DNA from: Cyanobacteriota bacterium
GTDB lineage: Bacteria > Cyanobacteriota > Cyanobacteriia > PCC-6307 > Cyanobiaceae
Length of the DNA stretch: 64,000 nucleotides
NCBI GenBank assembly: GCA_046052125.1
Contig: JBJOMY010000001.1
Location: 608,001 to 672,000 of the forward strand
Direction of reading: 5' to 3'
The notes under the pieces: model-generated
Told to the model about the DNA's origin: nothing
Database searches by the model: none
Seen by the model: the letters and a program-made list of their open reading frames with translations, nothing else
Made by a program: the position numbers and the translations under genes
Part shown: one piece after another, positions 1 to 64,000 of the stretch
Layout: every line of letters starts with the position of its first letter
How positions within the stretch are numbered: position 1 is the first letter of the stretch

Positions 1-398
1 AGAGATTGATGAATTTGTAGCTGACTATCCCTTGCTCTGTCAACCCATAGGGCTTCCATCTCAAAGATTAGTTGTGCTCTGAAGATGGCGCGTTGTATGA
101 CATCTTGTGTCGAGTCTGGCGTCCTTCTTGCAGGGAGATAGTGAGGGAGAAATTCTGATTCGCTATCTCCGCGGCATGGGCCGCGACCAGGATCGCTCCC
201 AGCCGAGATCCGCTTTGCAGTCTGCCGCCAAAGAGCAGGCCATCACACCGACGATTCAGAACCCGATCACACCCATGGGGCCTACGCAAGCAACGGTTGA
301 GCCTTCGAAATGGCTCGGACTGCTGTCAGCAACCCTGCATTCTCTTTGCAGACAGCGGCGCTCAAGCGACCTAGAACGATGTGGTTCGCGCATTCAAC

Positions 399-758
399 AT
401 GCTTCGCCAAACCTTTGCTGCCTTCGTCGCTGGAGCAGCCCTGGGCGGTGGATTGGCTGTGCTGCCGGTTTCCGCTGAGGTGTCACTCGACCAGATCCGT
501 GCCGCCAACTTGGCGCGTATGGAGGCTGAGCGCATCAATGGCGGTCTGAGCAAGTACTCCACAGCCAACTGCATGCACCAGAAGGGTGGCGGGAGCTGCA
601 TGGTGAATGCCGGTCCCAGTGGCTTCCTGTTCAACTTCCTCGGAGGCCCTCCGGGCTGGGAGGTGAACAAGCAGGCCGCCACCAAGGAAACCCGCATCCT
701 GATCTCACCGGATGGCACCCGCGTGGTGAAGGTGGATTACAACGGCGCACCGCGCTGA
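399..758 (+). CDS. Secreted hypothetical protein
   Basis: ATG at 399; N-terminal hydrophobic signal-like segment; Cys pair; codon usage looks coding; followed by a hairpin. Confidence 0.7.
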   Translation: MLRQTFAAFVAGAALGGGLAVLPVSAEVSLDQIRAANLARMEAERINGGLSKYSTANCMHQKGGGSCMVNAGPSGFLFNFLGGPPGWEVNKQAATKETRILISPDGTRVVKVDYNGAPR

Positions 759-765
759 AGACAAA

Positions 766-781
766 CGCCCAACATTGGGCG
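766..781. terminator. Short hairpin between convergent genes
   Basis: cgcccaa-ca-ttgggcg inverted repeat between the stops at 758 (+) and 812 (-). Confidence 0.4.
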
Positions 782-811
782 CTTCACCGCCAGGCCTGCC
801 TCTTTTCACGC

Positions 812-1279
812 TCATGGCGTCTGTCGCGCTGGGAGATCTGTGCAGGCCTCTTTCAGCACTTGGATGTAGTCGTTGGCTTTCAGCTGCGCCATCGCACGCG
901 CTTCTGCTTCCCGTTGCCAACGATCGGGCTGCACCAGGGCCTGTAGCTCGATCCGGTCGTCGCGACTGAGGCGAGCCTCGATCTGCTCGGGGCGGAGCCA
1001 CTGTTGCCCCTGCAGGCACAGGCTTTGCACCAGATGCCAGCCCTCATGGCGCAGGGTTCTGCTGCGATCGCCACGCTCACAGACCACCACCGTGCGTGTG
1101 CCGCGCACGTAGAGGCCGTAGAGATCGGGCTCTTGGCAGCGGGGGTGAGCGCTGCTGATCGTCACACCGCGCTCCTGGAAGGCGGCCAGCAACTGACTCC
1201 AGGCCGCCTGATCCGTACGTTCGGACGGACGGAAGAAGGGCAGGCGCAAAACAAAGGCCAGGGCCAGCAGTGCTTGCAT
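812..1279 (-). CDS. Hypothetical protein with HExxH zinc-metalloprotease motif
   Basis: TLRHEGWHLVQ followed by EAEA (third ligand); N-terminal hydrophobic segment. Confidence 0.7.
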   Translation of the reverse strand: MQALLALAFVLRLPFFRPSERTDQAAWSQLLAAFQERGVTISSAHPRCQEPDLYGLYVRGTRTVVVCERGDRSRTLRHEGWHLVQSLCLQGQQWLRPEQIEARLSRDDRIELQALVQPDRWQREAEARAMAQLKANDYIQVLKEACTDLPARQTP

Positions 1280-1704
1280 CAGTGCCCTCCTGTTCTGCGT
1301 GAGAGCTCCTTAATCCGAGGAGACCAGGCCTGGGCGACAGCCAAAGCGGTGGGATCGTTCTCGACCGGCTGCCAACCCCTCGAGACGTTGCCTGGCACGC
1401 GGGTATCGCCGATGCGGTTGAAGCTTCTGTCGCGGCAATCGAGCTGATCACGAAAGAAGGAATGCATTGAACCAGCGGGTGTACCTCCGACCAGGGTCGG
1501 TGGGCTGGAGCCCTGTAGCCAGCAGCTGCCCTGACGGCACTGGAACGTGCCCGGATTGCCTGGATTCAGGCGTGCCGGAGTGGCTGGCCACTCGATCACA
1601 GTGCGCCCCTGATCACCGTTCAGGTGGAGTTGGTGCAGAGAGCTGGCGTCGTAGCTGTACGGGCTCGGTATGCCGGATCTGTTCCACAGAGGTGTTGTCA
1701 GCAT
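1279..1704 (-). CDS. Hypothetical protein
   Basis: ATG at 1704 inside ORF 1279..1818; its stop overlaps the start of the next gene (translational coupling). Confidence 0.5.
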   Translation of the reverse strand: MLTTPLWNRSGIPSPYSYDASSLHQLHLNGDQGRTVIEWPATPARLNPGNPGTFQCRQGSCWLQGSSPPTLVGGTPAGSMHSFFRDQLDCRDRSFNRIGDTRVPGNVSRGWQPVENDPTALAVAQAWSPRIKELSRRTGGH

Positions 1705-1723
1705 CAGCGCCGTGTGTGTTTGG

Positions 1724-2239
1724 TCACTGCGGTGATTGGGACGGCTGGAAGGCGCCGAAGTAACCGGTTGGCTTCCCTGTGGCATCCAGAGTGACCACCT
1801 CCAGGGCATGGCTCCCATCGAGAGGCATGCCGAGCTGGAGGACGGCAGTACCAGTGCGGCATGGCCCGGGCTGCAACGTGAGTTGCACCACGCCAGAGCG
1901 CAGGTTGGTCGTCTTGGGCAGAGATTTCACCGTGTAATCGCTGTCGCAGATGCCATTGGCTTGATTGCCCCAGCGGATGCGGTTGGGTTCAAGGGTGAGC
2001 ACACCGATCACCGCCATTCCTGCAGTGGTGAGGCCCTGCCAGCGCCCCAGATAAACGTTGTCTGTTGCCCAGCCAGGGGGCTTAGGGATCGCGGGGCTGT
2101 GGTTAGCGCGATAGGCCTTCATGGCACCGCCATAGATGGCACCGATCAGATAGCCGCTGCCGTGATACACAGCGGCGGTGAGCCCTGCGGCGATCACAAG
2201 GGCCCACAGCAAGCGCTTCCTGAACGTTTTTGTTACCAA
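1724..2239 (-). CDS. Hypothetical membrane-anchored protein
   Basis: N-terminal TM segment; start overlaps the autotransporter stop. Confidence 0.6.
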   Translation of the reverse strand: MVTKTFRKRLLWALVIAAGLTAAVYHGSGYLIGAIYGGAMKAYRANHSPAIPKPPGWATDNVYLGRWQGLTTAGMAVIGVLTLEPNRIRWGNQANGICDSDYTVKSLPKTTNLRSGVVQLTLQPGPCRTGTAVLQLGMPLDGSHALEVVTLDATGKPTGYFGAFQPSQSPQ

Positions 2240-5200
2240 CGCAGCCTCAGGCCAGCGCCGTAGTTGATTTCATTGCCATTGCTCCAGAAGGCACCACCTA
2301 CGTTGCCATAAAGAGAAAGGGTGTCTGAGGTTTCGTATTCGAGCGACAGGGCCACATCCACGGCATTGGCTCCGCGGTTCTGGCCGAGTACATCGATGGA
2401 GCCAAGAGCGGGCGCCTCCGCAAAGGAAGAGCTGAGTTGGTGCTCCTCGCTCGTGTCGCCATTGAAGTCGTATTCGTAGCCCACGGCCAGGCGCGGGATC
2501 AGGCGTGAGGTCTTACCGGTGATGATCGGCGTTTCCAGCGAGAAGCCGATGCCGTAGATGAGGGAGTCGGCGGTGTGGGCATCCACCTGTAAATCGAGGG
2601 CACCGGCACCGGATTCGGAGAAGCTGCCCTGGTTGTGAAGGGCATAAGAGAGGTAGGTGCGCGGCTTAAGGCGAACGGCTGAGCGGCTGGCTTTGTTGGC
2701 CGAGAGGATCCAGTCGTATTCAGCGGCGAGGGCGGTGGTGAAACCATTACCACTCCAGTTGGCAGTGGCGTTGCGGTTGAGTCCGCCAAAGCTGATGTTG
2801 CGATCAGAGCTGTATTGGAGGTTCATGTAGCCAGCGAGGGCCGTGAACTTCCAGGCTTCTGAGGGCCTGTAGATCCCCCAGGCAGCTCCGGAGTAGGTGT
2901 CGGAATCGATGCGGGTGCTGCTGTATTCGTAGTTGTAGAGGTTGGCGCGACCGTAGCCAAAGGCAGCGCCTGCACTCCAGTTGGGGTTGAAGTCGTACTG
3001 GAGGCCGTAGGAGCTGGAGAAGATGTTGTAGTCGAAGGAAGCGAGATCGTTGGTGCCGTTGAGTGTGGCCTGGGTGTTGGAACCGTCGATCAGGAGCGAC
3101 CAAGGGGTGAGCTTTTGGCGGGTGACGGGGGTGCAATTGTCCGTCTGCAGCTGAGAGTTCTCTGCTGCTGGATCTGATTGCTCAGGTGCCTCGCAGGCTT
3201 GCTCCTCCACAATGAACGGAAGGCGCTGGCTGTTGGTGAGGGCGAGGGTGTTGGAGCGGAACTGCTCGAGCGCTTCTAGCGCCACAGATTGCATCGAGGC
3301 GTAGGGCTCTGCGGTAATCGAGTGGAGCGCCTGATTGAGTTGTTGGCGTGTCGGTACAGCGAAGAGTGCACCGATGACGGTTGCGAAGTCGTCGGGCACC
3401 AGCGCCGCCTTGGCTTGAGTGGTGGTGTAGCCCGTTGTTCCGATCGCTGAACCGCCGGTGACTCCTGAGGTCACAGCAGCACCGATCGAGGCCCAGCCTG
3501 CATCGAGCGTCTTCGCGGTGGTCACCGTGTTTTTGTTGTGGCCTCCAGAACCCGTACCTTTTTTGTTTTGCTGCTGGCAGTTGGCCTGCGATCCACCGTT
3601 AGCGACACATGTGTTGGTGTTGGTGGCTGGTTTACTACTCGAGGCGGTTGTGATCGATCCACCAATCTTCTTCATGGAGTTGATCGTGGGCTTACCTGGA
3701 GTGGCATAGCTAGCCGGATTGATCGGTGTATTGGTTTTAGGATCAAGGGTCAGCCAAGCAAACTGCAGCTTTGTACAGCCTTGTTGCACACTCGGATCAC
3801 TACTTGTACAGATGCTGTAGTACTCACTGGCGCGTTTTCCAATCGTGGCGAACCATGGATTCGTCTCTCGCACAAAAGCCGTACCCGATGAGCCCACGAC
3901 GTTGAGATTGGTATTCAGGCCCAACTCACCGCCAAATGGATTATTACCCGTGACATCAATGGCGGTATAGATCTTGCCAGGAGTAACGGACGCACCGTTG
4001 ACCGAGCTGATATTGAGATTACCACCTAGCAAGATGAGCTCATTGTCACCGCCAATTTTGAGGGTGTCAGACGTCGTACCGTCAACTTGAATCTCTAGAG
4101 TTCCACTAGAAAGCTGAGCATAACTTCCATTGATCGTTAGCGTTCCGAGTTGATTGACTGCCCCAGGCGCCACCTTGCCGAAGTTAAACACATCGCCGGT
4201 GATCGTTCCGGTTCCACCGAGAATGCCACCAGGCTTCACAGTGGTCGTCGAGGACTGGCTAGCGCCATTGATAACAAGGGTTCCAGCGTCAACCGTCGTC
4301 TCACCTGTGTACGTGAGCGTTCCGGAAAGATATTGAGTGAATGCCCCCTTTTTAACCAAGCTGCCTGTTCCGCTAATGGCAGCACTTGAAGCGATCTGAG
4401 ACGCACCGTTCGAGCTGCCATTCAAGGTCAGCGTGTTTGGGCCTAGATCAATGGCTCCATCCAGAGTGATTGCCGATACTGACTGATTGAAACCATCCAG
4501 GGATAGATTGGCGCCACTAACAAGAACAAGCTCGGTTGTAGTAGGGAGGGCGTTGTCTGCGCCGATCTTGAGAGTTACACCTGAAAAGACGGCCGTCAGC
4601 CCTGTATAAGTACTTTGATTGGTCAAAACTATTGTGGCTGGAGATCCTGAATTCTTGAATATGATTCGGCCCTTACCTGCTTGATCAGAGAAGATGCCGC
4701 TGAACGTGGCGCTGTTGCCTGCGAGGTCAACGGCATTCCTCGGCGAGCTATCAAGTGTGAAGTTCTGAACGATTGTGCCGTTATTCTGATCGACTGTGAG
4801 AGTTCCGCCTTGGAAGGCAGGATTGATGCTACTGCCAAGATTTGTCGTTAAGTTGATTCCGCTACCGCCATTGACATTCCCCGTGATCTCGATCGGGAGC
4901 GACTGTGGCGCTGGGGCTGAAGATAGGAATATTGCTGCTAAATCCTGGTTATTACGAAGTAATGTTGATGCTCCGACAGTTCTGGCTTGATTCAGACTGC
5001 CGTCCCATACCTCGCCAGCAACGCTAAAAAAGTTACTGAAACCAGAATATTCCCAGAAAAACGTTGCTCCAAGGCCATTCATGAGCCCCAAGTCGTCTTC
5101 AAATGCAATTGCAAGCTTTCTGGCAAGCTGTTGATTTCGCTTAGTTGGCCCGCTCCCTGATATGAAATTGGCGTCCTGTACTGATGTAAATATTCTTGAG

Positions 5201-5331
5201 GTATAGGTGTACGAAGTTCCGTCGACGACTTTGGTGACCGGATTGGCTACTTGGGCGAAGAGCGGATTCTCGCAGGTCGCGAGAGTTGAGAACAGAATGG
5301 AAGCAAGGAGTCTCTTCTTTTTCATGTGCAT
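2233..5331 (-). CDS. Autotransporter (type Va) with passenger-associated beta-strand repeats
   Basis: 1032 aa; signal peptide; PATR-type repeat GSLVKKGAFTQYLSGTLTYTGETTVDAGTLVING; C-terminal beta-barrel ending YGAGLRLRW. Confidence 0.92.
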   Translation of the reverse strand: MHMKKKRLLASILFSTLATCENPLFAQVANPVTKVVDGTSYTYTSRIFTSVQDANFISGSGPTKRNQQLARKLAIAFEDDLGLMNGLGATFFWEYSGFSNFFSVAGEVWDGSLNQARTVGASTLLRNNQDLAAIFLSSAPAPQSLPIEITGNVNGGSGINLTTNLGSSINPAFQGGTLTVDQNNGTIVQNFTLDSSPRNAVDLAGNSATFSGIFSDQAGKGRIIFKNSGSPATIVLTNQSTYTGLTAVFSGVTLKIGADNALPTTTELVLVSGANLSLDGFNQSVSAITLDGAIDLGPNTLTLNGSSNGASQIASSAAISGTGSLVKKGAFTQYLSGTLTYTGETTVDAGTLVINGASQSSTTTVKPGGILGGTGTITGDVFNFGKVAPGAVNQLGTLTINGSYAQLSSGTLEIQVDGTTSDTLKIGGDNELILLGGNLNISSVNGASVTPGKIYTAIDVTGNNPFGGELGLNTNLNVVGSSGTAFVRETNPWFATIGKRASEYYSICTSSDPSVQQGCTKLQFAWLTLDPKTNTPINPASYATPGKPTINSMKKIGGSITTASSSKPATNTNTCVANGGSQANCQQQNKKGTGSGGHNKNTVTTAKTLDAGWASIGAAVTSGVTGGSAIGTTGYTTTQAKAALVPDDFATVIGALFAVPTRQQLNQALHSITAEPYASMQSVALEALEQFRSNTLALTNSQRLPFIVEEQACEAPEQSDPAAENSQLQTDNCTPVTRQKLTPWSLLIDGSNTQATLNGTNDLASFDYNIFSSSYGLQYDFNPNWSAGAAFGYGRANLYNYEYSSTRIDSDTYSGAAWGIYRPSEAWKFTALAGYMNLQYSSDRNISFGGLNRNATANWSGNGFTTALAAEYDWILSANKASRSAVRLKPRTYLSYALHNQGSFSESGAGALDLQVDAHTADSLIYGIGFSLETPIITGKTSRLIPRLAVGYEYDFNGDTSEEHQLSSSFAEAPALGSIDVLGQNRGANAVDVALSLEYETSDTLSLYGNVGGAFWSNGNEINYGAGLRLRW

Positions 5332-5740
5332 TTTTTGGTTTATACTACTGGGAGGTTGGCAGTCTTGTCGATAAATGACTGATTTTTACTTGTAAACGCC
5401 TAGGCCTTGCGCCCGCTAGATCTGTAGAGCGGAGTGCTAGGGAGTCACCGCAATAACCCCCGTTTTTCTGAGCAAGTCGCAGGACACGCCAGGTTTGGTT
5501 TTTCCTCAGAGTGCTTTGAATGGTGTTCAGCCCTATGTGGCGACACATTATTGTCCAGTCATTTGACAGGCTCTGATAACTCCCACCGAATTGGCAAAGC
5601 AAGGCACAGTCAGTCTTGCCTGCAAGGTAGGTGTTGGTTCAACTTTGCTTGATGAGTGCCTTCGCCACCTAACGCGCACGCCGGCATCTGCGAAACATTG
5701 GTTCGCGTGATGGCAGGCTGTTTGGGTGCAACAATCTTGC

Positions 5741-6319
5741 TCAATAACTATTGCTGCTCACCGGCTTGAACTGCCAGCTGGCTTCTCCAGGCACCAGCTT
5801 GTAGGTGATCGTGCGAATCCCGCCCGTCGGCTTGGCATTGCTGTCGCCGGGGCGGTAGATGGGGAATTTGCGCATCAGGCTGGTTTCCACCACGGCAAAG
5901 CTGTCATGGCCCATGTAGCCCTTGGCCCACTTGCCGGTGAGTTCAGGCATGTTGATTGGCAGGAGCGTGTGGCCTTTGCTCACGGTCCAGGCCTTCACGC
6001 TGCCGTAGCTGCCGCTGCCCGCGCTCGTGGCATAAACCAGGAGTTCAGGCTTGCCGTCGCTGTTGAGATCCTCCACTTCTATTCCCGTGACCCGCCCGTC
6101 GGTTTCAGTCTTCACCGTGGGTAAGGACTTGCCGTTTTCGCTCGCTTTCACCACCAGCTGCTGCAGTGAGCCCTCTCCGGTTGCTTTCACCTGAAAGGTC
6201 ACACCCTGCAAGGAAGCGCTCTGTTGAAACGGTGCGGCCTGAACCGCCGATACCAGGCTCAGGCCAATGCTGGCAGCGAGCAGCCCAGGCAGCAGCGATT
6301 GGCGACTGGAAAGTGTCAT
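5741..6319 (-). CDS. pliI: PliI-family periplasmic inhibitor of I-type lysozyme
   Basis: Signal peptide; DLNSDGKPEL...SAGSGSYG...GYMGHDSF motifs typical of PliI; ATG at 6319. Confidence 0.75.
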   Translation of the reverse strand: MTLSSRQSLLPGLLAASIGLSLVSAVQAAPFQQSASLQGVTFQVKATGEGSLQQLVVKASENGKSLPTVKTETDGRVTGIEVEDLNSDGKPELLVYATSAGSGSYGSVKAWTVSKGHTLLPINMPELTGKWAKGYMGHDSFAVVETSLMRKFPIYRPGDSNAKPTGGIRTITYKLVPGEASWQFKPVSSNSY

Positions 6320-6386
6320 CGGGTGCGTGTGGCTCAACCCACTCTGGTTGCTGTGAGCCCAGTTGCAATCACCTGGTTGGGGGATG

Positions 6387-6611
6387 TCACGTCTTGCGTT
6401 TGGCAGCCGTGATCCCTGCTCCGACAAGGCTGACACTGCTAGCCAGGAGGAGCACTGCGCTCGTTGGGATCAGAAAAAATGGTTCACGCAGAACGCCTTG
6501 CTGGTCAATTTTTGAGCCAATCGCTTTGTAGCTTAGTTGGCAGGCCAGGAACCCGGCAAAGAGGATTCCGGACAGGATCAGCAGTCTCTGGGGCTGAGTG
6601 ACACCTTTCAT
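6387..6611 (-). CDS. DUF3955-like small membrane protein
   Basis: Two TM segments flanking GSKIDQQGVLREPFFLIP. Confidence 0.7.
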   Translation of the reverse strand: MKGVTQPQRLLILSGILFAGFLACQLSYKAIGSKIDQQGVLREPFFLIPTSAVLLLASSVSLVGAGITAAKRKT

Positions 6612-6651
6612 GACTGATCTGCTCTGGTGACTGGGAGGCGGGCTCAAGATG

Positions 6652-7008
6652 TCACATCTTTGATCCGGCCGCTGCATTGAGTGCTTTGCGTTGATCGCCG
6701 AGGCAAACCAGGGTCTCACCTCCTGCCATGGCACTGATTGCGATGCATCCAGACCCGCTCTTGTACGTCCAGCCCTGCGCATCACCTGATCCATTCACGA
6801 TGTAGCGCTCATTGGTGTCACCGTTGTCAACAAAAATGGGGCGACCTGTTTCACCGTTCTGCATCCAGCGGCAATGGAAGAGTGCTGCCGGCAGATCAGT
6901 TGACTTGATGGTGCATGTTGCTCGGTATGACTCTCGGGTAGACTGAGCCAATGAGACCGGTGCCCAGAGAAGAATCGCAGCAGCGATAAGATTGGCGCGC
7001 TTCATCAT
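6652..7008 (-). CDS. Secreted hypothetical protein
   Basis: Signal peptide (MKRANLIAAAILLWAPVSLA); four Cys. Confidence 0.6.
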   Translation of the reverse strand: MMKRANLIAAAILLWAPVSLAQSTRESYRATCTIKSTDLPAALFHCRWMQNGETGRPIFVDNGDTNERYIVNGSGDAQGWTYKSGSGCIAISAMAGGETLVCLGDQRKALNAAAGSKM

Positions 7009-7155
7009 CGTTTCCGCTTGCTTTGTTGGCAGGCTTAGCTTTTGGTTCTTAGGGTAGCGATAGTGGTTGGCGATGTCTGTTACAGCCCCTGGGAAGCGTA
7101 ACGATCTCAGGCTTGGTCAGTTGGAGGCAATGCACCTGGGCTGTCGACCTGTGGC

Positions 7156-7182
7156 AAAAAGCCCCGGGCCGTAGCCCAAGGC
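7156..7182 (-). terminator. Rho-independent terminator
   Basis: Minus strand gccttgggc-tacg-gcccggggc-ttttt, downstream of 7213..7515. Confidence 0.6.
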
Positions 7183-7212
7183 TCATGTGGTGTGCGGCTG
7201 TCTGATTGCCGG

Positions 7213-7515
7213 TCAGCTCTTGGCCGCCCGCACCTCCCAGAACGCCGCCCCCACGCTGTAACTGGCGGCGCCGCTCTGCTGTTCGTAGCTCTGGCGTGCC
7301 TTGAGTTGGCATTCGATCTCTTTGCACTCAATCGAGTAGCTCCACTGCTTGCGGCCGGGGCGAGGGTTGAGACCGAGATCCGGAGTGATCTGGTAGCCAG
7401 TGCCGTCTTTACCGGTAGGCAGGAGGGTGAGCAGATCACCGCGTAGGTGCGCCAGGCGCAGTTGTTCGTTCAGTTCTTTCTGCTCGTTTGCCAGGAGCTC
7501 CTGCTGTTGCTTCAC
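7213..7515 (-). CDS. Hypothetical protein (possibly 5'-truncated)
   Basis: Coding-like composition with a coiled-coil N-terminus; followed by a terminator. Confidence 0.5.
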   Translation of the reverse strand: MKQQQELLANEQKELNEQLRLAHLRGDLLTLLPTGKDGTGYQITPDLGLNPRPGRKQWSYSIECKEIECQLKARQSYEQQSGAASYSVGAAFWEVRAAKS

Positions 7516-8289
7516 CTCAAAAAGGGCAGGTCAGGCAACTGGTGATGGTGTTAGTGGAGGAATGGTGGCTCCTGTTTTGGCCTCATGCCGCAGTATCTGG
7601 AGTGGGCGCTGGGCTGCGAAGGAGAGCGATGTCAAAAAACCGACGAGAGATCGGATTAATCAATAGGCCTGAATACGGTTCCAAAAAACCTGTGAGATTT
7701 CCCGAGCTACTGCTCAGATGGAAGATAACCAGCCATCGGGGCGGGGGAGGTCTGCACTCAAGCGCCGGAACCGACACCCAGAGTTGAGGCTCTGTCAGCT
7801 AGTGTAGAAGCAAGCTTTATCTGTTCCAGGATCAGGTGCCATAACCAGGCCCATGATCTCTTTGAACAACAAGCCCCTCCAATCCTGTCGCCCCGATTGA
7901 GTTCTCAGGGATTGAGCTCCAGCGGGGCACGCGCAAAGCACGCAAATGGGCTCACCCCGTAGCGCCCCGTTCAGCCTCAGCCCACCGGATCAACGCCCAC
8001 CATTCCGGCACCGACGTCCTCAGATACCCGCACAGCACAAGCCGATCGAACAGCTATCTACAGCTGGATCGTTGCGCTAGCGAATCGACATCAGAGCCAG
8101 CCGCCGCACAGCCTCATCGGTGGGAGGGGGGGGGGGGGACGCGGTGAACCACGGCCGCAAGCCAAGACCCGGACCCAACAACCCTCAACTGCCCACTTGC
8201 CTGGGGGTTTTGTTGTCTCAGCACCGCTGAGCTCAGGTGGGAGGCCTTCATCGGGTACGGCAAGGTGGGGCTTTCGTGCCAGCTGATCG

Positions 8290-9147
8290 ATGCGCCGCCG
8301 TCAGGTTCTAAAGCTGCTGACAATCGGCGTGTTCGTGGCTCTAGGAGCCTTCCAGGTAGCCAGCGCTGCACCTAAAGAATCCGTTCGTTTTCTGGCAGTG
8401 GCCGATACGGGAAGCGGCAATGCCAACCAGCTGGCCGTTGGGGCCCAAATGGCAGCAGTGCACCGCCAGCGCCCCGTGGATTTGGTGGTGCTAGGGGGCG
8501 ACAACATCTACCCCTCTGGAGACATGGCTCTAGTTGAGACCACATTTCTTCGCCCCTACGCCGAATTGTTAGCGGCCAAGGTGCCATTCCATGCGGTACT
8601 GGGCAACCACGACATCCGCACCGCCAATGGCGATCCACAGGTGGCCTACAAGCCGTTTGGAATGAACGGTCGCTTCTACAGCCTCCGCCGTGGCGATCTG
8701 GAGCTGTTCATGCTCGATACCAATGTCAACGCCGATTGGACCGCTCAGTTGCGTTGGATGCGCTCAGCCCTGGGCGCCAGCAAAGCCACCTGGAAAGTGG
8801 TGGTAGGACACCACCCGATTTATTCCTCAGGCATGTATGGCAACGATCCCGAGCTCCGGAGCAGGATCGCGTCATTGATGCAGCACAACGGAGTTCAGCT
8901 TTACATCAACGGACACGAGCACAATTACGAGCGGAGCCGTCCTATCGATGGCATCACCTACCTGGTAGTCGGTGGCGGAGGTGCCGAGCTGCGCCCCATT
9001 CTTCCGACCGACCAGAGCGCCCGTGCTGTGAGCGCGTACAGCTTTGCAGAGATCGAAGCGGGACCCAAAGAACTCAGCGTGATGGCCTGGAAGAGCAACG
9101 GAGAACTCATCGACCGCGCCGTGATTGCGCATCGCCCTGGGGAATAG
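8290..9147 (+). CDS. Metallophosphoesterase (calcineurin-like / purple acid phosphatase type), probably exported
   Basis: DTG, GDNIY, GNHD, GHHP and GHEH motifs; Tat-like MRRRQVL leader. Confidence 0.9.
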   Translation: MRRRQVLKLLTIGVFVALGAFQVASAAPKESVRFLAVADTGSGNANQLAVGAQMAAVHRQRPVDLVVLGGDNIYPSGDMALVETTFLRPYAELLAAKVPFHAVLGNHDIRTANGDPQVAYKPFGMNGRFYSLRRGDLELFMLDTNVNADWTAQLRWMRSALGASKATWKVVVGHHPIYSSGMYGNDPELRSRIASLMQHNGVQLYINGHEHNYERSRPIDGITYLVVGGGGAELRPILPTDQSARAVSAYSFAEIEAGPKELSVMAWKSNGELIDRAVIAHRPGE

Positions 9148-9357
9148 GCGGCTCACACTGCACCCAACTGCGGCAGCCTGAGTGAGTGAAAGTGTGAAAA
9201 CAAAAAGAGTTCACGAGTATTTCTCTCAAGGGCTCCAGTCACATTTAGTCAGAGCCTCAGCCAGGCTCAGTCACCTATCAACCAGAAGAGCGGATTTGGC
9301 TGGTTGCAGGTCAAGGAGCACTGCTGCTCTGACCTCCTCCCACACACCCAAGCAGTC

Positions 9358-9777
9358 ATGAACCCTTCTGCTTCCCGTTCTCACCGCCTGAGCTCTGCAG
9401 TGCGACTTGGCCTTGCTCTTGCAGCCACAGCTGCCGCCTTGATTCCACACGCGGCATCAGCGCGGCCCTGGCCGATCCCCCGGACCAGTTGGACTGGCAG
9501 CGTTCAGGACTATCCCGCACCCACAGCACCGCCACGGCCCTGGTGGAACCCTGCAGCGAACAGTGGCGATCAGGCCTACGCCACGCCACCGCTCACTCCC
9601 GAGCAACAGATCCAGCGCTGCAACACCGGTCGACTGATCGGCGGCCTCGGCGGTGGGGCGGTGGCCTACGCCATGTCGCGCGATGATGGCCGGGCCTGGG
9701 CGATTCCCCTTGGCGCACTGCTCGGCTCACAGGTGGGGTGCAACGCGGCGGCCGGCCGAGGTCCGCTGCCCTGGTGA
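9358..9777 (+). CDS. Glycine-zipper 2TM domain protein
   Basis: Signal peptide; CNTGRLIGGLGGGAVAY...WAIPLGALLGSQVGC. Confidence 0.75.
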   Translation: MNPSASRSHRLSSAVRLGLALAATAAALIPHAASARPWPIPRTSWTGSVQDYPAPTAPPRPWWNPAANSGDQAYATPPLTPEQQIQRCNTGRLIGGLGGGAVAYAMSRDDGRAWAIPLGALLGSQVGCNAAAGRGPLPW

Positions 9778-9784
9778 GGAGCTC

Positions 9785-10495
9785 TCAGGTCTGCTCTTGC
9801 CTTTCCGCCGTCCAGATCCAGCCCTCCTTCCTGGCTCGATCCAGATCCACAGGAGGGCGCGCACGGCCTCGGATGAAATCCGCCGCCGCTAGCACGCAGA
9901 CGAGGGCATCGATGGCATCGGCCGAGCTTGGAAGAGCGCCGTCGAGGGCGGTGAGATCGAGCAACGGCTCCAATCCCTCGATGGAGCCACCCTTGCCTTC
10001 TGAGCCATGGGCAAGTCGGGTGGCTGCCGGATACACCTCAATGGCAGCGGTGGGGTTCACATCAATTGGAGACCAGGCCAATGGAATTGCCATGCCCGTC
10101 GACGTCCTGAGCGTTTGCAGCAGATCGAGCGCTGCGACAGCTGTGCGCGAGATGAAGTTAGCCCCAACTTCCAAAGGCCGCTTACCGAAACGCTGGTAGA
10201 TGTCGTCGTCGCTCTGGCGTCGGAACAGGGCATGGGCTGTGGAACCCATCGCCGCTCCTGCCTGATGAGCGGCCAAGGCCTGCCCGATCGCGAGCGGCCA
10301 ACCCAGCGGAGCGTCAAGGGCCAGCAGCGCCGACTCGCCTGACTTCAACCAGCTGCTCACGATTGAGGCTGGCGACTCCTTGGGACTTGCAGTGCGGCAA
10401 GCCTTGATCCGCACGCGCTCGCCATTCAGTTCACCGAGCGCAAGCCCCACCTTGTTGGGCTGCGTGGCGCAATCGATGCCGATCAGGGCAACCAT
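9785..10495 (-). CDS. DUF429 family protein (predicted RNase H-like nuclease)
   Basis: IGIDCA, LALDAPLGWP, IEVYPAA and DAIDALVC motifs. Confidence 0.8.
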   Translation of the reverse strand: MVALIGIDCATQPNKVGLALGELNGERVRIKACRTASPKESPASIVSSWLKSGESALLALDAPLGWPLAIGQALAAHQAGAAMGSTAHALFRRQSDDDIYQRFGKRPLEVGANFISRTAVAALDLLQTLRTSTGMAIPLAWSPIDVNPTAAIEVYPAATRLAHGSEGKGGSIEGLEPLLDLTALDGALPSSADAIDALVCVLAAADFIRGRARPPVDLDRARKEGWIWTAERQEQT

Positions 10496-10512
10496 CGCCG
10501 CTGGACTTCTGC

Positions 10513-10713
10513 TCAGACTCTGGCCTGTATCCACTCCTGCAGCAGTTGCTGAGGGTCAACACCCTCCAGCAGTTCATCGGGCACCACCGCCACGCGCCGC
10601 AGATCCGGCATACGGCTGCGCACCTGCGCGATGGCGTGGTCAGGGTCCATCGCCCGCACCGGCTGAATGCTGCAGCGCTCCTGATCGCAGAAGAACACGG
10701 AAAACGCTGCCAT
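10513..10713 (-). CDS. Small conserved-looking hypothetical protein
   Basis: 66 aa; coding-like; co-oriented with DUF429. Confidence 0.55.
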   Translation of the reverse strand: MAAFSVFFCDQERCSIQPVRAMDPDHAIAQVRSRMPDLRRVAVVPDELLEGVDPQQLLQEWIQARV

Positions 10714-10944
10714 GCCTGGGCTCTAGAAGTGAAATTGGGTGGGCTGCGGTGTGAGGAGTGCAGCCCAGTGCATCGCTGTGATGACGGCCAGGGGGTGATG
10801 ACCTCTCCTGACGCGTGAAGCGAGCACCGCTCGGTCATGGCCCAGGTGGCGGGTCAAGCGCAAGAGCGATCAGAGCGTCAGTGCTGCTCAATCGGGCTGA
10901 TCGGCTCGAGCACCTCCAACAGCGCCTGCAATTCCACCTGAGGA

Positions 10945-11115
10945 TCACGCTGCAACAGAGCGACCACATCGGATTTGGGGCCTACTCGTGCCGCCCTTGC
11001 CCAGCTGATACACCGTGATCCAGGGGCTTCGCCGGTGCTCTCTCAGCCGGTAGCGGGCGCCGAAGGCGCGCAGCACCGCATTGCAGCGCTGCATGGGGCC
11101 CTAAAGGGTGGCCAT
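10945..11115 (-). pseudogene. Gene remnant, possibly the N-terminus of a picocyanobacterial tyrosine integrase
   Basis: Reads MATL*GPMQRCNAVLRAFGARYRLREHRRSPWITVYQLG with an in-frame TAG; lies just downstream of the tRNA-Lys fragment. Confidence 0.35.
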
Positions 11116-11347
11116 GGGAAACGCATCTCTGTCGTGAGTGTTCCCACTGATCAGGCCCCAGAACCCCACTCAGTCTCAGCAAATGAGACGCGGTGGATTC
11201 CTTGGGACTTGTCCCAAGGAAATGACACAACTACGGTTTTCGGCAATCTCCCCGGACTCATTCCGGCCGGAGTGGAGTGCCTTCAGAAGCCCTGAAATCC
11301 CTTGCGCCGCAGGGTTAAACCCTTGCAGTCAAAACGATCTCAAGAAA

Positions 11348-11391
11348 TGGGTCGTCTGAGATTCGAACTCAGGACCAATCGGTTAAAAGCC
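11348..11391 (-). tRNA. 3' half of tRNA-Lys(TTT); non-functional fragment marking an att site
   Basis: Minus strand GG-CTTTTAA-CCGATTGGTC-CTGAG-TTCGAAT-CTCAG-ACGACCC-A (anticodon loop, T-arm, 3' acceptor strand); no complementary 5' acceptor strand upstream. Confidence 0.88.
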
Positions 11392-11439
11392 AATCTTGAC
11401 CGCTCGACAATACTTTCGATCACCGGATTGAGTCTCAAG

Positions 11440-11457
11440 AGGTACAGGGAAGGTACA
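11440..11457 (+). repeat. AGGTACA direct repeat, 11-bp period; candidate integrase arm-type site
   Basis: aggtaca-ggga-aggtaca about 50 bp inside the att core. Confidence 0.45.
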
Positions 11458-12130
11458 AATGACAATCTCCGACATCATAAGACACCCCTTTGGGTTCCTC
11501 CTTGCGACACCGGGCCGGAATATGTTTTGTAACCCTGCTTCTGAGGCCGCCCCGCCAGGGCCATGCCACATGCCTATCCGAGCACCCAAGCGGGACAGAA
11601 GCCAGTTGCAGCAAGTGGTCAGCCGCAAGACCTAAGAACAAGCAGAGCCAGCAATGCCACCCCTAAGCATCAATCAGACCGAGCAGGAGTCAGAAGACTT
11701 ATTTAGCTATCTGACGGCGCTGAACTCGATAAGCGGCCCACTTCATGTCTCTTTGATTCTTCTGAGGCTGCTGATATGCGGCATTGATAGCGTCGCCACA
11801 GCCTGCCGTGCACCCACGGGCGACCTCACCCGGCCGCCCAGCCCTTGGCCATAACCGTGGGCGCAAATTACCGCCATTTGGAGAAAGAGAACTGTCATTG
11901 AGGCCAGGCAGCCACTCGAGCAACGCCAGACCCCCCAGGCCGCCCTGCAAGCCCTGGGCAACTGGCTTGGGGCCTTCCAGCCAGGGCGGGACGCCCAGGC
12001 TGAAAAGAGCTGGCAACCCGGCACGACGGCGGCCCTGCAGGAGGAGAGACCTGCCGCAGAGCCCCACGGCAATACAGCTCGTTGCGAAGGCGCTAGCTAC
12101 CGCCAACCGTTCGCGAAGTCAACAGGCATA

Positions 12131-12838
12131 ATGTTAGGGTTCCCAAATGGCAACCCAGTGCAGAGCCTCCAGCACAAGCTAGACGCTGCGCGGGTGCAAT
12201 TTGGCAAATTTTTGCGCAATTGGCGTCGTAGCAACGACTGGTCGGTGACCACCGCCCAGGACTGGGCCAAGGCCTGCCCTGCCCTGATCCCCTGGCCGTT
12301 GCGGGTGGCTGGAGGGCAGTGGGGGAACCTGGAGAACGGCAAGGTCCAGCAGCCCCAGCCCAGCACCTTCATTCAGCTGGGGGTGCTCAACGAGTGCCTG
12401 GCCCTCGAGGACCGTGGCCCGATCAAGGACAAGACCCTGCGCGACCGGGTGCAGCGGGCCCAGCCGGTGCGGCACCCCGACGGCCGGGTCTGGGGCGCAG
12501 AGGACTGGTTCGCCTGCTACATCGGCAAGCTCGAGGGTCCGGCTGAGCTCTGGCCCCGCCAGGACGACATCGACGCGGAGACCGAGACCAAGCGTCTGCG
12601 CACGCTGTTCGACCAGGCAGCAGAGAGCGCCGGCATGCGGCCGGTATCGGCGGCGATGCAGGTGCTGCGCAAGGCCGGTGATCTGCCGATGGAGCAGGTC
12701 GTGGCCATCGAGAACGCGCTTTTTGCCGGCGAGCGACTGCCAGCGGCCATCCTGCCCATCGCCCGCCAGGCACTGGAAGCCTGGGTGAAAGAAGCAGCCC
12801 CGGAACTGCTCTCCTCGGAAGGCGAGGCCTCCTCCTGA
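12131..12838 (+). CDS. XRE/Cro-like HTH transcriptional regulator (true start may be GTG 12158)
   Basis: FGKFLRNWRRSNDWS...QWGNLENGKVQQPQPSTFIQLG resembles an XRE HTH. Confidence 0.6.
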   Translation: MLGFPNGNPVQSLQHKLDAARVQFGKFLRNWRRSNDWSVTTAQDWAKACPALIPWPLRVAGGQWGNLENGKVQQPQPSTFIQLGVLNECLALEDRGPIKDKTLRDRVQRAQPVRHPDGRVWGAEDWFACYIGKLEGPAELWPRQDDIDAETETKRLRTLFDQAAESAGMRPVSAAMQVLRKAGDLPMEQVVAIENALFAGERLPAAILPIARQALEAWVKEAAPELLSSEGEASS

Positions 12839-12978
12839 TCCAGCAGCAGCACGCGGAACCAGACCGGGGCCGTGGCCATCACTACAGACCAGCAATTATG
12901 CGTAGCCGGAATACCAGGCTTTAGCGTTCCCGAAACCGTTACAACAGGGGTAGCTTTGGCGTCGACCTGCAAGACCTT

Positions 12979-13323
12979 GTGGATCGCGCCGAACGCGGCA
13001 CACCTGATGCCGATTCCAGGCCTCCTGATGGCCTGGAGATCCGATACCCCCATCGCTCCGATCTGGAGCACTACACCCTGATCCAGGCTTCTTTCTCTGC
13101 AGCCCTTGCCACGTGGCAGCAGCGCTGGCCGGCGATCAACGCTGAATCCCTGGCTGCCCTGGCCGGCCACGGCATCGCCATCAGCTATCGCCAAAGCGCG
13201 TGCGGCGGCTACGTGGCCACCCTGCTGCACCGCGAAGGCGGTGGCATCGATTCGGGCCTGTGCCCGTCGCTGTTGGAGGCCAGACAGCTCGTCCTTGGCC
13301 ATGGCCGGGAGGAGGGGCCATGA
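12979..13323 (+). CDS. Hypothetical protein
   Basis: Stop overlaps the ATG of the exonuclease gene (ATGA coupling). Confidence 0.55.
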   Translation: MDRAERGTPDADSRPPDGLEIRYPHRSDLEHYTLIQASFSAALATWQQRWPAINAESLAALAGHGIAISYRQSACGGYVATLLHREGGGIDSGLCPSLLEARQLVLGHGREEGP

Positions 13324-14168
13324 GCGACCTCTCCCTGGCGGACTACCACCGCCATCCCGCCTGGTCTCCCACCGCCTTGAAGGCAGCCGTCACGGGCACG
13401 ATGCGGGCCTGGTGGCAGCGCTTCGGGCCGGGGGCGCCGCCGTTCATCCCCTCGCCGGACATGGTCAAGGGGGATCTGGTCGATGCCCTGCTCACCCCGC
13501 CGTTCCGCATCGAGGAGCGCTTTGCGGCGTTCAAGACGATCGCCCGCAACACCAAGGCCGGTGCCGCCAACTGCGCCGAGGCCGAAGCAGCCGGGCTGAC
13601 GCCGGTGAGCCACGAGATGGTGGAGCAGGCCCAGCGCATCCGCGATGCCCTCCATGCCGATCCGGTGGTGGGGGAGGTGCTGGCGGCGCTGGATCCAGCA
13701 GCCAGCCAGCAGCCCCACTTCTGGGATGACGAAGCCGGCCGGCCCTGCCGCTGCCTGCCGGATGTGGTGACCAGCGACGGCCGCCTGTTCGACCTCAAGA
13801 AGACGCGAAGCGCCGTGCCCCGTCGCTTCTACTGGCAGGCGAAGGATCTGGCCTACGACCTGCAGATCGCCCATCTGGCCCTGGGGCACCAGCACCGCTG
13901 CGGCTCCGAGCCGGCCGAAACCGGGGTGATCGCCTTCGAGTGGCCGAGCGATCCAGCCGCGGCAATCGACTGCAGCCTGCTGATCTTCGACGGACAGGAC
14001 CTGCAGAGCGGGCTGGCGCGGCGGGAGGAAGCCTTCCAGCGGATCGCCGACTGCCAGGCCAGTGGCATCTGGCCGAGCCACGGCCGCCACGCCTTCCGCC
14101 CTGCGCCCTCCAGTTTCAGCCTTCCCGAACGCGAAGAACTTGATCAGGATTCCATTGACCTCTTCTGA
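13320..14168 (+). CDS. RecE/exonuclease VIII-like PD-(D/E)XK nuclease (DUF3799 type)
   Basis: YHRHPAWSPTALK N-terminus; CRCLPD...FDLKKT; YDLQIAH; coupled to a RecT-like gene. Confidence 0.85.
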   Translation: MSDLSLADYHRHPAWSPTALKAAVTGTMRAWWQRFGPGAPPFIPSPDMVKGDLVDALLTPPFRIEERFAAFKTIARNTKAGAANCAEAEAAGLTPVSHEMVEQAQRIRDALHADPVVGEVLAALDPAASQQPHFWDDEAGRPCRCLPDVVTSDGRLFDLKKTRSAVPRRFYWQAKDLAYDLQIAHLALGHQHRCGSEPAETGVIAFEWPSDPAAAIDCSLLIFDGQDLQSGLARREEAFQRIADCQASGIWPSHGRHAFRPAPSSFSLPEREELDQDSIDLF

Positions 14169-15415
14169 TGAGCGACCCCACCCTCACAACCGGCGCGCTT
14201 GCGCCCTCCACTTCCACCTCCTCAGCGCTGACGGTGCACGGGGATGCCCTGCAGGTGTTCAGCGGCATCGCCGCCTTTGACGCCGCCCAGCGCATGGCCA
14301 AGGCCCTGTGCTCCTCCACCCTCGTGCCCAAGGAGTACCAGGGGCAACAGGGGCTGGCGAACAGCCTGATCGCCCTGGAGATCGCCGGCCGCATGCGCCT
14401 CTCGCCCCTGGTGGTGATGCAGAACATGACGCCGATCCACGGGCGGCCCACCTGGAGCAGCAAGTTCCTGATCGCCACGGTGAATGCCAGCGGCCGCTTC
14501 TCGCCGCTGCGCTTCGTGTTCGACGACAAGGAGCAGCCCACCCGCTGCCACGCCGTGGCGACCGACAAGGCCACCGGCGAGGTGCTGGAGGGGGAGACGA
14601 TCACGCTCGAGCTGGCCCGCAAGGAGGGCTGGTGGAGCCGCAAGGACCGCCAGGGCAACGAGACCAGCAAGTGGCAGACGATGACCGGCCAGATGCTGCG
14701 CTACCGCGCCGCGGCCTGGTGGGCGAACGTCTACTGCCCGGAGATTGCCCTGGGGCTGATGACCCAGGAGGAGGCGCTGGACATCGAGCCGGTGTCGGTG
14801 CGGGAGGCGCCTGCGGCAACCCTGCCGACCAGCTCGCTTGATCAACCAACGTCAGGAGCGACAGATGCCAAGCAGGGCCCAGCAGTTCCTGCACTCCTGC
14901 ACTCTCGGGAAGGCGGTTCTCCTCTGCCGGGTCCCCTGAACCCTGAGGCAGATGCGCCGCTGATCCGCAGCGAACCCGCTGCAGGTGAAGCCGCTCTTCC
15001 TGCTGCGGTGGTGGAGGCCGAGATCGTCGACAGCGGCAACAACCAGCCGGAGCCTGCCCCCGCAAGCAAAGCAACCCCCGCAGCGACGCGCCGCTCGCGA
15101 AACCAGGGGACATCCGCAGCCGGCACGACCGCAGCCAACACGCCCGAAAGCCCGCCGTCTGAGCAAGATCCGGCGCCAGTCGGCTCCCAGGAGCCAGTGG
15201 AAGCATCCCCGGCACCAGCGGCAACCCCAGACGTCGACCCGGTGGAGGCCGGGCTGCAGCAGATCCCCCGCATCGCCACCCTGCTGGAGCTTGATGCCGC
15301 CTACGGGCGGGTGAACCAGCTGCTCGGCTCGGGGCGCATCACCGACAGCGCCGCCGAACGGTTGTGGAGTGCCGTCGCCCGGCGCCGCAAGGAGCTGGAG
15401 GGAGAGACCCCATGA
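14168..15415 (+). CDS. RecT/Bet-like single-strand annealing protein with long low-complexity C-terminal tail
   Basis: SSTLVPKEYQG...IALEIAGRMRLSPLVVMQN...IHGRPTWS...QMLRYRAA. Confidence 0.8.
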   Translation: MSDPTLTTGALAPSTSTSSALTVHGDALQVFSGIAAFDAAQRMAKALCSSTLVPKEYQGQQGLANSLIALEIAGRMRLSPLVVMQNMTPIHGRPTWSSKFLIATVNASGRFSPLRFVFDDKEQPTRCHAVATDKATGEVLEGETITLELARKEGWWSRKDRQGNETSKWQTMTGQMLRYRAAAWWANVYCPEIALGLMTQEEALDIEPVSVREAPAATLPTSSLDQPTSGATDAKQGPAVPALLHSREGGSPLPGPLNPEADAPLIRSEPAAGEAALPAAVVEAEIVDSGNNQPEPAPASKATPAATRRSRNQGTSAAGTTAANTPESPPSEQDPAPVGSQEPVEASPAPAATPDVDPVEAGLQQIPRIATLLELDAAYGRVNQLLGSGRITDSAAERLWSAVARRRKELEGETP

Positions 15416-15798
15416 GCACCACCCTCTATCTGATCCAGGCCCAACACCTGCTGGAGCTGGCGCTGGATCAGGCCCGCCAGGAGCGCGACAGGGGCGTCTT
15501 TGAGATGGCCCGCGGGGAGCGCAGCCTCAAGCAGCTGCAGCGGCTGGTGGAGCGGGCCGCCTTGATTCGGGGCCTGTGGGAGCAGACCCGCAGCCTGATC
15601 GGCGCCAAGGACAATCCCCCGCCACCGACCGAGTTCCGGCCAGGGGAGCACTGGCTGAGCAAAGAAGGCCTCTATCGGGTCGAGCACTGCCCGCTGATCC
15701 CCAGCTGCGTGCAGCTGATCCCACTGGGCAGCAGCGGCCAGGAGCCGCTCTACCGCCACCCGAGCAACACCAACCGTTTTCAGAGGCTCTGGCCATGA
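15412..15798 (+). CDS. Hypothetical protein
   Basis: ATGA overlaps on both sides. Confidence 0.6.
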   Translation: MSTTLYLIQAQHLLELALDQARQERDRGVFEMARGERSLKQLQRLVERAALIRGLWEQTRSLIGAKDNPPPPTEFRPGEHWLSKEGLYRVEHCPLIPSCVQLIPLGSSGQEPLYRHPSNTNRFQRLWP

Positions 15799-16040
15799 GC
15801 GCACTGCCGGCACGACCGCGGCCCCTGCGCCAGCGAATCGGTAACCACAAAAAGACGATCACCATGAACAACGACACCTACGAGCGGGTGAACGCCTTCG
15901 CGCGGCGCCACAACATCACCTGGAGTGGGGCCCTGCATGAGCTGGTGCGCACCCATCCCCTGATCGGCTTGTCGTCACTGCTGGACGCCCAGAAGCGCAT
16001 CGATGCCATCAAGGGCGCCGCGCAGGAGGTGCAGGCATGA
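15795..16040 (+). CDS. Putative ribbon-helix-helix DNA-binding protein
   Basis: KKTITMNNDTYERVNAFARRHNITWSGALHELV pattern; coupled to ssb. Confidence 0.55.
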   Translation: MSALPARPRPLRQRIGNHKKTITMNNDTYERVNAFARRHNITWSGALHELVRTHPLIGLSSLLDAQKRIDAIKGAAQEVQA

Positions 16041-16543
16041 GCATCAACGTGGTCGTGCTGGTCGGCAACGCCGGCCGGGATCCGGAGCTGCGCTTCTTTG
16101 AGAGCGGGAGCTGCGTGTGTGAGTTCACGCTCGCCATCAACCGGCCACCACGGGATGGCCAGGAGCAGAACCCGCTGTGGGTGAACTGCAAGGCCTGGGG
16201 CAAGACCGCCCAGGTGGCCGGGGACTACGTCCGCAAGGGCAGCAAGGTGGCAGTGGTCGGCCGGCTGGAGAGCGAGCAGTGGACCGACAGAACCAGCGGT
16301 GAGGTGCGCAGCAAGACCCTGGTGGTGATCGACCGCCTGGAGCTCTGCGGCAGCCGCGGGGGCGGCGATGGCTTGGGCACTCCCGCTCCCTCCGGCGGGC
16401 CGCCCACCCGAGGGCATGGCTCAGCACCACCAGGTGCAACCGCGCAAGGTGCAGCACCACCGAGCGCAGGCGGCTGGGGGAATGACTGGAGCGCGCCGCC
16501 CGCCGGCGCCACACCCCTCAGCGACGAGGAGGTCCCGTTCTGA
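16037..16543 (+). CDS. ssb: Single-stranded DNA-binding protein
   Basis: INVVVLVGNAGRDPELRFFESG...; Gly/Pro linker; acidic C-terminus DEEVPF. Confidence 0.95.
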   Translation: MSINVVVLVGNAGRDPELRFFESGSCVCEFTLAINRPPRDGQEQNPLWVNCKAWGKTAQVAGDYVRKGSKVAVVGRLESEQWTDRTSGEVRSKTLVVIDRLELCGSRGGGDGLGTPAPSGGPPTRGHGSAPPGATAQGAAPPSAGGWGNDWSAPPAGATPLSDEEVPF

Positions 16544-16773
16544 TGGAACGCTCCTCCAGACGGCTGGACCTGCCGGCCTTTCCCCGCAGCCGCCCCCGCC
16601 ATCCCAAACTCCTCACCCTGAGCCGCCTGCGCCGCCTCAGGCGGTTGCAGTTGATCGTGCTGCTGCTCCAGCTCGGCTGCCTGGGTCTGTTGATCCGGGT
16701 GGTGGTGCGGGAGCCACTGCCGCTCTGCCGGCTGCAGCAGGCGATGCAAGTGATCCGAGGACCGATCCCCTGA
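16543..16773 (+). CDS. Small hypothetical membrane protein
   Basis: Coupled to ssb; one hydrophobic segment. Confidence 0.4.
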   Translation: MERSSRRLDLPAFPRSRPRHPKLLTLSRLRRLRRLQLIVLLLQLGCLGLLIRVVVREPLPLCRLQQAMQVIRGPIP

Positions 16774-16800
16774 CCGAAGGGCTCGCTGGGCGCGTGAGGA

Positions 16801-17973
16801 TCAGAGCGGTTCAGCGCCCTCGCCCAGGATCGCCAGGTAGGCGTCGTAGGCGAACAGGCGGTTGCGCCGACCGCCGGTGATCTCGCGGGCGATACCCAGT
16901 TCCACCAGGGTCTCGAGAACCTTGCCGGCAGTGGGGAAACTCAGTCCACTCAGCTCTTTGAGCTGCTTGGTGCTGGTGAGCGGTCGCTGCCGCAACGCCG
17001 CATAGCCCTGGCGCACGCTCGGCCCGGAGCGTCCGAGGCCGACCAGGCGCTCCTCATCGGTTCGGAACAGGGCGAGCAGCCGCTGGGCGGTGGCCACGGC
17101 GGCCGAGGCCGTGCTCTCGACACCCTCCAGGAAGAAGTCAATCCAGGCCTCCCAGTCGCCCTGCTGGCGGACACCATCGAGCAGCTCGTAGTAGCGGCTG
17201 CGGTGCTCCTTGAAGAACAGACTCAGGTAGAGCAGCGGCTGCTGGAGCACACCGGCCTCGATCAGCATCAGCACGATCAGCAGGCGGCCCAGGCGGCCGT
17301 TGCCATCGAGGAAGGGGTGGATCGTCTCGAACTGAACGTGGGCCAGGGCGGCACGCACCAGCACAGGCAGGGAGTGTTCACCGTGCTGGCCGCCGTGAAT
17401 GAAGTGCTCCAGCTGGCCCATGCAGGGCTCCACCTGAGCCGGTGGCGGCGGCACGAAACGGGCGTTGCCCGGCCTGGTGCCACCGATCCAGTTCTGGCTG
17501 CGCCGGAACTCACCCGGCAGGCGATCGGCACCGCGGCCCCGGGCCAGCAACCGGCCATGGATCTCGCGCAGCAGGCGAGAGGACAGGGGAAAGCCCTCGC
17601 TCAGCCGGGCCAGGCCATGCTCCAGCCCAGCGACGTAACTGGAGACCTCCACCACGTCATCGAAAGGCACGCCGGGAGCCTCCTCCAGTTCAAAGAGGAG
17701 CAGGTCGGAGAGCGAGGACTGGGTGCCTTCGATCTGGGAGGAGAGCAGGGCCTCGCGGCGCACGTAGGCGTAGAGGAACAGCTCCGGATCAGGGAGCAGG
17801 GCAGAGACCCCATCGAGGCGGCCGCAAGCCAGCAGCGCCCGATCGTGCAACGCCTGCAGCGGCCCCTCCAGCAACACCGGCGGATCGGGCGGCAATGGCG
17901 CTGGCACGAACGCCCGGACCGATTCCCCAGCGGTGCTGGTGATCTCGTAGCGACCGGTGCTGTCGCGGCGCAC
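16801..17973 (-). CDS. Fic family protein with C-terminal wHTH
   Basis: HPFLDGNGRLGR Fic motif; SSQIEGT inhibitory-helix motif. Confidence 0.95.
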   Translation of the reverse strand: MRRDSTGRYEITSTAGESVRAFVPAPLPPDPPVLLEGPLQALHDRALLACGRLDGVSALLPDPELFLYAYVRREALLSSQIEGTQSSLSDLLLFELEEAPGVPFDDVVEVSSYVAGLEHGLARLSEGFPLSSRLLREIHGRLLARGRGADRLPGEFRRSQNWIGGTRPGNARFVPPPPAQVEPCMGQLEHFIHGGQHGEHSLPVLVRAALAHVQFETIHPFLDGNGRLGRLLIVLMLIEAGVLQQPLLYLSLFFKEHRSRYYELLDGVRQQGDWEAWIDFFLEGVESTASAAVATAQRLLALFRTDEERLVGLGRSGPSVRQGYAALRQRPLTSTKQLKELSGLSFPTAGKVLETLVELGIAREITGGRRNRLFAYDAYLAILGEGAEPL

Positions 17974-18188
17974 GAAACCTCCTTTGGGGCGAACCTTGAA
18001 TACGCGTCAAGCTTATTCAAGAGAGAGTCACCTGCGTTAAATAAAGGTGCTTTCGGGCGGATGAGCTCGCCCCCTGTTCCCGCAGGGAGATCAGCACGGG
18101 GAAGGCCAGCTGCAGACAACCGACTCCCTCTCGCCAGCAGCGCCCAGGGCGATGACAATCGCAGAAGGCCATCTGCGGGTGCCAGACG

Positions 18189-18575
18189 ATGAGTCCTCGC
18201 CTGATCATTTCCGACAACCGCGACGACCCCGGCAATCCGCTGGTGCTCGATGGCGAGGCCATTGACGCGGCAGCCAGCGACCCCGTGGCGATCGGCAAAC
18301 TGATGGTCGATCAGGTGTGGGCAGAAGGCACCGATCCCACAGGTGGGGGCCTCTACTACGAACGCAGCAGCAACCGGCACCGGCGCCTGCAGGCCTTCGA
18401 GACCGGCCACGAGGACTACATGACCGGCGGCTGGGTGCGAGTGCTGGCCACGGCAGAACAGGTGAGCAGGGAGCGGGCAGGAATGGAGCAGGCCGCCAGG
18501 CACGGGCTGGTCACGATCCACGGCAGCCACCGGGGCGTGCTGCTGGTCGAGTTTCTGGATGTGGCCTGGGCCTGA
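18189..18575 (+). CDS. Hypothetical protein
   Basis: 128 aa; coding-like third-position GC. Confidence 0.6.
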   Translation: MSPRLIISDNRDDPGNPLVLDGEAIDAAASDPVAIGKLMVDQVWAEGTDPTGGGLYYERSSNRHRRLQAFETGHEDYMTGGWVRVLATAEQVSRERAGMEQAARHGLVTIHGSHRGVLLVEFLDVAWA

Positions 18576-19055
18576 CCGGCATACCGCAGGGCTCCGGTCG
18601 GCAGCGGCCGTCCTTCAGCGTGCCACGGCTGCGCCGTGGCGTGCATCGGCCAGCCGCCGCCGCCCTCCGCTCCGGGGCCGGTGTTGGGGTGGCAGGCAGG
18701 GCTGCTTTCCCGCGGCTGCGGTGGCCAGGCGCTTCAGTCCATTGGGCTGCCAGATCGCTGCCCAGAGATGTCTCGCGCGACTGCGCGGTCAGATGTTTTT
18801 TTAGAGCCCCATTCGTTGCCGATCCCTCGTCGCTCATTTGCAGCGTCTCAAGATGGCCAGCGCCTGCCCAGATCCACTGCGGCACAACGAAACTGGCCCG
18901 CCTTTAGTGCGTTTGCACTGGTAGAATAAGGGCTGCGCCAAAGGCCCTGAGCCCATCGCCGGCGGCAACCTCATCCCCTGGTCTCGCCATCACCGCTGCG
19001 TAGTTCAGAGCAGTTGTGATGCCCCGATCAGTTGTCATTTTCGGCAACTGAATCC

Positions 19056-19559
19056 ATGGATCTTTGTGTATTGCCACGGCCCATTGAGGCCCCCTCCCGT
19101 TCCCTGGTGATCGCCGCCGGTGGCGGCCGTGATCTGGCCTGGCCCCATCAGCGCATTGCCGCTGAGCTGCTCGCCCGCAGTGGCGGCCGGCTGGTGCATC
19201 TGGTGCTCCATGGCGGGGCCCGCGGGGCCGATGCCGCCATTGGCCGGGCTGCCCATCAGCTGGGCTGGTCCTCTGTGGTGATGCCAGCCCGATGGGAGCG
19301 CCACGGCCGGGCCGCCGGGCCGATTCGGAATCGCGAGCTGCTGGAGCAGGCCATTGCCCGAGCCGTCGCCCACACCTCCCCCAGCTGTCTCGCCTCGGTG
19401 CTGGTGGTGGCTTTCCCCGGCGGCCCTGGCACCGCCTCCCTGGTGCAGCAGGCCCGCCGTCTCGCTTCCCGATCCCCGGTGCCGATCGCCGTGGTGGAGG
19501 TCAGTCCATCGGCCGGGCTGTGGGCCGTTCCATCCCCAGAGCTTCCGCCTGGCGCCTGA
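19056..19559 (+). CDS. SLOG family (DUF2493/YspA-like) protein
   Basis: IAAGGGRD...LHGGARGAD...AAGPIRN...AFPGGPGT. Confidence 0.85.
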   Translation: MDLCVLPRPIEAPSRSLVIAAGGGRDLAWPHQRIAAELLARSGGRLVHLVLHGGARGADAAIGRAAHQLGWSSVVMPARWERHGRAAGPIRNRELLEQAIARAVAHTSPSCLASVLVVAFPGGPGTASLVQQARRLASRSPVPIAVVEVSPSAGLWAVPSPELPPGA

Positions 19560-19623
19560 GGCCGCCTGCCCCGGCCCCATCCATTGCATCCGCTTTCTCC
19601 GTTTCCCATCACCTCTCACCGTC

Positions 19624-20259
19624 ATGGCTGTTCTCACCGCAATCCCTGCCGCTCCAGTCGAGGCCCCTGCCCAAGCGGCAGCCCCCTCGGCATCCGGCCC
19701 CTCCTGCTCGATTCAGCGATCAGGCTCGCTCTGGCAGCTGGGCATCGAGGCCCAGGAGCTCACCACCGCCATCGGCCAGCTGGCCGAGCAGCTGGAAGCC
19801 GACGACCCCGAACAGCGCGCCTCAGCCCTGGCTGAGCTGGAGGCCGCCCTATTGGCAGAGGAGGGCAACAAAGCAGCTCTATCCGCCAAGGCCGATGCCA
19901 CCTGCTGGGTGATCGAGCACCTGCGCGGCCAGGCCGCCTACCGCCAGCAGCAGGCCAAGCGCCTCAGCGATCTGGCCCGCTCCGATGCCGGCCGGGCCGA
20001 TGCCCTGGAGGAGTCGCTGATCTTTGTCCTCACCCAGCTGCAGCCCAGCGCCACCCGTTTCTCGTTCCCCAATCACGAGCTCACCTCCCGCAAATCCTCC
20101 GCCGTGGTGATCGACGACGAGCAGGCCCTCGATGCCGAGTGGCTCGCCGTCACCACCACCACCAAGCCCGACAAGGCCGCCATCAAAGAGGCCCTCAAGG
20201 CCGGCCGCCAGATCACCGGCGCCCAGCTCCTCTCCCGCCGCTCCTGGCGCATCCACTGA
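19624..20259 (+). CDS. Siphovirus Gp157 family protein
   Basis: Coiled-coil body; RKSSAVVIDDE...KPDKAAIKEALKAGRQITGAQL C-terminus. Confidence 0.85.
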   Translation: MAVLTAIPAAPVEAPAQAAAPSASGPSCSIQRSGSLWQLGIEAQELTTAIGQLAEQLEADDPEQRASALAELEAALLAEEGNKAALSAKADATCWVIEHLRGQAAYRQQQAKRLSDLARSDAGRADALEESLIFVLTQLQPSATRFSFPNHELTSRKSSAVVIDDEQALDAEWLAVTTTTKPDKAAIKEALKAGRQITGAQLLSRRSWRIH

Positions 20260-20361
20260 GGGAGGGGGGGCAGAGCCCTCTTTCACGTGGGCTTGCTGCA
20301 GGAGCGGGCCCACGTGATCGGCCCCGAACCACAACAGCAACCAGAAGCCAATCCCAGAGCC

Positions 20362-20574
20362 ATGGATCTTTCCAGCTACGCCAGCGCCACCGCCACCAAC
20401 AGCCCCAGCAGCACCAGGCCCAGGGGGCACATCTGGTCAACCCGGCTGTGCAGCTGGGTGGTGCCGATCACCCGCAAGGGCAGCCGCCGGCCCTCGCCAG
20501 ATCACATCTATTGCAGCGAACCGCCCTGCTGGTTGCTGATCGAGCCCCTCGATCCAGCCAGCACCGCCAGTTGA
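20362..20574 (+). CDS. Small hypothetical protein
   Basis: ATG at 20362; lies between Gp157 and Rad52 on the same strand. Confidence 0.45.
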   Translation: MDLSSYASATATNSPSSTRPRGHIWSTRLCSWVVPITRKGSRRPSPDHIYCSEPPCWLLIEPLDPASTAS

Positions 20575-20628
20575 TCGCCTGCTGTCCATCCATTCCCGTT
20601 CTGACCGCACACCTCACCCCTCATCGCC

Positions 20629-21504
20629 ATGACCTGCACCTTCTCCACCGAGCAGATCACTGCCCTCTCCGCCCCCCTGGATCGCGCCAAGGTGCGCCAG
20701 CGGGAGCAGGGCCGCAGCCAGGTGAGCTACCTGGAGGGGTGGCAGGTGATCGCGGAAGCCAACCGCATCTTTGGCTTTGACGGCTGGCAGCGCGAAACCG
20801 TCGCCCTGCGCTGCGTCAACCAGAGCGAGCGCACCATCGGCCGGGACCAGCGCCCCGGCTGGGGAGTCACTTACACCGCCCGGGTGCGCATCACCGTGGG
20901 CGAGAGCACTGGTGCCCAGTTGATCCGTGAGGGCTGCGGCGCCGGCCACGGCATCGACACCGACCTGGGCCAGGCCCATGAATCCGCCCTCAAGGAAGCC
21001 GAAACCGACGCCATGAAGCGGGCGCTGATGACCTTTGGCAATCCCTTCGGCTTGGCGCTCTATGACAAGCAGCAGCGGGAGGTGACGGGGGCTGCTGGCG
21101 GGGGCGCTGCTCGTCCCGCCAACCAGCCAGCGGCCCGGCCCACGGCGTTGCGGGTGGTGCCCGCTACGTCGGCTCCGGCTCCGCACCGAGCCCCATCCAC
21201 GCAGGAGGGCCAGAGGGAGGCGACATCGAAAACTGAGCCACCCGCAGCTGCAACGGCTCAAGTTGCTCCAGCTGCCGCAGCACCCCAACCACAACCGGAT
21301 CCCGGCCTGAGCCCTCTCGATCCGGCCACCATCCGTCAGCTGCACGCCACCATCCGGGCCCTTCCCGCCCCGGTGCTGGAGGGTTTCAGCAAGGCCTTTC
21401 GCAAGCGCTTCCAGGTACCGGCTGACGCCCCCTCGATCGCCGATCGGATTTGCCAGCGCAGGCATCACGACTGGATCGAGACGTTTTTGGTGTCGCACCG
21501 CTAG
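20629..21504 (+). CDS. Rad52/Rad22-family single-strand annealing protein
   Basis: VSYLEGWQVIAEANRIFGFDGW...EGCGAG...ALKEAETDAMKRALMTFGNPFGLALYDK. Confidence 0.92.
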   Translation: MTCTFSTEQITALSAPLDRAKVRQREQGRSQVSYLEGWQVIAEANRIFGFDGWQRETVALRCVNQSERTIGRDQRPGWGVTYTARVRITVGESTGAQLIREGCGAGHGIDTDLGQAHESALKEAETDAMKRALMTFGNPFGLALYDKQQREVTGAAGGGAARPANQPAARPTALRVVPATSAPAPHRAPSTQEGQREATSKTEPPAAATAQVAPAAAAPQPQPDPGLSPLDPATIRQLHATIRALPAPVLEGFSKAFRKRFQVPADAPSIADRICQRRHHDWIETFLVSHR

Positions 21505-21599
21505 GTGCGCTCAGCAAAGCAGCACCAGTCGCCGCCAGAGGTCGCCGCTGCCCTCCACGGCTGAGCCGATCAGACAGGACACGACAGGGGCAACCGTGC

Positions 21600-21615
21600 T
21601 AGTACATGCGTACGC
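21600..21615 (+). promoter_or_regulatory. Putative cyanobacterial LexA (SOS) box
   Basis: TAGTAC-ATGC-GTACGC, close to AGTAC-N4-GTACT; about 15 bp upstream of 21630. Confidence 0.6.
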
Positions 21616-21629
21616 ATTGACCATGAGTC

Positions 21630-21914
21630 ATGGGCGCCCCTCTACCCCGACCCGCAGCACTGAATGCCCGGCTCGAAACTCCTGTCGAGGAGTGGCCGTA
21701 CCTCGATGAGGGCACCCTGCTGAAAACCCGCAGCCGCAAGGTCTGCATGACCTGCCACTGGTTTCGCCACCACGCCGGGGTGAACTGCATCCCGGTGCTC
21801 ACCTGCCAGCTGCATCAAGGCCTCATCGCCCATGGCGAGCACCTCACCAGCCGCTGCCAGGGTTGGACCGATGACATGACACGGCAGCAGGGCTGGGCGC
21901 CGGAGGTGGCCTAA
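21630..21914 (+). CDS. Small Cys-rich conserved picocyanobacterial protein
   Basis: KVCMTCHWF...LTCQLHQGLI...RCQGW. Confidence 0.75.
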   Translation: MGAPLPRPAALNARLETPVEEWPYLDEGTLLKTRSRKVCMTCHWFRHHAGVNCIPVLTCQLHQGLIAHGEHLTSRCQGWTDDMTRQQGWAPEVA

Positions 21915-21924
21915 GCAGGGCTCA

Positions 21925-22218
21925 ATGAACGTCGTCGACCGGCCCGCCCGCCCGCCGCTCTCGCCTCAGGAGGGCTGGATCAGTAATGGCCGGCAGGTGC
22001 TCCACTTCAAGCCGCTCCGCTACGACCGCTGGAGCCAGTCGCTGGAGCTGACCCTTGGGGAGGTGATGCCTGCCGGGGAGCCGCCGCTGCTGAAGAGCCG
22101 CAAGGAGATCACTCGCGTCGAGGCGATCAGGCTCTGGGCCGAGAAGCGCAAGGCTGGCTGGCAGACGTGCCCTCCTCAGTGGACACCACCCACTCCGCTG
22201 CGAGTCCTGCGGAGTTGA
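21925..22218 (+). CDS. DUF1651 family protein
   Basis: EGWIS...LHFKP...PPLLKSRKEI..EAIRLW...GWQTCPPQW. Confidence 0.8.
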   Translation: MNVVDRPARPPLSPQEGWISNGRQVLHFKPLRYDRWSQSLELTLGEVMPAGEPPLLKSRKEITRVEAIRLWAEKRKAGWQTCPPQWTPPTPLRVLRS

Positions 22219-22265
22219 TGTGGCAGTCCTTCCGGTACACAGGTAACTGTTCTGTCTTCTCCAGG

Positions 22266-23348
22266 TCAGTGGCGATGGCGGTGGTGAGCATCACTCACAT
22301 GGGGATGGACATGCTCCTGTTCCTGATGGTGGTGCTGATGGGCATGCCAGTAGGCCCGATTCGCCGGCACGCCATCCAGTTCTGCCCCGCAGTGCGCATG
22401 GTCGTGATGGAGATCGGGATGGGCTGGGTCGTGGTGGTGCCGGTGGTTATGGCGTAGCGGTGCGTGGTGATGCCAATGGCTGTGCTGCTCACGCAGTAGT
22501 AGCACCACCCCAGCGGCCATCAAGAACGCTGCCACGCTGAGGGGTGGGGTCAGCTGCTCTCGGAGCACCAGCAGGGAAAACAGGGAGCCAACAAACGGAG
22601 CCGTGGAGAAGATCACGGCCTCGCGGGCAGCCCCCAGATCACGCAGAGCGAGTAGGTCGAGCCAGATGGAGATGCCATAGCCGAGGGCGCCGATTCCCAG
22701 CAGCCCGCTGATCACTGGAAGTGATGGGAACGATTCACCCAGTAGGAGAGCCAAGCCGAGCATTGGCAGGGAAGCTCCCACCGCTTTGAGGCTGGCGATC
22801 TGGATCGGATTGCGCAGGCTCAGCCGCTGGCTGAGGTTGTTATCGATGGCCCAGGCCAGGGTCGCCAGGGCGATCAGGCTGGCCCCAGGCCAAGAGGCAG
22901 CGCTGAGGGTGCCTCCGGAGAGCACCACTGCACCGGCCAGGGTGAGAGCAGCGGACAGCAGGCCGCGTTTGCCGAGATGCTCCCGCCCCACGGCCACGGC
23001 AATGGTGAGGGTGAACACGGCCTCCAGATTGAGCAGTAGGGAGCTGGATGCCGCCGGCAGACGGGCCAGCCCGAGCACCAACGCAAGAGGGCCCACCACA
23101 CCTCCCAGCAGCGTGAGGCTCACCAGTGCGGGCCAGTCCTGACGCTGCACCGGAGTTTCCGCCTGGGCTCGGCCCTGAATCAACCGCACTGCCAGCAACG
23201 CCAGACCGGCGCCCGCGTAGAGCAGCCCGGCGATGCTCAGAGCCGACCCGGAACCAGTCAGCGTGCTGATCAATGGCGCGCTGCAGCCAAAGAGCACGGC
23301 AGCGGTGAGACCTGCCAGTTGTCCCCGTCGAACAGATGCATGGGCCAT
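22266..23348 (-). CDS. DMT/EamA transporter with His-rich C-terminal tail
   Basis: Two EamA repeats (LLLNLEAVFT; AVIFSTAPF); tail HSHWHHH...HVHPHVSDAHHRHRH. Confidence 0.9.
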   Translation of the reverse strand: MAHASVRRGQLAGLTAAVLFGCSAPLISTLTGSGSALSIAGLLYAGAGLALLAVRLIQGRAQAETPVQRQDWPALVSLTLLGGVVGPLALVLGLARLPAASSSLLLNLEAVFTLTIAVAVGREHLGKRGLLSAALTLAGAVVLSGGTLSAASWPGASLIALATLAWAIDNNLSQRLSLRNPIQIASLKAVGASLPMLGLALLLGESFPSLPVISGLLGIGALGYGISIWLDLLALRDLGAAREAVIFSTAPFVGSLFSLLVLREQLTPPLSVAAFLMAAGVVLLLREQHSHWHHHAPLRHNHRHHHDPAHPDLHHDHAHCGAELDGVPANRAYWHAHQHHHQEQEHVHPHVSDAHHRHRH

Positions 23349-23368
23349 GGCGGACCGTTCGTGCGTGC

Positions 23369-24534
23369 TCAGTTCCGGGATGCCGGCTGGGGACCAGCCA
23401 TGGCTTCGCGCAGCTTGGCCGTGTTGCCGCTCAGCAGCAGATCGCTACTGCGCAGGCCCTGCAGGATTTCGACTCGCTCAGCAGACTGCTGTCCCACGAC
23501 CACTGGCACCGCCTGCACCATCCCCCGCTGGTAACGGAACACCGTTGGCGTCCCATTCACCAGCTGCACGGCGTCGGCAGGCACCGACAAGCGTTGCTCG
23601 GAGGCCGGCACCTGCACAAAGGCGGTCACCGCCGTCCCAGCTGGGGGCAGGGGTGCATCGACGGTCTCGGCACGCACCACGTTGACCCGGTTGGCACTGC
23701 CGCTGTCTGGAGCCACGGCCAGCACGCGGGCGCGCAGCTCGCGAGATCCTGCCCGCACCCGCAGCAGCTGGCCGCTCGCCAGGTTGGCGGCCAGCACCGG
23801 CGACACCAGAAAGCGCAGTTCGCTGCCGCGAGCATCGCTCACCTGCGCCACCTCCTCACCGGCCTGGAGCACCACTCCCGGTGAGGCCTTCACGGCCGCG
23901 ATCCGGCCGCGGATCGGGCTGCGGATCAGCAGACGGCCCATGCCATCGGGCTGTCCCATCGCCGAGACCTTGGCCGTGGCAGCCCGGGCTTCAGCCGCTG
24001 CCGTCACGCTGGCGATCCGGCGACTCTCCAGCTCCTGCGCGGAGAGAGCACCCTGGCGGGCCATGGGCAGGGCCAGCCGGTATTGATAGGCCAGCGACTG
24101 GGCCGTGGCCCGGGCTGCATCCGCATCGGCACGCACCACGGCTGCATCGGGGCTCTGCACTGCAGCGATCGGCTCGCCGGCCTCGACGGCAGCACCCGGT
24201 GCCACCAGCACTCGCACGATCCGACCCGCCACCAGCATGCCGACGCTGGAACTCGCCCCTACCGATGCCTCCACAAAGCCGGAGATCGGCCGTTCGGTGC
24301 CGCTGCTCACCTCCGGGCGCACCGCGGCCAGGCCTGAGCGACGCAGTTGCTCGTCGCTGAACGCGAGGGCGTCGCTGCGCTCGGTGCTGGCTGTTTCGGC
24401 AGCTGACGGGGCTTTGCCTGGGCTGCCCTGGAGTCGCCCCAGCGCGATGCCCAGCAGCAGCGTTGCGCCGATCGCCACAGGAAGCAGCACCCGGGGCTGA
24501 CGCAGACGACCCGTGAGGCGGGGAAGGCTGAGGT

Positions 24535-24538
<4 letters not shown>
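23369..24538 (-). CDS. RND efflux periplasmic adaptor (CzcB/NrsB-like)
   Basis: ATG at 24538 overlaps the RND stop; TM anchor; lipoyl halves VAGRIVRVLVAPG and IRSPIRGRI. Confidence 0.9.
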
Positions 24539-27662
<3,124 letters not shown>

Positions 27663-27666
<4 letters not shown>

Positions 27667-28244
27667 TCGCCCCGCTTGTTGCGGCGGCTGAGCAGCACCG
27701 CGCCTGCGGCTACCACCACAGCAACGCCGGCTCCAGCGGCGATCAGCGGCAGCTTGCTGCTCTCCATGGTTTCGCCGGTTTCCGATTGGGTGGCAGCGCC
27801 CGCTTCTGCGGCAGGCTCCTCAGCCTGCTGGGTCTTCATCGACTCGGCATAGAGCGACAGCGCGCCGGAGATCACGATGTCGTCAGTGAGATCGATCCCT
27901 TCGCTCACCACCACCCGGTCGCCCTGGTTGGCGCCGGTCTGCACGTAAACAGGGTCAAAGGTGCTGTCGGTCTGCACGAACAGCAGCGGCTTGCCATTGG
28001 CGTCCACCAGGGCGGTAGAGGGCACGGTGAGGCCATCGGGGCCCGATTCAGGCCTGGCCGTGGCCACCCCCAGGAGAGCATCGCTCTCGGCATTGCGTTT
28101 CACCTGGCGGGCATCGCCCTGCTGCTGAAACTCATCGCCATGGCCCACGTGGGCCATGGCTCCAGGAGCGATCAAGAGGAGACTGAACAGAGCAACGGCG
28201 CTGAGGCTGGTGCTGGCGGCGAGCCGCAGGATCCGGTGGCGCAA
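27663..28244 (-). CDS. Miniature adaptor-like protein (HVGHGDEF N-terminus, membrane-proximal domain, C-terminal TM)
   Basis: Probable TTG start at 28244; signal peptide, then HVGHGDEF; VPSTALVDANGKPLLFVQ...VQTG...VSEGI resembles the adaptor C-terminal domain. Confidence 0.7.
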
Positions 28245-28287
28245 AACCGTGCGGAGCGGGAACTGGGCGGAGGATCGCGCAGCTGGG

Positions 28288-28304
28288 ATGAAAAACAGGT
28301 GAAA
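28288..28304 (-). promoter_or_regulatory. OmpR-type direct repeat (TTTCAC-N5-TTTCAT), probable binding site of the adjacent response regulator
   Basis: Plus strand atgaaa-aacag-gtgaaa in the divergent promoter; resembles the cyanobacterial CopR-type TTTCAT-N5-TTTCAT box. Confidence 0.65.
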
Positions 28305-28346
28305 TCGCCTGCGCTCACTAGCATCAGCACCCTGGATCCACCCCTG

Positions 28347-29057
28347 ATGCCGCTGCGGATCCTGCTGGTGGAAGACGAGAACGATCTGGCCGCTGCCATC
28401 CAGACGGTGCTGCAGCAGCAGGGCCATGTGGTGGACCACTGCGGTGATGGCCTCAGTGGCTGGACGCTGCTGAGCGGCGAGCTGGCCCGCTACGACCTGG
28501 TCATCCTCGATTGGATGCTGCCGGATCTGAGCGGGGTGGATCTCTGCCGGCGTGCGCGGGCTGCAGGCATGGGCCTACCGCTGCTACTGCTCACGGCCCG
28601 CAGTGACACGGCCGATCGGGTGGAGGGCCTCGATGCCGGTGCCGACGACTACCTCAGCAAGCCCTTTGCGATGGAGGAGCTGCTGGCGCGGATCCGGGCG
28701 CTGCAGCGCCGCCACCCCGGTTATCGGGAGCCGCTGCTGACGGCAGGGAGGTATCAGCTGGACCCCACCACAGGCACATTGTTAGTGCAGGTCGGCGGAC
28801 AGGCGATCAGCGTGGAGCTGTCGGCCAAGGAGCAGCAGTTGATGGCCTACTTCCTGGAGCATCCGGGCCAGGTCATCCCGGGATCGCGGCTGCGCCACCA
28901 GCTCTGGGATGTGCATCAGGATCCGGTGAGCAATGTGGTGGCGGCCCAGGTGCGGTTGCTGCGGCGCAAGTTGGAGGCGCACGGTGTTCCCTCGCCGATC
29001 AAGACGGTGCCCAGCAGGGGCTATCGCTTTGTTCCGCAGGCGGCCGCTACGCCATGA
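28347..29057 (+). CDS. rppA: OmpR-family response regulator, RppA/NrsR-like
   Basis: RILLVEDE; DWMLP; GLDAGADDYLSKPF; SNVVAAQVRLLRRKL. Confidence 0.85.
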   Translation: MPLRILLVEDENDLAAAIQTVLQQQGHVVDHCGDGLSGWTLLSGELARYDLVILDWMLPDLSGVDLCRRARAAGMGLPLLLLTARSDTADRVEGLDAGADDYLSKPFAMEELLARIRALQRRHPGYREPLLTAGRYQLDPTTGTLLVQVGGQAISVELSAKEQQLMAYFLEHPGQVIPGSRLRHQLWDVHQDPVSNVVAAQVRLLRRKLEAHGVPSPIKTVPSRGYRFVPQAAATP

Positions 29058-30415
29058 AAGCGGCCCGTTCGCCTGCCCCGGAGTTGCTGTGGCACGCCCG
29101 TCTGCGCCTGGCAGGCCTGTCGGTGCTGGTGATGGGCACGCTCCTCTACGCCGCCGGCTTCTCGATGGGACGGCTGTTACTACAAAGCCAGGAGCGAGCG
29201 ATCCGGCGTGAACTGCAGACCCTGGCCGGGACCCTGCACGACAGCCTCAAGCCCGCCCTGCCCCAGCAGGCCAGACCCTCCGCCGCACTCGCTGCGGTAC
29301 TTCCGGGTCTGTGTGTGGAAGGCGAGCCCTGCCGTCCGCCCACGGATCTGCTCCACCGCCATGCGATCAGCGCCAGCGATCCCGACCGCTACAAGCTGCG
29401 GTTCTTCGATCACCACGGCAGCTTGATCGCCAGCTCTCCTGGCGCCTTGCCCGTGGGGCCAGAACCGGAGCAGCTGGGCTGGACCCTCTCCAGTGAGCGG
29501 GCCACGGAACGCTGGGGCACCTACGGGATTCACCTGCATCACAGCAACGGCCCGGATGAGCCGATCTGGGGCTACCTGCAGATCTCCAGCAGCCTGGCGA
29601 ACTTGGACGCGGAAGCGCAGCGCCTGTGGTGGCTGGGCCATGGCGTGTTCCTGCTCGCCATGCTGGGCATCGGCGGGGCGAGCTGGTGGCTGGCCGGTCT
29701 GGCTATGGCGCCGCTGCTGGAGGCCTACCGGCGCCAGGAGCAGTTCAGCGCCGATGTGGCCCATGAGCTACGCACGCCCCTGGCCAACCTGCTGGCGCTT
29801 GTTGAAGCCGAGCGCAGCTCCATCCCTGATCGGCCCCACTCCAAGGCGGAAGCCAGCCTGGAGCGGGTGCTGAACCAGGGGCGACGCCTTCAGCGACTGA
29901 TCAGCGATCTGTTGCTGCTGGCCAGCCTCGAGCGCCCCTCTTCCGAGAGCAAACAACAAGTGTGCGATCTGGCCGAGATCAGCGCGGATGTGCTGGAGGA
30001 CTTCGGGGAACTGGCTGCCCTAGCCCAGGTGAAGCTGGCGCAGGGAGCATGGGTGGCCCCCGCCCTGGTGCGGGGTGTGGACTCCGAACTGAGCCGACTG
30101 GTGATCAACCTGCTGAGCAACGCCATTCAGCACAGCCCTGCCGGGGGGCGTGTCGGTGTGGAGCTGCAGCAGCGCGGCCGCGAGATTCGGCTGTCCATTC
30201 GTGACAGCGGCCCTGGTATTCCAGCGGCTGAGCAGGAACACATCTTTGATCGCTTCACCCGCCTGGACCCAGCCCGCTCCCGGCAGCAGGGCGGAACGGG
30301 CCTGGGCCTGGCCATCGCAAAGGCCATCGCCCTTCGGCATGGGGGCAGGATCACGGTGGAGTCGTCCCCGGGGGAAGGCAGCTGCTTCGACGTGGTTTTG
30401 CCAGCCTCAACCTGA
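29054..30415 (+). CDS. rppB: Sensor histidine kinase, RppB/NrsS-like
   Basis: LAGTLHDSLKP periplasmic motif; QFSADVAHELRTPL; NLLSNAI; GTGLGLAIA. Confidence 0.85.
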   Translation: MKAARSPAPELLWHARLRLAGLSVLVMGTLLYAAGFSMGRLLLQSQERAIRRELQTLAGTLHDSLKPALPQQARPSAALAAVLPGLCVEGEPCRPPTDLLHRHAISASDPDRYKLRFFDHHGSLIASSPGALPVGPEPEQLGWTLSSERATERWGTYGIHLHHSNGPDEPIWGYLQISSSLANLDAEAQRLWWLGHGVFLLAMLGIGGASWWLAGLAMAPLLEAYRRQEQFSADVAHELRTPLANLLALVEAERSSIPDRPHSKAEASLERVLNQGRRLQRLISDLLLLASLERPSSESKQQVCDLAEISADVLEDFGELAALAQVKLAQGAWVAPALVRGVDSELSRLVINLLSNAIQHSPAGGRVGVELQQRGREIRLSIRDSGPGIPAAEQEHIFDRFTRLDPARSRQQGGTGLGLAIAKAIALRHGGRITVESSPGEGSCFDVVLPAST

Positions 30416-30496
30416 CGATCTCTGGACAGAAGATCGGGCCCGGGGTTCTGCCTTTCTCGTTCCGGCTGAGAAGCTGGATCAAACAAAAGAGCTCCG

Positions 30497-30691
30497 ATGG
30501 GCGATCACGACGGGCAGAAGCTCACCCCCCGAGAGATGGTTCGGGCCCATGCCTACCCCGTGCTTGCTGCGGTGAGCACAGTGGCCTTGGTGGTTATCGC
30601 TGCCAGTCTCGTGCCCATCGCTAGACAGGCCGACCACATGAATCGCTGTCTTGCCGTACCCGGTGGCGCCGGCTGCCATCGATTCCGTTGA
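30497..30691 (+). CDS. Small membrane hypothetical protein
   Basis: One TM segment; followed by a hairpin. Confidence 0.55.
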   Translation: MGDHDGQKLTPREMVRAHAYPVLAAVSTVALVVIAASLVPIARQADHMNRCLAVPGGAGCHRFR

Positions 30692-30711
30692 AGGGCACAA
30701 GGCACAACAAC

Positions 30712-30732
30712 GCCCGGGGCATTGCCCCGGGC
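30712..30732 (+). terminator. Hairpin / likely terminator
   Basis: gcccggggc-att-gccccgggc. Confidence 0.6.
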
Positions 30733-31399
30733 ATTTGTCTGCTCAGCCGTGGTGCCGTCCCAAGGTGGTCGGGCGCAGCTGTGCGATGGATTGCGTTGAA
30801 ACAGCCTGATCGTTTTCAGATCAGGTGGTTTTCAGTTGTGGTCGGAGCTGCCGGCGCTGGCACCTGGGGCCAGGTGTCGATTGGGACGTTCCGTTGGGTC
30901 CGGGGCACCTAGGGCGATGCAGTGGACGGCGACTGGCTTGACACGCCAGGAACGTCAGTAGATCCGTCGAGAGTGTTGGAGCAGGGGCCGGATCGTCAGC
31001 GCGCTCCTACTGGCTGCTCAGGGGGGGTGTCTTCCATCAATGGAGCCTCCGAATCCCGTTGCAGCCACGATGGATCGGGCGGCAAGGCCGAGCAAGGGCA
31101 GCACGCCGATCGACACCGCTCTTCACCGGGGGCAATGGGAGTTCATGAAGGGGGCTTCATGGCCCGACCTGTAGCGGCAGGCGGTTTCCTTCGGGTCCAG
31201 TAGCCAAGGCCCCGGCACCAAAGGGATTCTCCCGTGAGGTTGTGCAAGAGGGTTCCCTGCGCCAGGGCACTGGCGATCACATCACCCGGCCTGCCCCAGC
31301 GCCTGCACCGCGCAAGGGCTGAACGCGAGTCGCTGCGCGCCCCTTCCGCGGCACTGACGGCACCGGGGCGAGACGGCGGTGTCGTTCGCCAGCACAGCT

Positions 31400-31648
31400 A
31401 TGGCCGCCACCCTCCTTCCCCTCTCGCTCCATCCCGTTCGCCCAGCTGCAGCTGAGCGGCACTGCCCGATCCGCATCATCTCGGTGCATCTGCTGGATGC
31501 CGCAGGCCAGCTGCTGCGGGTGCTCTTCCTCGATCGCGAGGGGCACATCACTGCCCAGCCGCACTATGTGCCCAGGGCAGAAGCCCTGATCCTTGCGGCC
31601 AATCAGCAGCGGGTGCTCGGCGCCCAGGCCCGGGTGCAGGTGCTCTGA
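31400..31648 (+). CDS. Small hypothetical protein (paralog of 58456..58668)
   Basis: CPIRIIS...LFLDREGHITAQPHYVPRAEALILAANQQ. Confidence 0.7.
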   Translation: MAATLLPLSLHPVRPAAAERHCPIRIISVHLLDAAGQLLRVLFLDREGHITAQPHYVPRAEALILAANQQRVLGAQARVQVL

Positions 31649-31776
31649 GGCGCTGGCACGCATCAGCGCAGCAGGCCCGGCAGGCAGTGCTGGGCCGTAA
31701 ATCCCTGCGGCAGGGCCCCGCTTCCTGCCAGTTATGCGGGGACTGCATGAAAGATCGCCTGAGGCAGAGTCGATCC

Positions 31777-32436
31777 ATGCCCCGACGTGTTCACGCCGCC
31801 AGCACCCTGGCTGTCGCGCTGGCCCTGCTGCCGATGGCCATGGCCCAGGCGCCGGTCGGCGCCAGTTCCGGAGCCACCGTGATTTCCGTTGGCGATGGCG
31901 ACACCATCCGCGTGCGGATGAACGAGAAGCCGATCACCGTGCGGCTGGCCTGCATCGATGCCCCCGAAACGGCCCAGAGCCCCTACGGCCAGCAGTCCCG
32001 CAGGTATCTGCAGCAGCGGCTGCCGGTGGGCAGCACGGTGACGCTCGAGCAGAAGACTTCGGATCGCTACGGCCGCCTGGTGGCCGAGGTGTTCAACGGC
32101 ATCAACATCAACCTGGCGATGGTGGAAGACGGCCAGGCTTTTGTGTACCGCCAGTACCTGAGCGGCTGCGACGCCAAAGAATATCTGGATGCTGAGTATC
32201 GGGCCAGCCGGCGCCGCTACGGGGTCTGGCAGGTGGAGGGCGGCATCACCCGGCCCTGGGATTTCCGCAAGGGCCGCAGCGCTGCGGTAATCCCCGATGG
32301 CACCACTCCCGGTGGGCGGCGTTACCGCTGCAGTGAGATCGGCTCCTATGCCCGTGCCCAGGAGCTGCTGCGCCAGGGGCACACCTACCTCGATAGCAAC
32401 AAAGACGGGGAGGCCTGCGAATCGCTGCGGCGATGA
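31777..32436 (+). CDS. Thermonuclease (SNase) with C-terminal Excalibur-like Ca-binding motif
   Basis: DGDTI, VRLACIDAPE, DRYGRLVA; LDSNKDGEACESL; signal peptide. Confidence 0.92.
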   Translation: MPRRVHAASTLAVALALLPMAMAQAPVGASSGATVISVGDGDTIRVRMNEKPITVRLACIDAPETAQSPYGQQSRRYLQQRLPVGSTVTLEQKTSDRYGRLVAEVFNGININLAMVEDGQAFVYRQYLSGCDAKEYLDAEYRASRRRYGVWQVEGGITRPWDFRKGRSAAVIPDGTTPGGRRYRCSEIGSYARAQELLRQGHTYLDSNKDGEACESLRR

Positions 32437-32578
32437 TCTGCTCGCGCAGCCCGAGTCCACGGCTACCGCCTCATGTGAGCAGAGGCAAGTCGGGAAGTTC
32501 CCCCCACGGAGAGCAGCGTGAAGGCTCTTCCCTGAAGCGAAACAGTCCTTACCGTGAGGTGTCATCAAGGATCAACGC

Positions 32579-32944
32579 ATGCTCACCGGATCAGACCTGC
32601 TGGCCAAGGTCAAGGAACTCGGAGATGTGTCCAAGTCCGATCTGGTGCGCAGCTGCGGCTATCTGAGCACCAAGAAGGACGGCACGGAACGCCTCAACTT
32701 CACCGCCTTCTACGAAGCGCTGTTGGAGGCCAAGGGGCTGAGCTTCGGGGAGGGCGGCAAAGGCCGCGGCAAGGCTGGCCGCAGCCTCAGCTACGTCACC
32801 AAGGTGCAGTTCAACGGCAACCTGATGGTCGGCAAGGCCTACACCGCCCAGCTGGGTCTGCAGCCCGGCGATGAGTTCGAGATCAAGCTCGGCCGCAAGC
32901 AGATCAAGCTCATCCCCCTAGGCAGCACCGACGACGAGGAGTGA
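32579..32944 (+). CDS. Cyanobacterial AbrB-like transcriptional regulator
   Basis: MLTGSDLLAKVKEL...FTAFYEALLEAKG...VQFNGNLMVGKAYT...FEIKLGRKQI. Confidence 0.9.
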   Translation: MLTGSDLLAKVKELGDVSKSDLVRSCGYLSTKKDGTERLNFTAFYEALLEAKGLSFGEGGKGRGKAGRSLSYVTKVQFNGNLMVGKAYTAQLGLQPGDEFEIKLGRKQIKLIPLGSTDDEE

Positions 32945-32957
32945 AGCCAGCAGAGCT

Positions 32958-35135
32958 TCAGCTGCCGGGGCGTCGCTGACCCAACGCCAGCACCTCCAGC
33001 GCCTGCCCCTGCTGCTCCTGCCGCAGCGCCTCCGGTGCCTCGATGCGCAATGCGCTGCCGTGCGAGAAGAGCCAGCGGCGCAGGGCCATGCCGCGGGCCA
33101 GGATCCAGGGCGGCAGGTCAATCTCCAGCGGATGGGGATGGCTGTCGCCGCTGGCATTGGGCGCCAGCACCTGGGACAGGGCCGGATGCACCCAGTCCGC
33201 TGCCCTGCCCTGAGCTCCTGAAGCGGGCTCGGCCTGCTGGGCTGGCCGTTCCACCCGGATCTGATCGAGGGGAACGGGGATCTGCCCCTGGCGGATGGCG
33301 GCGTAGGCCTCGCTCTTGCAGGAGCAGCGCAGGGTCTGCAGCTGGCGGCGCCGCTGCTCGGCGCTGGGTTGGCAGAGACCGTCCTGGGCCTGGAGGTCAT
33401 CACCCAGCTCAATCCCGCCGCAGTGATGCAGCAGGCGCTGCAGGCGGCTGATCGCCTGCTGGTGCTCGCTGGCGTTGCGGCGGCCGCGGGCCTCGGCCTG
33501 CAGGAACACCAGCCGCTCCAGCCGCTCACTCTGCAGCAGCCCATGGGGCCGGCCGATGGCGTCGGCCTCCCAGGCCAGGTGCCACAGCCCACCGGAGAAG
33601 ACCAGCTGCAGCGGCCAGATCCGCACCTCTTCTCCCCTGCCCTGCTCATGGGATGGCCCCAGGCGCAGCAGGCGCACGCGCCGGTGCTCCAGGATCGCCG
33701 TCTCGATCAGCTCGGCCTGGCCCGGTTCCGCCAGCGTGCTCCGGTTCAGGCTCTCTGCACCGGGATGGGCGCCATCAAGAACGATGCGCAACGGCGGCGC
33801 GGCCGTCACCTCGATGCCGCCCCAGGCCAGGCGCTCCTCCAGCTCACGCAGCAGATCCAGCGCCGTGGGATCCCCCAGCCGCTGGGCCACGTGCTGCACC
33901 ACCCCATGGATCTCCACCAGCCGCGGCGCCGACAGCAGGGCCGTGCCGAGGCAGTAGCCATGGCGCGGGTTGTCGTGGTGGGGCCGAAAGCCATAGGGCG
34001 TGAGCGTCTTCTCGATGTCCTTGCGCAGCGTTGCCAACTCGCCGGGGCCATGGCCGCCGGGGATCTCGGCGAGACGTTCCAGCAGGTGCCGCTGCATCGC
34101 CATCGCCCCCGGCCCCTCCGCCGGCCGGTCAAAGGGCGTCTGCAGCAGATGGCGCAGCAGGGTCATCACCCGCACGAACACCGCCGCATCAGCCATCGGT
34201 GGATAGCCGCCATGGACGCCACCGCTGCGGGGCGTCTGCTCGCCACCAGGCACCTCCAGTCGCGGCAGGGGCTGAATGGCTGTGGAAACGGAGGTGGCCC
34301 AGAAGAACCCCTGCCCCTCCAGCCAGGCCAGATCGCGGCGCACGGCGTCGGCATCGCCGTAGCAGACCCCATGGAGTGTGCGCAGCAGCGCTGCTGCACG
34401 CTCGGCCAGATCACCCCCGGGCAACGGTGAGACGAGCGTCTCCAGGGCCTCGCGGCTGCCCTGGTCGGTCGTCGCCAGATCGGGGTGATCGGCCAGCAGC
34501 TTGAGCAGATAGAGCAGCCGCTCAAGATCCAGCAGGCGGGAGTGGCCGTGCAGCTGCAGCTGCTGCTGGCGGTTGCAGGCGGCGCTGATGCGCCGGTTGA
34601 GGCGCGAGAGCTCACTGCGCAGGAAGGCGGTGAGGTCGCCCTGATGGGTGGGCTGAACGGCCACCACCGAGGCAAAGCCCTCCGCCCGCCCCGGCCCGAA
34701 GGCCTCATCCGCCAGGCTGGCGGCCATGCGCCGAATCACCGGCGTTGGCACGGGCCGCTCGCGCTTGGCGTTCCAGCGCAGGCAGGTGCTCAGCGGTGTG
34801 AACAGCCACCAGCCGATCCACTCCACCGGCCGCGGCAGGGCTAGGTGCTGGGTGATCGCCAGCCGCCAGGGCCGCTCGGCGTGGGTGGCATCCACGATCA
34901 CCGGCATGCCGGCCGCCACCGCACCGATCAGCCGCTCATGCAGCCGCTGTTGGATCGACGGCCAGGGGCCCTGCACCGCCGGATCCCCGAAGACTTCAGC
35001 GCGGATCGCATCGGTGGAGAGCACAACCGCCGGCTGCCCCTCAGGCCCTGCAATCAAAGGGGCGAGAGCCAGGGCGGTGGTGGTCTTGCCGCTGGCGGGC
35101 GGGCCGATCAGCAGGTGACAGCGCAGGGGCTCCAT
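32958..35135 (-). CDS. AAA_33 (P-loop kinase)-wHTH-wHTH-WYL/WCX domain protein
   Basis: GPPASGKT and IVDATH; two HTH-like motifs (AVRRDLAWL, TLRKDIEKTL); IWPLQLVFSGGLWHL...ERLERL; LRIEAPEALR. Confidence 0.85.
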   Translation of the reverse strand: MEPLRCHLLIGPPASGKTTTALALAPLIAGPEGQPAVVLSTDAIRAEVFGDPAVQGPWPSIQQRLHERLIGAVAAGMPVIVDATHAERPWRLAITQHLALPRPVEWIGWWLFTPLSTCLRWNAKRERPVPTPVIRRMAASLADEAFGPGRAEGFASVVAVQPTHQGDLTAFLRSELSRLNRRISAACNRQQQLQLHGHSRLLDLERLLYLLKLLADHPDLATTDQGSREALETLVSPLPGGDLAERAAALLRTLHGVCYGDADAVRRDLAWLEGQGFFWATSVSTAIQPLPRLEVPGGEQTPRSGGVHGGYPPMADAAVFVRVMTLLRHLLQTPFDRPAEGPGAMAMQRHLLERLAEIPGGHGPGELATLRKDIEKTLTPYGFRPHHDNPRHGYCLGTALLSAPRLVEIHGVVQHVAQRLGDPTALDLLRELEERLAWGGIEVTAAPPLRIVLDGAHPGAESLNRSTLAEPGQAELIETAILEHRRVRLLRLGPSHEQGRGEEVRIWPLQLVFSGGLWHLAWEADAIGRPHGLLQSERLERLVFLQAEARGRRNASEHQQAISRLQRLLHHCGGIELGDDLQAQDGLCQPSAEQRRRQLQTLRCSCKSEAYAAIRQGQIPVPLDQIRVERPAQQAEPASGAQGRAADWVHPALSQVLAPNASGDSHPHPLEIDLPPWILARGMALRRWLFSHGSALRIEAPEALRQEQQGQALEVLALGQRRPGS

Positions 35136-35248
35136 TCCTGCAGGGTGAAGGCGCAGGCGGCCAGCGGCAACAGCCGCCAACCAACCAGAGGCGCCGGCCT
35201 AGTGAGGGCAGGGGATCTCGGCGGGCTGGGTTCTTCGCGGGGGGAAGG

Positions 35249-36283
35249 ATGGACGGGGGGCCGAAAGGGGCAAGGCTGTTTGCCCCGTTCTGCTGCCGCG
35301 CCGCTGTGCCCATCCAGCTCTCTGCTGCCGTTGTGCCGCCTACGCGGCGGCGGCGCAAGGCCTACAGGCCGCCCGAGATGTTGGTGAACCTGCACGTGTT
35401 GGACCTGATGGAGGTGAGCGGCAGCCAGATGCGTGCCGCCAGCGCCCTCTCGATGCACCAGACCACGGTGAGCCGCAGCTACTGGGACCTGGCCGAGCAG
35501 TTCCGCCTCCAGCCCGCGCGCGGCCCGCGCAAGGTGTGCCGCTGGGGCCTGAGCACCAGCGTGCGCTTCCTGCGGCTGGCAAGCCGTGCCCATCGCCTGG
35601 AGAATGGCCGGCTGCGGCTGGCCAGCGATGCACAGCACATTTCGCTGCTCGAAGGATTGCCCGGGGTGCTGCAGGTGCCGCCCTGCTTCCACCCCGCCGG
35701 CGACTGGGCAACGCTGGTGGCCCAGGGGGTGATCGATGGGGCCCTCGTCTCCTCCCTCTGCCACGACCACGAACTGGCGAGGGGTGAACTGCCGCAGTGG
35801 CCGGGGGTAAAGGTGCAAGCCCTGGGGACGTTGCCGCTGCAGCTGGTCACCGCTCAGCGCTGGGCCGAGGTGTGGGCAGAGCAGGTTGTGGTCCCTGCTG
35901 TCCAGGTGATGCCGCTGCTGCATGAGCAGCTGGAGCCCTGTTTCGGCGAGCTGGAGCGCGCCTCAAGGGCCTGGCAAGACCCGCAGGATTGGCTGGAGCA
36001 GCTCCACCAGCGGCCCGTCGCCGCGCTGGTCTGTCCGGCCATGGCCCCAAAGGACTGGTGGCGTGAGCAGGGTATGGCGCCCGTGGCCCATCAGCTGAAG
36101 CTGCAGGAGCAGTTGTGGTTGCTGCTTCCAGAGGATCTGGAGCCACCGAGGGCAGCCAGGGCGACGCTGCGGGCGATCCAGCGCCGGGCGTTCAGCGCTG
36201 TGGCACGGGGAGATGGAGCACGGCTGGAAGTCCTTGGGTCGGTGGGGAATGAGCCGGAAACTCAGGGCGAGGCGGCGGCATGA
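35249..36283 (+). CDS. LysR-like transcriptional regulator (start uncertain)
   Basis: LHVLDLMEVSGSQMRAASALSMHQTTVSR HTH followed by a substrate-binding-like region. Confidence 0.65.
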   Translation: MDGGPKGARLFAPFCCRAAVPIQLSAAVVPPTRRRRKAYRPPEMLVNLHVLDLMEVSGSQMRAASALSMHQTTVSRSYWDLAEQFRLQPARGPRKVCRWGLSTSVRFLRLASRAHRLENGRLRLASDAQHISLLEGLPGVLQVPPCFHPAGDWATLVAQGVIDGALVSSLCHDHELARGELPQWPGVKVQALGTLPLQLVTAQRWAEVWAEQVVVPAVQVMPLLHEQLEPCFGELERASRAWQDPQDWLEQLHQRPVAALVCPAMAPKDWWREQGMAPVAHQLKLQEQLWLLLPEDLEPPRAARATLRAIQRRAFSAVARGDGARLEVLGSVGNEPETQGEAAA

Positions 36284-36548
36284 GAGACCTGGCTATGGAC
36301 TGCCGAGTCCACATGAGCATGAAACGGCATGAGCCACTGGAAGAACCAGTGCCAAGGATCGGAGCTGAGGCCCAGGCGGCACGGAAACTGCATAGCCATC
36401 AGGCCACAACAATGCGCAGGCTGCATAGTTTTGGCAGTGCCGGGCGGGAGCGGGAGAAGCCAGGCTGCGCCTGGGCTCTGCTGGCGGCAAACTGGTGGAA
36501 GCGTCTACTACCCCCTATGCCAGCCCAGCTGCGACAGGTGGTGCCGCA

Positions 36549-39500
36549 ATGAGCCAGGTTCCGCCTGCTCCCACCCTCAGTAAGGGTTGCGTGGTCCACT
36601 GCCGCAGCCACCACCACCTGGTGGAGGACGTGCAGCCCCCAGAGGACGGTGGCGACACTGTGGTGCGCCTGGCCTGCCTGGACGACGACGCCAACGGGCA
36701 GATCACCGAGGTTTTCTGGGAGCGTGAGGTGGATGCCCGTGTGCTGGGGCAGAGCACCTGGGAGACGATCGGTCAGCGGGGGTTCGATGACCCGCGAGTG
36801 TTCTCCAGCTACCTGCACACGCTGCAATGGAACTGCGTGACGGCCACCGATCCGGGGCTGTTCCAGGCGCCGCTGCGGGCGGGCATCGATGTGAAGCCCT
36901 ACCAGCTGGAGCCGCTGCGCAAGGCCCTGCGGATGCCGCGGGTGGCTCTGTTCATCGCCGATGACGTGGGCCTGGGGAAGACGATCGAAGCAGGGTTGAT
37001 CACGCGTGAACTGCTCTTGCGCCAGAAGGCGCAGCGCGTGGTGGTGTTGGCACCTCCGTCGGTGGTGCTGCAGTGGCAGGGCGAGATGGAAAGCCGCTTC
37101 GGCTTGCCGTTCCAGGTGATGAACCGCGAGTACGTATCGCGGATGCGGCGTGAGCGGGGCTGGGGCATCAACCCCTGGGCCACCCACACCCGCTTCATCC
37201 TCAGCCAGGCGCTGGTTCGCAACGAGGACTACGCGGGGCCATTGCGCGATTGGCTGGGGGATGGCGAGAGGGCCCTGCTGATCCTCGATGAGGCCCACAA
37301 CGCGGCACCCGCCAGCGGCTCCAAGGTTGCCGTCGATTCCAAGCTCACCCGGGCCGTCCGCAGCCTGGCCCTTTGCTTCGAGCACAAGCTGTTCCTCTCA
37401 GCCACACCCCACAACGGCCACAGCAACAGCTTCTCCGCATTGCTGGAAATCCTTGACCCCACCCGCTTCTGTCGCGGGGTGCCTGTGCGCAACAAGGCCG
37501 ACCTCGAGCCGGTGCTGGTGAGGCGCCTCAAGGAAGACCTGCGCCGTATCGGCGAGGAGCTGCCCAAGCGCGAGGTGGTGCCTGTGGTGCTTGAGGGCCT
37601 GGATCCCTCCACCGCTGAGCTGGAGCTGGCCCGCCAGCTCAAGGACTACCGCAGCCTGCGGGAACAAAGGCTCAAGGGCGCAAGCAGCAAACAGCGAGCC
37701 GCCGAGCTGCTGGTGGTCACCAACCTGCAGAAGCGGCTGCTCAGCTCGATCGAGGCGTTCCACCGCACCCTGGGCGTGCATTGCGACACGCTGCGGCGGC
37801 GCGATGCTGGCGAGCGGCTGCGCACGGCCCGCGACCCCCAGCAGCTGAAACTGCTGCAACAGGGCATCGACGGCGACGACGATCGCGCCGAGGCCGATGA
37901 AGACAGCGTGGAGCGGGAAGCCGAGCAGGAGCATCGGCTGGCAGTGGCTACTACCGAACTGGGCGCAGGGCCCGAGGAGTGGACGCTGCTCAAGGACATG
38001 CAGCGCATCAGCGAGCGTTCGCGGTACGAGCCCGACGCCCGGATCCACTACCTACGCCGCTGGATTCAGCAGCACCTCTGCCCGGATCTCGGGCAGGAGG
38101 GGGCCCAGTGGAACAACGAGCGGCTGTTGATCTTCACCGAGTACGCCGACACCAAGCGCTGGCTGCAGGAGCAGATCGAATCGTTGATTGCCGGCAGCGA
38201 CCGGGAGCGGGAACGCATCGCCACCTTCCACGGCGGCATCGGCGATGAGAAACGGGAAGCCCTAAAGCGCAGCTTCAACAGCCCGCCCGATCAGGATCCC
38301 CTTCGCATCCTGATCGCCACCGATGCCGCCCGCGAGGGGGTGAACCTGCAGAACCACTGCCGTTACCTCTTCCACTTCGACGTGCCCTGGAATCCGGGGC
38401 GGATGGAGCAGCGCAACGGCCGCATCGACCGCACCCTGCAGCGCGCTCCGGAGGTGTTCTGCCATTACTTCGTGCTGGCCGACCGCGAAGAAGACCGGGT
38501 GCTCGACGTGTTGGTCAAGAAGACCGAGGAGATCCGCAAGACCTTGGGTTCCCTGCCGCCGGTGGTGGTGGGGCGGCTGAATGAGCTGTTGGCCAAGGGG
38601 ATCAATCCCACCGCCATTCAGGAAGTGATGGAGCAGATCCAGGGAGTGGATCAGGAGGAGGGCTACAAACGCCGCCAGGCCCTGATCAACCTGGAGCTGG
38701 AAGACAACAGCCGCGAGCGGGAAGACGAACTCCGCCAACAGGTAGCCCGGCTTGAGAAGGCTCTGCAGAAGTCAGAAGACTGGCTCCACTTCAGCAGCGA
38801 TCTCTTCCGCGATGCGCTCAACACCAGCCTGCGGGTCAGCGCCCAGGGGAGCGGAGCAACACCGCAGCTGAAACCCAGGGATCCCGCGGCCGCGGAGGCT
38901 GATCCCGAGCGAGCCGAATGGATCTTCCCAGCGGCCGATGAGCTTCCCGGCGGTGAACAGAGCTGGGGAGATGTGCTGGATGCGCTGCGGCGCCCGCGCC
39001 GCCCCGGCGAAAAGCTCTGGGAGTGGCGGCGCACCACGGCACCCCAGCCGGTGGTGTTCAAGGACCCCAAGGAGGTGAATGCCGATCGGGTGCACCTGCA
39101 TCTGGAACACCCCCTGGTGCAGCGGCTGCTCAACCGCTTCCTGGTGCGCGGGTTCCAGGGTGAAGAGCTCAGCCGGGCTGCGGTGATCGCCACCCATGAC
39201 GACACGGCCAAGCTGATCCTGTTGGCACGCATGTCGCTCTATGGCCACGGCGCTGCTCGCCTGCACGATGAAGTGCTGGAGCTCGTGGCCGAATGGGACC
39301 CGGCCGATCCAGCCCGGCGGCTGAGGGTGTTGAACGCCACCAAGACCGACATGGCCCTGGCCGACCTGGAAACCAGCCTGCGTGAACGTCTCCCATCGGT
39401 GGATGAAATCATCCAGCGCCAGCTGCGCGGCCAGTTACCGGCCGATGTGGCCCAACTCAAGGACCGGCTCGAATCCCTGGCAGCCGATCGGGCTGAGCGC

Positions 39501-39824
39501 GCCAAGGGTCAGCTGAGCAAGCGCGCCGACGACGAGGCCAACGCTTTTGTGAAGGTGCTGCAGGAGCAGCGGGAGCGGATCCTCAAGACCCGCACCAAGC
39601 ACGACAGCGAGTTCGAGCAGCTGGCCTTCGGCTTTGCCGACCAGGAGCTGCGCCAGCTACGCGACAACCGCTCCTACTGGGACAAACGGCTGGCGCGCAT
39701 CGAGCGGGATCTGGAACTGGAGCCGGCTGCCATCCGGCGCACCTTTGAGGTGGCCACGGCCCCTCGGATTGAGCCCGCCGGCGCGATTGTGCTCTGGCCG
39801 CTGCAGGCAGGAGGGCAGGCCTGA
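36549..39824 (+). CDS. drmD: DISARM SNF2-like helicase DrmD
   Basis: IADDVGLGKT, DEAH, SATPHNG, EGVNLQ, MEQRNGRIDR; first gene of the DISARM gene order. Confidence 0.92.
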   Translation: MSQVPPAPTLSKGCVVHCRSHHHLVEDVQPPEDGGDTVVRLACLDDDANGQITEVFWEREVDARVLGQSTWETIGQRGFDDPRVFSSYLHTLQWNCVTATDPGLFQAPLRAGIDVKPYQLEPLRKALRMPRVALFIADDVGLGKTIEAGLITRELLLRQKAQRVVVLAPPSVVLQWQGEMESRFGLPFQVMNREYVSRMRRERGWGINPWATHTRFILSQALVRNEDYAGPLRDWLGDGERALLILDEAHNAAPASGSKVAVDSKLTRAVRSLALCFEHKLFLSATPHNGHSNSFSALLEILDPTRFCRGVPVRNKADLEPVLVRRLKEDLRRIGEELPKREVVPVVLEGLDPSTAELELARQLKDYRSLREQRLKGASSKQRAAELLVVTNLQKRLLSSIEAFHRTLGVHCDTLRRRDAGERLRTARDPQQLKLLQQGIDGDDDRAEADEDSVEREAEQEHRLAVATTELGAGPEEWTLLKDMQRISERSRYEPDARIHYLRRWIQQHLCPDLGQEGAQWNNERLLIFTEYADTKRWLQEQIESLIAGSDRERERIATFHGGIGDEKREALKRSFNSPPDQDPLRILIATDAAREGVNLQNHCRYLFHFDVPWNPGRMEQRNGRIDRTLQRAPEVFCHYFVLADREEDRVLDVLVKKTEEIRKTLGSLPPVVVGRLNELLAKGINPTAIQEVMEQIQGVDQEEGYKRRQALINLELEDNSREREDELRQQVARLEKALQKSEDWLHFSSDLFRDALNTSLRVSAQGSGATPQLKPRDPAAAEADPERAEWIFPAADELPGGEQSWGDVLDALRRPRRPGEKLWEWRRTTAPQPVVFKDPKEVNADRVHLHLEHPLVQRLLNRFLVRGFQGEELSRAAVIATHDDTAKLILLARMSLYGHGAARLHDEVLELVAEWDPADPARRLRVLNATKTDMALADLETSLRERLPSVDEIIQRQLRGQLPADVAQLKDRLESLAADRAERAKGQLSKRADDEANAFVKVLQEQRERILKTRTKHDSEFEQLAFGFADQELRQLRDNRSYWDKRLARIERDLELEPAAIRRTFEVATAPRIEPAGAIVLWPLQAGGQA

Positions 39825-42800
39825 TGCCACCGCGCGCCCCTGGGGTTCACACCCACGAGGAATGGAAGGGCATGGCCCAACCGGTGGGCCTGGTGGTCGA
39901 GCCTGTGGTGCTCAACCGTCTGGGGATCTTCCCGGAGAGTGCCACCACTGTGCTGGCCGACTGGCAGCAACGGTTGGAGCAACTGCTGGAAGACCAGCCC
40001 GTTGGTGAGCAGTGGCTGAGCGTGGCCCCCAGCTTTGAGCTGTTCTGCCAGGAGGTGCTGGCCTGGCAGGACGGCGACCTACGCAAGCCCGAGGAGCTCC
40101 CGGCGCCGGTGGCCGTGCACCTCGACGACTACGACGAGGTGCTCCGCCCCGATTGGTTCGTCCCTGAACCCAGCCAGGGGGATGGAGCGCTCAAGGCCCA
40201 GCTGCTGGTGCAGGAGCTGCCCCTGGGTGCGCCCTTTGACGCTCTGCCAAAGGGCCTGGATGGCCGGCGGCAATGGGAGGCCACACCCCAACAGCGCTTG
40301 GAGCGGCTGCTCAAGGAAAGCGAGCACCCGATTGGCCTGCTCTGGAATGGGGTGGCTCTGCGGATGGTGTACGCCCCACGGGGCGAATCCAGCGGCCACC
40401 TCACCTTCCCGTTGGAGCCGATGACCACGGTCGACGGGCGACCGATGCTGGCGGCGCTGCAGATGCTGCTGGGGCCGGATCGCCTATTTGAAGGCGGGGC
40501 CAGCAACACGCGCCTGCGGCCGCTCATGGAGCAGAGCCGCAAAGAACAGAACGAGGTGAGCACCCGCCTGGCCGAGCAGGTGCTCGAAGCCTTATGGATC
40601 CTGCTGCGCGGTTTTGATGCCGCAGGACTGGAGGCCAACGACCCCAGCCACATCTATGGCGGGTTGATCACCGTGCTGCTGCGGCTGGTGTTCCTGCTCT
40701 ACGCCGAAGACGAAGAGCTGATGCCCACCGATTCGCTCTACGGCCAGCACTACAGCGTGGGCGGTCTGGCGCTGCGGCTGCGGCAAGACCGGGCCGATTA
40801 CCAAAACGCTATGGAAGGCCGGCGCGGTGCCTGGGCCACGCTGCTGAGCCTGTTCCGCCTCGTCTACGACGGCGGCGGCTCCACGGAGGCGTACCTACCA
40901 GCCAGGCACGGCGATCTGTTTGATCCGGATACTTACCCCTTCCTTGAAGGCCGCACGGCAGATACGTCGTACAGCGATGGGCCGTTGACCGCTGTGCCGG
41001 CCATCAGCGACGACGTGGTGGAACAGGTGCTCACAAAGCTGTTGCTACTCGACGGGCAGATCCTCAGTTATCGGGCCCTGGATGTGGAGCAGATCGGCTC
41101 GGTGTACGAGGGGATCATGGGCTTCATGGTGGAGAAGGCCACCGGTCCCAGTGTGGGGATCACCTACCGGCCACCGCGCCAGAAGATCACGATCACCGTG
41201 GTTGTGAATGCCGAGGAGCTTCTTGCCCAGGCGGAGGCCAAACGGGTGAACTGGCTCGACGAACGGGCGGGCGTCAAACTGAAACTGTCTGCCCCCATCG
41301 TTCGGGCCTTGAAAGAGGCCCGCAGCCACGAGGATCTGGCGGCAGCGCTGGGCAACCGCCTGTCATCCCACACTCCGCGGGTGTTGCCGGCTGGTTCCCT
41401 GGTCCTGCAGCCCACGGCGGAACGGCGACGCAGCGGTAGCCATTACACGCCGCGAGCTCTCACCGAGCCGATCGTGGCAGAAGCCCTTCGGCCCTGGCTG
41501 GAGCGCTGCAACGGCAAACCCACCGCCGAACAGGTGCTGGCACTCAAGTTGTGTGATCCGGCCATGGGGTCGGGTGCCTTCCTGGTAGCCCTCTGCCGCT
41601 ATCTGGCTCACTGGCTGGTGGCGGCCTGGGAAGACCCAGAGGGTCCAGGCTATCCGCCCGAGTTCAGGAAGGAATGGGACAAAGACCTCTATGCCCGCCG
41701 CCTAATCGCCCAGCGCTGCCTCTACGGGGTCGACAAGAACCCCTTTGCGGTGAATCTGGCCAAGCTCTCGCTTTGGCTGGTGACCTTGAGCAAAGACCTG
41801 CCGTTCACCTTTGTGGACCATGCTCTGAAGTGCGGCGATTCGCTGGTCGGCTACTCGGTGCAAGAAATCCAAGCGGCGATGAAGGAAGTACAGCTGGGCT
41901 TCTTAAATCAACAAAACGAAGTATTTACACAGATGAGCCTGGCCAGGCGCGAATGCTTTGCCGTCGATAGCTTCACCGACGACGGGTACGATCGAAAGAA
42001 GGAATTGCTACAGCAGCAGATCCAGGCCAGCGATGGCCTCCGACAGGCTGGCGATCTAATGGCTGCTGCGTTCTTTGATGCGCCAAAGACAAAAGACCGA
42101 GCCGATAAGCAACAGGTATATTTGGCACTCATGAGTGGTGCATTTAACGATGACGAACTGCAGGATTCGATTCAGGAGATCCGCAGGCGCCTAGCAGGCG
42201 GAGACAAGGGAGTCAAGCCGTTTCACTGGCAGCTTGAGTTTCCAGAAGTTTTCTGCCCCGAGCAAGGTGGATTCAATGTAATTATTGGCAATCCGCCGTT
42301 CGCTGGATCAGTTACACTCGCCAAATCTTCTCACGTCGCATACCCAGACTGGCTTAGATCGCGACACTTTGGCTCTGCAGGCAAATGCGACCTGGTCGCG
42401 TTTTTCTTTCGTTCTGCCTTTAGCCTGCTTTGCCGAACTGGTGCATTAGGCTTTATTACAACCAATACAGTCTCACAAGGAGACACGAGGAGGTCAGGCC
42501 TTTTTCATATTCTTCAAGAAGATGGATGGATCTACGCCGCCCGCAAGCGTGTGCCGTGGCCAGGCATTGCTGCAGTTGTGGTGAGCATTGTTCATATATC
42601 AAAAGCAATCAGGCCAATTCCAAAACTCAATGGAAGACAAGTAAATAGGATCAGCGCTTATCTTTTGCCTGGAAAGATTGATGGATCTCCACTTTATACA
42701 GGCGGCCTCGGCCAGGCCATAAAGGCAGGTCTTGGGAGCAAACCTAACGGCAAAGGCTTTATTTTTTCAGATAGAGGCTCTGGCTTCTTGCCCGTTAGTG

Positions 42801-43777
42801 AAGCACATTTAATTATTTCTAGACATCCAGAGTGCAGGAATGTAGTCAAGCCTTACATGGGCGGAAGTGAGCTAAACAAGAGCCCAAGCCTGACAAGCGA
42901 TAGGTGGATAATCGACTTCGGTGATTTATCAATGCAAGATGCCATGAAATATGAAGAACCATTTGCCTTGGCTGCCGAACGAGTCAAACCATTTGTTAAA
43001 AGAAAGAACTGGTGGCAGTTTGAGCATCGAGCAAAAGATATATTGCTTCAGATTAGGGAGCATGCGCTTTCCATGGTGTGTGTGGTCGCAGAGACAAGCG
43101 ACACGTTTGCGCCCGTGATCGTAGATTCGAGCAATTGCTTCTCAAATAAAGTGGTCATCTTTACAACTGACGATCACGCAGCCCTAGGCATCTTGCAATC
43201 TCGATTTCACGAATATTGGTGCCGAACAGTTTCTTGCACACTTAAAGATGACCTTACATATGTACCTTCCGTTTGCTACGATACTTTCCCTGTTCCGTTT
43301 ACATGGAACCAGGATGAGCACTTAAGACTTCTAGCCAGCAATTTTGATCAAAAAAGGCTTTCATGCCTTAGAAGCATGGGGATTGGCCTTACATCCTTAT
43401 ATAACAAAATTCACAATCCACGGTGCGGGGACAATCAAGTTGCCGAGCTGCGGATCGCCTTGGATGAGATTGATTATTACCTGGCCTCTTTGTATGGATT
43501 TGATGAGCTAGATCTAAAGATTGGGTTTTACGAGTTTTCCTCTGATGACATGTCAGAAGAGGAAGCAGATAGTGATGAGGATTCGTGTAGTGATTGGCGC
43601 TATGGCTGGTCCGAAAGCTCTATCGATGAAGCTATTTCTATGCTTATGAGCATCAACGAGAGAATTGGCGGGGCAGCTCACAAAGCAAGGGCAAACAGCT
43701 TGGGCGCAAATCTGCAGAAAAAGGAGTCGCGAACAAGCAGAAGTGCTTCAGTTTCTCAACTTTCATTTGATACGTAG
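39824..43777 (+). CDS. drmMI: DISARM class I N6-adenine methyltransferase DrmMI (Eco57I-like)
   Basis: GSHYTPR, CDPAMGSGAFL, YGVDKN, IIGNPPF; C-terminal TRD. Confidence 0.9.
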   Translation: MPPRAPGVHTHEEWKGMAQPVGLVVEPVVLNRLGIFPESATTVLADWQQRLEQLLEDQPVGEQWLSVAPSFELFCQEVLAWQDGDLRKPEELPAPVAVHLDDYDEVLRPDWFVPEPSQGDGALKAQLLVQELPLGAPFDALPKGLDGRRQWEATPQQRLERLLKESEHPIGLLWNGVALRMVYAPRGESSGHLTFPLEPMTTVDGRPMLAALQMLLGPDRLFEGGASNTRLRPLMEQSRKEQNEVSTRLAEQVLEALWILLRGFDAAGLEANDPSHIYGGLITVLLRLVFLLYAEDEELMPTDSLYGQHYSVGGLALRLRQDRADYQNAMEGRRGAWATLLSLFRLVYDGGGSTEAYLPARHGDLFDPDTYPFLEGRTADTSYSDGPLTAVPAISDDVVEQVLTKLLLLDGQILSYRALDVEQIGSVYEGIMGFMVEKATGPSVGITYRPPRQKITITVVVNAEELLAQAEAKRVNWLDERAGVKLKLSAPIVRALKEARSHEDLAAALGNRLSSHTPRVLPAGSLVLQPTAERRRSGSHYTPRALTEPIVAEALRPWLERCNGKPTAEQVLALKLCDPAMGSGAFLVALCRYLAHWLVAAWEDPEGPGYPPEFRKEWDKDLYARRLIAQRCLYGVDKNPFAVNLAKLSLWLVTLSKDLPFTFVDHALKCGDSLVGYSVQEIQAAMKEVQLGFLNQQNEVFTQMSLARRECFAVDSFTDDGYDRKKELLQQQIQASDGLRQAGDLMAAAFFDAPKTKDRADKQQVYLALMSGAFNDDELQDSIQEIRRRLAGGDKGVKPFHWQLEFPEVFCPEQGGFNVIIGNPPFAGSVTLAKSSHVAYPDWLRSRHFGSAGKCDLVAFFFRSAFSLLCRTGALGFITTNTVSQGDTRRSGLFHILQEDGWIYAARKRVPWPGIAAVVVSIVHISKAIRPIPKLNGRQVNRISAYLLPGKIDGSPLYTGGLGQAIKAGLGSKPNGKGFIFSDRGSGFLPVSEAHLIISRHPECRNVVKPYMGGSELNKSPSLTSDRWIIDFGDLSMQDAMKYEEPFALAAERVKPFVKRKNWWQFEHRAKDILLQIREHALSMVCVVAETSDTFAPVIVDSSNCFSNKVVIFTTDDHAALGILQSRFHEYWCRTVSCTLKDDLTYVPSVCYDTFPVPFTWNQDEHLRLLASNFDQKRLSCLRSMGIGLTSLYNKIHNPRCGDNQVAELRIALDEIDYYLASLYGFDELDLKIGFYEFSSDDMSEEEADSDEDSCSDWRYGWSESSIDEAISMLMSINERIGGAAHKARANSLGANLQKKESRTSRSASVSQLSFDT

Positions 43778-43867
43778 TCCTCGATGGTACACATCCATTG
43801 CGGGAGGGGCTTGGGCGATTACAATCGGATCAGTCAACCAGGGCAAGTACAGGGGCTCGCATGGAGC

Positions 43868-44347
43868 ATGGCTAAACCATACACTCTTCATCCAGAGAAT
43901 AGCCCGTGGATCTGCATGTTTTCTCCCGAAACTTGGGAGATATGCAGGAATAACGGATATGCGCACGCTGCATTTACAAAGGCACGGGGCAAAAGTGCCG
44001 GCCGCATAAGGGAAGGCGACATCCTATTCGCATACGTATCTAAGAGGATGGCAATTGCAGGTGCTCTTATCGCAAATAGCGCCTGCGCATTTGATGATGA
44101 ATTCTCTGTTTATGGCCCCCCCGGCCAGTTTCCTTATCGACTTAGCTGCCAGCCATTGGCAATCCTTCCGCTAAACGAAGAGATTAAGCTTGCGGATCAT
44201 TTTCATCGTATATCAATTTTCAGTGGACTAAGGGATGGGCGATATTGGCCTGTTTGCCTTCGAAACAGCCCCAGAGATCTCAGGAGACGAGATTCGGACT
44301 ATTTGTTGTCATTATTTCCCGATTCGTATTTTGAAGCTTATGCTTAG
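43868..44347 (+). CDS. EVE (PUA-like) domain protein
   Basis: PWICMFSPETWE...RIREGDILFAYVS...AIAG...FPYRL; low GC. Confidence 0.7.
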   Translation: MAKPYTLHPENSPWICMFSPETWEICRNNGYAHAAFTKARGKSAGRIREGDILFAYVSKRMAIAGALIANSACAFDDEFSVYGPPGQFPYRLSCQPLAILPLNEEIKLADHFHRISIFSGLRDGRYWPVCLRNSPRDLRRRDSDYLLSLFPDSYFEAYA

Positions 44348-44629
44348 CTGTGTATCGCTGACTAGCCGTCCCAATTCCAGCAGGCATGGCTTCGCGAGCT
44401 ATGCCAGTGCTGATTCCGCAGAGACCGGTTGTCAACTCATCATGTGCGTACTACAAAGCCATGAACTTCTGAGCGCGAATAATGTGACCAGAATAATACT
44501 CCACCTTACATGTCATCTCTATTGCTACTACGGAATTGTTCATAATGCCCTAGGTCGCTGCTTTTCAAGCCTGAATTGCTTCTTGCGCGCCAGTGAAGAA
44601 TCTCAACGCGATGTCCCCTTATTCTGAAT

Positions 44630-46357
44630 ATGGCCAAAGCAGAGGCCACTGTAGAAGAGCTCGTTAGCAAGATCGAGCGCGGCGAGCTGCGTTTGCCAGA
44701 GATGCAGCGGCGTTATGTCTGGCGATCCAGCAGGGTGCGAGATTTGCTTGATTCCCTGTATCGCGGCTATCCCTCTGGCGCCATCCTGATCTGGGAAACC
44801 GATGAGTTGGTGCCACAGCAGGCCTTTGCGGTTGAGCAGCAATCAAACCCCTACGCCAAGACCCAGCTGCTCCTCGATGGCCAGCAGCGGCTCACCTCCC
44901 TCTCGGCCGTCATCCGCGGCAAACCGGTTCAGGTGAATGGTCGTGTTCGCCCGATCGAGTTGCTCTTCAATCTCGAGCACCCGGAGGCCCTCCCCTTCGT
45001 TACTGAAGTGGATGACAACACCATCGACGCACCCGAGTACAGCGATGACGGGGAAGAGCCGATCGATGAAGAGGCTGATGCCACAGAGGATGAACTGCAG
45101 AAGCGCTTCGACAAGATGACCTTCGTGGTCAGCACCCGCAAGCTCGAACAGCTTCCTCAATGGGTGAAGGTCAGCGAGGTGTTTGCTGGAACGCATGACA
45201 ACAATTACTTCCTCAAGCGAGCTGGCATCACAAGTCTGGATGATCCTCGCGCGGAGATTTATACGCAACGGCTCAACCGCCTCAAGGACATCCGTAAATA
45301 CGTCTACCGGATGGATGTGCTGGAGCGCACCCTCTCCTACGACGAGGTCACCGAAATCTTCGTGCGGGTGAACTCCCTTGGAGCCAAGCTCCGCAGCTCC
45401 GACCTCGCCCTCGCTCAGATCACCGCCAAATGGCGCGGATCCCTGAACGTGTTCCAGGCCTTCCAGGCCGATTGCTCGAAAGATGGATTTGAGCTCGACC
45501 TGGGCCTGCACCTCAAAAACCTGGTCGCCCATGCCACGGGTCAGTCCCGCTTCCTCACCGTTTCCAACCTCACCCTGGATGAGTTGAAGAGCGGCTGGGA
45601 CGACGGTTGCCGGGGCATGGAATTCGCGATCAATTTCCTGCGCAGCAATGCCGGCATCACCAGCCCCGCACTTCTGGCCTCGCCATTCCTGCTGATCAGC
45701 TTGGGCTTCTATGGCGCCCAGCGCTCCTACAAGCTCTCGGCCGGGGAAGAGAAAGGCCTACGCCGTTGGGTGTTGCTCGCCAATGCCAAGGGCCGCTACA
45801 GCCGGGGCTCCAGCGAAACCCTCCTCGATCAAGACCTCAAGATCCTCCGCGATGGCGGCGGCTTCCAGGAGCTGCTGGATCGGCTTCGCACCCAGGTGGG
45901 TCGATTGGATGTCACCCCAGAGGAGCTGGAAGGCCGCAATCAGCGCAGCGCCCTGTTCAAGACAATGTTCCTGGCCTTTCGAGCTGCCGACGCCCGCGAT
46001 TGGCACTCCAACCTGGTCATCGCTCTCAGCCATGTGGGCAATGCCCACCAGTTGCAGTTTCACCACATCTTCCCCAAAGCCGTTCTCAAGAGCACAGCCA
46101 CCACCCGGGAGACCGACGACATTGCCAACCTTGCCTTCATCAGCGGCAAGGCCAACCGCAAGATCAGTGCCAAGGAACCTGCCGCCTACTTCCCTGAGGT
46201 ACGAGAGGCCAATGGGGAGCAGCCCTTCAAGAGCCAGTGCATCCCCACCGACCCGGATCTCCTCACTGTTGAGCGCTACAAGGCGTTCCTGGCGGAGCGG
46301 CGGCGATTGATCGCTGAGCGGCTGAACGAATTTCTCGGCAGCGGGCAGGAGGCGTAA
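44630..46357 (+). CDS. GmrSD-like protein (DUF262 plus C-terminal HNH/DUF1524-like domain)
   Basis: LPEMQRRYVW, DSLYRGYPSG, LLDGQQRLTSL, IFVRVNSLG; FHHIFPK...IANLAFI...ANRKIS. Confidence 0.88.
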   Translation: MAKAEATVEELVSKIERGELRLPEMQRRYVWRSSRVRDLLDSLYRGYPSGAILIWETDELVPQQAFAVEQQSNPYAKTQLLLDGQQRLTSLSAVIRGKPVQVNGRVRPIELLFNLEHPEALPFVTEVDDNTIDAPEYSDDGEEPIDEEADATEDELQKRFDKMTFVVSTRKLEQLPQWVKVSEVFAGTHDNNYFLKRAGITSLDDPRAEIYTQRLNRLKDIRKYVYRMDVLERTLSYDEVTEIFVRVNSLGAKLRSSDLALAQITAKWRGSLNVFQAFQADCSKDGFELDLGLHLKNLVAHATGQSRFLTVSNLTLDELKSGWDDGCRGMEFAINFLRSNAGITSPALLASPFLLISLGFYGAQRSYKLSAGEEKGLRRWVLLANAKGRYSRGSSETLLDQDLKILRDGGGFQELLDRLRTQVGRLDVTPEELEGRNQRSALFKTMFLAFRAADARDWHSNLVIALSHVGNAHQLQFHHIFPKAVLKSTATTRETDDIANLAFISGKANRKISAKEPAAYFPEVREANGEQPFKSQCIPTDPDLLTVERYKAFLAERRRLIAERLNEFLGSGQEA

Positions 46358-46362
46358 CAGCC

Positions 46363-49300
46363 ATGGAGTCCAATCCGTCCCCTCTCATCCAGGATGAGTC
46401 CTCACCAGAGGGCCACCCCCTGACCTCCAACGCCACAAGCGCTGCCGTCCGTGACCAGCTGATTCGGGCCCTGGAGCTCGACCTTGTGGGGCCCACCCCC
46501 GCCCTGCTGGCGGAGCTGGATGCCGAAGGACGAGGCGAGGAGGCATCTGAGCTTCGAGAAGAGCTGCTCGATCGCCCCCCCAACCGCTGGTACCAGACCG
46601 GTTTCCTGATCCCCAGCGAAACCAGCCTCGGAGATCGCGCTGACGATGCAGCCGACGACGAGTTCGCCGGCCTCGATGGCCAGAACCTGTCGCCCAAGCG
46701 CAAGAGCAACGCCAGCGGTGATGACACCGGCGCCAGTGAAGCCGGGCCGGCGCGGCGGGTTTTCTTCACCTGCTCCGTTGGCTTGAGCCTTCTCATCCCG
46801 CCAGCCACCGGGCTGGAGGTCACCGTGCATTGGGCCGTCTACAAGCCCACCGCTCCGCCAGAAGACAGCAAGGCCGACGAGGCCTGGTTGCGCGAACCCC
46901 ACTCCGAGCCACTCAGCCTCCCGGCAGAGCTGTTTGATCCGAACGGCCGATCAGCCCAGTCCAAGGAGGTGCCCGGCAGCGATGGCCTGCTGCTCCGCTG
47001 GCACCTGAGACCTGCCCCTGCAGATCAGGGCTACCCCCCTGGAGCCGTGGCCGTGAGCCTGTTCCTCACCAACGAACGCAGCTTTGAGGGTCGCAGCGCG
47101 GAAGACCGCGACCGCGCCAGTGCCTACCAGGTGCAGCTGGATGTGGCCTGCAGCGCCGGCTTCCTGGAACGCCGCGACCCCCGCGCCGCTGATCTGGCGA
47201 TCAACGCCAACGATTGGGACCATCGCGTTAACAATCTCCACTACCGGGGTGACCACGAATTCGCGGTGGGCCACAACATCTCTGTGGCACCACGGATAGA
47301 CGCCAACGGTGCTTGCCACCGGATCAGCACCACCTGGCTGCCCCAGGCCACCGTGGAGAAGGTGCTGCCGAGGGTTGGGGAGCTGGAAGCAGCCGGCCTG
47401 GCGCTCTCGATGCCGGATCTGGATCGCCTTGCCGGCGAAGGGGCTGGCCCCGTTCAGACGGCATTGCGTCCTCTTGTGAAGGCCTACACGGACTGGATCG
47501 AGAAGCAGGGCGCTGCCGCGGCCAAGGCCAGCCCGCAGCAACAGGCCACGGCCACGGAGCTCCTGCAGGAAGCCACCAAGCAGGCCCGGCGGATCGAGCG
47601 TGGCATTGAAGCGCTGGAGAACGAGCAGGTGCGGCTGGCCTTTGCGATCGCCAACCGCGTGATGGCCGCCGCTGCACGTCAGCGATTTGGGGTGATGCGG
47701 AACCAAAACCCCGACGCCGTGAAGCCCCAATGGCGGCCATTCCAGCTCGCCTTTGTGTTGATGAACCTTGTGGGGATGGCCGAGCCCACCGATGCCGACC
47801 GCGACACCATCGACCTGCTGTTCTTTCCCACCGGCGGCGGCAAGACCGAGGCCTACCTGGGTCTGGCGGCCTACACCCTGGTTCTGCGCCGGCTGCGCCA
47901 TGGGGGGTCGATCGAGTCGGCCGGCATGAGCGTGCTGATGCGCTACACCCTGCGCCTACTCACCCTCGATCAGCTCGGCCGCGCCTCCACCTTGATCTGC
48001 GCCCTCGAGCTAGAGCGCCGCAAGGATCCCAAGCTGCTCGGCCAGTGGCCATTCGAGATCGGCCTGTGGGTGGGGCAGAGCGGCACCCCCAACAAACTGG
48101 GTCACAAAGGCGATGGCGACGACAACAGTGCCCGCTCCCGCGTGCTGGCCTGGAGTGGCGGCGACAACAAGCCGATTCCGATCGACAACTGCCCTTGGTG
48201 CGGCACCGAGCTGGGCAAAGCATCCCTGCACGACGATCGCCCAGCGGTGGCCCGCGGGGTGTTCCGCCTGCTCCCCGATGCGGATCAGCCCAAGGAGCTC
48301 AGGGTCTGCTGCCGCAACCGAGCGTGCCGCTTCTCAGGCGACAGCACCCTGCCGCTGGTGGCTGTCGACGAGATGCTCTACCAACGCCTGCCGGCCTTCG
48401 TGATCGCCACGGTCGACAAGTTCGCCGCCCTGCCATGGGTGGGAGCCACCGGAAAATTGTTCGGCCGCGTCTCCCATGCCCAGCCAGGCAAGGGCTTCTT
48501 TGGTCCCAGTGATGGAACCGAGCAGGCCGGAGCACCGCTGCCCCATGGCCTGGAACCCCCCGATCTGATCATCCAGGACGAACTGCACCTCATCTCCGGC
48601 CCACTCGGCTCGATGGGCGGTCTCTATGAAGCCGTGATCGATGAACTCTGCGCCCGCCAGGTGGAGACATCCGCTGGTGTGCAGACCGTGCGGCCCAAGA
48701 TCGTGGCCTCCACCGCCACGGTGCGTCGCGCCAGCCAGCAGATGCAGGCTCTGTTCGGCCGGTGCAGCCCACCGGCCGTCTTCCCGGCCCCGGGCCCCGA
48801 TCGGCGCGATTCCTTTTTCTCCTACACCGCCTCAGTGTCAGAAGCGCAAGGGAGGATCTACGTCGGCGTGTCAGCACCGGGTCGCAACATCAAGGCCTTG
48901 CTTCTGCGGGTGGGACTGGCCTTGATGAGCACGGCCCAGAAGCTCTACGCCCAGGCCGAAAAGGAACGGAAGGCCCGCGAGAAACGAGGCGAAGACAAGG
49001 GACCCAACCCGGTTGACCCCTACATGACCTTTCTGGGTTACTTCAACACCATCAAGGAACTCGGGATCACACGCCGCCTGCTGGAAGAAGAAGTCACCTC
49101 CCTGCTCACCACCTACGACCAGCGCCGTCGTCTCAACGAAAGCAGCACTCGCTACGCCCGCCGCAAGATCGCCAATGAACCCCTCGAGCTCACCTCACGG
49201 GTGCCCACCTCAGAAGTGAGCACGACCAAGGCCCGCCTCGAACTCAGCTTCGACAACGAGAAGCAACGGGTCGATACGGCTCTGGCCACCAACATGATCT

Positions 49301-49980
49301 CGGTCGGTCTCGACATCAGCCGCCTCGGCCTGATGGTGATGCTGGGCCAGCCCAAGACCACAGCCGAATACATCCAGGCCAGCAGCCGCGTCGGCCGCGA
49401 CGACCAGCGCCCTGGCCTGGTGGTGGTGCTGCTCAACCCCAACCGACCGCGCGACCGCTCCCACTACGAGCGCTTCAGCTTCTGGCACTCGGTTTTCTAC
49501 CGCGATGTGGAAGCCACCAGCGTCACCCCTTGGTCGTCCAGAGCCCTGCAGCGGGGGCTGCCGGCCATCACCGTGGCCCTCGCCCGGCACCTCAGCCCCG
49601 CGCTCAGCTGGGCCAAGGATGCAGGAAACGCTGAGGCGATCGATGCCATTCAGGCGGAGGTTGCCCAACGGCTCGGTGATCGGGCCCGCCGCTCCGCCCC
49701 CAGCAAGGCGCTCAGCGAACACACCGAGGCCGAGGTGCGCCAGCGGGCCATGAACCTGCTCGACAAGTGGATCCGCATTGCCCGCGACAATGGCGGCCTC
49801 CTTCAGTACGGCCGTGAGGCGGGTGAAGTGGCCCCCCTTCTCCATACCCCGCTGGACCCCGATCTCAAGGAGCTCAAGGCCATGGAGCAGGAGTTCCTGG
49901 CCAACTGGAGCCTGCGCGATGTGGAGCCCAGCGCCGCGCTGATCCGCCAACGCCCCGATGGCGATGGGGAGGTGAGCTGA
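46363..49980 (+). CDS. drmA: DISARM helicase DrmA
   Basis: FPTGGGKTEAYLG, RYTLRLLT, QDELHLISGPLG, ATNMISVGLDI, YIQASSRVGR. Confidence 0.95.
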   Translation: MESNPSPLIQDESSPEGHPLTSNATSAAVRDQLIRALELDLVGPTPALLAELDAEGRGEEASELREELLDRPPNRWYQTGFLIPSETSLGDRADDAADDEFAGLDGQNLSPKRKSNASGDDTGASEAGPARRVFFTCSVGLSLLIPPATGLEVTVHWAVYKPTAPPEDSKADEAWLREPHSEPLSLPAELFDPNGRSAQSKEVPGSDGLLLRWHLRPAPADQGYPPGAVAVSLFLTNERSFEGRSAEDRDRASAYQVQLDVACSAGFLERRDPRAADLAINANDWDHRVNNLHYRGDHEFAVGHNISVAPRIDANGACHRISTTWLPQATVEKVLPRVGELEAAGLALSMPDLDRLAGEGAGPVQTALRPLVKAYTDWIEKQGAAAAKASPQQQATATELLQEATKQARRIERGIEALENEQVRLAFAIANRVMAAAARQRFGVMRNQNPDAVKPQWRPFQLAFVLMNLVGMAEPTDADRDTIDLLFFPTGGGKTEAYLGLAAYTLVLRRLRHGGSIESAGMSVLMRYTLRLLTLDQLGRASTLICALELERRKDPKLLGQWPFEIGLWVGQSGTPNKLGHKGDGDDNSARSRVLAWSGGDNKPIPIDNCPWCGTELGKASLHDDRPAVARGVFRLLPDADQPKELRVCCRNRACRFSGDSTLPLVAVDEMLYQRLPAFVIATVDKFAALPWVGATGKLFGRVSHAQPGKGFFGPSDGTEQAGAPLPHGLEPPDLIIQDELHLISGPLGSMGGLYEAVIDELCARQVETSAGVQTVRPKIVASTATVRRASQQMQALFGRCSPPAVFPAPGPDRRDSFFSYTASVSEAQGRIYVGVSAPGRNIKALLLRVGLALMSTAQKLYAQAEKERKAREKRGEDKGPNPVDPYMTFLGYFNTIKELGITRRLLEEEVTSLLTTYDQRRRLNESSTRYARRKIANEPLELTSRVPTSEVSTTKARLELSFDNEKQRVDTALATNMISVGLDISRLGLMVMLGQPKTTAEYIQASSRVGRDDQRPGLVVVLLNPNRPRDRSHYERFSFWHSVFYRDVEATSVTPWSSRALQRGLPAITVALARHLSPALSWAKDAGNAEAIDAIQAEVAQRLGDRARRSAPSKALSEHTEAEVRQRAMNLLDKWIRIARDNGGLLQYGREAGEVAPLLHTPLDPDLKELKAMEQEFLANWSLRDVEPSAALIRQRPDGDGEVS

Positions 49981-51902
49981 TGCCGCGTCAGCAGACCAGC
50001 CGTCCCCAGGGCGAGGTGCGTCACAGCCAGCTGATCACCACCTATGGCCCAGGCGCCATGGTGGATTTGCCCGATTGCTCCGTTGTGATCGGTGGCCTCA
50101 ACTTCTGGATGTATGGCCCCGATCAGCCCCCCGAGGAGATTGATGAACCGCGCCTGATTGCCAAGCTGCGCCAGAGCCTCAATGTCGGCTCCCTGCGCTT
50201 GCGCAAACCCCCTATGCATGACGTTGGGCCCGGGGGCCAGAGCCGTCCCGGCGGCATCCGCAGTCCTGAGTTCCCCAACTGGTTCGTGGCCCAGCTGGAT
50301 CGAACAGAGACCTTTGAGGGCAAGACCTATCGCAGCCGGCCGCTGGTGGAGGGCGCCCGCCTCGACAAGCGCAAGTACGTCGATGCGGATCGGAAGGCAC
50401 ATCGCGTCGTACCGGTGCGCTTCGTGCAGAGCTGCCCCAACGGCCATCTCAGTGACATCGACTGGCGTGAATTCGTGCATCGCGGCAAAACCACCTGCCG
50501 GGCCACGCTTTGGCTCGATGAGGCCGGGGCTGGCAACGACTTCACCGAGATCTTTGTGCGCTGCTCCAATCCAACGTGCATGGAGAAGCACGGGCGCCGG
50601 CAGCTGTCGGAGGCCAAGCAAAAACTCAAGGGCGACGATGACGAAAGGCCCGCGCTCGGTTTCTGCCAGGGGCATCGGCCCTGGCTGGGACCGTTCGGCC
50701 AGGAATTCTGCGACAACGGCAAAGGCAAGGGCGGCAGTTATGCCAATCGCCTGCTGGTGCGGTCTGCCAGCAACGCCTACTTTCCCGAGCTGATCTCGGC
50801 GATCTCCATCCCCGAGCCGATCGACGCTGTGCGGGAGGTGATCAGCAATCATCTCAAGGCCTTTGAGAAGATCACCAGCCCCGCCAAACTCGAAGTCTGG
50901 CTGGAGGACTACGCTCCCGACCACATCAAGGATCCTCTCGCTGGTACAGCGCCTGCTGAGATCTTCGAGGCTCTCGAAGCCATCCGTGGTGGTGAGGCTG
51001 CTCCCGAGAAGACCGAGGCCCTCAAGCGACAGGAACTTCGGGCCTTGGTCGGCCCCATCGATGGGCTTCAGCGCGGCAGGGGCAGCAGCCGCTTCGAAGC
51101 CGAAAATCTGGATCTATCGGCCAAGCCAGCCTGGTTTAAGCAGCGCGTCAACCGGGTGTTGAAGGTTCACCAGCTGAGAGAAGTGATGGCCCTGCTCGGC
51201 TTCACCCGTCTGGAGCCCGTGGTGAGCCAGATTGATGGTGATCCCCTGGATCTGGGCGTGAAACGCGCCAAGATCGATGTAAAGGAAGAAACCTGGCTGC
51301 CGGCCGTGGAAAATCTCGGGGAAGGCATCTTCCTCAGCTTTGATCCAGACGCGATCCGCACCTGGATCAAGAGCGCTGGAGCTGCGCAACAGCTCTCCAA
51401 ACACCGTGACGCCTTCAAGATCTGGAACAAGGAGCACGGGCTCACGGAGGACAAGTTTCAGTGGCCTGGCGGCGCCTACGTGATGCTGCACAGCCTTGCC
51501 CATCTGCTGATCACCGAAGCGGCTCTGGATTGTGGGTATGGGGCCTCAGCGATCAAGGAGCGGATCTACGCCTTCGATGACATTGGCTACGGCATCCTTC
51601 TCTACACCGGAGGCAGTGGATCCGAGGGTTCACTCGGAGGACTGGTGGGCCTGGCTGATCGCATCGATGACCTGCTGGCGATGGCGCTCGAGCGAGCCGC
51701 CCTGTGCTCCAACGACCCCTTCTGCGCCAGCCATGACCCCAACAGCGAATTGGAGAAGCGTTATGCGCATGGCGCCGCCTGTCATGGCTGTCTGCTGATC
51801 GCCGAAACCAGCTGTGAACGCCGCAATGAGTTTCTCGATCGAGCCCTCGTCGTGCCCACCCTGATTCAACGCGATGCGGCCTTCTTCACCGATGGGCCCT
51901 GA
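49980..51902 (+). CDS. drmB: DISARM DrmB (DUF1998)
   Basis: RHSQLITTYGPGA; LHSLAHLLI; CSNDPFC...ACHGCLLIAETSCE. Confidence 0.95.
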   Translation: MPRQQTSRPQGEVRHSQLITTYGPGAMVDLPDCSVVIGGLNFWMYGPDQPPEEIDEPRLIAKLRQSLNVGSLRLRKPPMHDVGPGGQSRPGGIRSPEFPNWFVAQLDRTETFEGKTYRSRPLVEGARLDKRKYVDADRKAHRVVPVRFVQSCPNGHLSDIDWREFVHRGKTTCRATLWLDEAGAGNDFTEIFVRCSNPTCMEKHGRRQLSEAKQKLKGDDDERPALGFCQGHRPWLGPFGQEFCDNGKGKGGSYANRLLVRSASNAYFPELISAISIPEPIDAVREVISNHLKAFEKITSPAKLEVWLEDYAPDHIKDPLAGTAPAEIFEALEAIRGGEAAPEKTEALKRQELRALVGPIDGLQRGRGSSRFEAENLDLSAKPAWFKQRVNRVLKVHQLREVMALLGFTRLEPVVSQIDGDPLDLGVKRAKIDVKEETWLPAVENLGEGIFLSFDPDAIRTWIKSAGAAQQLSKHRDAFKIWNKEHGLTEDKFQWPGGAYVMLHSLAHLLITEAALDCGYGASAIKERIYAFDDIGYGILLYTGGSGSEGSLGGLVGLADRIDDLLAMALERAALCSNDPFCASHDPNSELEKRYAHGAACHGCLLIAETSCERRNEFLDRALVVPTLIQRDAAFFTDGP

Positions 51903-52714
51903 TGGCAGCGCCCTTCCCCAAGCTGAGCACCGCGGAACTGGAAACCCTGCTGGCGGCACTGGAGTCCCAGCACGGCGGTACCGGCTTTCTCGCCGACAGC
52001 CTCGCTGATCCACCGGCTTTCCTGGCCAGGATTGGTCTGAATGCTGGCCCCGTTTCACTGGTCGCCTGGCTGGAGCGTTGGTGCGCTGCAGGCGGCAGTC
52101 AGGAGGCTTTACGCATGACCGTTCAAGCTCTGTTGGATCAGCGAAGTCGTGAAGCGCTCGCTCACTCCATCGAACTGGTGTGGTCGGGCCCCGATGCCGG
52201 AGCAGGCGCGATCACCCGCGATCAGTCAGTGCTGATTCGTCAGTTGGTGGAACGTGCCGAACAGCGCCTGTTGCTCACCACCTACGCCTTCTACAAGGGG
52301 CCGTTCATCAAAGCGTTGTTCGAGCTGATCCGCGAGCGCATGGTCGCGTTCCCAACATTGCAAGTTTGCATGGTCTGCAACATTCAGCGTGATCGCGGAG
52401 ACACCTCCTCTCCCGAGGCCTTGATCCGCAAGTTTCAGCAACAAACCTGGTCCCGCCTTTGGCCCGAATCTCCAGCACCTTCCTTGTTCTTTGATCCCCG
52501 ATCCCTCTCTCTTGAAAGAGAGAAGGCTGTCTGTCACGTCAAAGCGGTGGTGGCCGATCAAGAGGTGCTTGTGACCAGCGCCAACCTCACCGATGCCGCC
52601 CAGCTCTCCAACTTCGAGCTTGGCCTCCATCTCAGAAGTTCTGCCCATGCCGATGACGTCTGGGACCATTTTGATCGCCTGATTCAACAGGGCCTCTTGC
52701 AACGCGTTGGTTGA
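51902..52714 (+). CDS. drmC: DISARM phospholipase D-like nuclease DrmC
   Basis: ELVWSGP; HVKAVVAD (HxKxxxxD); TSANLT; NFELG. Confidence 0.92.
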   Translation: MAAPFPKLSTAELETLLAALESQHGGTGFLADSLADPPAFLARIGLNAGPVSLVAWLERWCAAGGSQEALRMTVQALLDQRSREALAHSIELVWSGPDAGAGAITRDQSVLIRQLVERAEQRLLLTTYAFYKGPFIKALFELIRERMVAFPTLQVCMVCNIQRDRGDTSSPEALIRKFQQQTWSRLWPESPAPSLFFDPRSLSLEREKAVCHVKAVVADQEVLVTSANLTDAAQLSNFELGLHLRSSAHADDVWDHFDRLIQQGLLQRVG

Positions 52715-53214
52715 AGTCGGCGAGTGATCGGAGCCCCGATCAACCCCACAGCGGTTCCGAAGGACTTCGACAACGACCCAGCGCTCGTGATTAACCCATA
52801 GGAGCACACACTGCTGAACAACAGCTGGCGTCAGTCATTGCGCAGCTTGATCGTCATCACCAACTCCGTCCAGACCCGGGCTTTCAATGCCCTGATGCAT
52901 CTTGCAAAGGAGAAGTAGCGCAGCGGCGAGACCACCCCATGCAGACCGACTCGCGCACCTTCAAGCCCCAGGCGCTGGGCGCCCAGTGGTGAGTCTGTAA
53001 CGGCCTCAGGGTCATGGGCTATCTCGGGACTTGCTGCCGTGCTGATCGCGCATTGGGGGAATGGATCGCCACCAGGGCCGGCGCACACCCACCGGATCCC
53101 TCGGCCAGTCCTCACGCCGCGCCAAGGATCAGGCCATGCGCCCTCCGGTGTCGGGCGTCCTTGCCCCGGCATTGCGGCCGGCCGGTGGGGGTGGGGTTCT
53201 TCGCCGTCCTGCCG

Positions 53215-53817
53215 ATGGCTTCCCCCGCCACCTCCCTCAGCCGCTCGGCCCTCAAGGCCCGTGATGCCCTGGTGCTGGAGCACCTGCCCCTGGCTGATGC
53301 CATTGCCTCTGCCACCGCCCGGCGCCTGTCCCCGCTGGTGGAGCGGGAAGATCTGATCCAGGTGGCCCGAGAAGCCCTGGTCCGTTCCGCTCCCCGCTGC
53401 AGAGCCGGTGAGCCGGCAGCGCCTTATCTGCGCCGCTGCATCAGCGGGGCGCTGCAGCACCACCTGCGCGATCGGGTGCGGCTGGTGCGCGTGCCACGCC
53501 GTCTGCATGAGCAGGGGCAATGCCCGCTGCGGCACCTCAGCCTCGATGCCAGCACTGATGGCGAGCCCTGCCTGCTCGATCAGCTGGCTGCTCCGGAGGC
53601 CGAGCCGGCCATGAGCGAGGCCATCAATGGCCTGGCGCTGGAGCAGCTGGTGGATCAGCTGCCCGCCGCCCAGGCCACAGCCCTGAAGCTCACCGTCCTG
53701 GAAGGCCTGTCGCTGCGGGCTGCGGCGGAGCGGCTGGAGATCAGCGCCATGTCTGTGATGCGGGCCCAGAAGAAGGCCATCGCGGCTCTGCGCCAGCAGC
53801 TCTCTGGTGGGGGCTGA
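53215..53817 (+). CDS. Sigma-70 family (SigF-like) RNA polymerase sigma factor
   Basis: Region 2 EDLIQVAREAL...HHLRDRVRLVRVPR; region 4 LEGLSLRAAAERLEISAMSVMR. Confidence 0.88.
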   Translation: MASPATSLSRSALKARDALVLEHLPLADAIASATARRLSPLVEREDLIQVAREALVRSAPRCRAGEPAAPYLRRCISGALQHHLRDRVRLVRVPRRLHEQGQCPLRHLSLDASTDGEPCLLDQLAAPEAEPAMSEAINGLALEQLVDQLPAAQATALKLTVLEGLSLRAAAERLEISAMSVMRAQKKAIAALRQQLSGGG

Positions 53818-53828
53818 GGCCCCTCCAC

Positions 53829-54023
53829 TCAGGCCTGCTCGAACACCAGCGTGGAGAGCGGCCACCAGCCGCTACCGCCTTCGTCGTAGGAGAGCTCCAC
53901 CAGCGAATCGGTGTCGCTGATTGCGGCTGCCAGGTTCAGCACAGTGGCGCCGGTCGTCGGGCTGATCCGATCGCGCCAGCAGCGCGCTCCAACCTCTGGC
54001 TGTGGTGCGGGCGTCATGGTCAT
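53829..54023 (-). CDS. Small hypothetical protein (SH3-like), last gene of the capsid operon
   Basis: 64 aa; 3 bp from the upstream gene; LVELSYDEGGSGWWPL. Confidence 0.6.
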   Translation of the reverse strand: MTMTPAPQPEVGARCWRDRISPTTGATVLNLAAAISDTDSLVELSYDEGGSGWWPLSTLVFEQA

Positions 54024-54026
54024 GGA

Positions 54027-55073
54027 TCAGGGGCTCACCATCACCCGGTTGCCAGTGCCGCTGTTGCTCACTCCTGCGAACTGACGGCGCTGGGGTGACC
54101 AGCAGATCGATCGCCAGCCGGTACTGGCTGGGGTGCTGCGCAACGTCCAGGTGAGGCCATCGGGGCTGGTCATGATCCGGTTGCCGCTGCCGCTGGTGGC
54201 CACGGCCACAAGCAGCTCACGCTGTGGTGCCCAGCAGAGGGAATTCCAGGAGATATCAGCTGCCGATGTCCGGCTCGTCCAGGTGATGCCATCGGGGGAG
54301 GTCATCACCCGGTTGCCCGTGCCGCTGCTGCTCAACGCCACCAGCAGGCCGAGCTCCGCTGCCCAGCAGACCGACACCCAGTTGTTGCCAGTGGCCGCGG
54401 TCCGCAGGGTCCAGTTGCGGCCATCCCTTGAGGTCATCACCCGCTGGGTGCCGCCGGTGCTGCCCACGGCCACGAACAACCCCAGCTGCGGGGCCCAGCA
54501 CACCGACCGCCAGACCTGATCAACAGCAGCAGGGCCGACCGTCCACTGGATGCCATCGCTGCTGGTCATCACCCGGTTGCCCGTGCCGCTGCCCGCCACA
54601 GCCACCAGTAAACCCAGCTCGGGCGACCAGCAGATCGAGGTCCAGCTGTTGTCAACCGGCGTCTGCCGCAGGGTCCAGCTGCGGCCATCCGCGGAGGTCA
54701 TCACCCTGCTGCCGGTGCCGCTGTTGCTGACGGCCACGAACAGCCCCAGCTCGGCCGCCCAGCAGAGCGCCACCCAGTTCTGATCAGCCGCTGCCTGAGG
54801 GGTCCAGCGGATGCCATCGCTGGACGTCATCACCCGGTTGCCGCTGCCGGTACCGGCCGCAGCCACGTAAAGCCGCAGCTCGGGCGACCAGCACACCGCC
54901 TCCCAGCTGTTGTCCGCCGCCGAGCGAACGGTCGACCACTGGATTCCGCTGATCCCCAGCACCGGCGGCGTGCCCAGCTGCTCCGCCAGCGCCGCAGCAG
55001 GCAGCTGATAGGTGCCCGCCTCAGGGCCCACAGGGCGGGTGATCGCCAGCAGGTCGCTTGGTTGGAGTGTCAT
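54027..55073 (-). CDS. Seven-repeat beta-propeller (Asp-box-like) fibre/adhesin protein
   Basis: Seven ~44-aa repeats W..(V/I)CW(S/A)(P/A)(E/Q)LGL.VAV..SG.GNRVMTS.DG..W; short N-terminal QPSDLLAITR. Confidence 0.85.
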   Translation of the reverse strand: MTLQPSDLLAITRPVGPEAGTYQLPAAALAEQLGTPPVLGISGIQWSTVRSAADNSWEAVCWSPELRLYVAAAGTGSGNRVMTSSDGIRWTPQAAADQNWVALCWAAELGLFVAVSNSGTGSRVMTSADGRSWTLRQTPVDNSWTSICWSPELGLLVAVAGSGTGNRVMTSSDGIQWTVGPAAVDQVWRSVCWAPQLGLFVAVGSTGGTQRVMTSRDGRNWTLRTAATGNNWVSVCWAAELGLLVALSSSGTGNRVMTSPDGITWTSRTSAADISWNSLCWAPQRELLVAVATSGSGNRIMTSPDGLTWTLRSTPASTGWRSICWSPQRRQFAGVSNSGTGNRVMVSP

Positions 55074-55750
55074 CAGGGCAAGGCCGGCAGGCTGCTGATG
55101 TCCAGCGGCATGTAGTCGCCGGCCGGCTGGGCGGTGGCCATTGCCGCTTTGAGGGCGGCGGCATCCACAGCTGCGCCCTCAGTGCCGGCGGTGAGGTCCT
55201 CCCCGCTGGCCAGCCGCAACACGCCGGCGCTCTCGGTGGTGGCCGCATCAACGCTGAGCAGCGGCTGGGCCGGATCGCTCTCATCCACGCTCAGCGGTGC
55301 CGCCACCTGGATACGGATCACACCGGCGCCATCAGGGCCCAGGGCGGCGTTGGCACTCCAGTTGTTGCCGTCAAACAGCAGCAGATCCCCCTGGGCGATC
55401 GGCTGGCCAGCGATACCGCTCCAGCTGGCCAGGGCCACACCGGAGGCACTGGCCAGGTAGACATCGCCCACGGCGGCATCGGCCGGGGGCTCGGCGGTGG
55501 TGGGATCGATGGCGCCGCGGTAGTGCAGGGCTCCGGGGATCGCGGCATGCAGCGTGCCGTCTGCGTCCACCGAGAGATTGGTGCCGGGCCGGATCGCACC
55601 GATCGCCGCCGCCGTGGCGGGAGAGAGCATGTAGGCCTTGACCTCCTCGGCCGTCGCCCGGTAGGGGGTGCTGCCGCGCTGCACCAGCAGCAGGTCGGTG
55701 GGTTGGGGCAGGGAGCGGCCGGCAATGCGGCTCTCGGTGCTGGTGGCCAT
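55073..55750 (-). CDS. Phage fibre-like structural protein
   Basis: ATAAAIGAIRPGTNLSVDADGTL and ATTESAGVLRLA fibre-type motifs; YRGAID...GDVY...GDLLLFDGNNW. Confidence 0.75.
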   Translation of the reverse strand: MATSTESRIAGRSLPQPTDLLLVQRGSTPYRATAEEVKAYMLSPATAAAIGAIRPGTNLSVDADGTLHAAIPGALHYRGAIDPTTAEPPADAAVGDVYLASASGVALASWSGIAGQPIAQGDLLLFDGNNWSANAALGPDGAGVIRIQVAAPLSVDESDPAQPLLSVDAATTESAGVLRLASGEDLTAGTEGAAVDAAALKAAMATAQPAGDYMPLDISSLPALP

Positions 55751-55788
55751 GGCGATGAGGGAAGAAAGGGGGGAAGTGGAACGAGAGA

Positions 55789-56031
55789 TCAGGGCGGCAG
55801 GAGGCTGAGCAGGCGCAGATCCAGCCCGATCACCACCACCCCATCGCTGGCAGCAGCACTCACCAGCGGCGCCAGGGTCTCCACTGCCGTGATGCCACCC
55901 GTGGGCGGTGGTTCAGGGGTGCCGCCGTCCTGCAGTTGGGCCTGGCCCAGGAAGATCACTCCCTGCGGTCGGGTGTTGCTGCGGCACTGCGCCGTCAGTT
56001 CGGCCAGCACAGCCGGATCGGGAGTGGCCAT
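55789..56031 (-). CDS. Small structural-type protein
   Basis: 80 aa; GGITAVETLAPL; C-terminus LDLRLLSLLPP. Confidence 0.6.
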   Translation of the reverse strand: MATPDPAVLAELTAQCRSNTRPQGVIFLGQAQLQDGGTPEPPPTGGITAVETLAPLVSAAASDGVVVIGLDLRLLSLLPP

Positions 56032-56111
56032 CGGTGCCAGGGCGGTGCTGATGAGCTGTTGCCAGGCCCCAGCCAGGTATTCGCTGACCGGGGCAGACCT
56101 GGCGGCTGGGA

Positions 56112-56846
56112 TCAGAGCAGGGCATCCCCCAGCTCCTGGGCCGCGAGATCCGCCGCATCGCTGCTGCCCTCGCTGCCACTGGCCTGGGCTTCCAGCGCCA
56201 TGGCCTGCTCCACCAGTTCCGCCTTGGTCTGGCTGCCATCGAGTTCCACCCCATAGACGCTGGAGCAGAACTCCACAATCTGGGCCTTGGTCATCGCCTG
56301 GAAGTCGGTGGGCTCAGAGGCCAGCAGGGCCTCCCCGGCAGCACTGCTGGTGTCAGTCGGCTCGCCGGTGGGCGTGGACGTGGACTCAGCGGTTGGAGAT
56401 TCGGGCTCCGTTGCCTCCGGCAGCTCCGGCTCGCTGACCAGCAGATCCAGAGGCGCACGCTGAGGCTCCAACGGCTCTGTCACCGGCTGCTCCTGCTCGG
56501 GCGGCTCTGGCTCGTCCTCGCTGCCATCAAGAGGGGGCGGGTCATCGCTGCCGCTGGTTGAGCTGAGCAGCTCCCAGCCCAGGGCCTGCCAGCCGGCCAG
56601 GTGCACCGGCCAGATCGAGCGGGTCACACCGTCCTTGCCGATCAGCAGCTGACTGGGCGGCAGCAGCGAGGCATCGCCCACCCCTGGATCGGGGGTGACG
56701 GTGAGACGCTGCTCCGGGCCGGAGAGACGCACGGGTGTCGAGACGGGGTTGCTGCTGTCGAGGGGCTGCAGCAGCTCCAGCGGCAGGGCCTCAGCTCCTG
56801 CTGCTGCTGTGGTGAGGGTGTCGAGGGTGTTGTCCATGGCGCTCAC
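56112..56846 (-). CDS. Acidic protein with C-terminal HeH/Rho-N-like motif (capsid-associated)
   Basis: DFQAMTKAQIVEFC...VELDGSQTKAELVEQ; E/P-rich linker. Confidence 0.65.
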   Translation of the reverse strand: MSAMDNTLDTLTTAAAGAEALPLELLQPLDSSNPVSTPVRLSGPEQRLTVTPDPGVGDASLLPPSQLLIGKDGVTRSIWPVHLAGWQALGWELLSSTSGSDDPPPLDGSEDEPEPPEQEQPVTEPLEPQRAPLDLLVSEPELPEATEPESPTAESTSTPTGEPTDTSSAAGEALLASEPTDFQAMTKAQIVEFCSSVYGVELDGSQTKAELVEQAMALEAQASGSEGSSDAADLAAQELGDALL

Positions 56847-56847
56847 C

Positions 56848-57282
56848 TCACAGCCCCTGGTTGGCGGTCAGCGCCACGGTCATCCCCACCGGCGTGGCCG
56901 GCGACACCGCTGCCCGCGCCAGCCGCAGGCAGGGCGGTGTGATCAGCTCGCTGTCGGCTGGATTGATCAGCAGGGCAGCACCGCTGATGATCGCCTCCAC
57001 CTTGCCGCCAGCAGCGGGGATGGCGACGGCGGCGGCGGTGATCCAGCTGCCGGCGTTGCCGTCCGCCAGCAGGGGTGCCAGCTCCAGGGTCACGGTCACC
57101 GCTTCGCTGTGGCCGGGGTGGGAGGCCACCAGCACAAAAGAGGAGCAGGCATCGAGGTCAGTACCGAGGTTCACGACATCGCCGCTGCTGCGCACGTGCT
57201 CGTAGCAGTCAGTCGCGGAGTGGTTGATCCAGCCGACGAGCACCGTCTGGGCGTCGAGCAGCCGGGTGGCTTGAGAAGTCAT
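56848..57282 (-). CDS. Putative capsid cement/decoration protein (Bbp16-like)
   Basis: 144 aa, beta-rich, directly after the MCP; RLLDAQ...SGDVVNLG N-terminus. Confidence 0.55.
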   Translation of the reverse strand: MTSQATRLLDAQTVLVGWINHSATDCYEHVRSSGDVVNLGTDLDACSSFVLVASHPGHSEAVTVTLELAPLLADGNAGSWITAAAVAIPAAGGKVEAIISGAALLINPADSELITPPCLRLARAAVSPATPVGMTVALTANQGL

Positions 57283-57344
57283 CAGGGGTCTCCTGGGTGT
57301 GGGGGTTGAGGTGAGGGGATGCGTTTCGTGGGTTCAGGGTTGAC

Positions 57345-58283
57345 TCAGACCACCAGCGGCATGGGCGCCACGTTGTAGAGACGGGCAGCGGCTTTGCGGT
57401 TGCAGACGGCAAAGCCCACGTACCAATCCACCCGCGTGCGGAACACCGGCGCGTCATGCACCTCCCCGAAGTCCCGCACCGAGATGCCGTAGCGGCCCTC
57501 GAACGGGCCCTGCAGTCCGCACACCGCCGCGTCACCCAGGACGCAGCAGTAGATGGAGGTGGTGTCGCCCGGTTCGTCGTAGCCGAGTACCGCGTTGCCC
57601 TCGGCGTCCTCCTCCACCAGCAGGATCTCCACCCCCTCGAAGTAGTGCCGCCCGTCGATGACTTCGTAGAGGTCACCGCCGGCCTGGCGGGAGGCGGTGC
57701 TGATCTGGCGGCGGGCAGCCTTGCTGGCGATCAGCACCTTGTCGCCGCCGTAGCCGATCACGCTGTCGGTCAGCGCCTCCAGCGCCAGCAGGTTGAGGGT
57801 GCTGCCGCCGTTGTCGACCGTCTGGTCGTCGCCTGGCACCAGCCGCTTGCTCAGACCGTTGAAGGCCCGCGGATCAAAGGTGTCGTCGCCGTTGATGATT
57901 GCCGCCTCCAGGGTGAGGCGCATCGAGCGCACCTTCATCTCGGTCTGGGCAGCACGGGCCTCAGGACCCTGCAGGTCGACGATCGAACGGTCCACATCCA
58001 GATCGCCGCCGAAGAGGTGCACGAACTCCGAATCGGAGTTGATTACCCCATAGCTCTGGCGGTAGCCCTCGTTCACGGCCCGGAAGCCGACGCGGGGGAG
58101 TTTGGTTTCAGCCGGGAAGCTCAGCGAGCCGCCCACGAGGTTGCGGAACGGCAGGCGGCGCAGCAGCTCCCCCTCCGCAAAGGTCTTGAGCACCGCCAGC
58201 TGTTCAGCACGGCGGGCGTATTTCTGCGCCTCGATCAAGGTCAGGCCCAAGGGCACGCTCCCGGGGCCTCGCCCCAGTGACAA
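57345..58283 (-). CDS. Major capsid protein (HK97 fold, epsilon15/BPP-1-like); true start may be TTG 58250
   Basis: LTLIEAQK...LPF...LPRVGFRAVNEGY...GGDLDVDR...IINGD..DPRAFNGLSKRL...TSIY...RTRVDWYVG...AAARL. Confidence 0.88.
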   Translation of the reverse strand: MSLGRGPGSVPLGLTLIEAQKYARRAEQLAVLKTFAEGELLRRLPFRNLVGGSLSFPAETKLPRVGFRAVNEGYRQSYGVINSDSEFVHLFGGDLDVDRSIVDLQGPEARAAQTEMKVRSMRLTLEAAIINGDDTFDPRAFNGLSKRLVPGDDQTVDNGGSTLNLLALEALTDSVIGYGGDKVLIASKAARRQISTASRQAGGDLYEVIDGRHYFEGVEILLVEEDAEGNAVLGYDEPGDTTSIYCCVLGDAAVCGLQGPFEGRYGISVRDFGEVHDAPVFRTRVDWYVGFAVCNRKAAARLYNVAPMPLVV

Positions 58284-58455
58284 CAGCTCCTGTTGCCAGG
58301 TCCGAGCCGGAGTGTCAGAGAACGGTCAGCTCAGGGGGGCGGGTGGTGGCTGGCGGCTGGAGGGCAGGCGCTCCGCATGGTGCCCCGCATCTGCTCGTCC
58401 TGAAGGCCGACGCCGATGGGGGGCGCGGTGGTCGCGTCCTGCCTGCAACACCGCC

Positions 58456-58668
58456 ATGGCCACCACACCCGTTGCCCCGGCCTGCCCGATCCGCCTCATC
58501 TCCTTCCGTCTGGCTGCCAGGGGCAGCACGGAAGCGCGGCGCCTGTTCCTCGATGGCGAGGGGCACATCAGCGCTGATCCCCACTGGCTGCCTCGGGAGC
58601 AGGCCCTGCTGCTTGCACACAATCAGCAGCTGATCTGGGGTTCAGCCGCCCGGGTGATCGTGCACTGA
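58456..58668 (+). CDS. Small hypothetical protein (paralog of 31400..31648)
   Basis: CPIRLIS...LFLDGEGHISADPHWLPREQALLLAHNQQ. Confidence 0.7.
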   Translation: MATTPVAPACPIRLISFRLAARGSTEARRLFLDGEGHISADPHWLPREQALLLAHNQQLIWGSAARVIVH

Positions 58669-58905
58669 GCACCCCAGGGCTAGTGGGTTTGGGATCGCTG
58701 GCCCTCCCTCACTGGCCATGGACTGCTCCAATGCGTCCATCCAGTCCCAGAGAAGCCTGTGCCTGTCCTTGCCGTCCAGCTCGCTCGCCGGCACAGCCTC
58801 CGCAAGGGCGCCAGGCTGCAGGGACTGAACGATGTCCACCGCATGGGGTTCGTCAAGGACCTGCACCATCTCGATGCCAAAGCCGTCGTCTGTGCAGAAA
58901 AACAC
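58642..58905 (-). CDS. Hypothetical protein or remnant
   Basis: 87 aa; globular-looking first 65 aa; start uncertain. Confidence 0.35.
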   Translation of the reverse strand: MFFCTDDGFGIEMVQVLDEPHAVDIVQSLQPGALAEAVPASELDGKDRHRLLWDWMDALEQSMASEGGPAIPNPLALGCSVHDHPGG

Positions 58906-59487
58906 CGCGTAGTGGATGGGGCCTCCAGCTCAGCACCTCTCCTTTGCGGGAATAAGGGTCTCAGGCTGCCAGTACGCGGAGGTGATCGGATAGGAGCCAC
59001 TGCGCCGGTTGCGGAGGAAGTCTCAGGGGGGCTGCACATTCCCCCAACTCCAGACAGCTAGGTGAGAGCGCTGAGATTGGGCTGCAGCGGTGAGATACAC
59101 CACGGGGGCATGCTCTGATTTGGCCAAGAGCAACGACCGCAGCCGTTGTGGACGCAGAGTCTGTCGATGGCTAAAGGCAATGATATTTACCACTACGACT
59201 TATGCATTGAGCACCGGTCCAGACAGGTGGTTTATAGACTCGGGTACCACTGCCAACCTTTACGTAAAATGACTCTAATCTCTTGCGAGGAGCGGAGTCG
59301 ACCCGAACAATGGCAGGGGGCCTGCCCCAGCTATTAAAAGAGAGGAAGCTATACAAGATGGTCCTTGAAACCATCCATTAAAGGGCTGGATTGATTGATC
59401 AGCACTCCTATCAGAAGCAAGGTGGGGCCTTGACCTAGCTGCAGACTTGCCATGCCAGCTATACTGAGCGGAGTTCACGACAGGCCA

Positions 59488-59637
59488 GTGACAGGTCAGG
59501 ATGATCGCCGACAGAGGCTAGACGAAGACTTTAGAAGATCATTTAATCACGAGAACAAGAAAAAGCCATCCGGGGACCCTCCTTTAAAGCTCAAGAAGTC
59601 AGAGCAAAAGCAACCCGGCAAAGACGAGCGCAAATAA
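59488..59637 (+). CDS. Small Lys/Arg-rich peptide upstream of the DUF6338-like gene
   Basis: GTG at 59488; ends 21 bp before the next gene. Confidence 0.4.
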   Translation: MTGQDDRRQRLDEDFRRSFNHENKKKPSGDPPLKLKKSEQKQPGKDERK

Positions 59638-59658
59638 ACACAGCCAGCCTGCTTTGCC

Positions 59659-60288
59659 ATGGTAACGGCTCCGCAAATTTCTGATTTCATCGCCCTGGTA
59701 GCGCCAGGCTTTGTTGCCGTAGAGGTATTCAGGTCGGCCTACCCAGCCAAGACAAGATCCGACAAGTCTAATCTTTATCTGTACGTTGTATATAGTCTCA
59801 TTTGCGCAACCATTCTTTCGCTGCTCTCGCACCATTCTTCGATATCATCTTTTAGCCTTCAAGTTCCCGCAAAAGGCTCATCATTCTATCCATTTCTCCT
59901 GCTAGCAGTTGGGTGGCTTGTAGGCCAGGCCTGCATATTCTGCTACTGGATCCGACATCTTATTCCTCGCAAGTGCGACTCCCTAAGGTGGCTTCGTCCC
60001 GATCCTCAGAGTACCTGGAATAGAATCAATGACGACTTGGACGATCAGTGGGTATATGTTTTTCTTAAAGATGGATCGATCTATGTGGGACAAATCCGTT
60101 TCTGGAACTTTGACCCTGATTCCCCGAATCAGGATTTTTTTCTGGATAGAGCAAGAAGAGTAGATGAACGCCTAGACCCTAGGGGGCAAAAGTCGGCGAA
60201 GTGGAAGGAAAGATACTTGGTTGAAACTGGAGTCTATATCAGCACTGCCGAAGTATCGCGAATTGAGTTTCAAGGCTCGTACGTATAA
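59659..60288 (+). CDS. DUF6338-like membrane protein
   Basis: LVAPGFVA first TM; three TMs; STWN...WVYVFLKDGSIYVG...DFFL...GVYI...IEF; low GC. Confidence 0.75.
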   Translation: MVTAPQISDFIALVAPGFVAVEVFRSAYPAKTRSDKSNLYLYVVYSLICATILSLLSHHSSISSFSLQVPAKGSSFYPFLLLAVGWLVGQACIFCYWIRHLIPRKCDSLRWLRPDPQSTWNRINDDLDDQWVYVFLKDGSIYVGQIRFWNFDPDSPNQDFFLDRARRVDERLDPRGQKSAKWKERYLVETGVYISTAEVSRIEFQGSYV

Positions 60289-60420
60289 TTTTTATGCATT
60301 AATGCGTAATCCGGCACGGCCATTCGCCTGGCCCGCCGCAGGCAGAGTCGCCACCCCATCGTGGCACTTTGATTTAAGCTTCTTCCAGATAGGCAATAGC
60401 CAGCATTGTATGGAGCAGCC

Positions 60421-60960
60421 ATGAAAGAGTTGCGTGAATGGATCCAGCTTGCCTTTGCTGTGATCGGCGGGGGTTTAGCCTCCGCAGCTTTTCTCCAAAA
60501 TCAGCGCCAGCGTCGCGTCGAAAACGCCCTTAAGTTCGTTGCCCTCTTCAAAGAAAGCCTTCGGGAAGGTGATATAGGGCACTGGGTGGAACTATTTCAG
60601 GCCGCAAGTGAACCTGCGGGTTGCCCCCCTGGTCATTTCAGAACGAGCAGGAACTCATGCATTTCCATAGTAGAATACTTCTCGGAAGGGAGCGGAGATG
60701 ATTATGCAATCTCGCGCATGGCGAATAGCCTAGATGCCGTGTGTTATCAGGTAGTTACAGGAGCCGCAGATGCACAAACTGTCTATCATGAAATTGGGCA
60801 ACTGCTCTGGCACATGAATCTCTGGCTTCGCGCGGTACCCGCTCCTGCAGGGAAACTCTCATTTCTTGAACAGTCATTCCCTAACATTGCACGGTTCTTT
60901 TCTAAGTTCGGGAGAGCAGCGCAAACCTGGCCTTCCAGAACATTTGCTTATATTGAATGA
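60421..60960 (+). CDS. Hypothetical protein with N-terminal TM (low GC)
   Basis: WIQLAFAVIGGGLASAAFL, then a helical domain. Confidence 0.7.
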   Translation: MKELREWIQLAFAVIGGGLASAAFLQNQRQRRVENALKFVALFKESLREGDIGHWVELFQAASEPAGCPPGHFRTSRNSCISIVEYFSEGSGDDYAISRMANSLDAVCYQVVTGAADAQTVYHEIGQLLWHMNLWLRAVPAPAGKLSFLEQSFPNIARFFSKFGRAAQTWPSRTFAYIE

Positions 60961-61460
60961 CGACTGGCTTCCCCATCATTAAAATACCAACAAAACCGTT
61001 TTCTTGGATTTTTTGCGCGGAAAGATTCCCGCATCGCTGAAGTTTGTGGCTTCTACTTTGTGTCTCACTGGTAGTGAACTTTGTACCCCAGCTGTAGGTA
61101 CTGCAGCGCGTCACGTCGCCCTCACCCATGTCGGCCTGAACACGGTGCTGAAATCAATCAGCAGCACTTTGCCGATATTGCGATCTCGAACACCAACTAA
61201 TAGCCCGTCATAACCGCCAGGATGGTTTGGAGTGGGAGCGGCGTGGTGGCACAACTGAGGCCGGCCACCGTGGTGCGGCGGCGCGCCGCCGTCGATCGGG
61301 TGTGGGGAGATCTCTCATCCCGGCAGAGTGCCAGGGGCTGCGGCATGGCATCTCCATTCAATAGCGAAAACCGCGCCGCAGAGATCGTGGTGCACGCGAT
61401 CAGCAGCGGGTTACTCGTACTTAACGGAGCTGGCAAGGGCAGTGGTCAGCACCCCATCCC

Positions 61461-62195
61461 ATGACCACCCCGATGAGCGCCGAGCGGTTTGCCGATCGCT
61501 TCCGCTTCTACAAAGGCCAGCCGCAGCAGCAGCGAGGCGTGCAGCAGCTGTATGCCGCCATCGGCAGCAGCAACCAGGGCACCGAGATCCTCGATGAGCA
61601 GGCACCCTGGGCCGTCACCTACAGCGAGCAGCCAGCCCAGCCGCCGGCTCCCACAGGCGGCCTTGATCCCCGCGGCTCAGAAGAAGCCGGCATGGCCGGC
61701 CCGCAGATGGCCGCCCCGGTCCAACCCGGTGATTCCTACCTGCTGGTGAACGACCGGGACCAGGACATGGAGGCCTACGACCACACCGGCCGTTTCCTCT
61801 GGAGGATCCCCTGCCTGGCCCGCGGCCAGGGCGCCGACACTGACTGGAGTCAGACCAGCACTGACACCCCGCCAGGCCTCTACAAGCTCGGCCAGCTCTA
61901 CGCCGACTACGAGCAGAACCCAAACCCGCCCTGCTCCGACACCGCCATGGGCTACGGCTGGTACTCCTTTGACATGGAGGAGCTGGAGGGCCAGGAGGCC
62001 AAGGTCGGCCGGGCCGGGATCATGCTCCACGGCGGCGGTTCAGCCTGCGGCTGGCCCGGGGCCTGGGCACCGCTGCAGCCCCTGCACCCCACCCTCGGTT
62101 GCGTTCGCCTACACAACGCTGATCTGCGCGACAAGGTGCTGCCCCTCTACCGCCAGGGCACGGTCTATGTGGGGGTGTTCCAGGAAAAAAAGTGA
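61461..62195 (+). CDS. YkuD/L,D-transpeptidase-domain protein, endolysin-like
   Basis: TDTPPGLY...GIMLHGGG...TLGCVRLHN; N-terminal FRFYKGQPQQ..GVQQL segment resembling cyanophage lysin N-termini. Confidence 0.8.
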   Translation: MTTPMSAERFADRFRFYKGQPQQQRGVQQLYAAIGSSNQGTEILDEQAPWAVTYSEQPAQPPAPTGGLDPRGSEEAGMAGPQMAAPVQPGDSYLLVNDRDQDMEAYDHTGRFLWRIPCLARGQGADTDWSQTSTDTPPGLYKLGQLYADYEQNPNPPCSDTAMGYGWYSFDMEELEGQEAKVGRAGIMLHGGGSACGWPGAWAPLQPLHPTLGCVRLHNADLRDKVLPLYRQGTVYVGVFQEKK

Positions 62196-62791
62196 CGTCG
62201 GGCCAGGCCCCAGGGGGATGCACCTCTGGGGAGCCATCCCTGGCCCACGCCAACCTGCAGCACTGGATGGACTTCTTCTGCAGCAGCGCCGTGACCGAGG
62301 CCAGCCTGGGTGTGATCCAGCCACTCACGGCAGCGGAGGCCTGCGGTTTCCTCGGCTGCATGGTGGTGGAGACCGGCGATCCGGAGCTGGAGAACCTCGA
62401 TGTGATCGAAGCCGGCAGTGGAGCCGGCCGCGGCGCCATGCAGTACACGGGTGTCCGCCGCACGGCCTACGACGCCGCCCGCCTCCAGGCCATCGCCGGT
62501 GGGATCGACCCCAATAGCAACGCCTGGCAGGAGCAATACTTCGCCGAGGAATACGCCGGCCTGCACGATCCGCCCCAGGGCTCGCTGATCGGCTGGACCC
62601 GGGTGTTCGAGGACAGGCCTCAAGGCATGGATCCAGCAGCAGCAGCGGCTTACTGGACCGGTTCAGCTGCAGCAGCCGAGGGCTATTTCAGACCCGGCAC
62701 ACCCCACACCGAGCGGCGCCAGGCAGAAGCCGATCGGATCTGGGGACTGGTTCAGAGCGGCGCGCTGCAGCTGCCGCCCTCTGGGGCCTGA
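62192..62791 (+). CDS. Phage tail-lysozyme-like protein
   Basis: ACGFLGCMVVETG...GRGAMQYTGVRR...YFRPG...RRQAEA matches the Phage_lysozyme2 pattern. Confidence 0.65.
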   Translation: MTSGQAPGGCTSGEPSLAHANLQHWMDFFCSSAVTEASLGVIQPLTAAEACGFLGCMVVETGDPELENLDVIEAGSGAGRGAMQYTGVRRTAYDAARLQAIAGGIDPNSNAWQEQYFAEEYAGLHDPPQGSLIGWTRVFEDRPQGMDPAAAAAYWTGSAAAAEGYFRPGTPHTERRQAEADRIWGLVQSGALQLPPSGA

Positions 62792-62810
62792 TCGCCAGGG
62801 AGCAGCAGCG

Positions 62811-63077
62811 ATGCAAGCCCAGACAGAGCCCCGGCCGCCCAAGCCGCCGTTCGACCGTGAGCGGTTCGTCTTCAAGACCCTGGCGGTGGTGATCGGCACC
62901 CAGCTGCTGATCTATTCCCTGGCCGCCGGGGTCTGCGGCCAGCGAGCAATGGAGGGCCGGCCGATCGGTCAAATCTGCCCGGGCACGCTGGAGCAGCTGC
63001 AGGGCGGCTTTGATTCCACCCTCAACCTTCTGCTGGCGCTGCTGGGCGGAGCAGCGCTGACGCGAATGGATCGGTAA
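62811..63077 (+). CDS. Small two-TM protein, holin candidate
   Basis: Two hydrophobic segments and a charged C-terminus; follows the peptidoglycan enzymes. Confidence 0.5.
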   Translation: MQAQTEPRPPKPPFDRERFVFKTLAVVIGTQLLIYSLAAGVCGQRAMEGRPIGQICPGTLEQLQGGFDSTLNLLLALLGGAALTRMDR

Positions 63078-63191
63078 CGCCTGGAAGCGAGCGGGGGGCT
63101 TGCTCCGGGCCTCTCCAGTCTGAGGCCCGTCCTGCGGCCGCGCCTCCGCTGGGATCGGTCCGTCGCTGCGCCACTCCTGGCGCCGATCACC

Positions 63192-63530
63192 ATGGCCACG
63201 CTCTCTGCTTCTGCCTCACCGTTCTGCCGGCCTGAGGAGGATCCGTTCCTGCTGCTGGAGTCCTGCGGCAAAGCCATCGAATCGATCCTCAGGGGCCATG
63301 CCGGCCGGCCGCTGCGCCGCACCTGGATTGATCGGCCCTATGGAGAAGAGGAGATCTCGCGCCTGGAGGAAGAGGTGTTGCCGGCGATTCAGCAGTGTCT
63401 GGCGCGGGTCGATGAGATCGATAGCGCCCTGGAAGCAGAAGCCGAGCTGAGCTCCCGCCAGCAGGTGGAGGCAGAAGCCGCGTTGCGCCGCGGCGGGCTG
63501 CAGTGCAGTGGGGCCATGCCGGTCATCTGA
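63192..63530 (+). CDS. Hypothetical protein
   Basis: 112 aa; EEDPFLLLES...TWIDRPYGEEEISRLEEEVLPAI. Confidence 0.7.
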   Translation: MATLSASASPFCRPEEDPFLLLESCGKAIESILRGHAGRPLRRTWIDRPYGEEEISRLEEEVLPAIQQCLARVDEIDSALEAEAELSSRQQVEAEAALRRGGLQCSGAMPVI

Positions 63531-63572
63531 TCCGGCGGGGGGCCACCGGGCCCCCTTCAGGTCTGCTGGTTC

Positions 63573-63600
63573 GGGTCGCCGCAGGGTTGGCGGCCCTTTT
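63573..63600 (+). terminator. Rho-independent terminator
   Basis: gggtcgcc-gcagggtt-ggcggccc-tttt. Confidence 0.6.
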
Positions 63601-64000
63601 GGCCTGCACCGCTCCGCCTCTCGCGCCTGCTCGGGCTTCTCGGCTCCGGCCGAAGAAAAACACAGCTCCAGCAGGGAGCCACTGGGTTCATCCCTGCCAC
63701 CAACCAGGCCGGGGCCTATGCCCAGGCCTCAGACGAACGCTGGCCGGGGGGCTGCAGAGCGGGCAGCCAGGGCTCCGCAGCGCGGCAGGCCGCATCAAAT
63801 CTGACGGGACTGCTGGGCACTCCTCGATCCCAGGGTGGGGAGCCCGAGCAGTTCTGCCCTCGGGCGCGGTGGGCATTCAGCACGGATCAGCAGCAGTGCC
63901 ACTGGGGGCTGGCTGGCGGGGCGGCGCGAAACCCCTCCGCAGCATGCCCCTGCGGCTCGCACTGGCCAGGGCTGAGGCAAGGCTCGCGGCGCTCGCCCCT

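Follow-up and report, generated by a model that had tools for sequence, protein, structure and literature searches.

Two genes nested inside a DISARM defence operon raise the question of whether they form a module of their own, in which a stand-alone EVE protein supplies modified-base specificity to the neighbouring nuclease, or whether they are neighbours with separate histories. An earlier note on this DNA had proposed the former, as a DISARM analogue of the two-layer island that combines BREX with BrxU. The stretch analysed here, referred to as the window, is 64,000 nucleotides long. The reading we favour, with a probability of roughly 0.6, is a DISARM operon with a long-held BrxU-like nuclease, where the EVE gene is strain-specific cargo that likely encodes a modified-base reader and is not half of a conserved module.

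Layout of the DISARM operon

The operon with its two extra genes spans positions 36495-52714 of the window (+ strand) and comprises seven co-oriented genes, whose ORF coordinates confirm the order given earlier: drmD, drmMI, a small ORF, a DUF262 gene, drmA, drmB and drmC. The first, drmD (36495-39824, +), encodes an SNF2-like helicase of 1109 aa with the Pfam domains SNF2-rel_dom and Helicase_C; its longest ORF starts at 36495, and an alternative in-frame start at 36549 is also possible. It precedes, together with the N6-adenine methylase gene drmMI (39824-43777, +), the core triplet of drmA (helicase; 46363-49980, +), drmB (DUF1998/MZB, Pfam MZB; 49980-51902, +) and drmC (phospholipase-D-type nuclease, Pfam PLDc_2; 51902-52714, +). 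PADLOC recognizes all five (DrmD 2.6e-298, DrmMI E=0 over 9-1306, DrmA 2.7e-268, DrmB 1.1e-77 and DrmC 4.6e-55), and four of them exceed the curated NCBIfam cut-offs: DISARM_DrmD with 1003.5 bits against 610, DISARM_DrmAS (drmA) with 1081.7 against 950, DrmB_fam with 569 against 240 and DISARM_DrmC_I with 133.8 against 133. DrmMI has an NPPF motif at aa 823 and an MmeI-type target recognition domain in its C-terminal half, where Pfam Eco57I, MmeI_Mtase and MmeI_TRD match. Class 1 DISARM has been defined as drmD-drmMI-drmA-drmB-drmC (10.1101/2021.12.28.474362). Judged from the PADLOC, Pfam and NCBIfam matches, which together cover all core genes, this Cyanobium-type picocyanobacterium has a DISARM operon that is complete and belongs, as the earlier note said, to class I. 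By the known roles of these families, DrmMI would mark self with N6-methyladenine on its own motif, and DrmD, DrmA, DrmB and DrmC would target incoming DNA without that mark.

The sole WYL protein nearby is encoded upstream on the opposite strand (32958-35180, -) and has 740 aa with AAA_33 and WYL domains (PADLOC 8.5e-11; Pfam WYL and WCX both below cut-off); no small BrxR-type WYL regulator was found adjoining the operon. A BrxR-like protein precedes the nuclease homologue in another locus, L007.

A BrxU-like nuclease between drmMI and drmA

The DUF262 gene (44630-46357, +; GC 0.60) encodes a protein of 575 aa and ends 5 bp before the drmA start (46357 to 46363), the spacing reported before. 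Its product matches Pfam GmrSD_N (1.2e-28, 101 bits against a cut-off of 33.2), PADLOC HEC-05 (4.4e-49) and, by phmmer, BrxU itself (7p9k, 4.1e-14) in two stretches that include the C-terminal part. BrxU also occupies Foldseek ranks 1-3 (3.4e-9 to 1.4e-7) at 17-18% identity in the fold alignment, with a poor model of mean pLDDT 59.8 as query. The nucleotide-binding motif DGQQR (aa 83-87) is invariant in an alignment of 29 sequences (A3). Pfam GmrSD_C at the C-terminus scores 17.1 bits, below its cut-off of 23. The HNH-type motif FHHIFP (FHHIF at aa 477) aligns with the region of DHIYP, the HNH-type motif of BrxU (Payne et al.), and it is invariant in the same 29 sequences, as are H478, H479, N500 and N509. 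On these matches the protein is a BrxU-like GmrSD-type nuclease, a distant relative of BrxU, and the earlier reading of the gene as an analogue of BREX with BrxU stands. With its NTP-binding DUF262 domain and a predicted HNH-type domain it would be expected to cut modified-base DNA that escapes. Genes embedded in DISARM, and the BrxU-type HEC-05, have already been described (10.1101/2024.01.29.577857).

The distribution of the nuclease was surveyed in the best 80 of 678 loci; in 67 of the 80, the sequence ahead of the nuclease gene covers 600 bp or more. Within these best 80, the gene is flanked by drmMI and/or drmA in 12 picocyanobacterial loci. In a tree of 70 sequences (11 were left out as short or with a stop), the nine full-length DISARM-embedded nucleases, including that of the window, form one clade with a support of 1.0. 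The nuclease therefore appears to be a long-term resident of the drmMI-drmA interval, here and in relatives. The earlier note had also set the recurrence of both genes in DISARM as a test: the DUF262 gene does recur, in the 12 loci just mentioned, but a relative of the EVE was found in 0 of the 80 (tblastn, E<1e-5). The EVE family profile (A2) at E<=10 likewise found 0 matches among the 13,193 ORFs of the nuclease loci, and 127 small ORFs next to the nuclease in the 68 other loci yielded 0 PUA-like domains, so the loci surveyed do not support EVE and nuclease as one recurring module. This absence shows that the nuclease can do without the EVE; it says nothing on the converse.

Sister loci fill the slot that the EVE occupies in the window with different small defence genes, namely MNT+HepT or SieB genes before the nuclease. 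After the nuclease, the sister loci carry AbiEi/AbiEii, PIN, HepT, STAND-TPR and Fic. Embedded genes also decay there: codon 71 of one nuclease gene is a stop (L005), and another carries an internal deletion (L004).

The EVE-fold protein and its recombinant segment

The small ORF (43868-44347, +) encodes 159 aa, or 187 aa if the longest ORF from 43784 is taken. It has no match of its own to Pfam, PF01878 (EVE) included, or to PADLOC, even at E<=10, and its fold is indicated indirectly. The A2 profile matches PH1033 (2e-11 over 10-147) and MJECL36 (5.3e-7) among PDB entries. The AF2 model (pLDDT 74.8) is closest in Foldseek to 2p5d, 1wmm and 2hd9 (1e-6 to 8e-6, TMq 0.62-0.67), followed by YTH, VcaM4I (6yex, E 1.1e-3) and 2eve. 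PF01878 matches 35 of 80 relatives at E<=1e-3, 21 of those reaching the 23-bit cut-off, and an Atlas search placed 23 of 30 matches in EVE clusters (0.97). Profile, model and relatives thus agree with the earlier prediction of an EVE/UPF0310-fold protein.

The gene lies in a low-GC segment of 2.77 kb (41851-44618) that also holds the specificity-bearing C-terminal half of DrmMI (aa 676-1317; 41851-43777, +). GC is 0.472 in the second half of drmMI, 0.471 in the EVE gene and 0.482 in the spacer behind it, against 0.599 in the nuclease gene and 0.662 in drmD and drmA. The N-terminal part of drmMI (39824-41850, +; GC 0.65) is kept in sister loci, its DNA being 89% identical to that of L001 as far as 41850, and the flanks of the segment as a whole are 89-90% identical to L001. 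Within the segment, the 80 nuclease loci gave no DNA match beyond 41850-42306, and sister loci carry other DNA. At the right junction the final codons of the old drmMI are retained, the last ~11 bases of the spacer matching the drmMI end in L001 and L016. By this pattern DrmMI is a recombinant with a foreign C-terminal half, for which only two close protein relatives were found (88%), the next one being at 46%. The low GC common to the EVE gene and this half shows that they arrived jointly, not that the EVE is independent of the nuclease. The EVE would accordingly have come inside the segment that replaced the C-terminal half of DrmMI.

One possible explanation for the joint arrival is that the EVE serves DISARM itself, reading a modification for DrmD/DrmC or DrmAB, or relating to the mark made by DrmMI. 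Both parts are rare, the EVE having five close clusters besides that of the window (P0002-P0006), and a comparable partnership in archaea, of EVE with a methyltransferase, DUF499 and an SNF2-helicase-nuclease, has been described (Bell et al. 2020, PMC7641849). However, physical linkage alone can explain the joint arrival, and the EVE is found in 0 of the 10 sister DISARM loci whose sequence reaches 600 bp or more ahead of the nuclease; DISARM therefore works without it. Neither a DrmMI-EVE nor any other Drm-EVE fusion was found among the 80 EVE relatives scanned, and the available text of Bell et al. makes no mention of DISARM. We regard this explanation as quite improbable. An extension of it would make the DrmMI specificity half and the EVE a travelling writer-plus-reader cassette, by which a single recombination re-programmes both the self motif and the modified base that triggers the response; if this long shot were true, the triggered nuclease would be the BrxU-like enzyme or DrmC.

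Another explanation is that the EVE plays no part in the island, being a mere hitch-hiker on donor DNA that is intact but idle, or decaying. Its foreign composition is in line with this, as are the decay of embedded genes in sister loci and the featureless spacer of 282 bp behind it (44348-44629). An ORF overlapping this spacer (44235-44627) belongs to no recognized family, no Rfam family scored above chance there, and matches in a promoter and terminator scan were no more frequent than in shuffles, so that no convincing promoter emerged. On the other hand, the EVE ORF is intact and its family is conserved, with 30 invariant columns in six sequences of 34-86% identity. Moreover, the relatives have nucleases and ATPases of defence systems as fusion partners: among the 80 proteins scanned, two are fused to Mrr_cat, one to an AAA_15/21 ATPase and one to DndB. 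We regard a mere passenger, too, as quite improbable.

The same scan bears on the original proposal, that the EVE acts as a specificity subunit in trans, binding a flipped-out modified base and recruiting or licensing the adjacent GmrSD-like nuclease. Three of the 80 relatives (P0028, P0038 and P0114) are fused to GmrSD_N, one of them also with HNH, a classical hint of functional linkage, and P0038 aligns end to end with the window's nuclease (20% identity, E 1e-19). Rare EVE-GmrSD fusions were noted by Bell et al. (PMC7641849), single-chain EVE-nuclease enzymes offer a precedent, and the position of the EVE gene, 282 bp upstream on the same strand, would fit co-expression, though at this distance the two genes are not tightly coupled. 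Against this, the nuclease loci surveyed contain no EVE relative, and the nuclease is highly conserved across phyla without the EVE (79% mean column identity). BrxU is described without a separate reader in the available text of a review (PMC12707154), the composition and recombination history of the EVE track DrmMI and not the nuclease, and unrelated genes take the same slot in sister loci. Recurrence in the sequences surveyed lends no support to an EVE reader acting in trans, and we consider it unlikely; among the named partners of the EVE, the adjacent nuclease would tentatively be the leading candidate. Under the favoured reading of strain-specific cargo, the EVE would most likely be a modified-base reader that gives the island one more means of sensing.

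Comparison with known nested and EVE-containing systems

The locus is best seen as a further version of the nested defence systems already known and not as a new paired EVE-nuclease module. Earlier publications describe embedded GmrSD-like genes, EVE proteins that stand alone next to methylase systems, and rare fusions of EVE with GmrSD. No account of a stand-alone EVE reader in DISARM turned up in the literature searched; the available text of PMC12707154 contains both terms, unconnected. Picocyanobacterial DISARM appears to have kept a BrxU-like nuclease in its drmMI-drmA interval for a long time while exchanging small defence genes there, and recombination at conserved methylase motifs appears to swap the specificity half of DrmMI. 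The picture of nested defence, drawn from BREX, Hma and type I RM, would thereby also take in DISARM, in freshwater cyanobacteria that are abundant, and the allelic loci form a natural set in which to ask if an embedded gene functions by itself or together with its host system.

Class 1 DISARM, as in Serratia sp. SCBI, has the same five genes in the same order and orientation, and an adenine-methylase DrmMI with NPPF and an MmeI-type target recognition domain. The window differs in its two extra genes between drmMI and drmA and in its recombinant DrmMI; the Serratia locus has drmMII instead of the extra genes. The pEFER island, BREX with an embedded BrxU, likewise nests a co-oriented GmrSD-family nuclease in a methylation-based multi-gene system, with the same proposed logic, in which unmodified and modified DNA are each countered by a layer of their own; BrxU needs no BREX to restrict phages with modified cytosines, and in vitro it cleaves modified DNA (PMC12707154). 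In contrast, the host system here is DISARM, neither BREX nor Hma, its nuclease is distant from BrxU, and no adjoining small WYL regulator was found.

Stand-alone EVE proteins recur in archaea with a methyltransferase, DUF499 and an SNF2-helicase-nuclease of PD(D/E)XK or PLD type, and also occur with type I RM (Bell et al. 2020, PMC7641849). The window likewise has a small EVE-only protein in an operon of methylase, helicase and nuclease genes, but it is bacterial, lies in DISARM and has an EVE that is non-recurrent in the loci surveyed. The UPF0310 proteins PH1033 and MJECL36 are the closest relatives of the EVE protein with solved structures, by profile and fold. Identity is 14-20%, and the Arg-rich C-terminal stretch conserved in the window's family (residues 113-136) has low confidence in the model. 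Finally, the EVE fold is common to the window's protein and the single-chain EVE-nucleases, such as VcaM4I (EVE-HNH) and the rare EVE-GmrSD fusions, whereas in the window reader and nuclease are separate genes with separate histories.

DISARM operon and its surroundings

Seven ORFs, all in one orientation, occupy positions 36495-52714 (+) of the window. The earlier note's reading of a class I DISARM system was confirmed, with PADLOC naming DrmD (2.6e-298; Pfam SNF2/Helicase_C), DrmMI (E=0; Eco57I/MmeI_Mtase/MmeI_TRD), DrmA (2.7e-268; Helicase_C), DrmB (1.1e-77; MZB (DUF1998)) and DrmC (4.6e-55; PLDc_2), all co-oriented; DrmD, DrmA, DrmB and DrmC also score above the curated NCBIfam cut-offs. 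Adjoining genes share a single base at 39824, 49980 and 51902, and 5 bp separate the end of the DUF262 gene from drmA. The operon corresponds to class 1 DISARM as defined in the accessible text of 10.1101/2021.12.28.474362.

Divergent from the operon lies a gene (32958-35180, -) for a 740-aa protein that starts with an AAA_33 kinase-like domain (1e-17) and ends in a WYL region (PADLOC WYL 8.5e-11; Pfam WYL and WCX both below cut-off). This protein possibly serves the island as a WYL-type regulator or sensor; the 5' part of its gene matches DNA upstream of DISARM in L006. Directly 5' of drmD are two ORFs of 344 and 90 aa (35249-36283 and 36280-36552, +) of no known family. Homologues of the former, 38-42% identical, hold the equivalent position in L006, L021 and L022, with a weak LysR-type HTH in the last two. 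Phage-like genes flank the island on both sides (13200-15415, 19354-20259, 57345-58283 (-), 62192-62791), including DUF3799 exonuclease-like, RecT-like (below cut-off), Siphovirus Gp157, GP7-type capsid and phage tail lysozyme genes, and the 64-kb window holds no tRNA genes. Away from the operon, the window has two more genes of defence type, for SoFic (16801-17973, -; PADLOC 2e-114) and a DUF429/PDC-S44 protein (9785-10534, -; 4.6e-10).

BrxU-like nuclease as a probable second layer within DISARM

The DUF262 gene product (44630-46357, +; 575 aa) belongs, as previously proposed, to the GmrSD/BrxU type, matching Pfam GmrSD_N (1.2e-28; GmrSD_C scores under its cut-off) and PADLOC HEC-05 models (best 4.4e-49), HEC-05 being a BrxU-type GmrSD-like defence gene according to the accessible text of Payne et al. 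(10.1101/2024.01.29.577857). BrxU (7p9k) is its only solved relative by sequence (4.1e-14, in two stretches, both ends covered). The AF2 model is poor (mean pLDDT 59.8, residues 1-109 below 50) and was used for BrxU ranking only; from this low-confidence model three BrxU chains ranked first in a Foldseek comparison and SspE next. Relatives number 6906 at E<=1e-10, and in an alignment of 29 sequences from many phyla (A3) the motifs DGQQR (aa 83-87) and QFHHxF (aa 476-481) as well as N500 and N509 are invariant. Conservation across phyla is unusually high (mean column identity 79%), cyanobacterial copies being 66-74% identical to those of Planctomycetota, Nitrospirota, Acidobacteriota, Chloroflexota and Pseudomonadota, which suggests strong constraint, frequent recent transfer, or both.

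The nuclease was located at 678 loci in genome contigs, and the best 80 of these (L001-L080) showed that it does recur in DISARM, a recurrence on which the earlier note's reading rested: DISARM genes flank it in 12 of the 80, all recorded as picocyanobacteria (Cyanobium, Synechococcus UW140, Vulcanococcus, Aphanothece and others). They lie on both sides in L001, L004, L005, L006, L018, L021 and L022, on the drmA side only in L002, L003, L015 and L019, and on the drmMI side only in L016. A 70-sequence nuclease tree, built after 11 short or stop-containing entries were left out, groups the nine full-length DISARM-embedded copies, including that of the window, in a single clade with support 1.0. 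The nuclease is clade-conserved and would form a second layer within DISARM.

Two sister loci show decay. In L005 an in-frame stop interrupts the nuclease gene (10001-11707) at codon 71, and drmA (13268-16822) is split into two ORFs; in L004 the nuclease (10001-11802) has an internal deletion, leaving 539 aa, and drmA is down to a 59-aa fragment.

For the other 68 loci, PADLOC was run on 54 of the 70 adjoining ORFs that are 520 aa or longer; it places the nuclease beside type I RM (L028, L037, L040, L046, L066, L068, L074, L077), type III RM (L057, L062, L069, L072), type IIG or DrmMI-like methylases (L017, L048, L070, L079) or HmaA (L063), and in L056 its homologue is preceded by a BrxL-like fragment and followed by a DrmD-type helicase. 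A BrxR-like HTH_11-WYL-WCX protein is encoded directly 5' of the homologue in a Nitrospinota genome (L007:1342-2304).

Small ORF and the cassette that carries it

The 159-aa product of the small ORF between drmMI and the nuclease gene (43868-44347, +) matches nothing in Pfam or PADLOC, not even with the threshold relaxed to E<=10, and a single-sequence PDB search reached PH1033 at E=0.015. With a profile of 19 family members (A2), PH1033 was matched over nearly the whole length (2e-11) and MJECL36 at 5.3e-7. Foldseek matches of the AF2 model (pLDDT 74.8, pTM 0.75; residues 113-136 poor) comprise MJECL36, PH1033, Rpa0253, YTH domains, VcaM4I and 2eve, and 23 of 30 Atlas matches fall in EVE clusters (best score 0.97). 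Close relatives form only 6 protein clusters, the window's own included; among 1.84 billion representative sequences, 595 proteins matched the profile at E<=0.001. Domains were scanned in 80 of the 150 relatives listed, namely the best-scoring and most of the long ones: PF01878 (EVE) was present in 35 at E<=1e-3 (21 at or above cut-off), GmrSD_N in three (P0028, P0038, P0114), Mrr_cat in two, and an AAA_15/21 ATPase and DndB in one each. P0018 (1874 aa, 33 stretches) was disregarded as a repeat protein. The A2 profile, the predicted structure, PF01878 in the relatives and the Atlas clusters together identify the ORF product as having the EVE/UPF0310 fold. It belongs to a divergent subfamily, with relatives that are often joined to defence nucleases in one protein; the earlier EVE assignment thus stands for the fold, the protein's own Pfam match being absent.

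A frameshifted longer gene (43784-44627) was dropped, since EVE homologues are stand-alone proteins of 138-182 aa. The EVE protein had no match in plasmids and phages, and its model found only weak PUA-like matches in a viral fold library, of which one reached E<=0.001. In the 282-bp spacer behind the EVE gene there were one chance-level Rfam match, two promoter-like sites (1.5 expected) and one terminator-like site (0.9 expected); ORF 44235-44627, with no family found and Atlas scores below 0.85, is treated as non-coding.

Positions 36567-41850 and 44619-50129 match L001 at 89-90% DNA identity, and the 2.77 kb between them (41851-44618) have no DNA match in any of the 80 loci. On the left, the match to L001, L005 and L018 breaks off at 41850 and that to L004, L006, L016, L021 and L022 at 42252-42306, where the NPPF motif (aa 823, nt 42290) lies. 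The right break lies at most 11 bases before the nuclease start, where the window keeps "TTCTGA" like the drmMI end in L001 and L016. GC content is 0.472 in the second half of DrmMI, 0.471 in EVE and 0.482 in the spacer, as against 0.599 in the nuclease gene and 0.662 in DrmD and DrmA, and for the C-terminal half of DrmMI only two relatives are close (88%), the rest reaching at most 46% identity. Because of these breakpoints, the shared low GC and the rarity of relatives of the DrmMI half, a single recombination probably delivered a new DrmMI specificity half and EVE together. No donor was found: against plasmids and phages the cassette DNA matched only about 100 bp at the methylase motif, in 2 plasmids. 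A second low-GC patch (58001-62000; 0.56-0.59) holds a DUF6338 protein (59659-60288), which also adjoins the nuclease homologue in L029.

Sister loci carry other genes around the nuclease. Before it stand MNT+HepT (L021, L022, L005), HepT and SieB (L018, L022) or nothing (L001, L016), and after it AbiEi/AbiEii (L018), PIN (L005), HepT (L002) or STAND-TPR together with Fic (L021); PIN+RHH sits farther forward in L004, between drmD and drmMI. EVE is probably variable cargo. Two ORF families without a Pfam or PADLOC family recur between the nuclease gene and drmA, one of 293-299 aa (L003:2411-3310, L006:11793-12674, L015:1155-2051) and one of 189-192 aa with GC 0.48 (L002:2862-3440, L005:11728-12297), and may be additional embedded defence genes.

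Possible EVE partnership and known precedents

Recurrence of EVE with the nuclease, on which the earlier note's reading also rested, was not seen. No EVE relative was detected by tblastn in the 80 nuclease loci (best 80 of 678), 67 of them having 600 bp or more of sequence ahead of the nuclease gene; the A2 profile matched none of their 13,193 ORFs at E<=10. At the 68 loci where no DISARM genes flank the nuclease, 127 small ORFs lying within 1.5 kb were checked at E<=1e-5 for EVE, ASCH, YTH and PUA domains, and none had one. Scanning genome contigs with another EVE family alignment (A1) yielded 25 pattern matches, none of them confirmed as a relative. The recurrence test covers the neighbourhoods of nuclease genes. 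EVE may still partner the nuclease or DISARM, which its GmrSD_N-fused relatives and the stand-alone EVE proteins beside methylase systems described in the accessible text of PMC7641849 leave plausible, but such partnerships become less likely because EVE does not recur in the nuclease loci surveyed. Alternatively, EVE may act alone, or not at all.

In the accessible text of Bell et al. (PMC7641849) the word "DISARM" does not occur, and that of a review (PMC12707154) mentions DISARM and the EVE domain without connecting them. The elements of the arrangement have precedents in print: rare EVE-GmrSD fusions and stand-alone EVE proteins with RM-like systems appear in the former, and GmrSD-like genes embedded in defence systems in the accessible text of Payne et al. 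(10.1101/2024.01.29.577857).

Follow-up and report, generated by a model that had tools for sequence, protein, structure and literature searches.

What kind of element carries a phage capsid operon apparently set apart from any portal, terminase or tail gene? The initial annotation of the window, the 64,000-nucleotide stretch analysed here, had read the operon as a capsid-only particle module lacking portal, terminase, protease and tail. Positions below are those of the window extended past its end at 64000; adding 608000 gives the position on contig C1 of the host genome (G000).

The capsid operon and its neighbours

The seven packed minus-strand ORFs that had been described are present at 53829-58283 (GC3 0.78-0.88 versus GC2 0.44-0.63), and they are real genes rather than chance ORFs because they are kept in relatives with dN/dS below 1. 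The operon and its surroundings comprise:

53014-53817, plus: sigma-70-family factor, convergent on the operon (Pfam regions 2, 4 and ECF)
53829-54023, minus: 64-aa protein, the operon's final gene
54027-55073, minus: 348-aa propeller-like protein with seven ~44-aa repeats (repeat count)
55073-55750, minus: 225-aa fibre-like protein (nearest Atlas clusters viral; fibre families are leads only)
55789-56031, minus: 80-aa protein
56112-56846, minus: 244-aa acidic low-complexity protein with a C-terminal HeH-like motif (weak phrog_8608 match, 8.6e-4, residues 183-219)
56848-57282, minus: 144-aa beta-jellyroll protein, candidate capsid decoration or cement protein (AF2 model, pLDDT 84.1)
57345-58283, minus: major capsid protein (MCP; phrog_212, 4.9e-54; Pfam GP7 PF20911, 2.1e-12)
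59254..61371, unstranded: G000-specific low-GC cargo insertion (DUF6338 protein and others)
61222..63530, plus: lysis-like cassette, divergent from the operon
61461-62195, plus: YkuD L,D-transpeptidase-fold protein (domain match)
62192-62791, plus: Phage_lysozyme2 protein (domain match)
62811-63077, plus: 88-aa protein with hydrophobic stretches

Both profile matches bear out the proposed MCP, which is 41% identical to that of PSS2 and 40% to that of S-CBS2 and has a dN/dS of 0.01-0.04 across four close relatives. The 144-aa family is confined to these elements, and the top matches of its model in VIA were chains from phage particle reconstructions, with Z at the tool's chance level (8fwg_l1, Z 8.0, rmsd 5.0, 110 aligned; 9hz8_0, Z 7.5, rmsd 5.2, 111 aligned). 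The 244-aa protein is the operon's most variable gene (50-69% identity among relatives), and the 64-aa protein retains 65-79% identity (dN/dS 0.23-0.42). No Pfam or PHROG family matched the 225-aa protein, whose 404 homologues are all named hypothetical (dN/dS 0.17-0.37). The 348-aa protein (dN/dS 0.23-0.46) is a candidate fibre or receptor-binding head; its repeats, preceded by a ~40-residue N-terminal part, agree in number with the seven-blade propeller first suggested, whereas its Pfam propeller matches (DUF6242 and ANAPC4_WD40) fell under the cut-off.

The convergent sigma factor and the YkuD, lysozyme and holin-like genes were also located. Kept at the same position in G106, G022, G093, G143, G202, G201 and the C3 copy, the sigma gene belongs to the core of the element family; it is not the special trait it had been taken for, as PSS2, S-CBS2 and S-CRES1 each have sigma factors of their own. 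The lysis-like cassette (80 aa, YkuD, Phage_lysozyme2, 88 aa, 112 aa) keeps its relative orientation in relatives, and its lysozyme gene is variable, being missing in 5 of 9 IMG/VR loci. The divergent small gene reported upstream of the MCP is not clearly seen; the nearest conserved ORF on that side (58642-58905) is on the MCP strand. The slot between cassette and operon holds the 59254..61371 insertion (GC 0.56-0.59), which had no counterpart in any of nine IMG/VR loci and received no read cover in four RNA-library runs; one X16 RNA-library contig joins 58671 to 61430, skipping it. RNA-library contigs from three studies cover the MCP operon, sigma gene and lysis cassette, although DNA carry-over is possible.

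Portal, terminase and the extent of the element

The apparent absence of portal and terminase arose because the window ends at 64000. Scaffold, portal, a second sigma factor and the large terminase (TerL) all lie 1-12 kb past that base, on the MCP strand and in the same element, which further comprises:

11346..11391, unstranded: left boundary, attL-like partial copy of the tRNA-Lys 3' part
12131..22218, plus: early and recombination module (homologues in related elements)
22266..36552, unstranded: cargo, efflux/regulatory block
36495..52714, plus: cargo, DISARM-like defence system (domain set)
63503-64273, plus: 256-aa ORF crossing the window end (no family found)
64962-65930, minus: scaffold (phrog_206, 5.3e-11)
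65927-67165, minus: 412-aa LysM protein
67169-67666, minus: 165-aa adaptor-like neck protein (AF2, pLDDT 73)
67683-69323, minus: portal (phrog_145, 4.1e-18; DUF4055 PF13264)
69618-73125, plus: G000-specific low-GC cargo
73281-73988, minus: second sigma factor (phrog_351, 3.4e-17)
74005-75903, minus: TerL (phrog_38, 2.6e-75)
76678-79446, minus: primase (phrog_35358, 3.7e-130)
79713-81107, plus: helicase
81089-81463, plus: VRR-NUC nuclease
81410-81709, minus: HTH protein
82017-83552, minus: PSS2-like integrase (homology to PSS2 gp101)
83727-83772: right boundary, 46-bp tRNA-Lys 3' copy

Given TerL and portal in the element, the module is not capsid-only and packaging need not be borrowed. The portal matched solely PSS2, S-CBS2 and S-CRES records (8 of 8). 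Among the 48,161 chains of VIA, the best match of the 165-aa model was 8keg_A, the neck protein gp5 of cyanophage A-1(L) (Z 9.1, rmsd 4.8, 107 aligned; next Z 5.9), although the fold is helical, and helical folds can reach high Z by chance. Passages of PMC10966104 describe gp5 as a neck protein. The structural matches of the 144-aa and 165-aa models are both marginal.

The integrated element measures 72 kb (~11392-83726) and continues 19.7 kb past the right window edge. Copies of the 46-bp tRNA-Lys 3' end flank it on both sides, the left one inside a 194-bp duplicate (11199-11391) of the tRNA and integrase-side flank that is 89.7% identical to C1:738098-738291; at tRNA-Lys the element forms part of a tandem array that also holds a degenerate third att copy. 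The early module encodes a 235-aa protein, RecE-like exonuclease, RecT, SSB, Fic (minus strand), Gam-like, Rad52-like and DUF1651 proteins. The first cargo block carries an EamA transporter, an RND pump (HlyD and AcrB), a two-component system, SNase, AbrB-like, 740-aa AAA_33 and 344-aa proteins; in G022, G093 and G077 the RND/two-component block occupies another slot, between lysis cassette and MCP. The second block (SNF2 helicase, MmeI/Eco57I-type methylase, GmrSD, 1205-aa helicase, MZB/DUF1998 protein, PLD nuclease) we call DISARM-like from its domain composition, and the G179 element carries a 41-50% identical version. Three variable slots hold defence systems and other cargo, with defence present in the slots of every copy examined. 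We are highly confident that this is an integrative element of PSS2, S-CBS2 and S-CRES descent at tRNA-Lys, with the MCP operon as the distal half of its head module and without tail genes.

A tail-less order conserved among relatives

Tail families were absent among the ~190 ORFs of the 150-kb region searched with PHROG and Pfam profiles, and no tail gene was recognised in seven related elements. None of the 17 proteins of the S-CRES1 tail module (gp70-gp87) matched the G000 genome, five 80-kb relatives or two IMG/VR records, and against the same set only scaffold, MCP and endolysin matched among S-CBS2 and PSS2 structural proteins. PF10145, PF05709, PF13550 and PF04984 were not found in the 99.96%-complete G000 genome; PF10145 detects the tape measure of PSS2 but misses those of S-CRES1 and S-CBS2. 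HMM libraries cover tail proteins of this phage lineage poorly. Neither a protease, in the element or elsewhere searched, nor a connector/stopper protein was recognised, and annotation rightwards to tRNA-Lys yielded TerL and portal but neither a tail nor a small terminase. Thus, of the genes that the initial annotation had named as evidence against itself if present elsewhere in the element, terminase and portal were found and a tail was not; its statement that protease and tail are lacking stood throughout the search. An exact repeat of 99 bp at both ends of the 49.9-kb IMG/VR relative G202 points to a circular assembly, and the genes of this relative are all assigned to early, head, lysis-like or defence functions, with no tail gene and no unexplained ORF above ~390 aa except the LysM protein.

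The same tail-less order occurs in G106, G022, G093, G077, G179, G099, the second G000 copy and all nine IMG/VR contigs, and persists in every relative examined, even where MCP identity drops to 61-72%. Purifying selection acts on each of the 18 core genes, TerL, portal, scaffold and fibres among them: of 86 comparisons of a gene with its counterpart in a relative, 83 gave dN/dS below 0.5. The synteny suggested at the outset for MCP homologues is therefore conserved with dN/dS below 1 as a tail-less order, not a portal-less one. Across 201 genomes of the family, the MCP occurs in 42 and the portal in 51, with up to six MCP matches per genome; among eight sampled genomes of its own genus, only G000 has an intact copy. 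The element thus belongs to a widespread, conserved head-only family, found in freshwater and coastal picocyanobacteria, whose members carry defence genes against phages.

What the element may do

The reading we favour, tentatively, is a prophage-sized head-only element that would fill its own fibre-decorated capsids and take tails from a helper cyanosiphovirus. We infer excision, particle formation, helper dependence and the structural roles beyond MCP, portal, TerL and scaffold. Induction would lead to excision at the tRNA-derived repeats and then replication, and the element's sigma factors would turn on the divergent late operons. TerL would pack scaffold-built capsids through the element's own portal; the 165-aa adaptor would seal and the 144-aa protein stabilise them, with the 225-aa and 348-aa fibres as decoration. 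The lysis cassette would free DNA-filled heads without tails, which would gain infectivity only on joining the tails of a cyanosiphovirus that co-infects the cell or already resides in it (the tail piracy of cf-PICIs). If so, 10-30 kb of defence and resistance cargo would be moved between picocyanobacteria. Of the satellite first proposed, borrowed packaging falls to the element's own TerL and portal, while tail borrowing stays the best reading. The set of head and packaging genes is complete (MCP, scaffold, portal, TerL, adaptor-like protein), colinear relatives and low dN/dS argue against decay, and att boundaries with an integrase denote mobility. However, one might expect so complete an element to encode a tail itself, and nine small or medium proteins (165, 412, 91, 144, 244, 80, 225, 348 and 64 aa) could form a short one. 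The G000 genome holds no helper phage, and none is known to us.

A self-sufficient temperate phage, its siphovirus head module recombined with a minimal podovirus-like tail, is an unlikely alternative. The 165-aa, 412-aa LysM, 91-, 80- and 64-aa proteins would then form neck and tail, and the 225- and 348-aa proteins tail fibres or receptor-binding proteins. Besides the adaptor-like protein, the element does have an integrase, genes for replication and lysis, and TerL, portal, scaffold and MCP, and the candidate genes are under purifying selection. Fibre genes follow the MCP, where the second G000 copy has a collagen-repeat protein (phrog_819 tail/tail-fibre, 2e-30; PF01391, 6.5e-16), and in Atlas the 225-aa protein lies nearest to viral clusters of fibre-like type, which serve as leads only. 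Yet no nozzle, hub, tube, needle or ejection family was recognised, circular G202 leaves no large ORF beyond the LysM protein to supply one, and the portal's relatives are long-tailed siphoviruses in all eight records. For the N-terminal domain of the 412-aa protein, relatives are confined to the lineage, leaving no link to tail hubs.

Equally improbable is a non-transmissible, domesticated or defective prophage lineage, spread chiefly vertically with occasional recombination and kept for its cargo (DISARM, restriction-modification, efflux, metal resistance) or for capsid interference with related-headed cyanosiphoviruses. The defence genes in every examined copy fit this, as do the many fragmentary family copies with stop codons, the in-frame TGA in the portal of the second G000 copy, and an MCP-operon-only copy in G143 with no portal or TerL match within the 40 kb fetched upstream. 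Element dS (0.26-0.6) is comparable to the value for one host gene in the same genomes (0.41-0.63), so recent intergeneric transfer is not shown by sequence distance alone. Similar islands in Synechococcus RS9917 were earlier called relic prophages, in passages of PMC2784084. Against such a lineage, selection extends to all core genes rather than cargo alone, integrase and intact att repeats are kept, and TerL, portal and lysis cassette would be superfluous for mere interference. Sites also differ (tRNA-Lys in G000; adjoining tRNA-Pro in G106), copies are multiple and patchily distributed, and a circular assembly exists.

An ordinary prophage remnant of one genome, tail lost in a one-off deletion and the rest decaying, would accord with the cargo insertions splitting the G000 head module and with the tandem array and degenerate att copy, but is very improbable because the identical tail-less order recurs under purifying selection with dN/dS far under 1, the seven operon ORFs, portal, TerL and scaffold being intact; that this is not an ordinary prophage, as initially proposed, stays the best reading.

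Tail piracy has its precedent in cf-PICIs, which, in passages of 10.1101/2025.02.11.637232, make their own capsids, use phage-derived tails, carry adaptor and connector genes and have a variable region in which genes for immune systems are expected. The closest phages to the element are PSS2, S-CBS2 and S-CRES1, which share with it MCP, scaffold, portal and a TerL-sigma pair (gp19-gp20 in S-CRES1, TerL then sigma). An MCP distant from portal and terminase is usual in that lineage; unlike its long-tailed portal relatives, the element has no recognised tail. We know of no described satellite near its size or autonomy: at 50-72 kb, with replication, recombination, lysis and sigma genes of its own, it is far larger and more autonomous than those described.

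Gene content and boundaries of the capsid-encoding element

Seven tightly packed minus-strand ORFs (GC3 0.78-0.88, GC2 0.44-0.63) form the major capsid protein (MCP) operon in the studied genome (2.64 Mb, 64% GC, 99.96% complete), exactly where the initial annotation had located them. Its reading of the first gene as MCP was borne out by the PHROG profile search (phrog_212, 4.9e-54, residues 14-306 of 312) and by Pfam (PF20911, 2.1e-12, 47 bits against a cut-off of 27). The product shares 41% identity with the MCP of the cyanosiphovirus PSS2 over 96% of its length and, by its significant full-length profile match, is an HK97-fold MCP of the PSS2/S-CBS2 type. The convergent sigma factor and the YkuD, lysozyme and holin-like cassette described earlier were likewise found.

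Features flanking the MCP operon
53014-53817, +, sigma-70-family factor, convergent on the MCP operon
61461-62195, +, YkuD protein, lysis-like cassette
62192-62791, +, Phage_lysozyme2 protein, lysis-like cassette
same cassette, +, 88-aa protein with hydrophobic stretches

This cassette varies by one indel, the Phage_lysozyme2 gene: it was missing from five of nine IMG/VR relatives, and RNA-library contigs of runs X16, X17 and X21 joined 62195-62201 to 62770-62830, skipping it.

ORFs were called over C1:596-745 kb of the studied genome and scanned against Pfam and PHROGs; positions past 64000 continue the window numbering ("extended"), to which 608000 is added for the C1 position. The operon had been held to lack portal and terminase, a claim overturned by portal, TerL and scaffold genes just past base 64000 on the same strand.

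Features of the element and its boundaries
11199-11391, left att copy, 194 bp: tRNA-Lys 3' part plus integrase-side flank (89.7%)
left part, RecE/RecT/SSB/Gam/Rad52 module; RND efflux pump with two-component system; SNase; AbrB
36495-52714, DISARM-like system, cargo
64962-65930 extended, -, scaffold (phrog_206, 5.3e-11)
beyond base 64000, same strand as MCP, 412-aa LysM protein
beyond base 64000, after the portal, same strand as MCP, 165-aa protein
67683-69323 extended, -, portal (phrog_145, 4.1e-18; DUF4055)
69618-73125 extended, +, low-GC insert
73281-73988 extended, -, second sigma factor
74005-75903 extended, -, TerL (phrog_38, 2.6e-75)
beyond TerL, 922-aa primase, helicase, VRR-NUC nuclease, HTH protein
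82017-83552 extended, integrase, 511 aa, homologous to the PSS2 integrase
83727-83772 extended, right att copy, 46 bp of the tRNA-Lys 3' part (97.8%)
130248-130319 extended, intact tRNA-Lys, 66 kb right of the window end

Because tRNA-Lys copies bound this region, the MCP operon belongs to a 72-kb element (~11392-83726), hereafter type B, and its remainder makes up the left 52 kb of the window; no tRNA lies within the 64-kb window itself. The system at 36495-52714 was named from its domain set, which we take to be that of DISARM. As in a prophage, type B has an integrase and flanking att repeats, together with large terminase, portal, scaffold and MCP. Neither small terminase nor protease was recognised in type B by the Pfam and PHROG scans, and no small terminase was recognised upstream of TerL in the studied genome or in the related genomes G106 and G022. 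TerL (G000:C1:682005-683903) is 632 aa long with a PHROG match beginning at residue 152, and its N-terminal extension might stand in for a small terminase. The stretches 59254-61371 and 69618-73125 are insertions specific to the studied genome; RNA-library contigs gave zero cover over 59.2-61.4 kb, which is read only as a genome-specific stretch.

Type B lies in tandem with a 46-kb capsid-less element, type A, of which the genome holds three copies.

Type A copies
copy 1, 83773-130247 extended (G000:C1:691773-738247), 46 kb
copy 2, G000:C1:~146-182 kb
copy 3, G000:C3:~16-45 kb

Type A encodes a PSS2-like integrase, DnaB, DnaG, three sigma factors, an S-CRES1 gp22-like exonuclease, Rad52 and Gam, and in two of the three copies an S-CBS2-like endolysin. 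No structural gene was found in type A by Pfam and PHROG scans or tblastn. Two copies sit directly beside a type B element, and the third adjoins tRNA-Met.

The left att copy includes 150 bp (11199-11345) resembling the region from the type A integrase to the intact tRNA-Lys, which suggests the scar of a further, lost element on the left. Type A contains a paralogue of the DUF429 gene at 9785-10534. AbrB-like regulator genes (75-92% identical) recur at many sites in the genome (C1, C3, C4, C5), within the elements and elsewhere, and frequently form a pair with a gene for a secreted SNase/Excalibur nuclease; AbrB-like/SNase examples lie at 32579-32944 and 31687-32436 in the window and at 86889-88726 extended. 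Outside type B are a 1032-aa autotransporter in a low-GC stretch (2233-5331, GC 0.51) and a 2859-aa ORF just left of the window (C1:595999-604578).

Small proteins of the head module and the search for a tail

The 144, 244, 80, 225 and 64-aa operon products matched no Pfam family; the 144, 80, 225 and 64-aa proteins had no PHROG match either, the 244-aa protein alone giving a weak one (phrog_8608, 8.6e-4) at its HeH-like motif. The seven-bladed propeller proposed initially stands in part: the 348-aa protein has seven ~44-aa repeats, but its Pfam propeller matches were all below cut-off. The 144-aa family is confined to these elements (66 matches, all at least 52% identical and all named hypothetical), and its model is a beta-jellyroll (pLDDT 84). 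Foldseek returned no PDB match at E <= 0.001 for the 144-aa or 165-aa model, and in BFVD the 144-aa model met uncharacterised viral proteins only (best E 1.3e-3). Its best VIA alignments were to whole chains of similar length from phage particle reconstructions, including 8fwg_l1 (Z 8.0, rmsd 5.0, 110 aligned) and 9hz8_0, the capsid of Agrobacterium phage 7-7-1 (Z 7.5, rmsd 5.2, 111 aligned), both at the tool's chance level; the BPP-1 jellyroll cement protein 3j4u_H stood lower in the Foldseek list. The earlier label "cement-like" agrees with the jellyroll model and the phage-particle chains, but those matches reach only chance level.

The 165-aa model is helical (pLDDT 73) and, against 48,161 chains, had one standout, 8keg_A (Z 9.1, rmsd 4.8, 107 of 132 aligned; next Z 5.9). 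The 8KEG structure shows gp5 of cyanophage A-1(L) in complex with the neck fibre; according to the accessible text of PMC10966104, the gp5 ring is attached to the portal, holds the neck fibres in place and forms the link to the tail-docking hexamer. From this model we infer that the 165-aa protein is a neck adaptor. A complex prediction of portal with 165-aa protein scored 0.00, which is evidence neither way, and no connector was recognised in type B.

All 404 homologues of the 225-aa protein are hypothetical; in the Atlas it neighbours viral clusters, among which fibre families serve as leads. Profile searches of the 225-aa and 165-aa alignments against PDB gave nothing below E 0.01, and the N-terminal part of the LysM protein had no usable match in the Atlas. 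An N-terminal anchor common to the 225-aa and 348-aa proteins was considered and rejected as too weak (a 10-residue BLASTP match at E 0.17; hhalign E 0.004 but probability 8.5%). In a second copy of the element in the studied genome, the slot of the 225-aa gene is occupied by different genes, one encoding a collagen-repeat protein that matches tail-fibre PHROGs, which suggests that this post-MCP slot encodes exchangeable fibres.

Long-tail genes of the prophage type (tape measure, tube/major tail, distal tail/baseplate) were not recognised. No PHROG or Pfam tail family was matched by any ORF of the 150-kb region, bar one weak match of the autotransporter to a fibre family, nor by the relatives scanned. 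We then compared the annotated proteins of PSS2, S-CBS2 and S-CRES1 by tblastn with the whole studied genome, five 80-kb regions of relatives and two IMG/VR records. The only matches were to TerL, sigma factor, portal, scaffold, MCP, primase, exonuclease, endolysin, integrase and a collagen repeat, the last located in the second copy. None of 17 proteins of S-CRES1 gp70-gp87 was matched, including the major tail protein, the 1431-aa tape measure and a tail protein, and the tail or structural proteins of S-CBS2 and PSS2 (scaffold and MCP aside) gave zero matches in the same targets. PF10145, PF05709, PF13550 and PF04984 found nothing in the studied genome. As a control, PF10145 detected the tape measure of PSS2 and missed those of S-CRES1 and S-CBS2 (one of three), so the BLAST tests outweigh the HMM ones, and for the same reason little weight is given to the four PF10145 matches among 201 family genomes, of which two (G194 and G113) also hold an MCP match, the PF10145 match of G113 being weak and below cut-off.

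PSS2, S-CBS2 and the S-CRES phages are the closest phage relatives (MCP 38-41%, scaffold 26-30%, portal 27-29%, TerL 35-37%), and all eight phage records matched by the portal belong to them. In these phages the MCP ends the structural region behind the tail genes, directly after the scaffold, with TerL and portal far off; in S-CRES1 a sigma factor directly follows TerL, as in type B, and the type B integrase is PSS2-like. Since the cyanosiphoviruses share both, the distance of the MCP from terminase and portal and the phage sigma factors are traits of the lineage and not anomalies. Unlike type B, however, they have a long tail module that separates the portal from the scaffold-MCP pair, with a tape measure of at least 1431 aa, a major tail protein, further tail proteins and fibres; in type B the corresponding interval is taken up solely by the lysis cassette, cargo and the genes for the adaptor-like protein, the LysM protein and the scaffold.

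Conservation and spread of the element family

The MCP was found in 42 of 201 family genomes sampled and 17 of 64 genera, with up to six matches per genome, and the portal in 51 of 201, both searches also returning many fragments with stop codons; overall the family is present in 17-19 of the 64 sampled genera. Within the genus of the studied genome (eight genomes sampled), an intact MCP copy occurs in that genome only. Nine IMG/VR contigs encode MCPs 96-100% identical to it, and all nine are colinear with ~53.0-74.9 kb of the window numbering, to the limit of each contig. The complete genomes G106, G022, G093 and G077 share one gene order, broken by three variable cargo slots.

Gene order of the family
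part 1: HTH/Bro, primase, exonuclease, RusA, TerL, sigma, slot 1
part 2: portal, 165 aa, LysM protein, scaffold, 91 aa, divergent lysis-like cassette, slot 2
part 3: MCP, 144, 244, 80, 225, 348, 64 aa, convergent sigma, slot 3

Cargo
slot 1: AAA_15 and AAA_22 ATPases
G106, head-module insert between LysM protein and scaffold: VapBC
slot 2: RND with two-component system, or DISARM
slot 3: DISARM, type I restriction-modification, McrBC, DUF499/DUF1156 system

The slots thus carry defence systems and other cargo. The RND efflux and two-component cassette (window 22266-30415; 74-90% identical) occupies different slots by genome, lying between lysis cassette and MCP in G022, G093 and G077 and beyond the DISARM block in the studied genome. 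A distant group (G179 and G099, 72% MCP identity) is likewise tail-less; in G179 a DISARM set, AbrB and SNase take up the 30-kb gap from scaffold to MCP. The second copy in the studied genome (C3:53.6-112 kb), with an MCP 61-63%, a TerL 57% and a portal ~50% identical, is tail-less too. Its portal match has one in-frame TGA, its post-MCP slot encodes 145, 262 and 155-aa proteins with a 192-aa collagen-repeat fibre protein, and a toxin-antitoxin-like gene pair precedes the convergent sigma gene. In the related genome G143, one copy (C1:3047-3055 kb, MCP 99% identical) consists of the MCP operon and convergent sigma gene only, with no portal or TerL match in the 40 kb upstream of the MCP; in three other copies there MCP and portal are 7-17 kb apart.

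Near-identical MCP-operon 31-mers occurred in lake, freshwater, soda-lake and subsurface metagenomes. Thirteen runs of 11 studies, a count that leaves out two runs possibly the source of this DNA, held 36-52% of the sampled 31-mers. RNA-library contigs at least 88% alike (four runs, three studies) covered the sigma gene, MCP operon and lysis cassette, a cover that may include DNA carry-over and in which contig depth cannot rank genes.

Mechanism, alternatives and known systems

Type B derives from a temperate siphovirus of the PSS2/S-CBS2 type and retains all of it but a recognisable tail. Of the mechanisms considered, the one with the best support, given a little less than an even chance, is that type B would build its own heads, fill them with its own packaging set and need tails supplied in trans, the strategy of the capsid-forming satellites known as cf-PICIs.

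A self-sufficient phage with an unrecognised minimal tail is unlikely. Nine type B proteins have a role that is at most inferred (165, 412, 91, 144, 244, 80, 225, 348 and 64 aa), two of which, the 144-aa and 165-aa proteins, were modelled. The IMG/VR relative G202 is 49.9 kb long and of the direct terminal repeat class, with a 99-bp exact end overlap confirmed. It encodes an integrase, regulators, VRR-NUC nuclease, helicase, primase, TerL and sigma factor; portal, 165-aa homologue, LysM protein, scaffold, lysis-like cassette, MCP operon and sigma factor; and, as the remainder, McrBC with type I restriction-modification, a toxin-antitoxin pair, Rad52, Gam and small early-region unknowns. No unexplained long ORF was seen in G202 and, its genes being accounted for, there is no room for a long tail module.

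About equally improbable is a non-transmissible lineage kept for defence or interference, a reading compatible with the defence cargo and set against the case for mobility, which is made by the patchy multi-copy distribution, the circular assembly and integration sites that differ (tRNA-Lys in the studied genome, beside tRNA-Pro in G106). A simple one-off remnant is highly improbable: Nei-Gojobori dN/dS for 18 core genes against five relatives stayed under 0.5 in 83 of 86 comparisons and under 0.7 throughout (MCP 0.01-0.04 at dS 0.32-0.39 in four close relatives), so the core genes are maintained and not decaying. An argument from sequence distance for recent cross-genus transfer was rejected: one host gene (GIDA family) had a dS against the same genomes (0.41-0.63) similar to that of the element, and distance by itself does not prove such transfer.

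Extending the mechanism of self-filled heads with borrowed tails, we tentatively suggest, while holding it doubtful, that widespread, prophage-sized head-only elements of picocyanobacteria make and fill fibre-decorated capsids of their own and gain infectivity only through pirated cyanosiphovirus tails. Type A elements may in turn ride in type B capsids, which would give a three-tier chain of phage, head-only element and capsid-less satellite. If true, head-only elements would be a main vehicle moving 10-30 kb defence and resistance islands between genera. To our knowledge, picocyanobacteria are without conjugation and natural competence, and the movement of their genomic islands is therefore a long-standing question; intact prophages, as far as we know, are thought very rare in marine and freshwater picocyanobacteria. 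Tycheposons explain only part of this movement, as judged from the accessible text of 10.1101/2020.12.28.424599. Here a conserved, multi-copy element with capsid and without recognisable tail, always defence-loaded, occurs in about a quarter of sampled family genomes; as a transfer vehicle it would offer a concrete, testable route and would show that "tail piracy" reaches beyond small satellites of enterobacteria, to elements of 50-72 kb in phototrophs of global importance. In the open literature searched, no conserved tail-less picocyanobacterial family is described.

The Synechococcus "relic prophages" could be re-read as possibly functional. In the accessible text of Sullivan et al. 2009 (PMC2784084), those of RS9917 are tRNA-bounded islands of ~42-65 kb with a P-SS2-like large terminase, integrase, sigma factor, structural genes and lysozyme, read there as degraded remnants and similar in description to type B. 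The PSS2 record annotates its MCP as similar to RS9917_04023. The type B family, in contrast, keeps its gene order, is under purifying selection, occurs in several copies and includes a circular form.

Gene transfer agents (GTAs) are likewise clusters of particle genes of phage origin that selection conserves in a bacterial genome; they are not known to carry an integrase or replication module, and in general they include tail genes, pass vertically as a single copy and package DNA of the host. In contrast, type B has an integrase, att repeats, primase and helicase and no recognisable tail, with two copies in the studied genome and up to six MCP matches in others. Tycheposons of Prochlorococcus, in the portion of 10.1101/2020.12.28.424599 available, are tRNA-targeting integrative elements of 10-20 kb with a replication module and niche or defence cargo, without their own capsids; the PICI-like ones have MCP or terS as sole packaging gene and no cargo. 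Type B resembles them in tRNA integration, tandem arrangement at the tRNA and cargo, but spans 50-72 kb and combines a full head and packaging set with its cargo.

According to the accessible part of 10.1101/2025.02.11.637232, cf-PICIs encode their own terminase, portal and capsid, package their own DNA and have no tail genes; they possess genes for head-tail adaptors and connectors as well as a variable region where immune systems are expected, occur in identical or near-identical form in several species and genera, and have been shown experimentally to be supplied with tails in trans. Type B likewise has its own capsid and packaging machinery (TerL, portal, scaffold and MCP) and defence cargo; its adaptor-like protein and the want of a recognisable tail may be further likenesses. 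We take cf-PICIs to be roughly 10-15 kb and, presumably, to be defined by small size and a PICI regulatory module. Type B, in contrast, measures 72 kb in the studied genome and 49.9 kb in circular G202, brings a lysis-like cassette, a pair of sigma factors, recombination genes and a large primase/helicase of its own, and uses a scaffold with no recognisable prohead protease; its ancestry is cyanosiphoviral and its host cyanobacterial. By their defining architecture, type B is not a cf-PICI, a tycheposon or a GTA; differing from the small PICI-type architecture, it works like a cf-PICI at best and is not filed as one.
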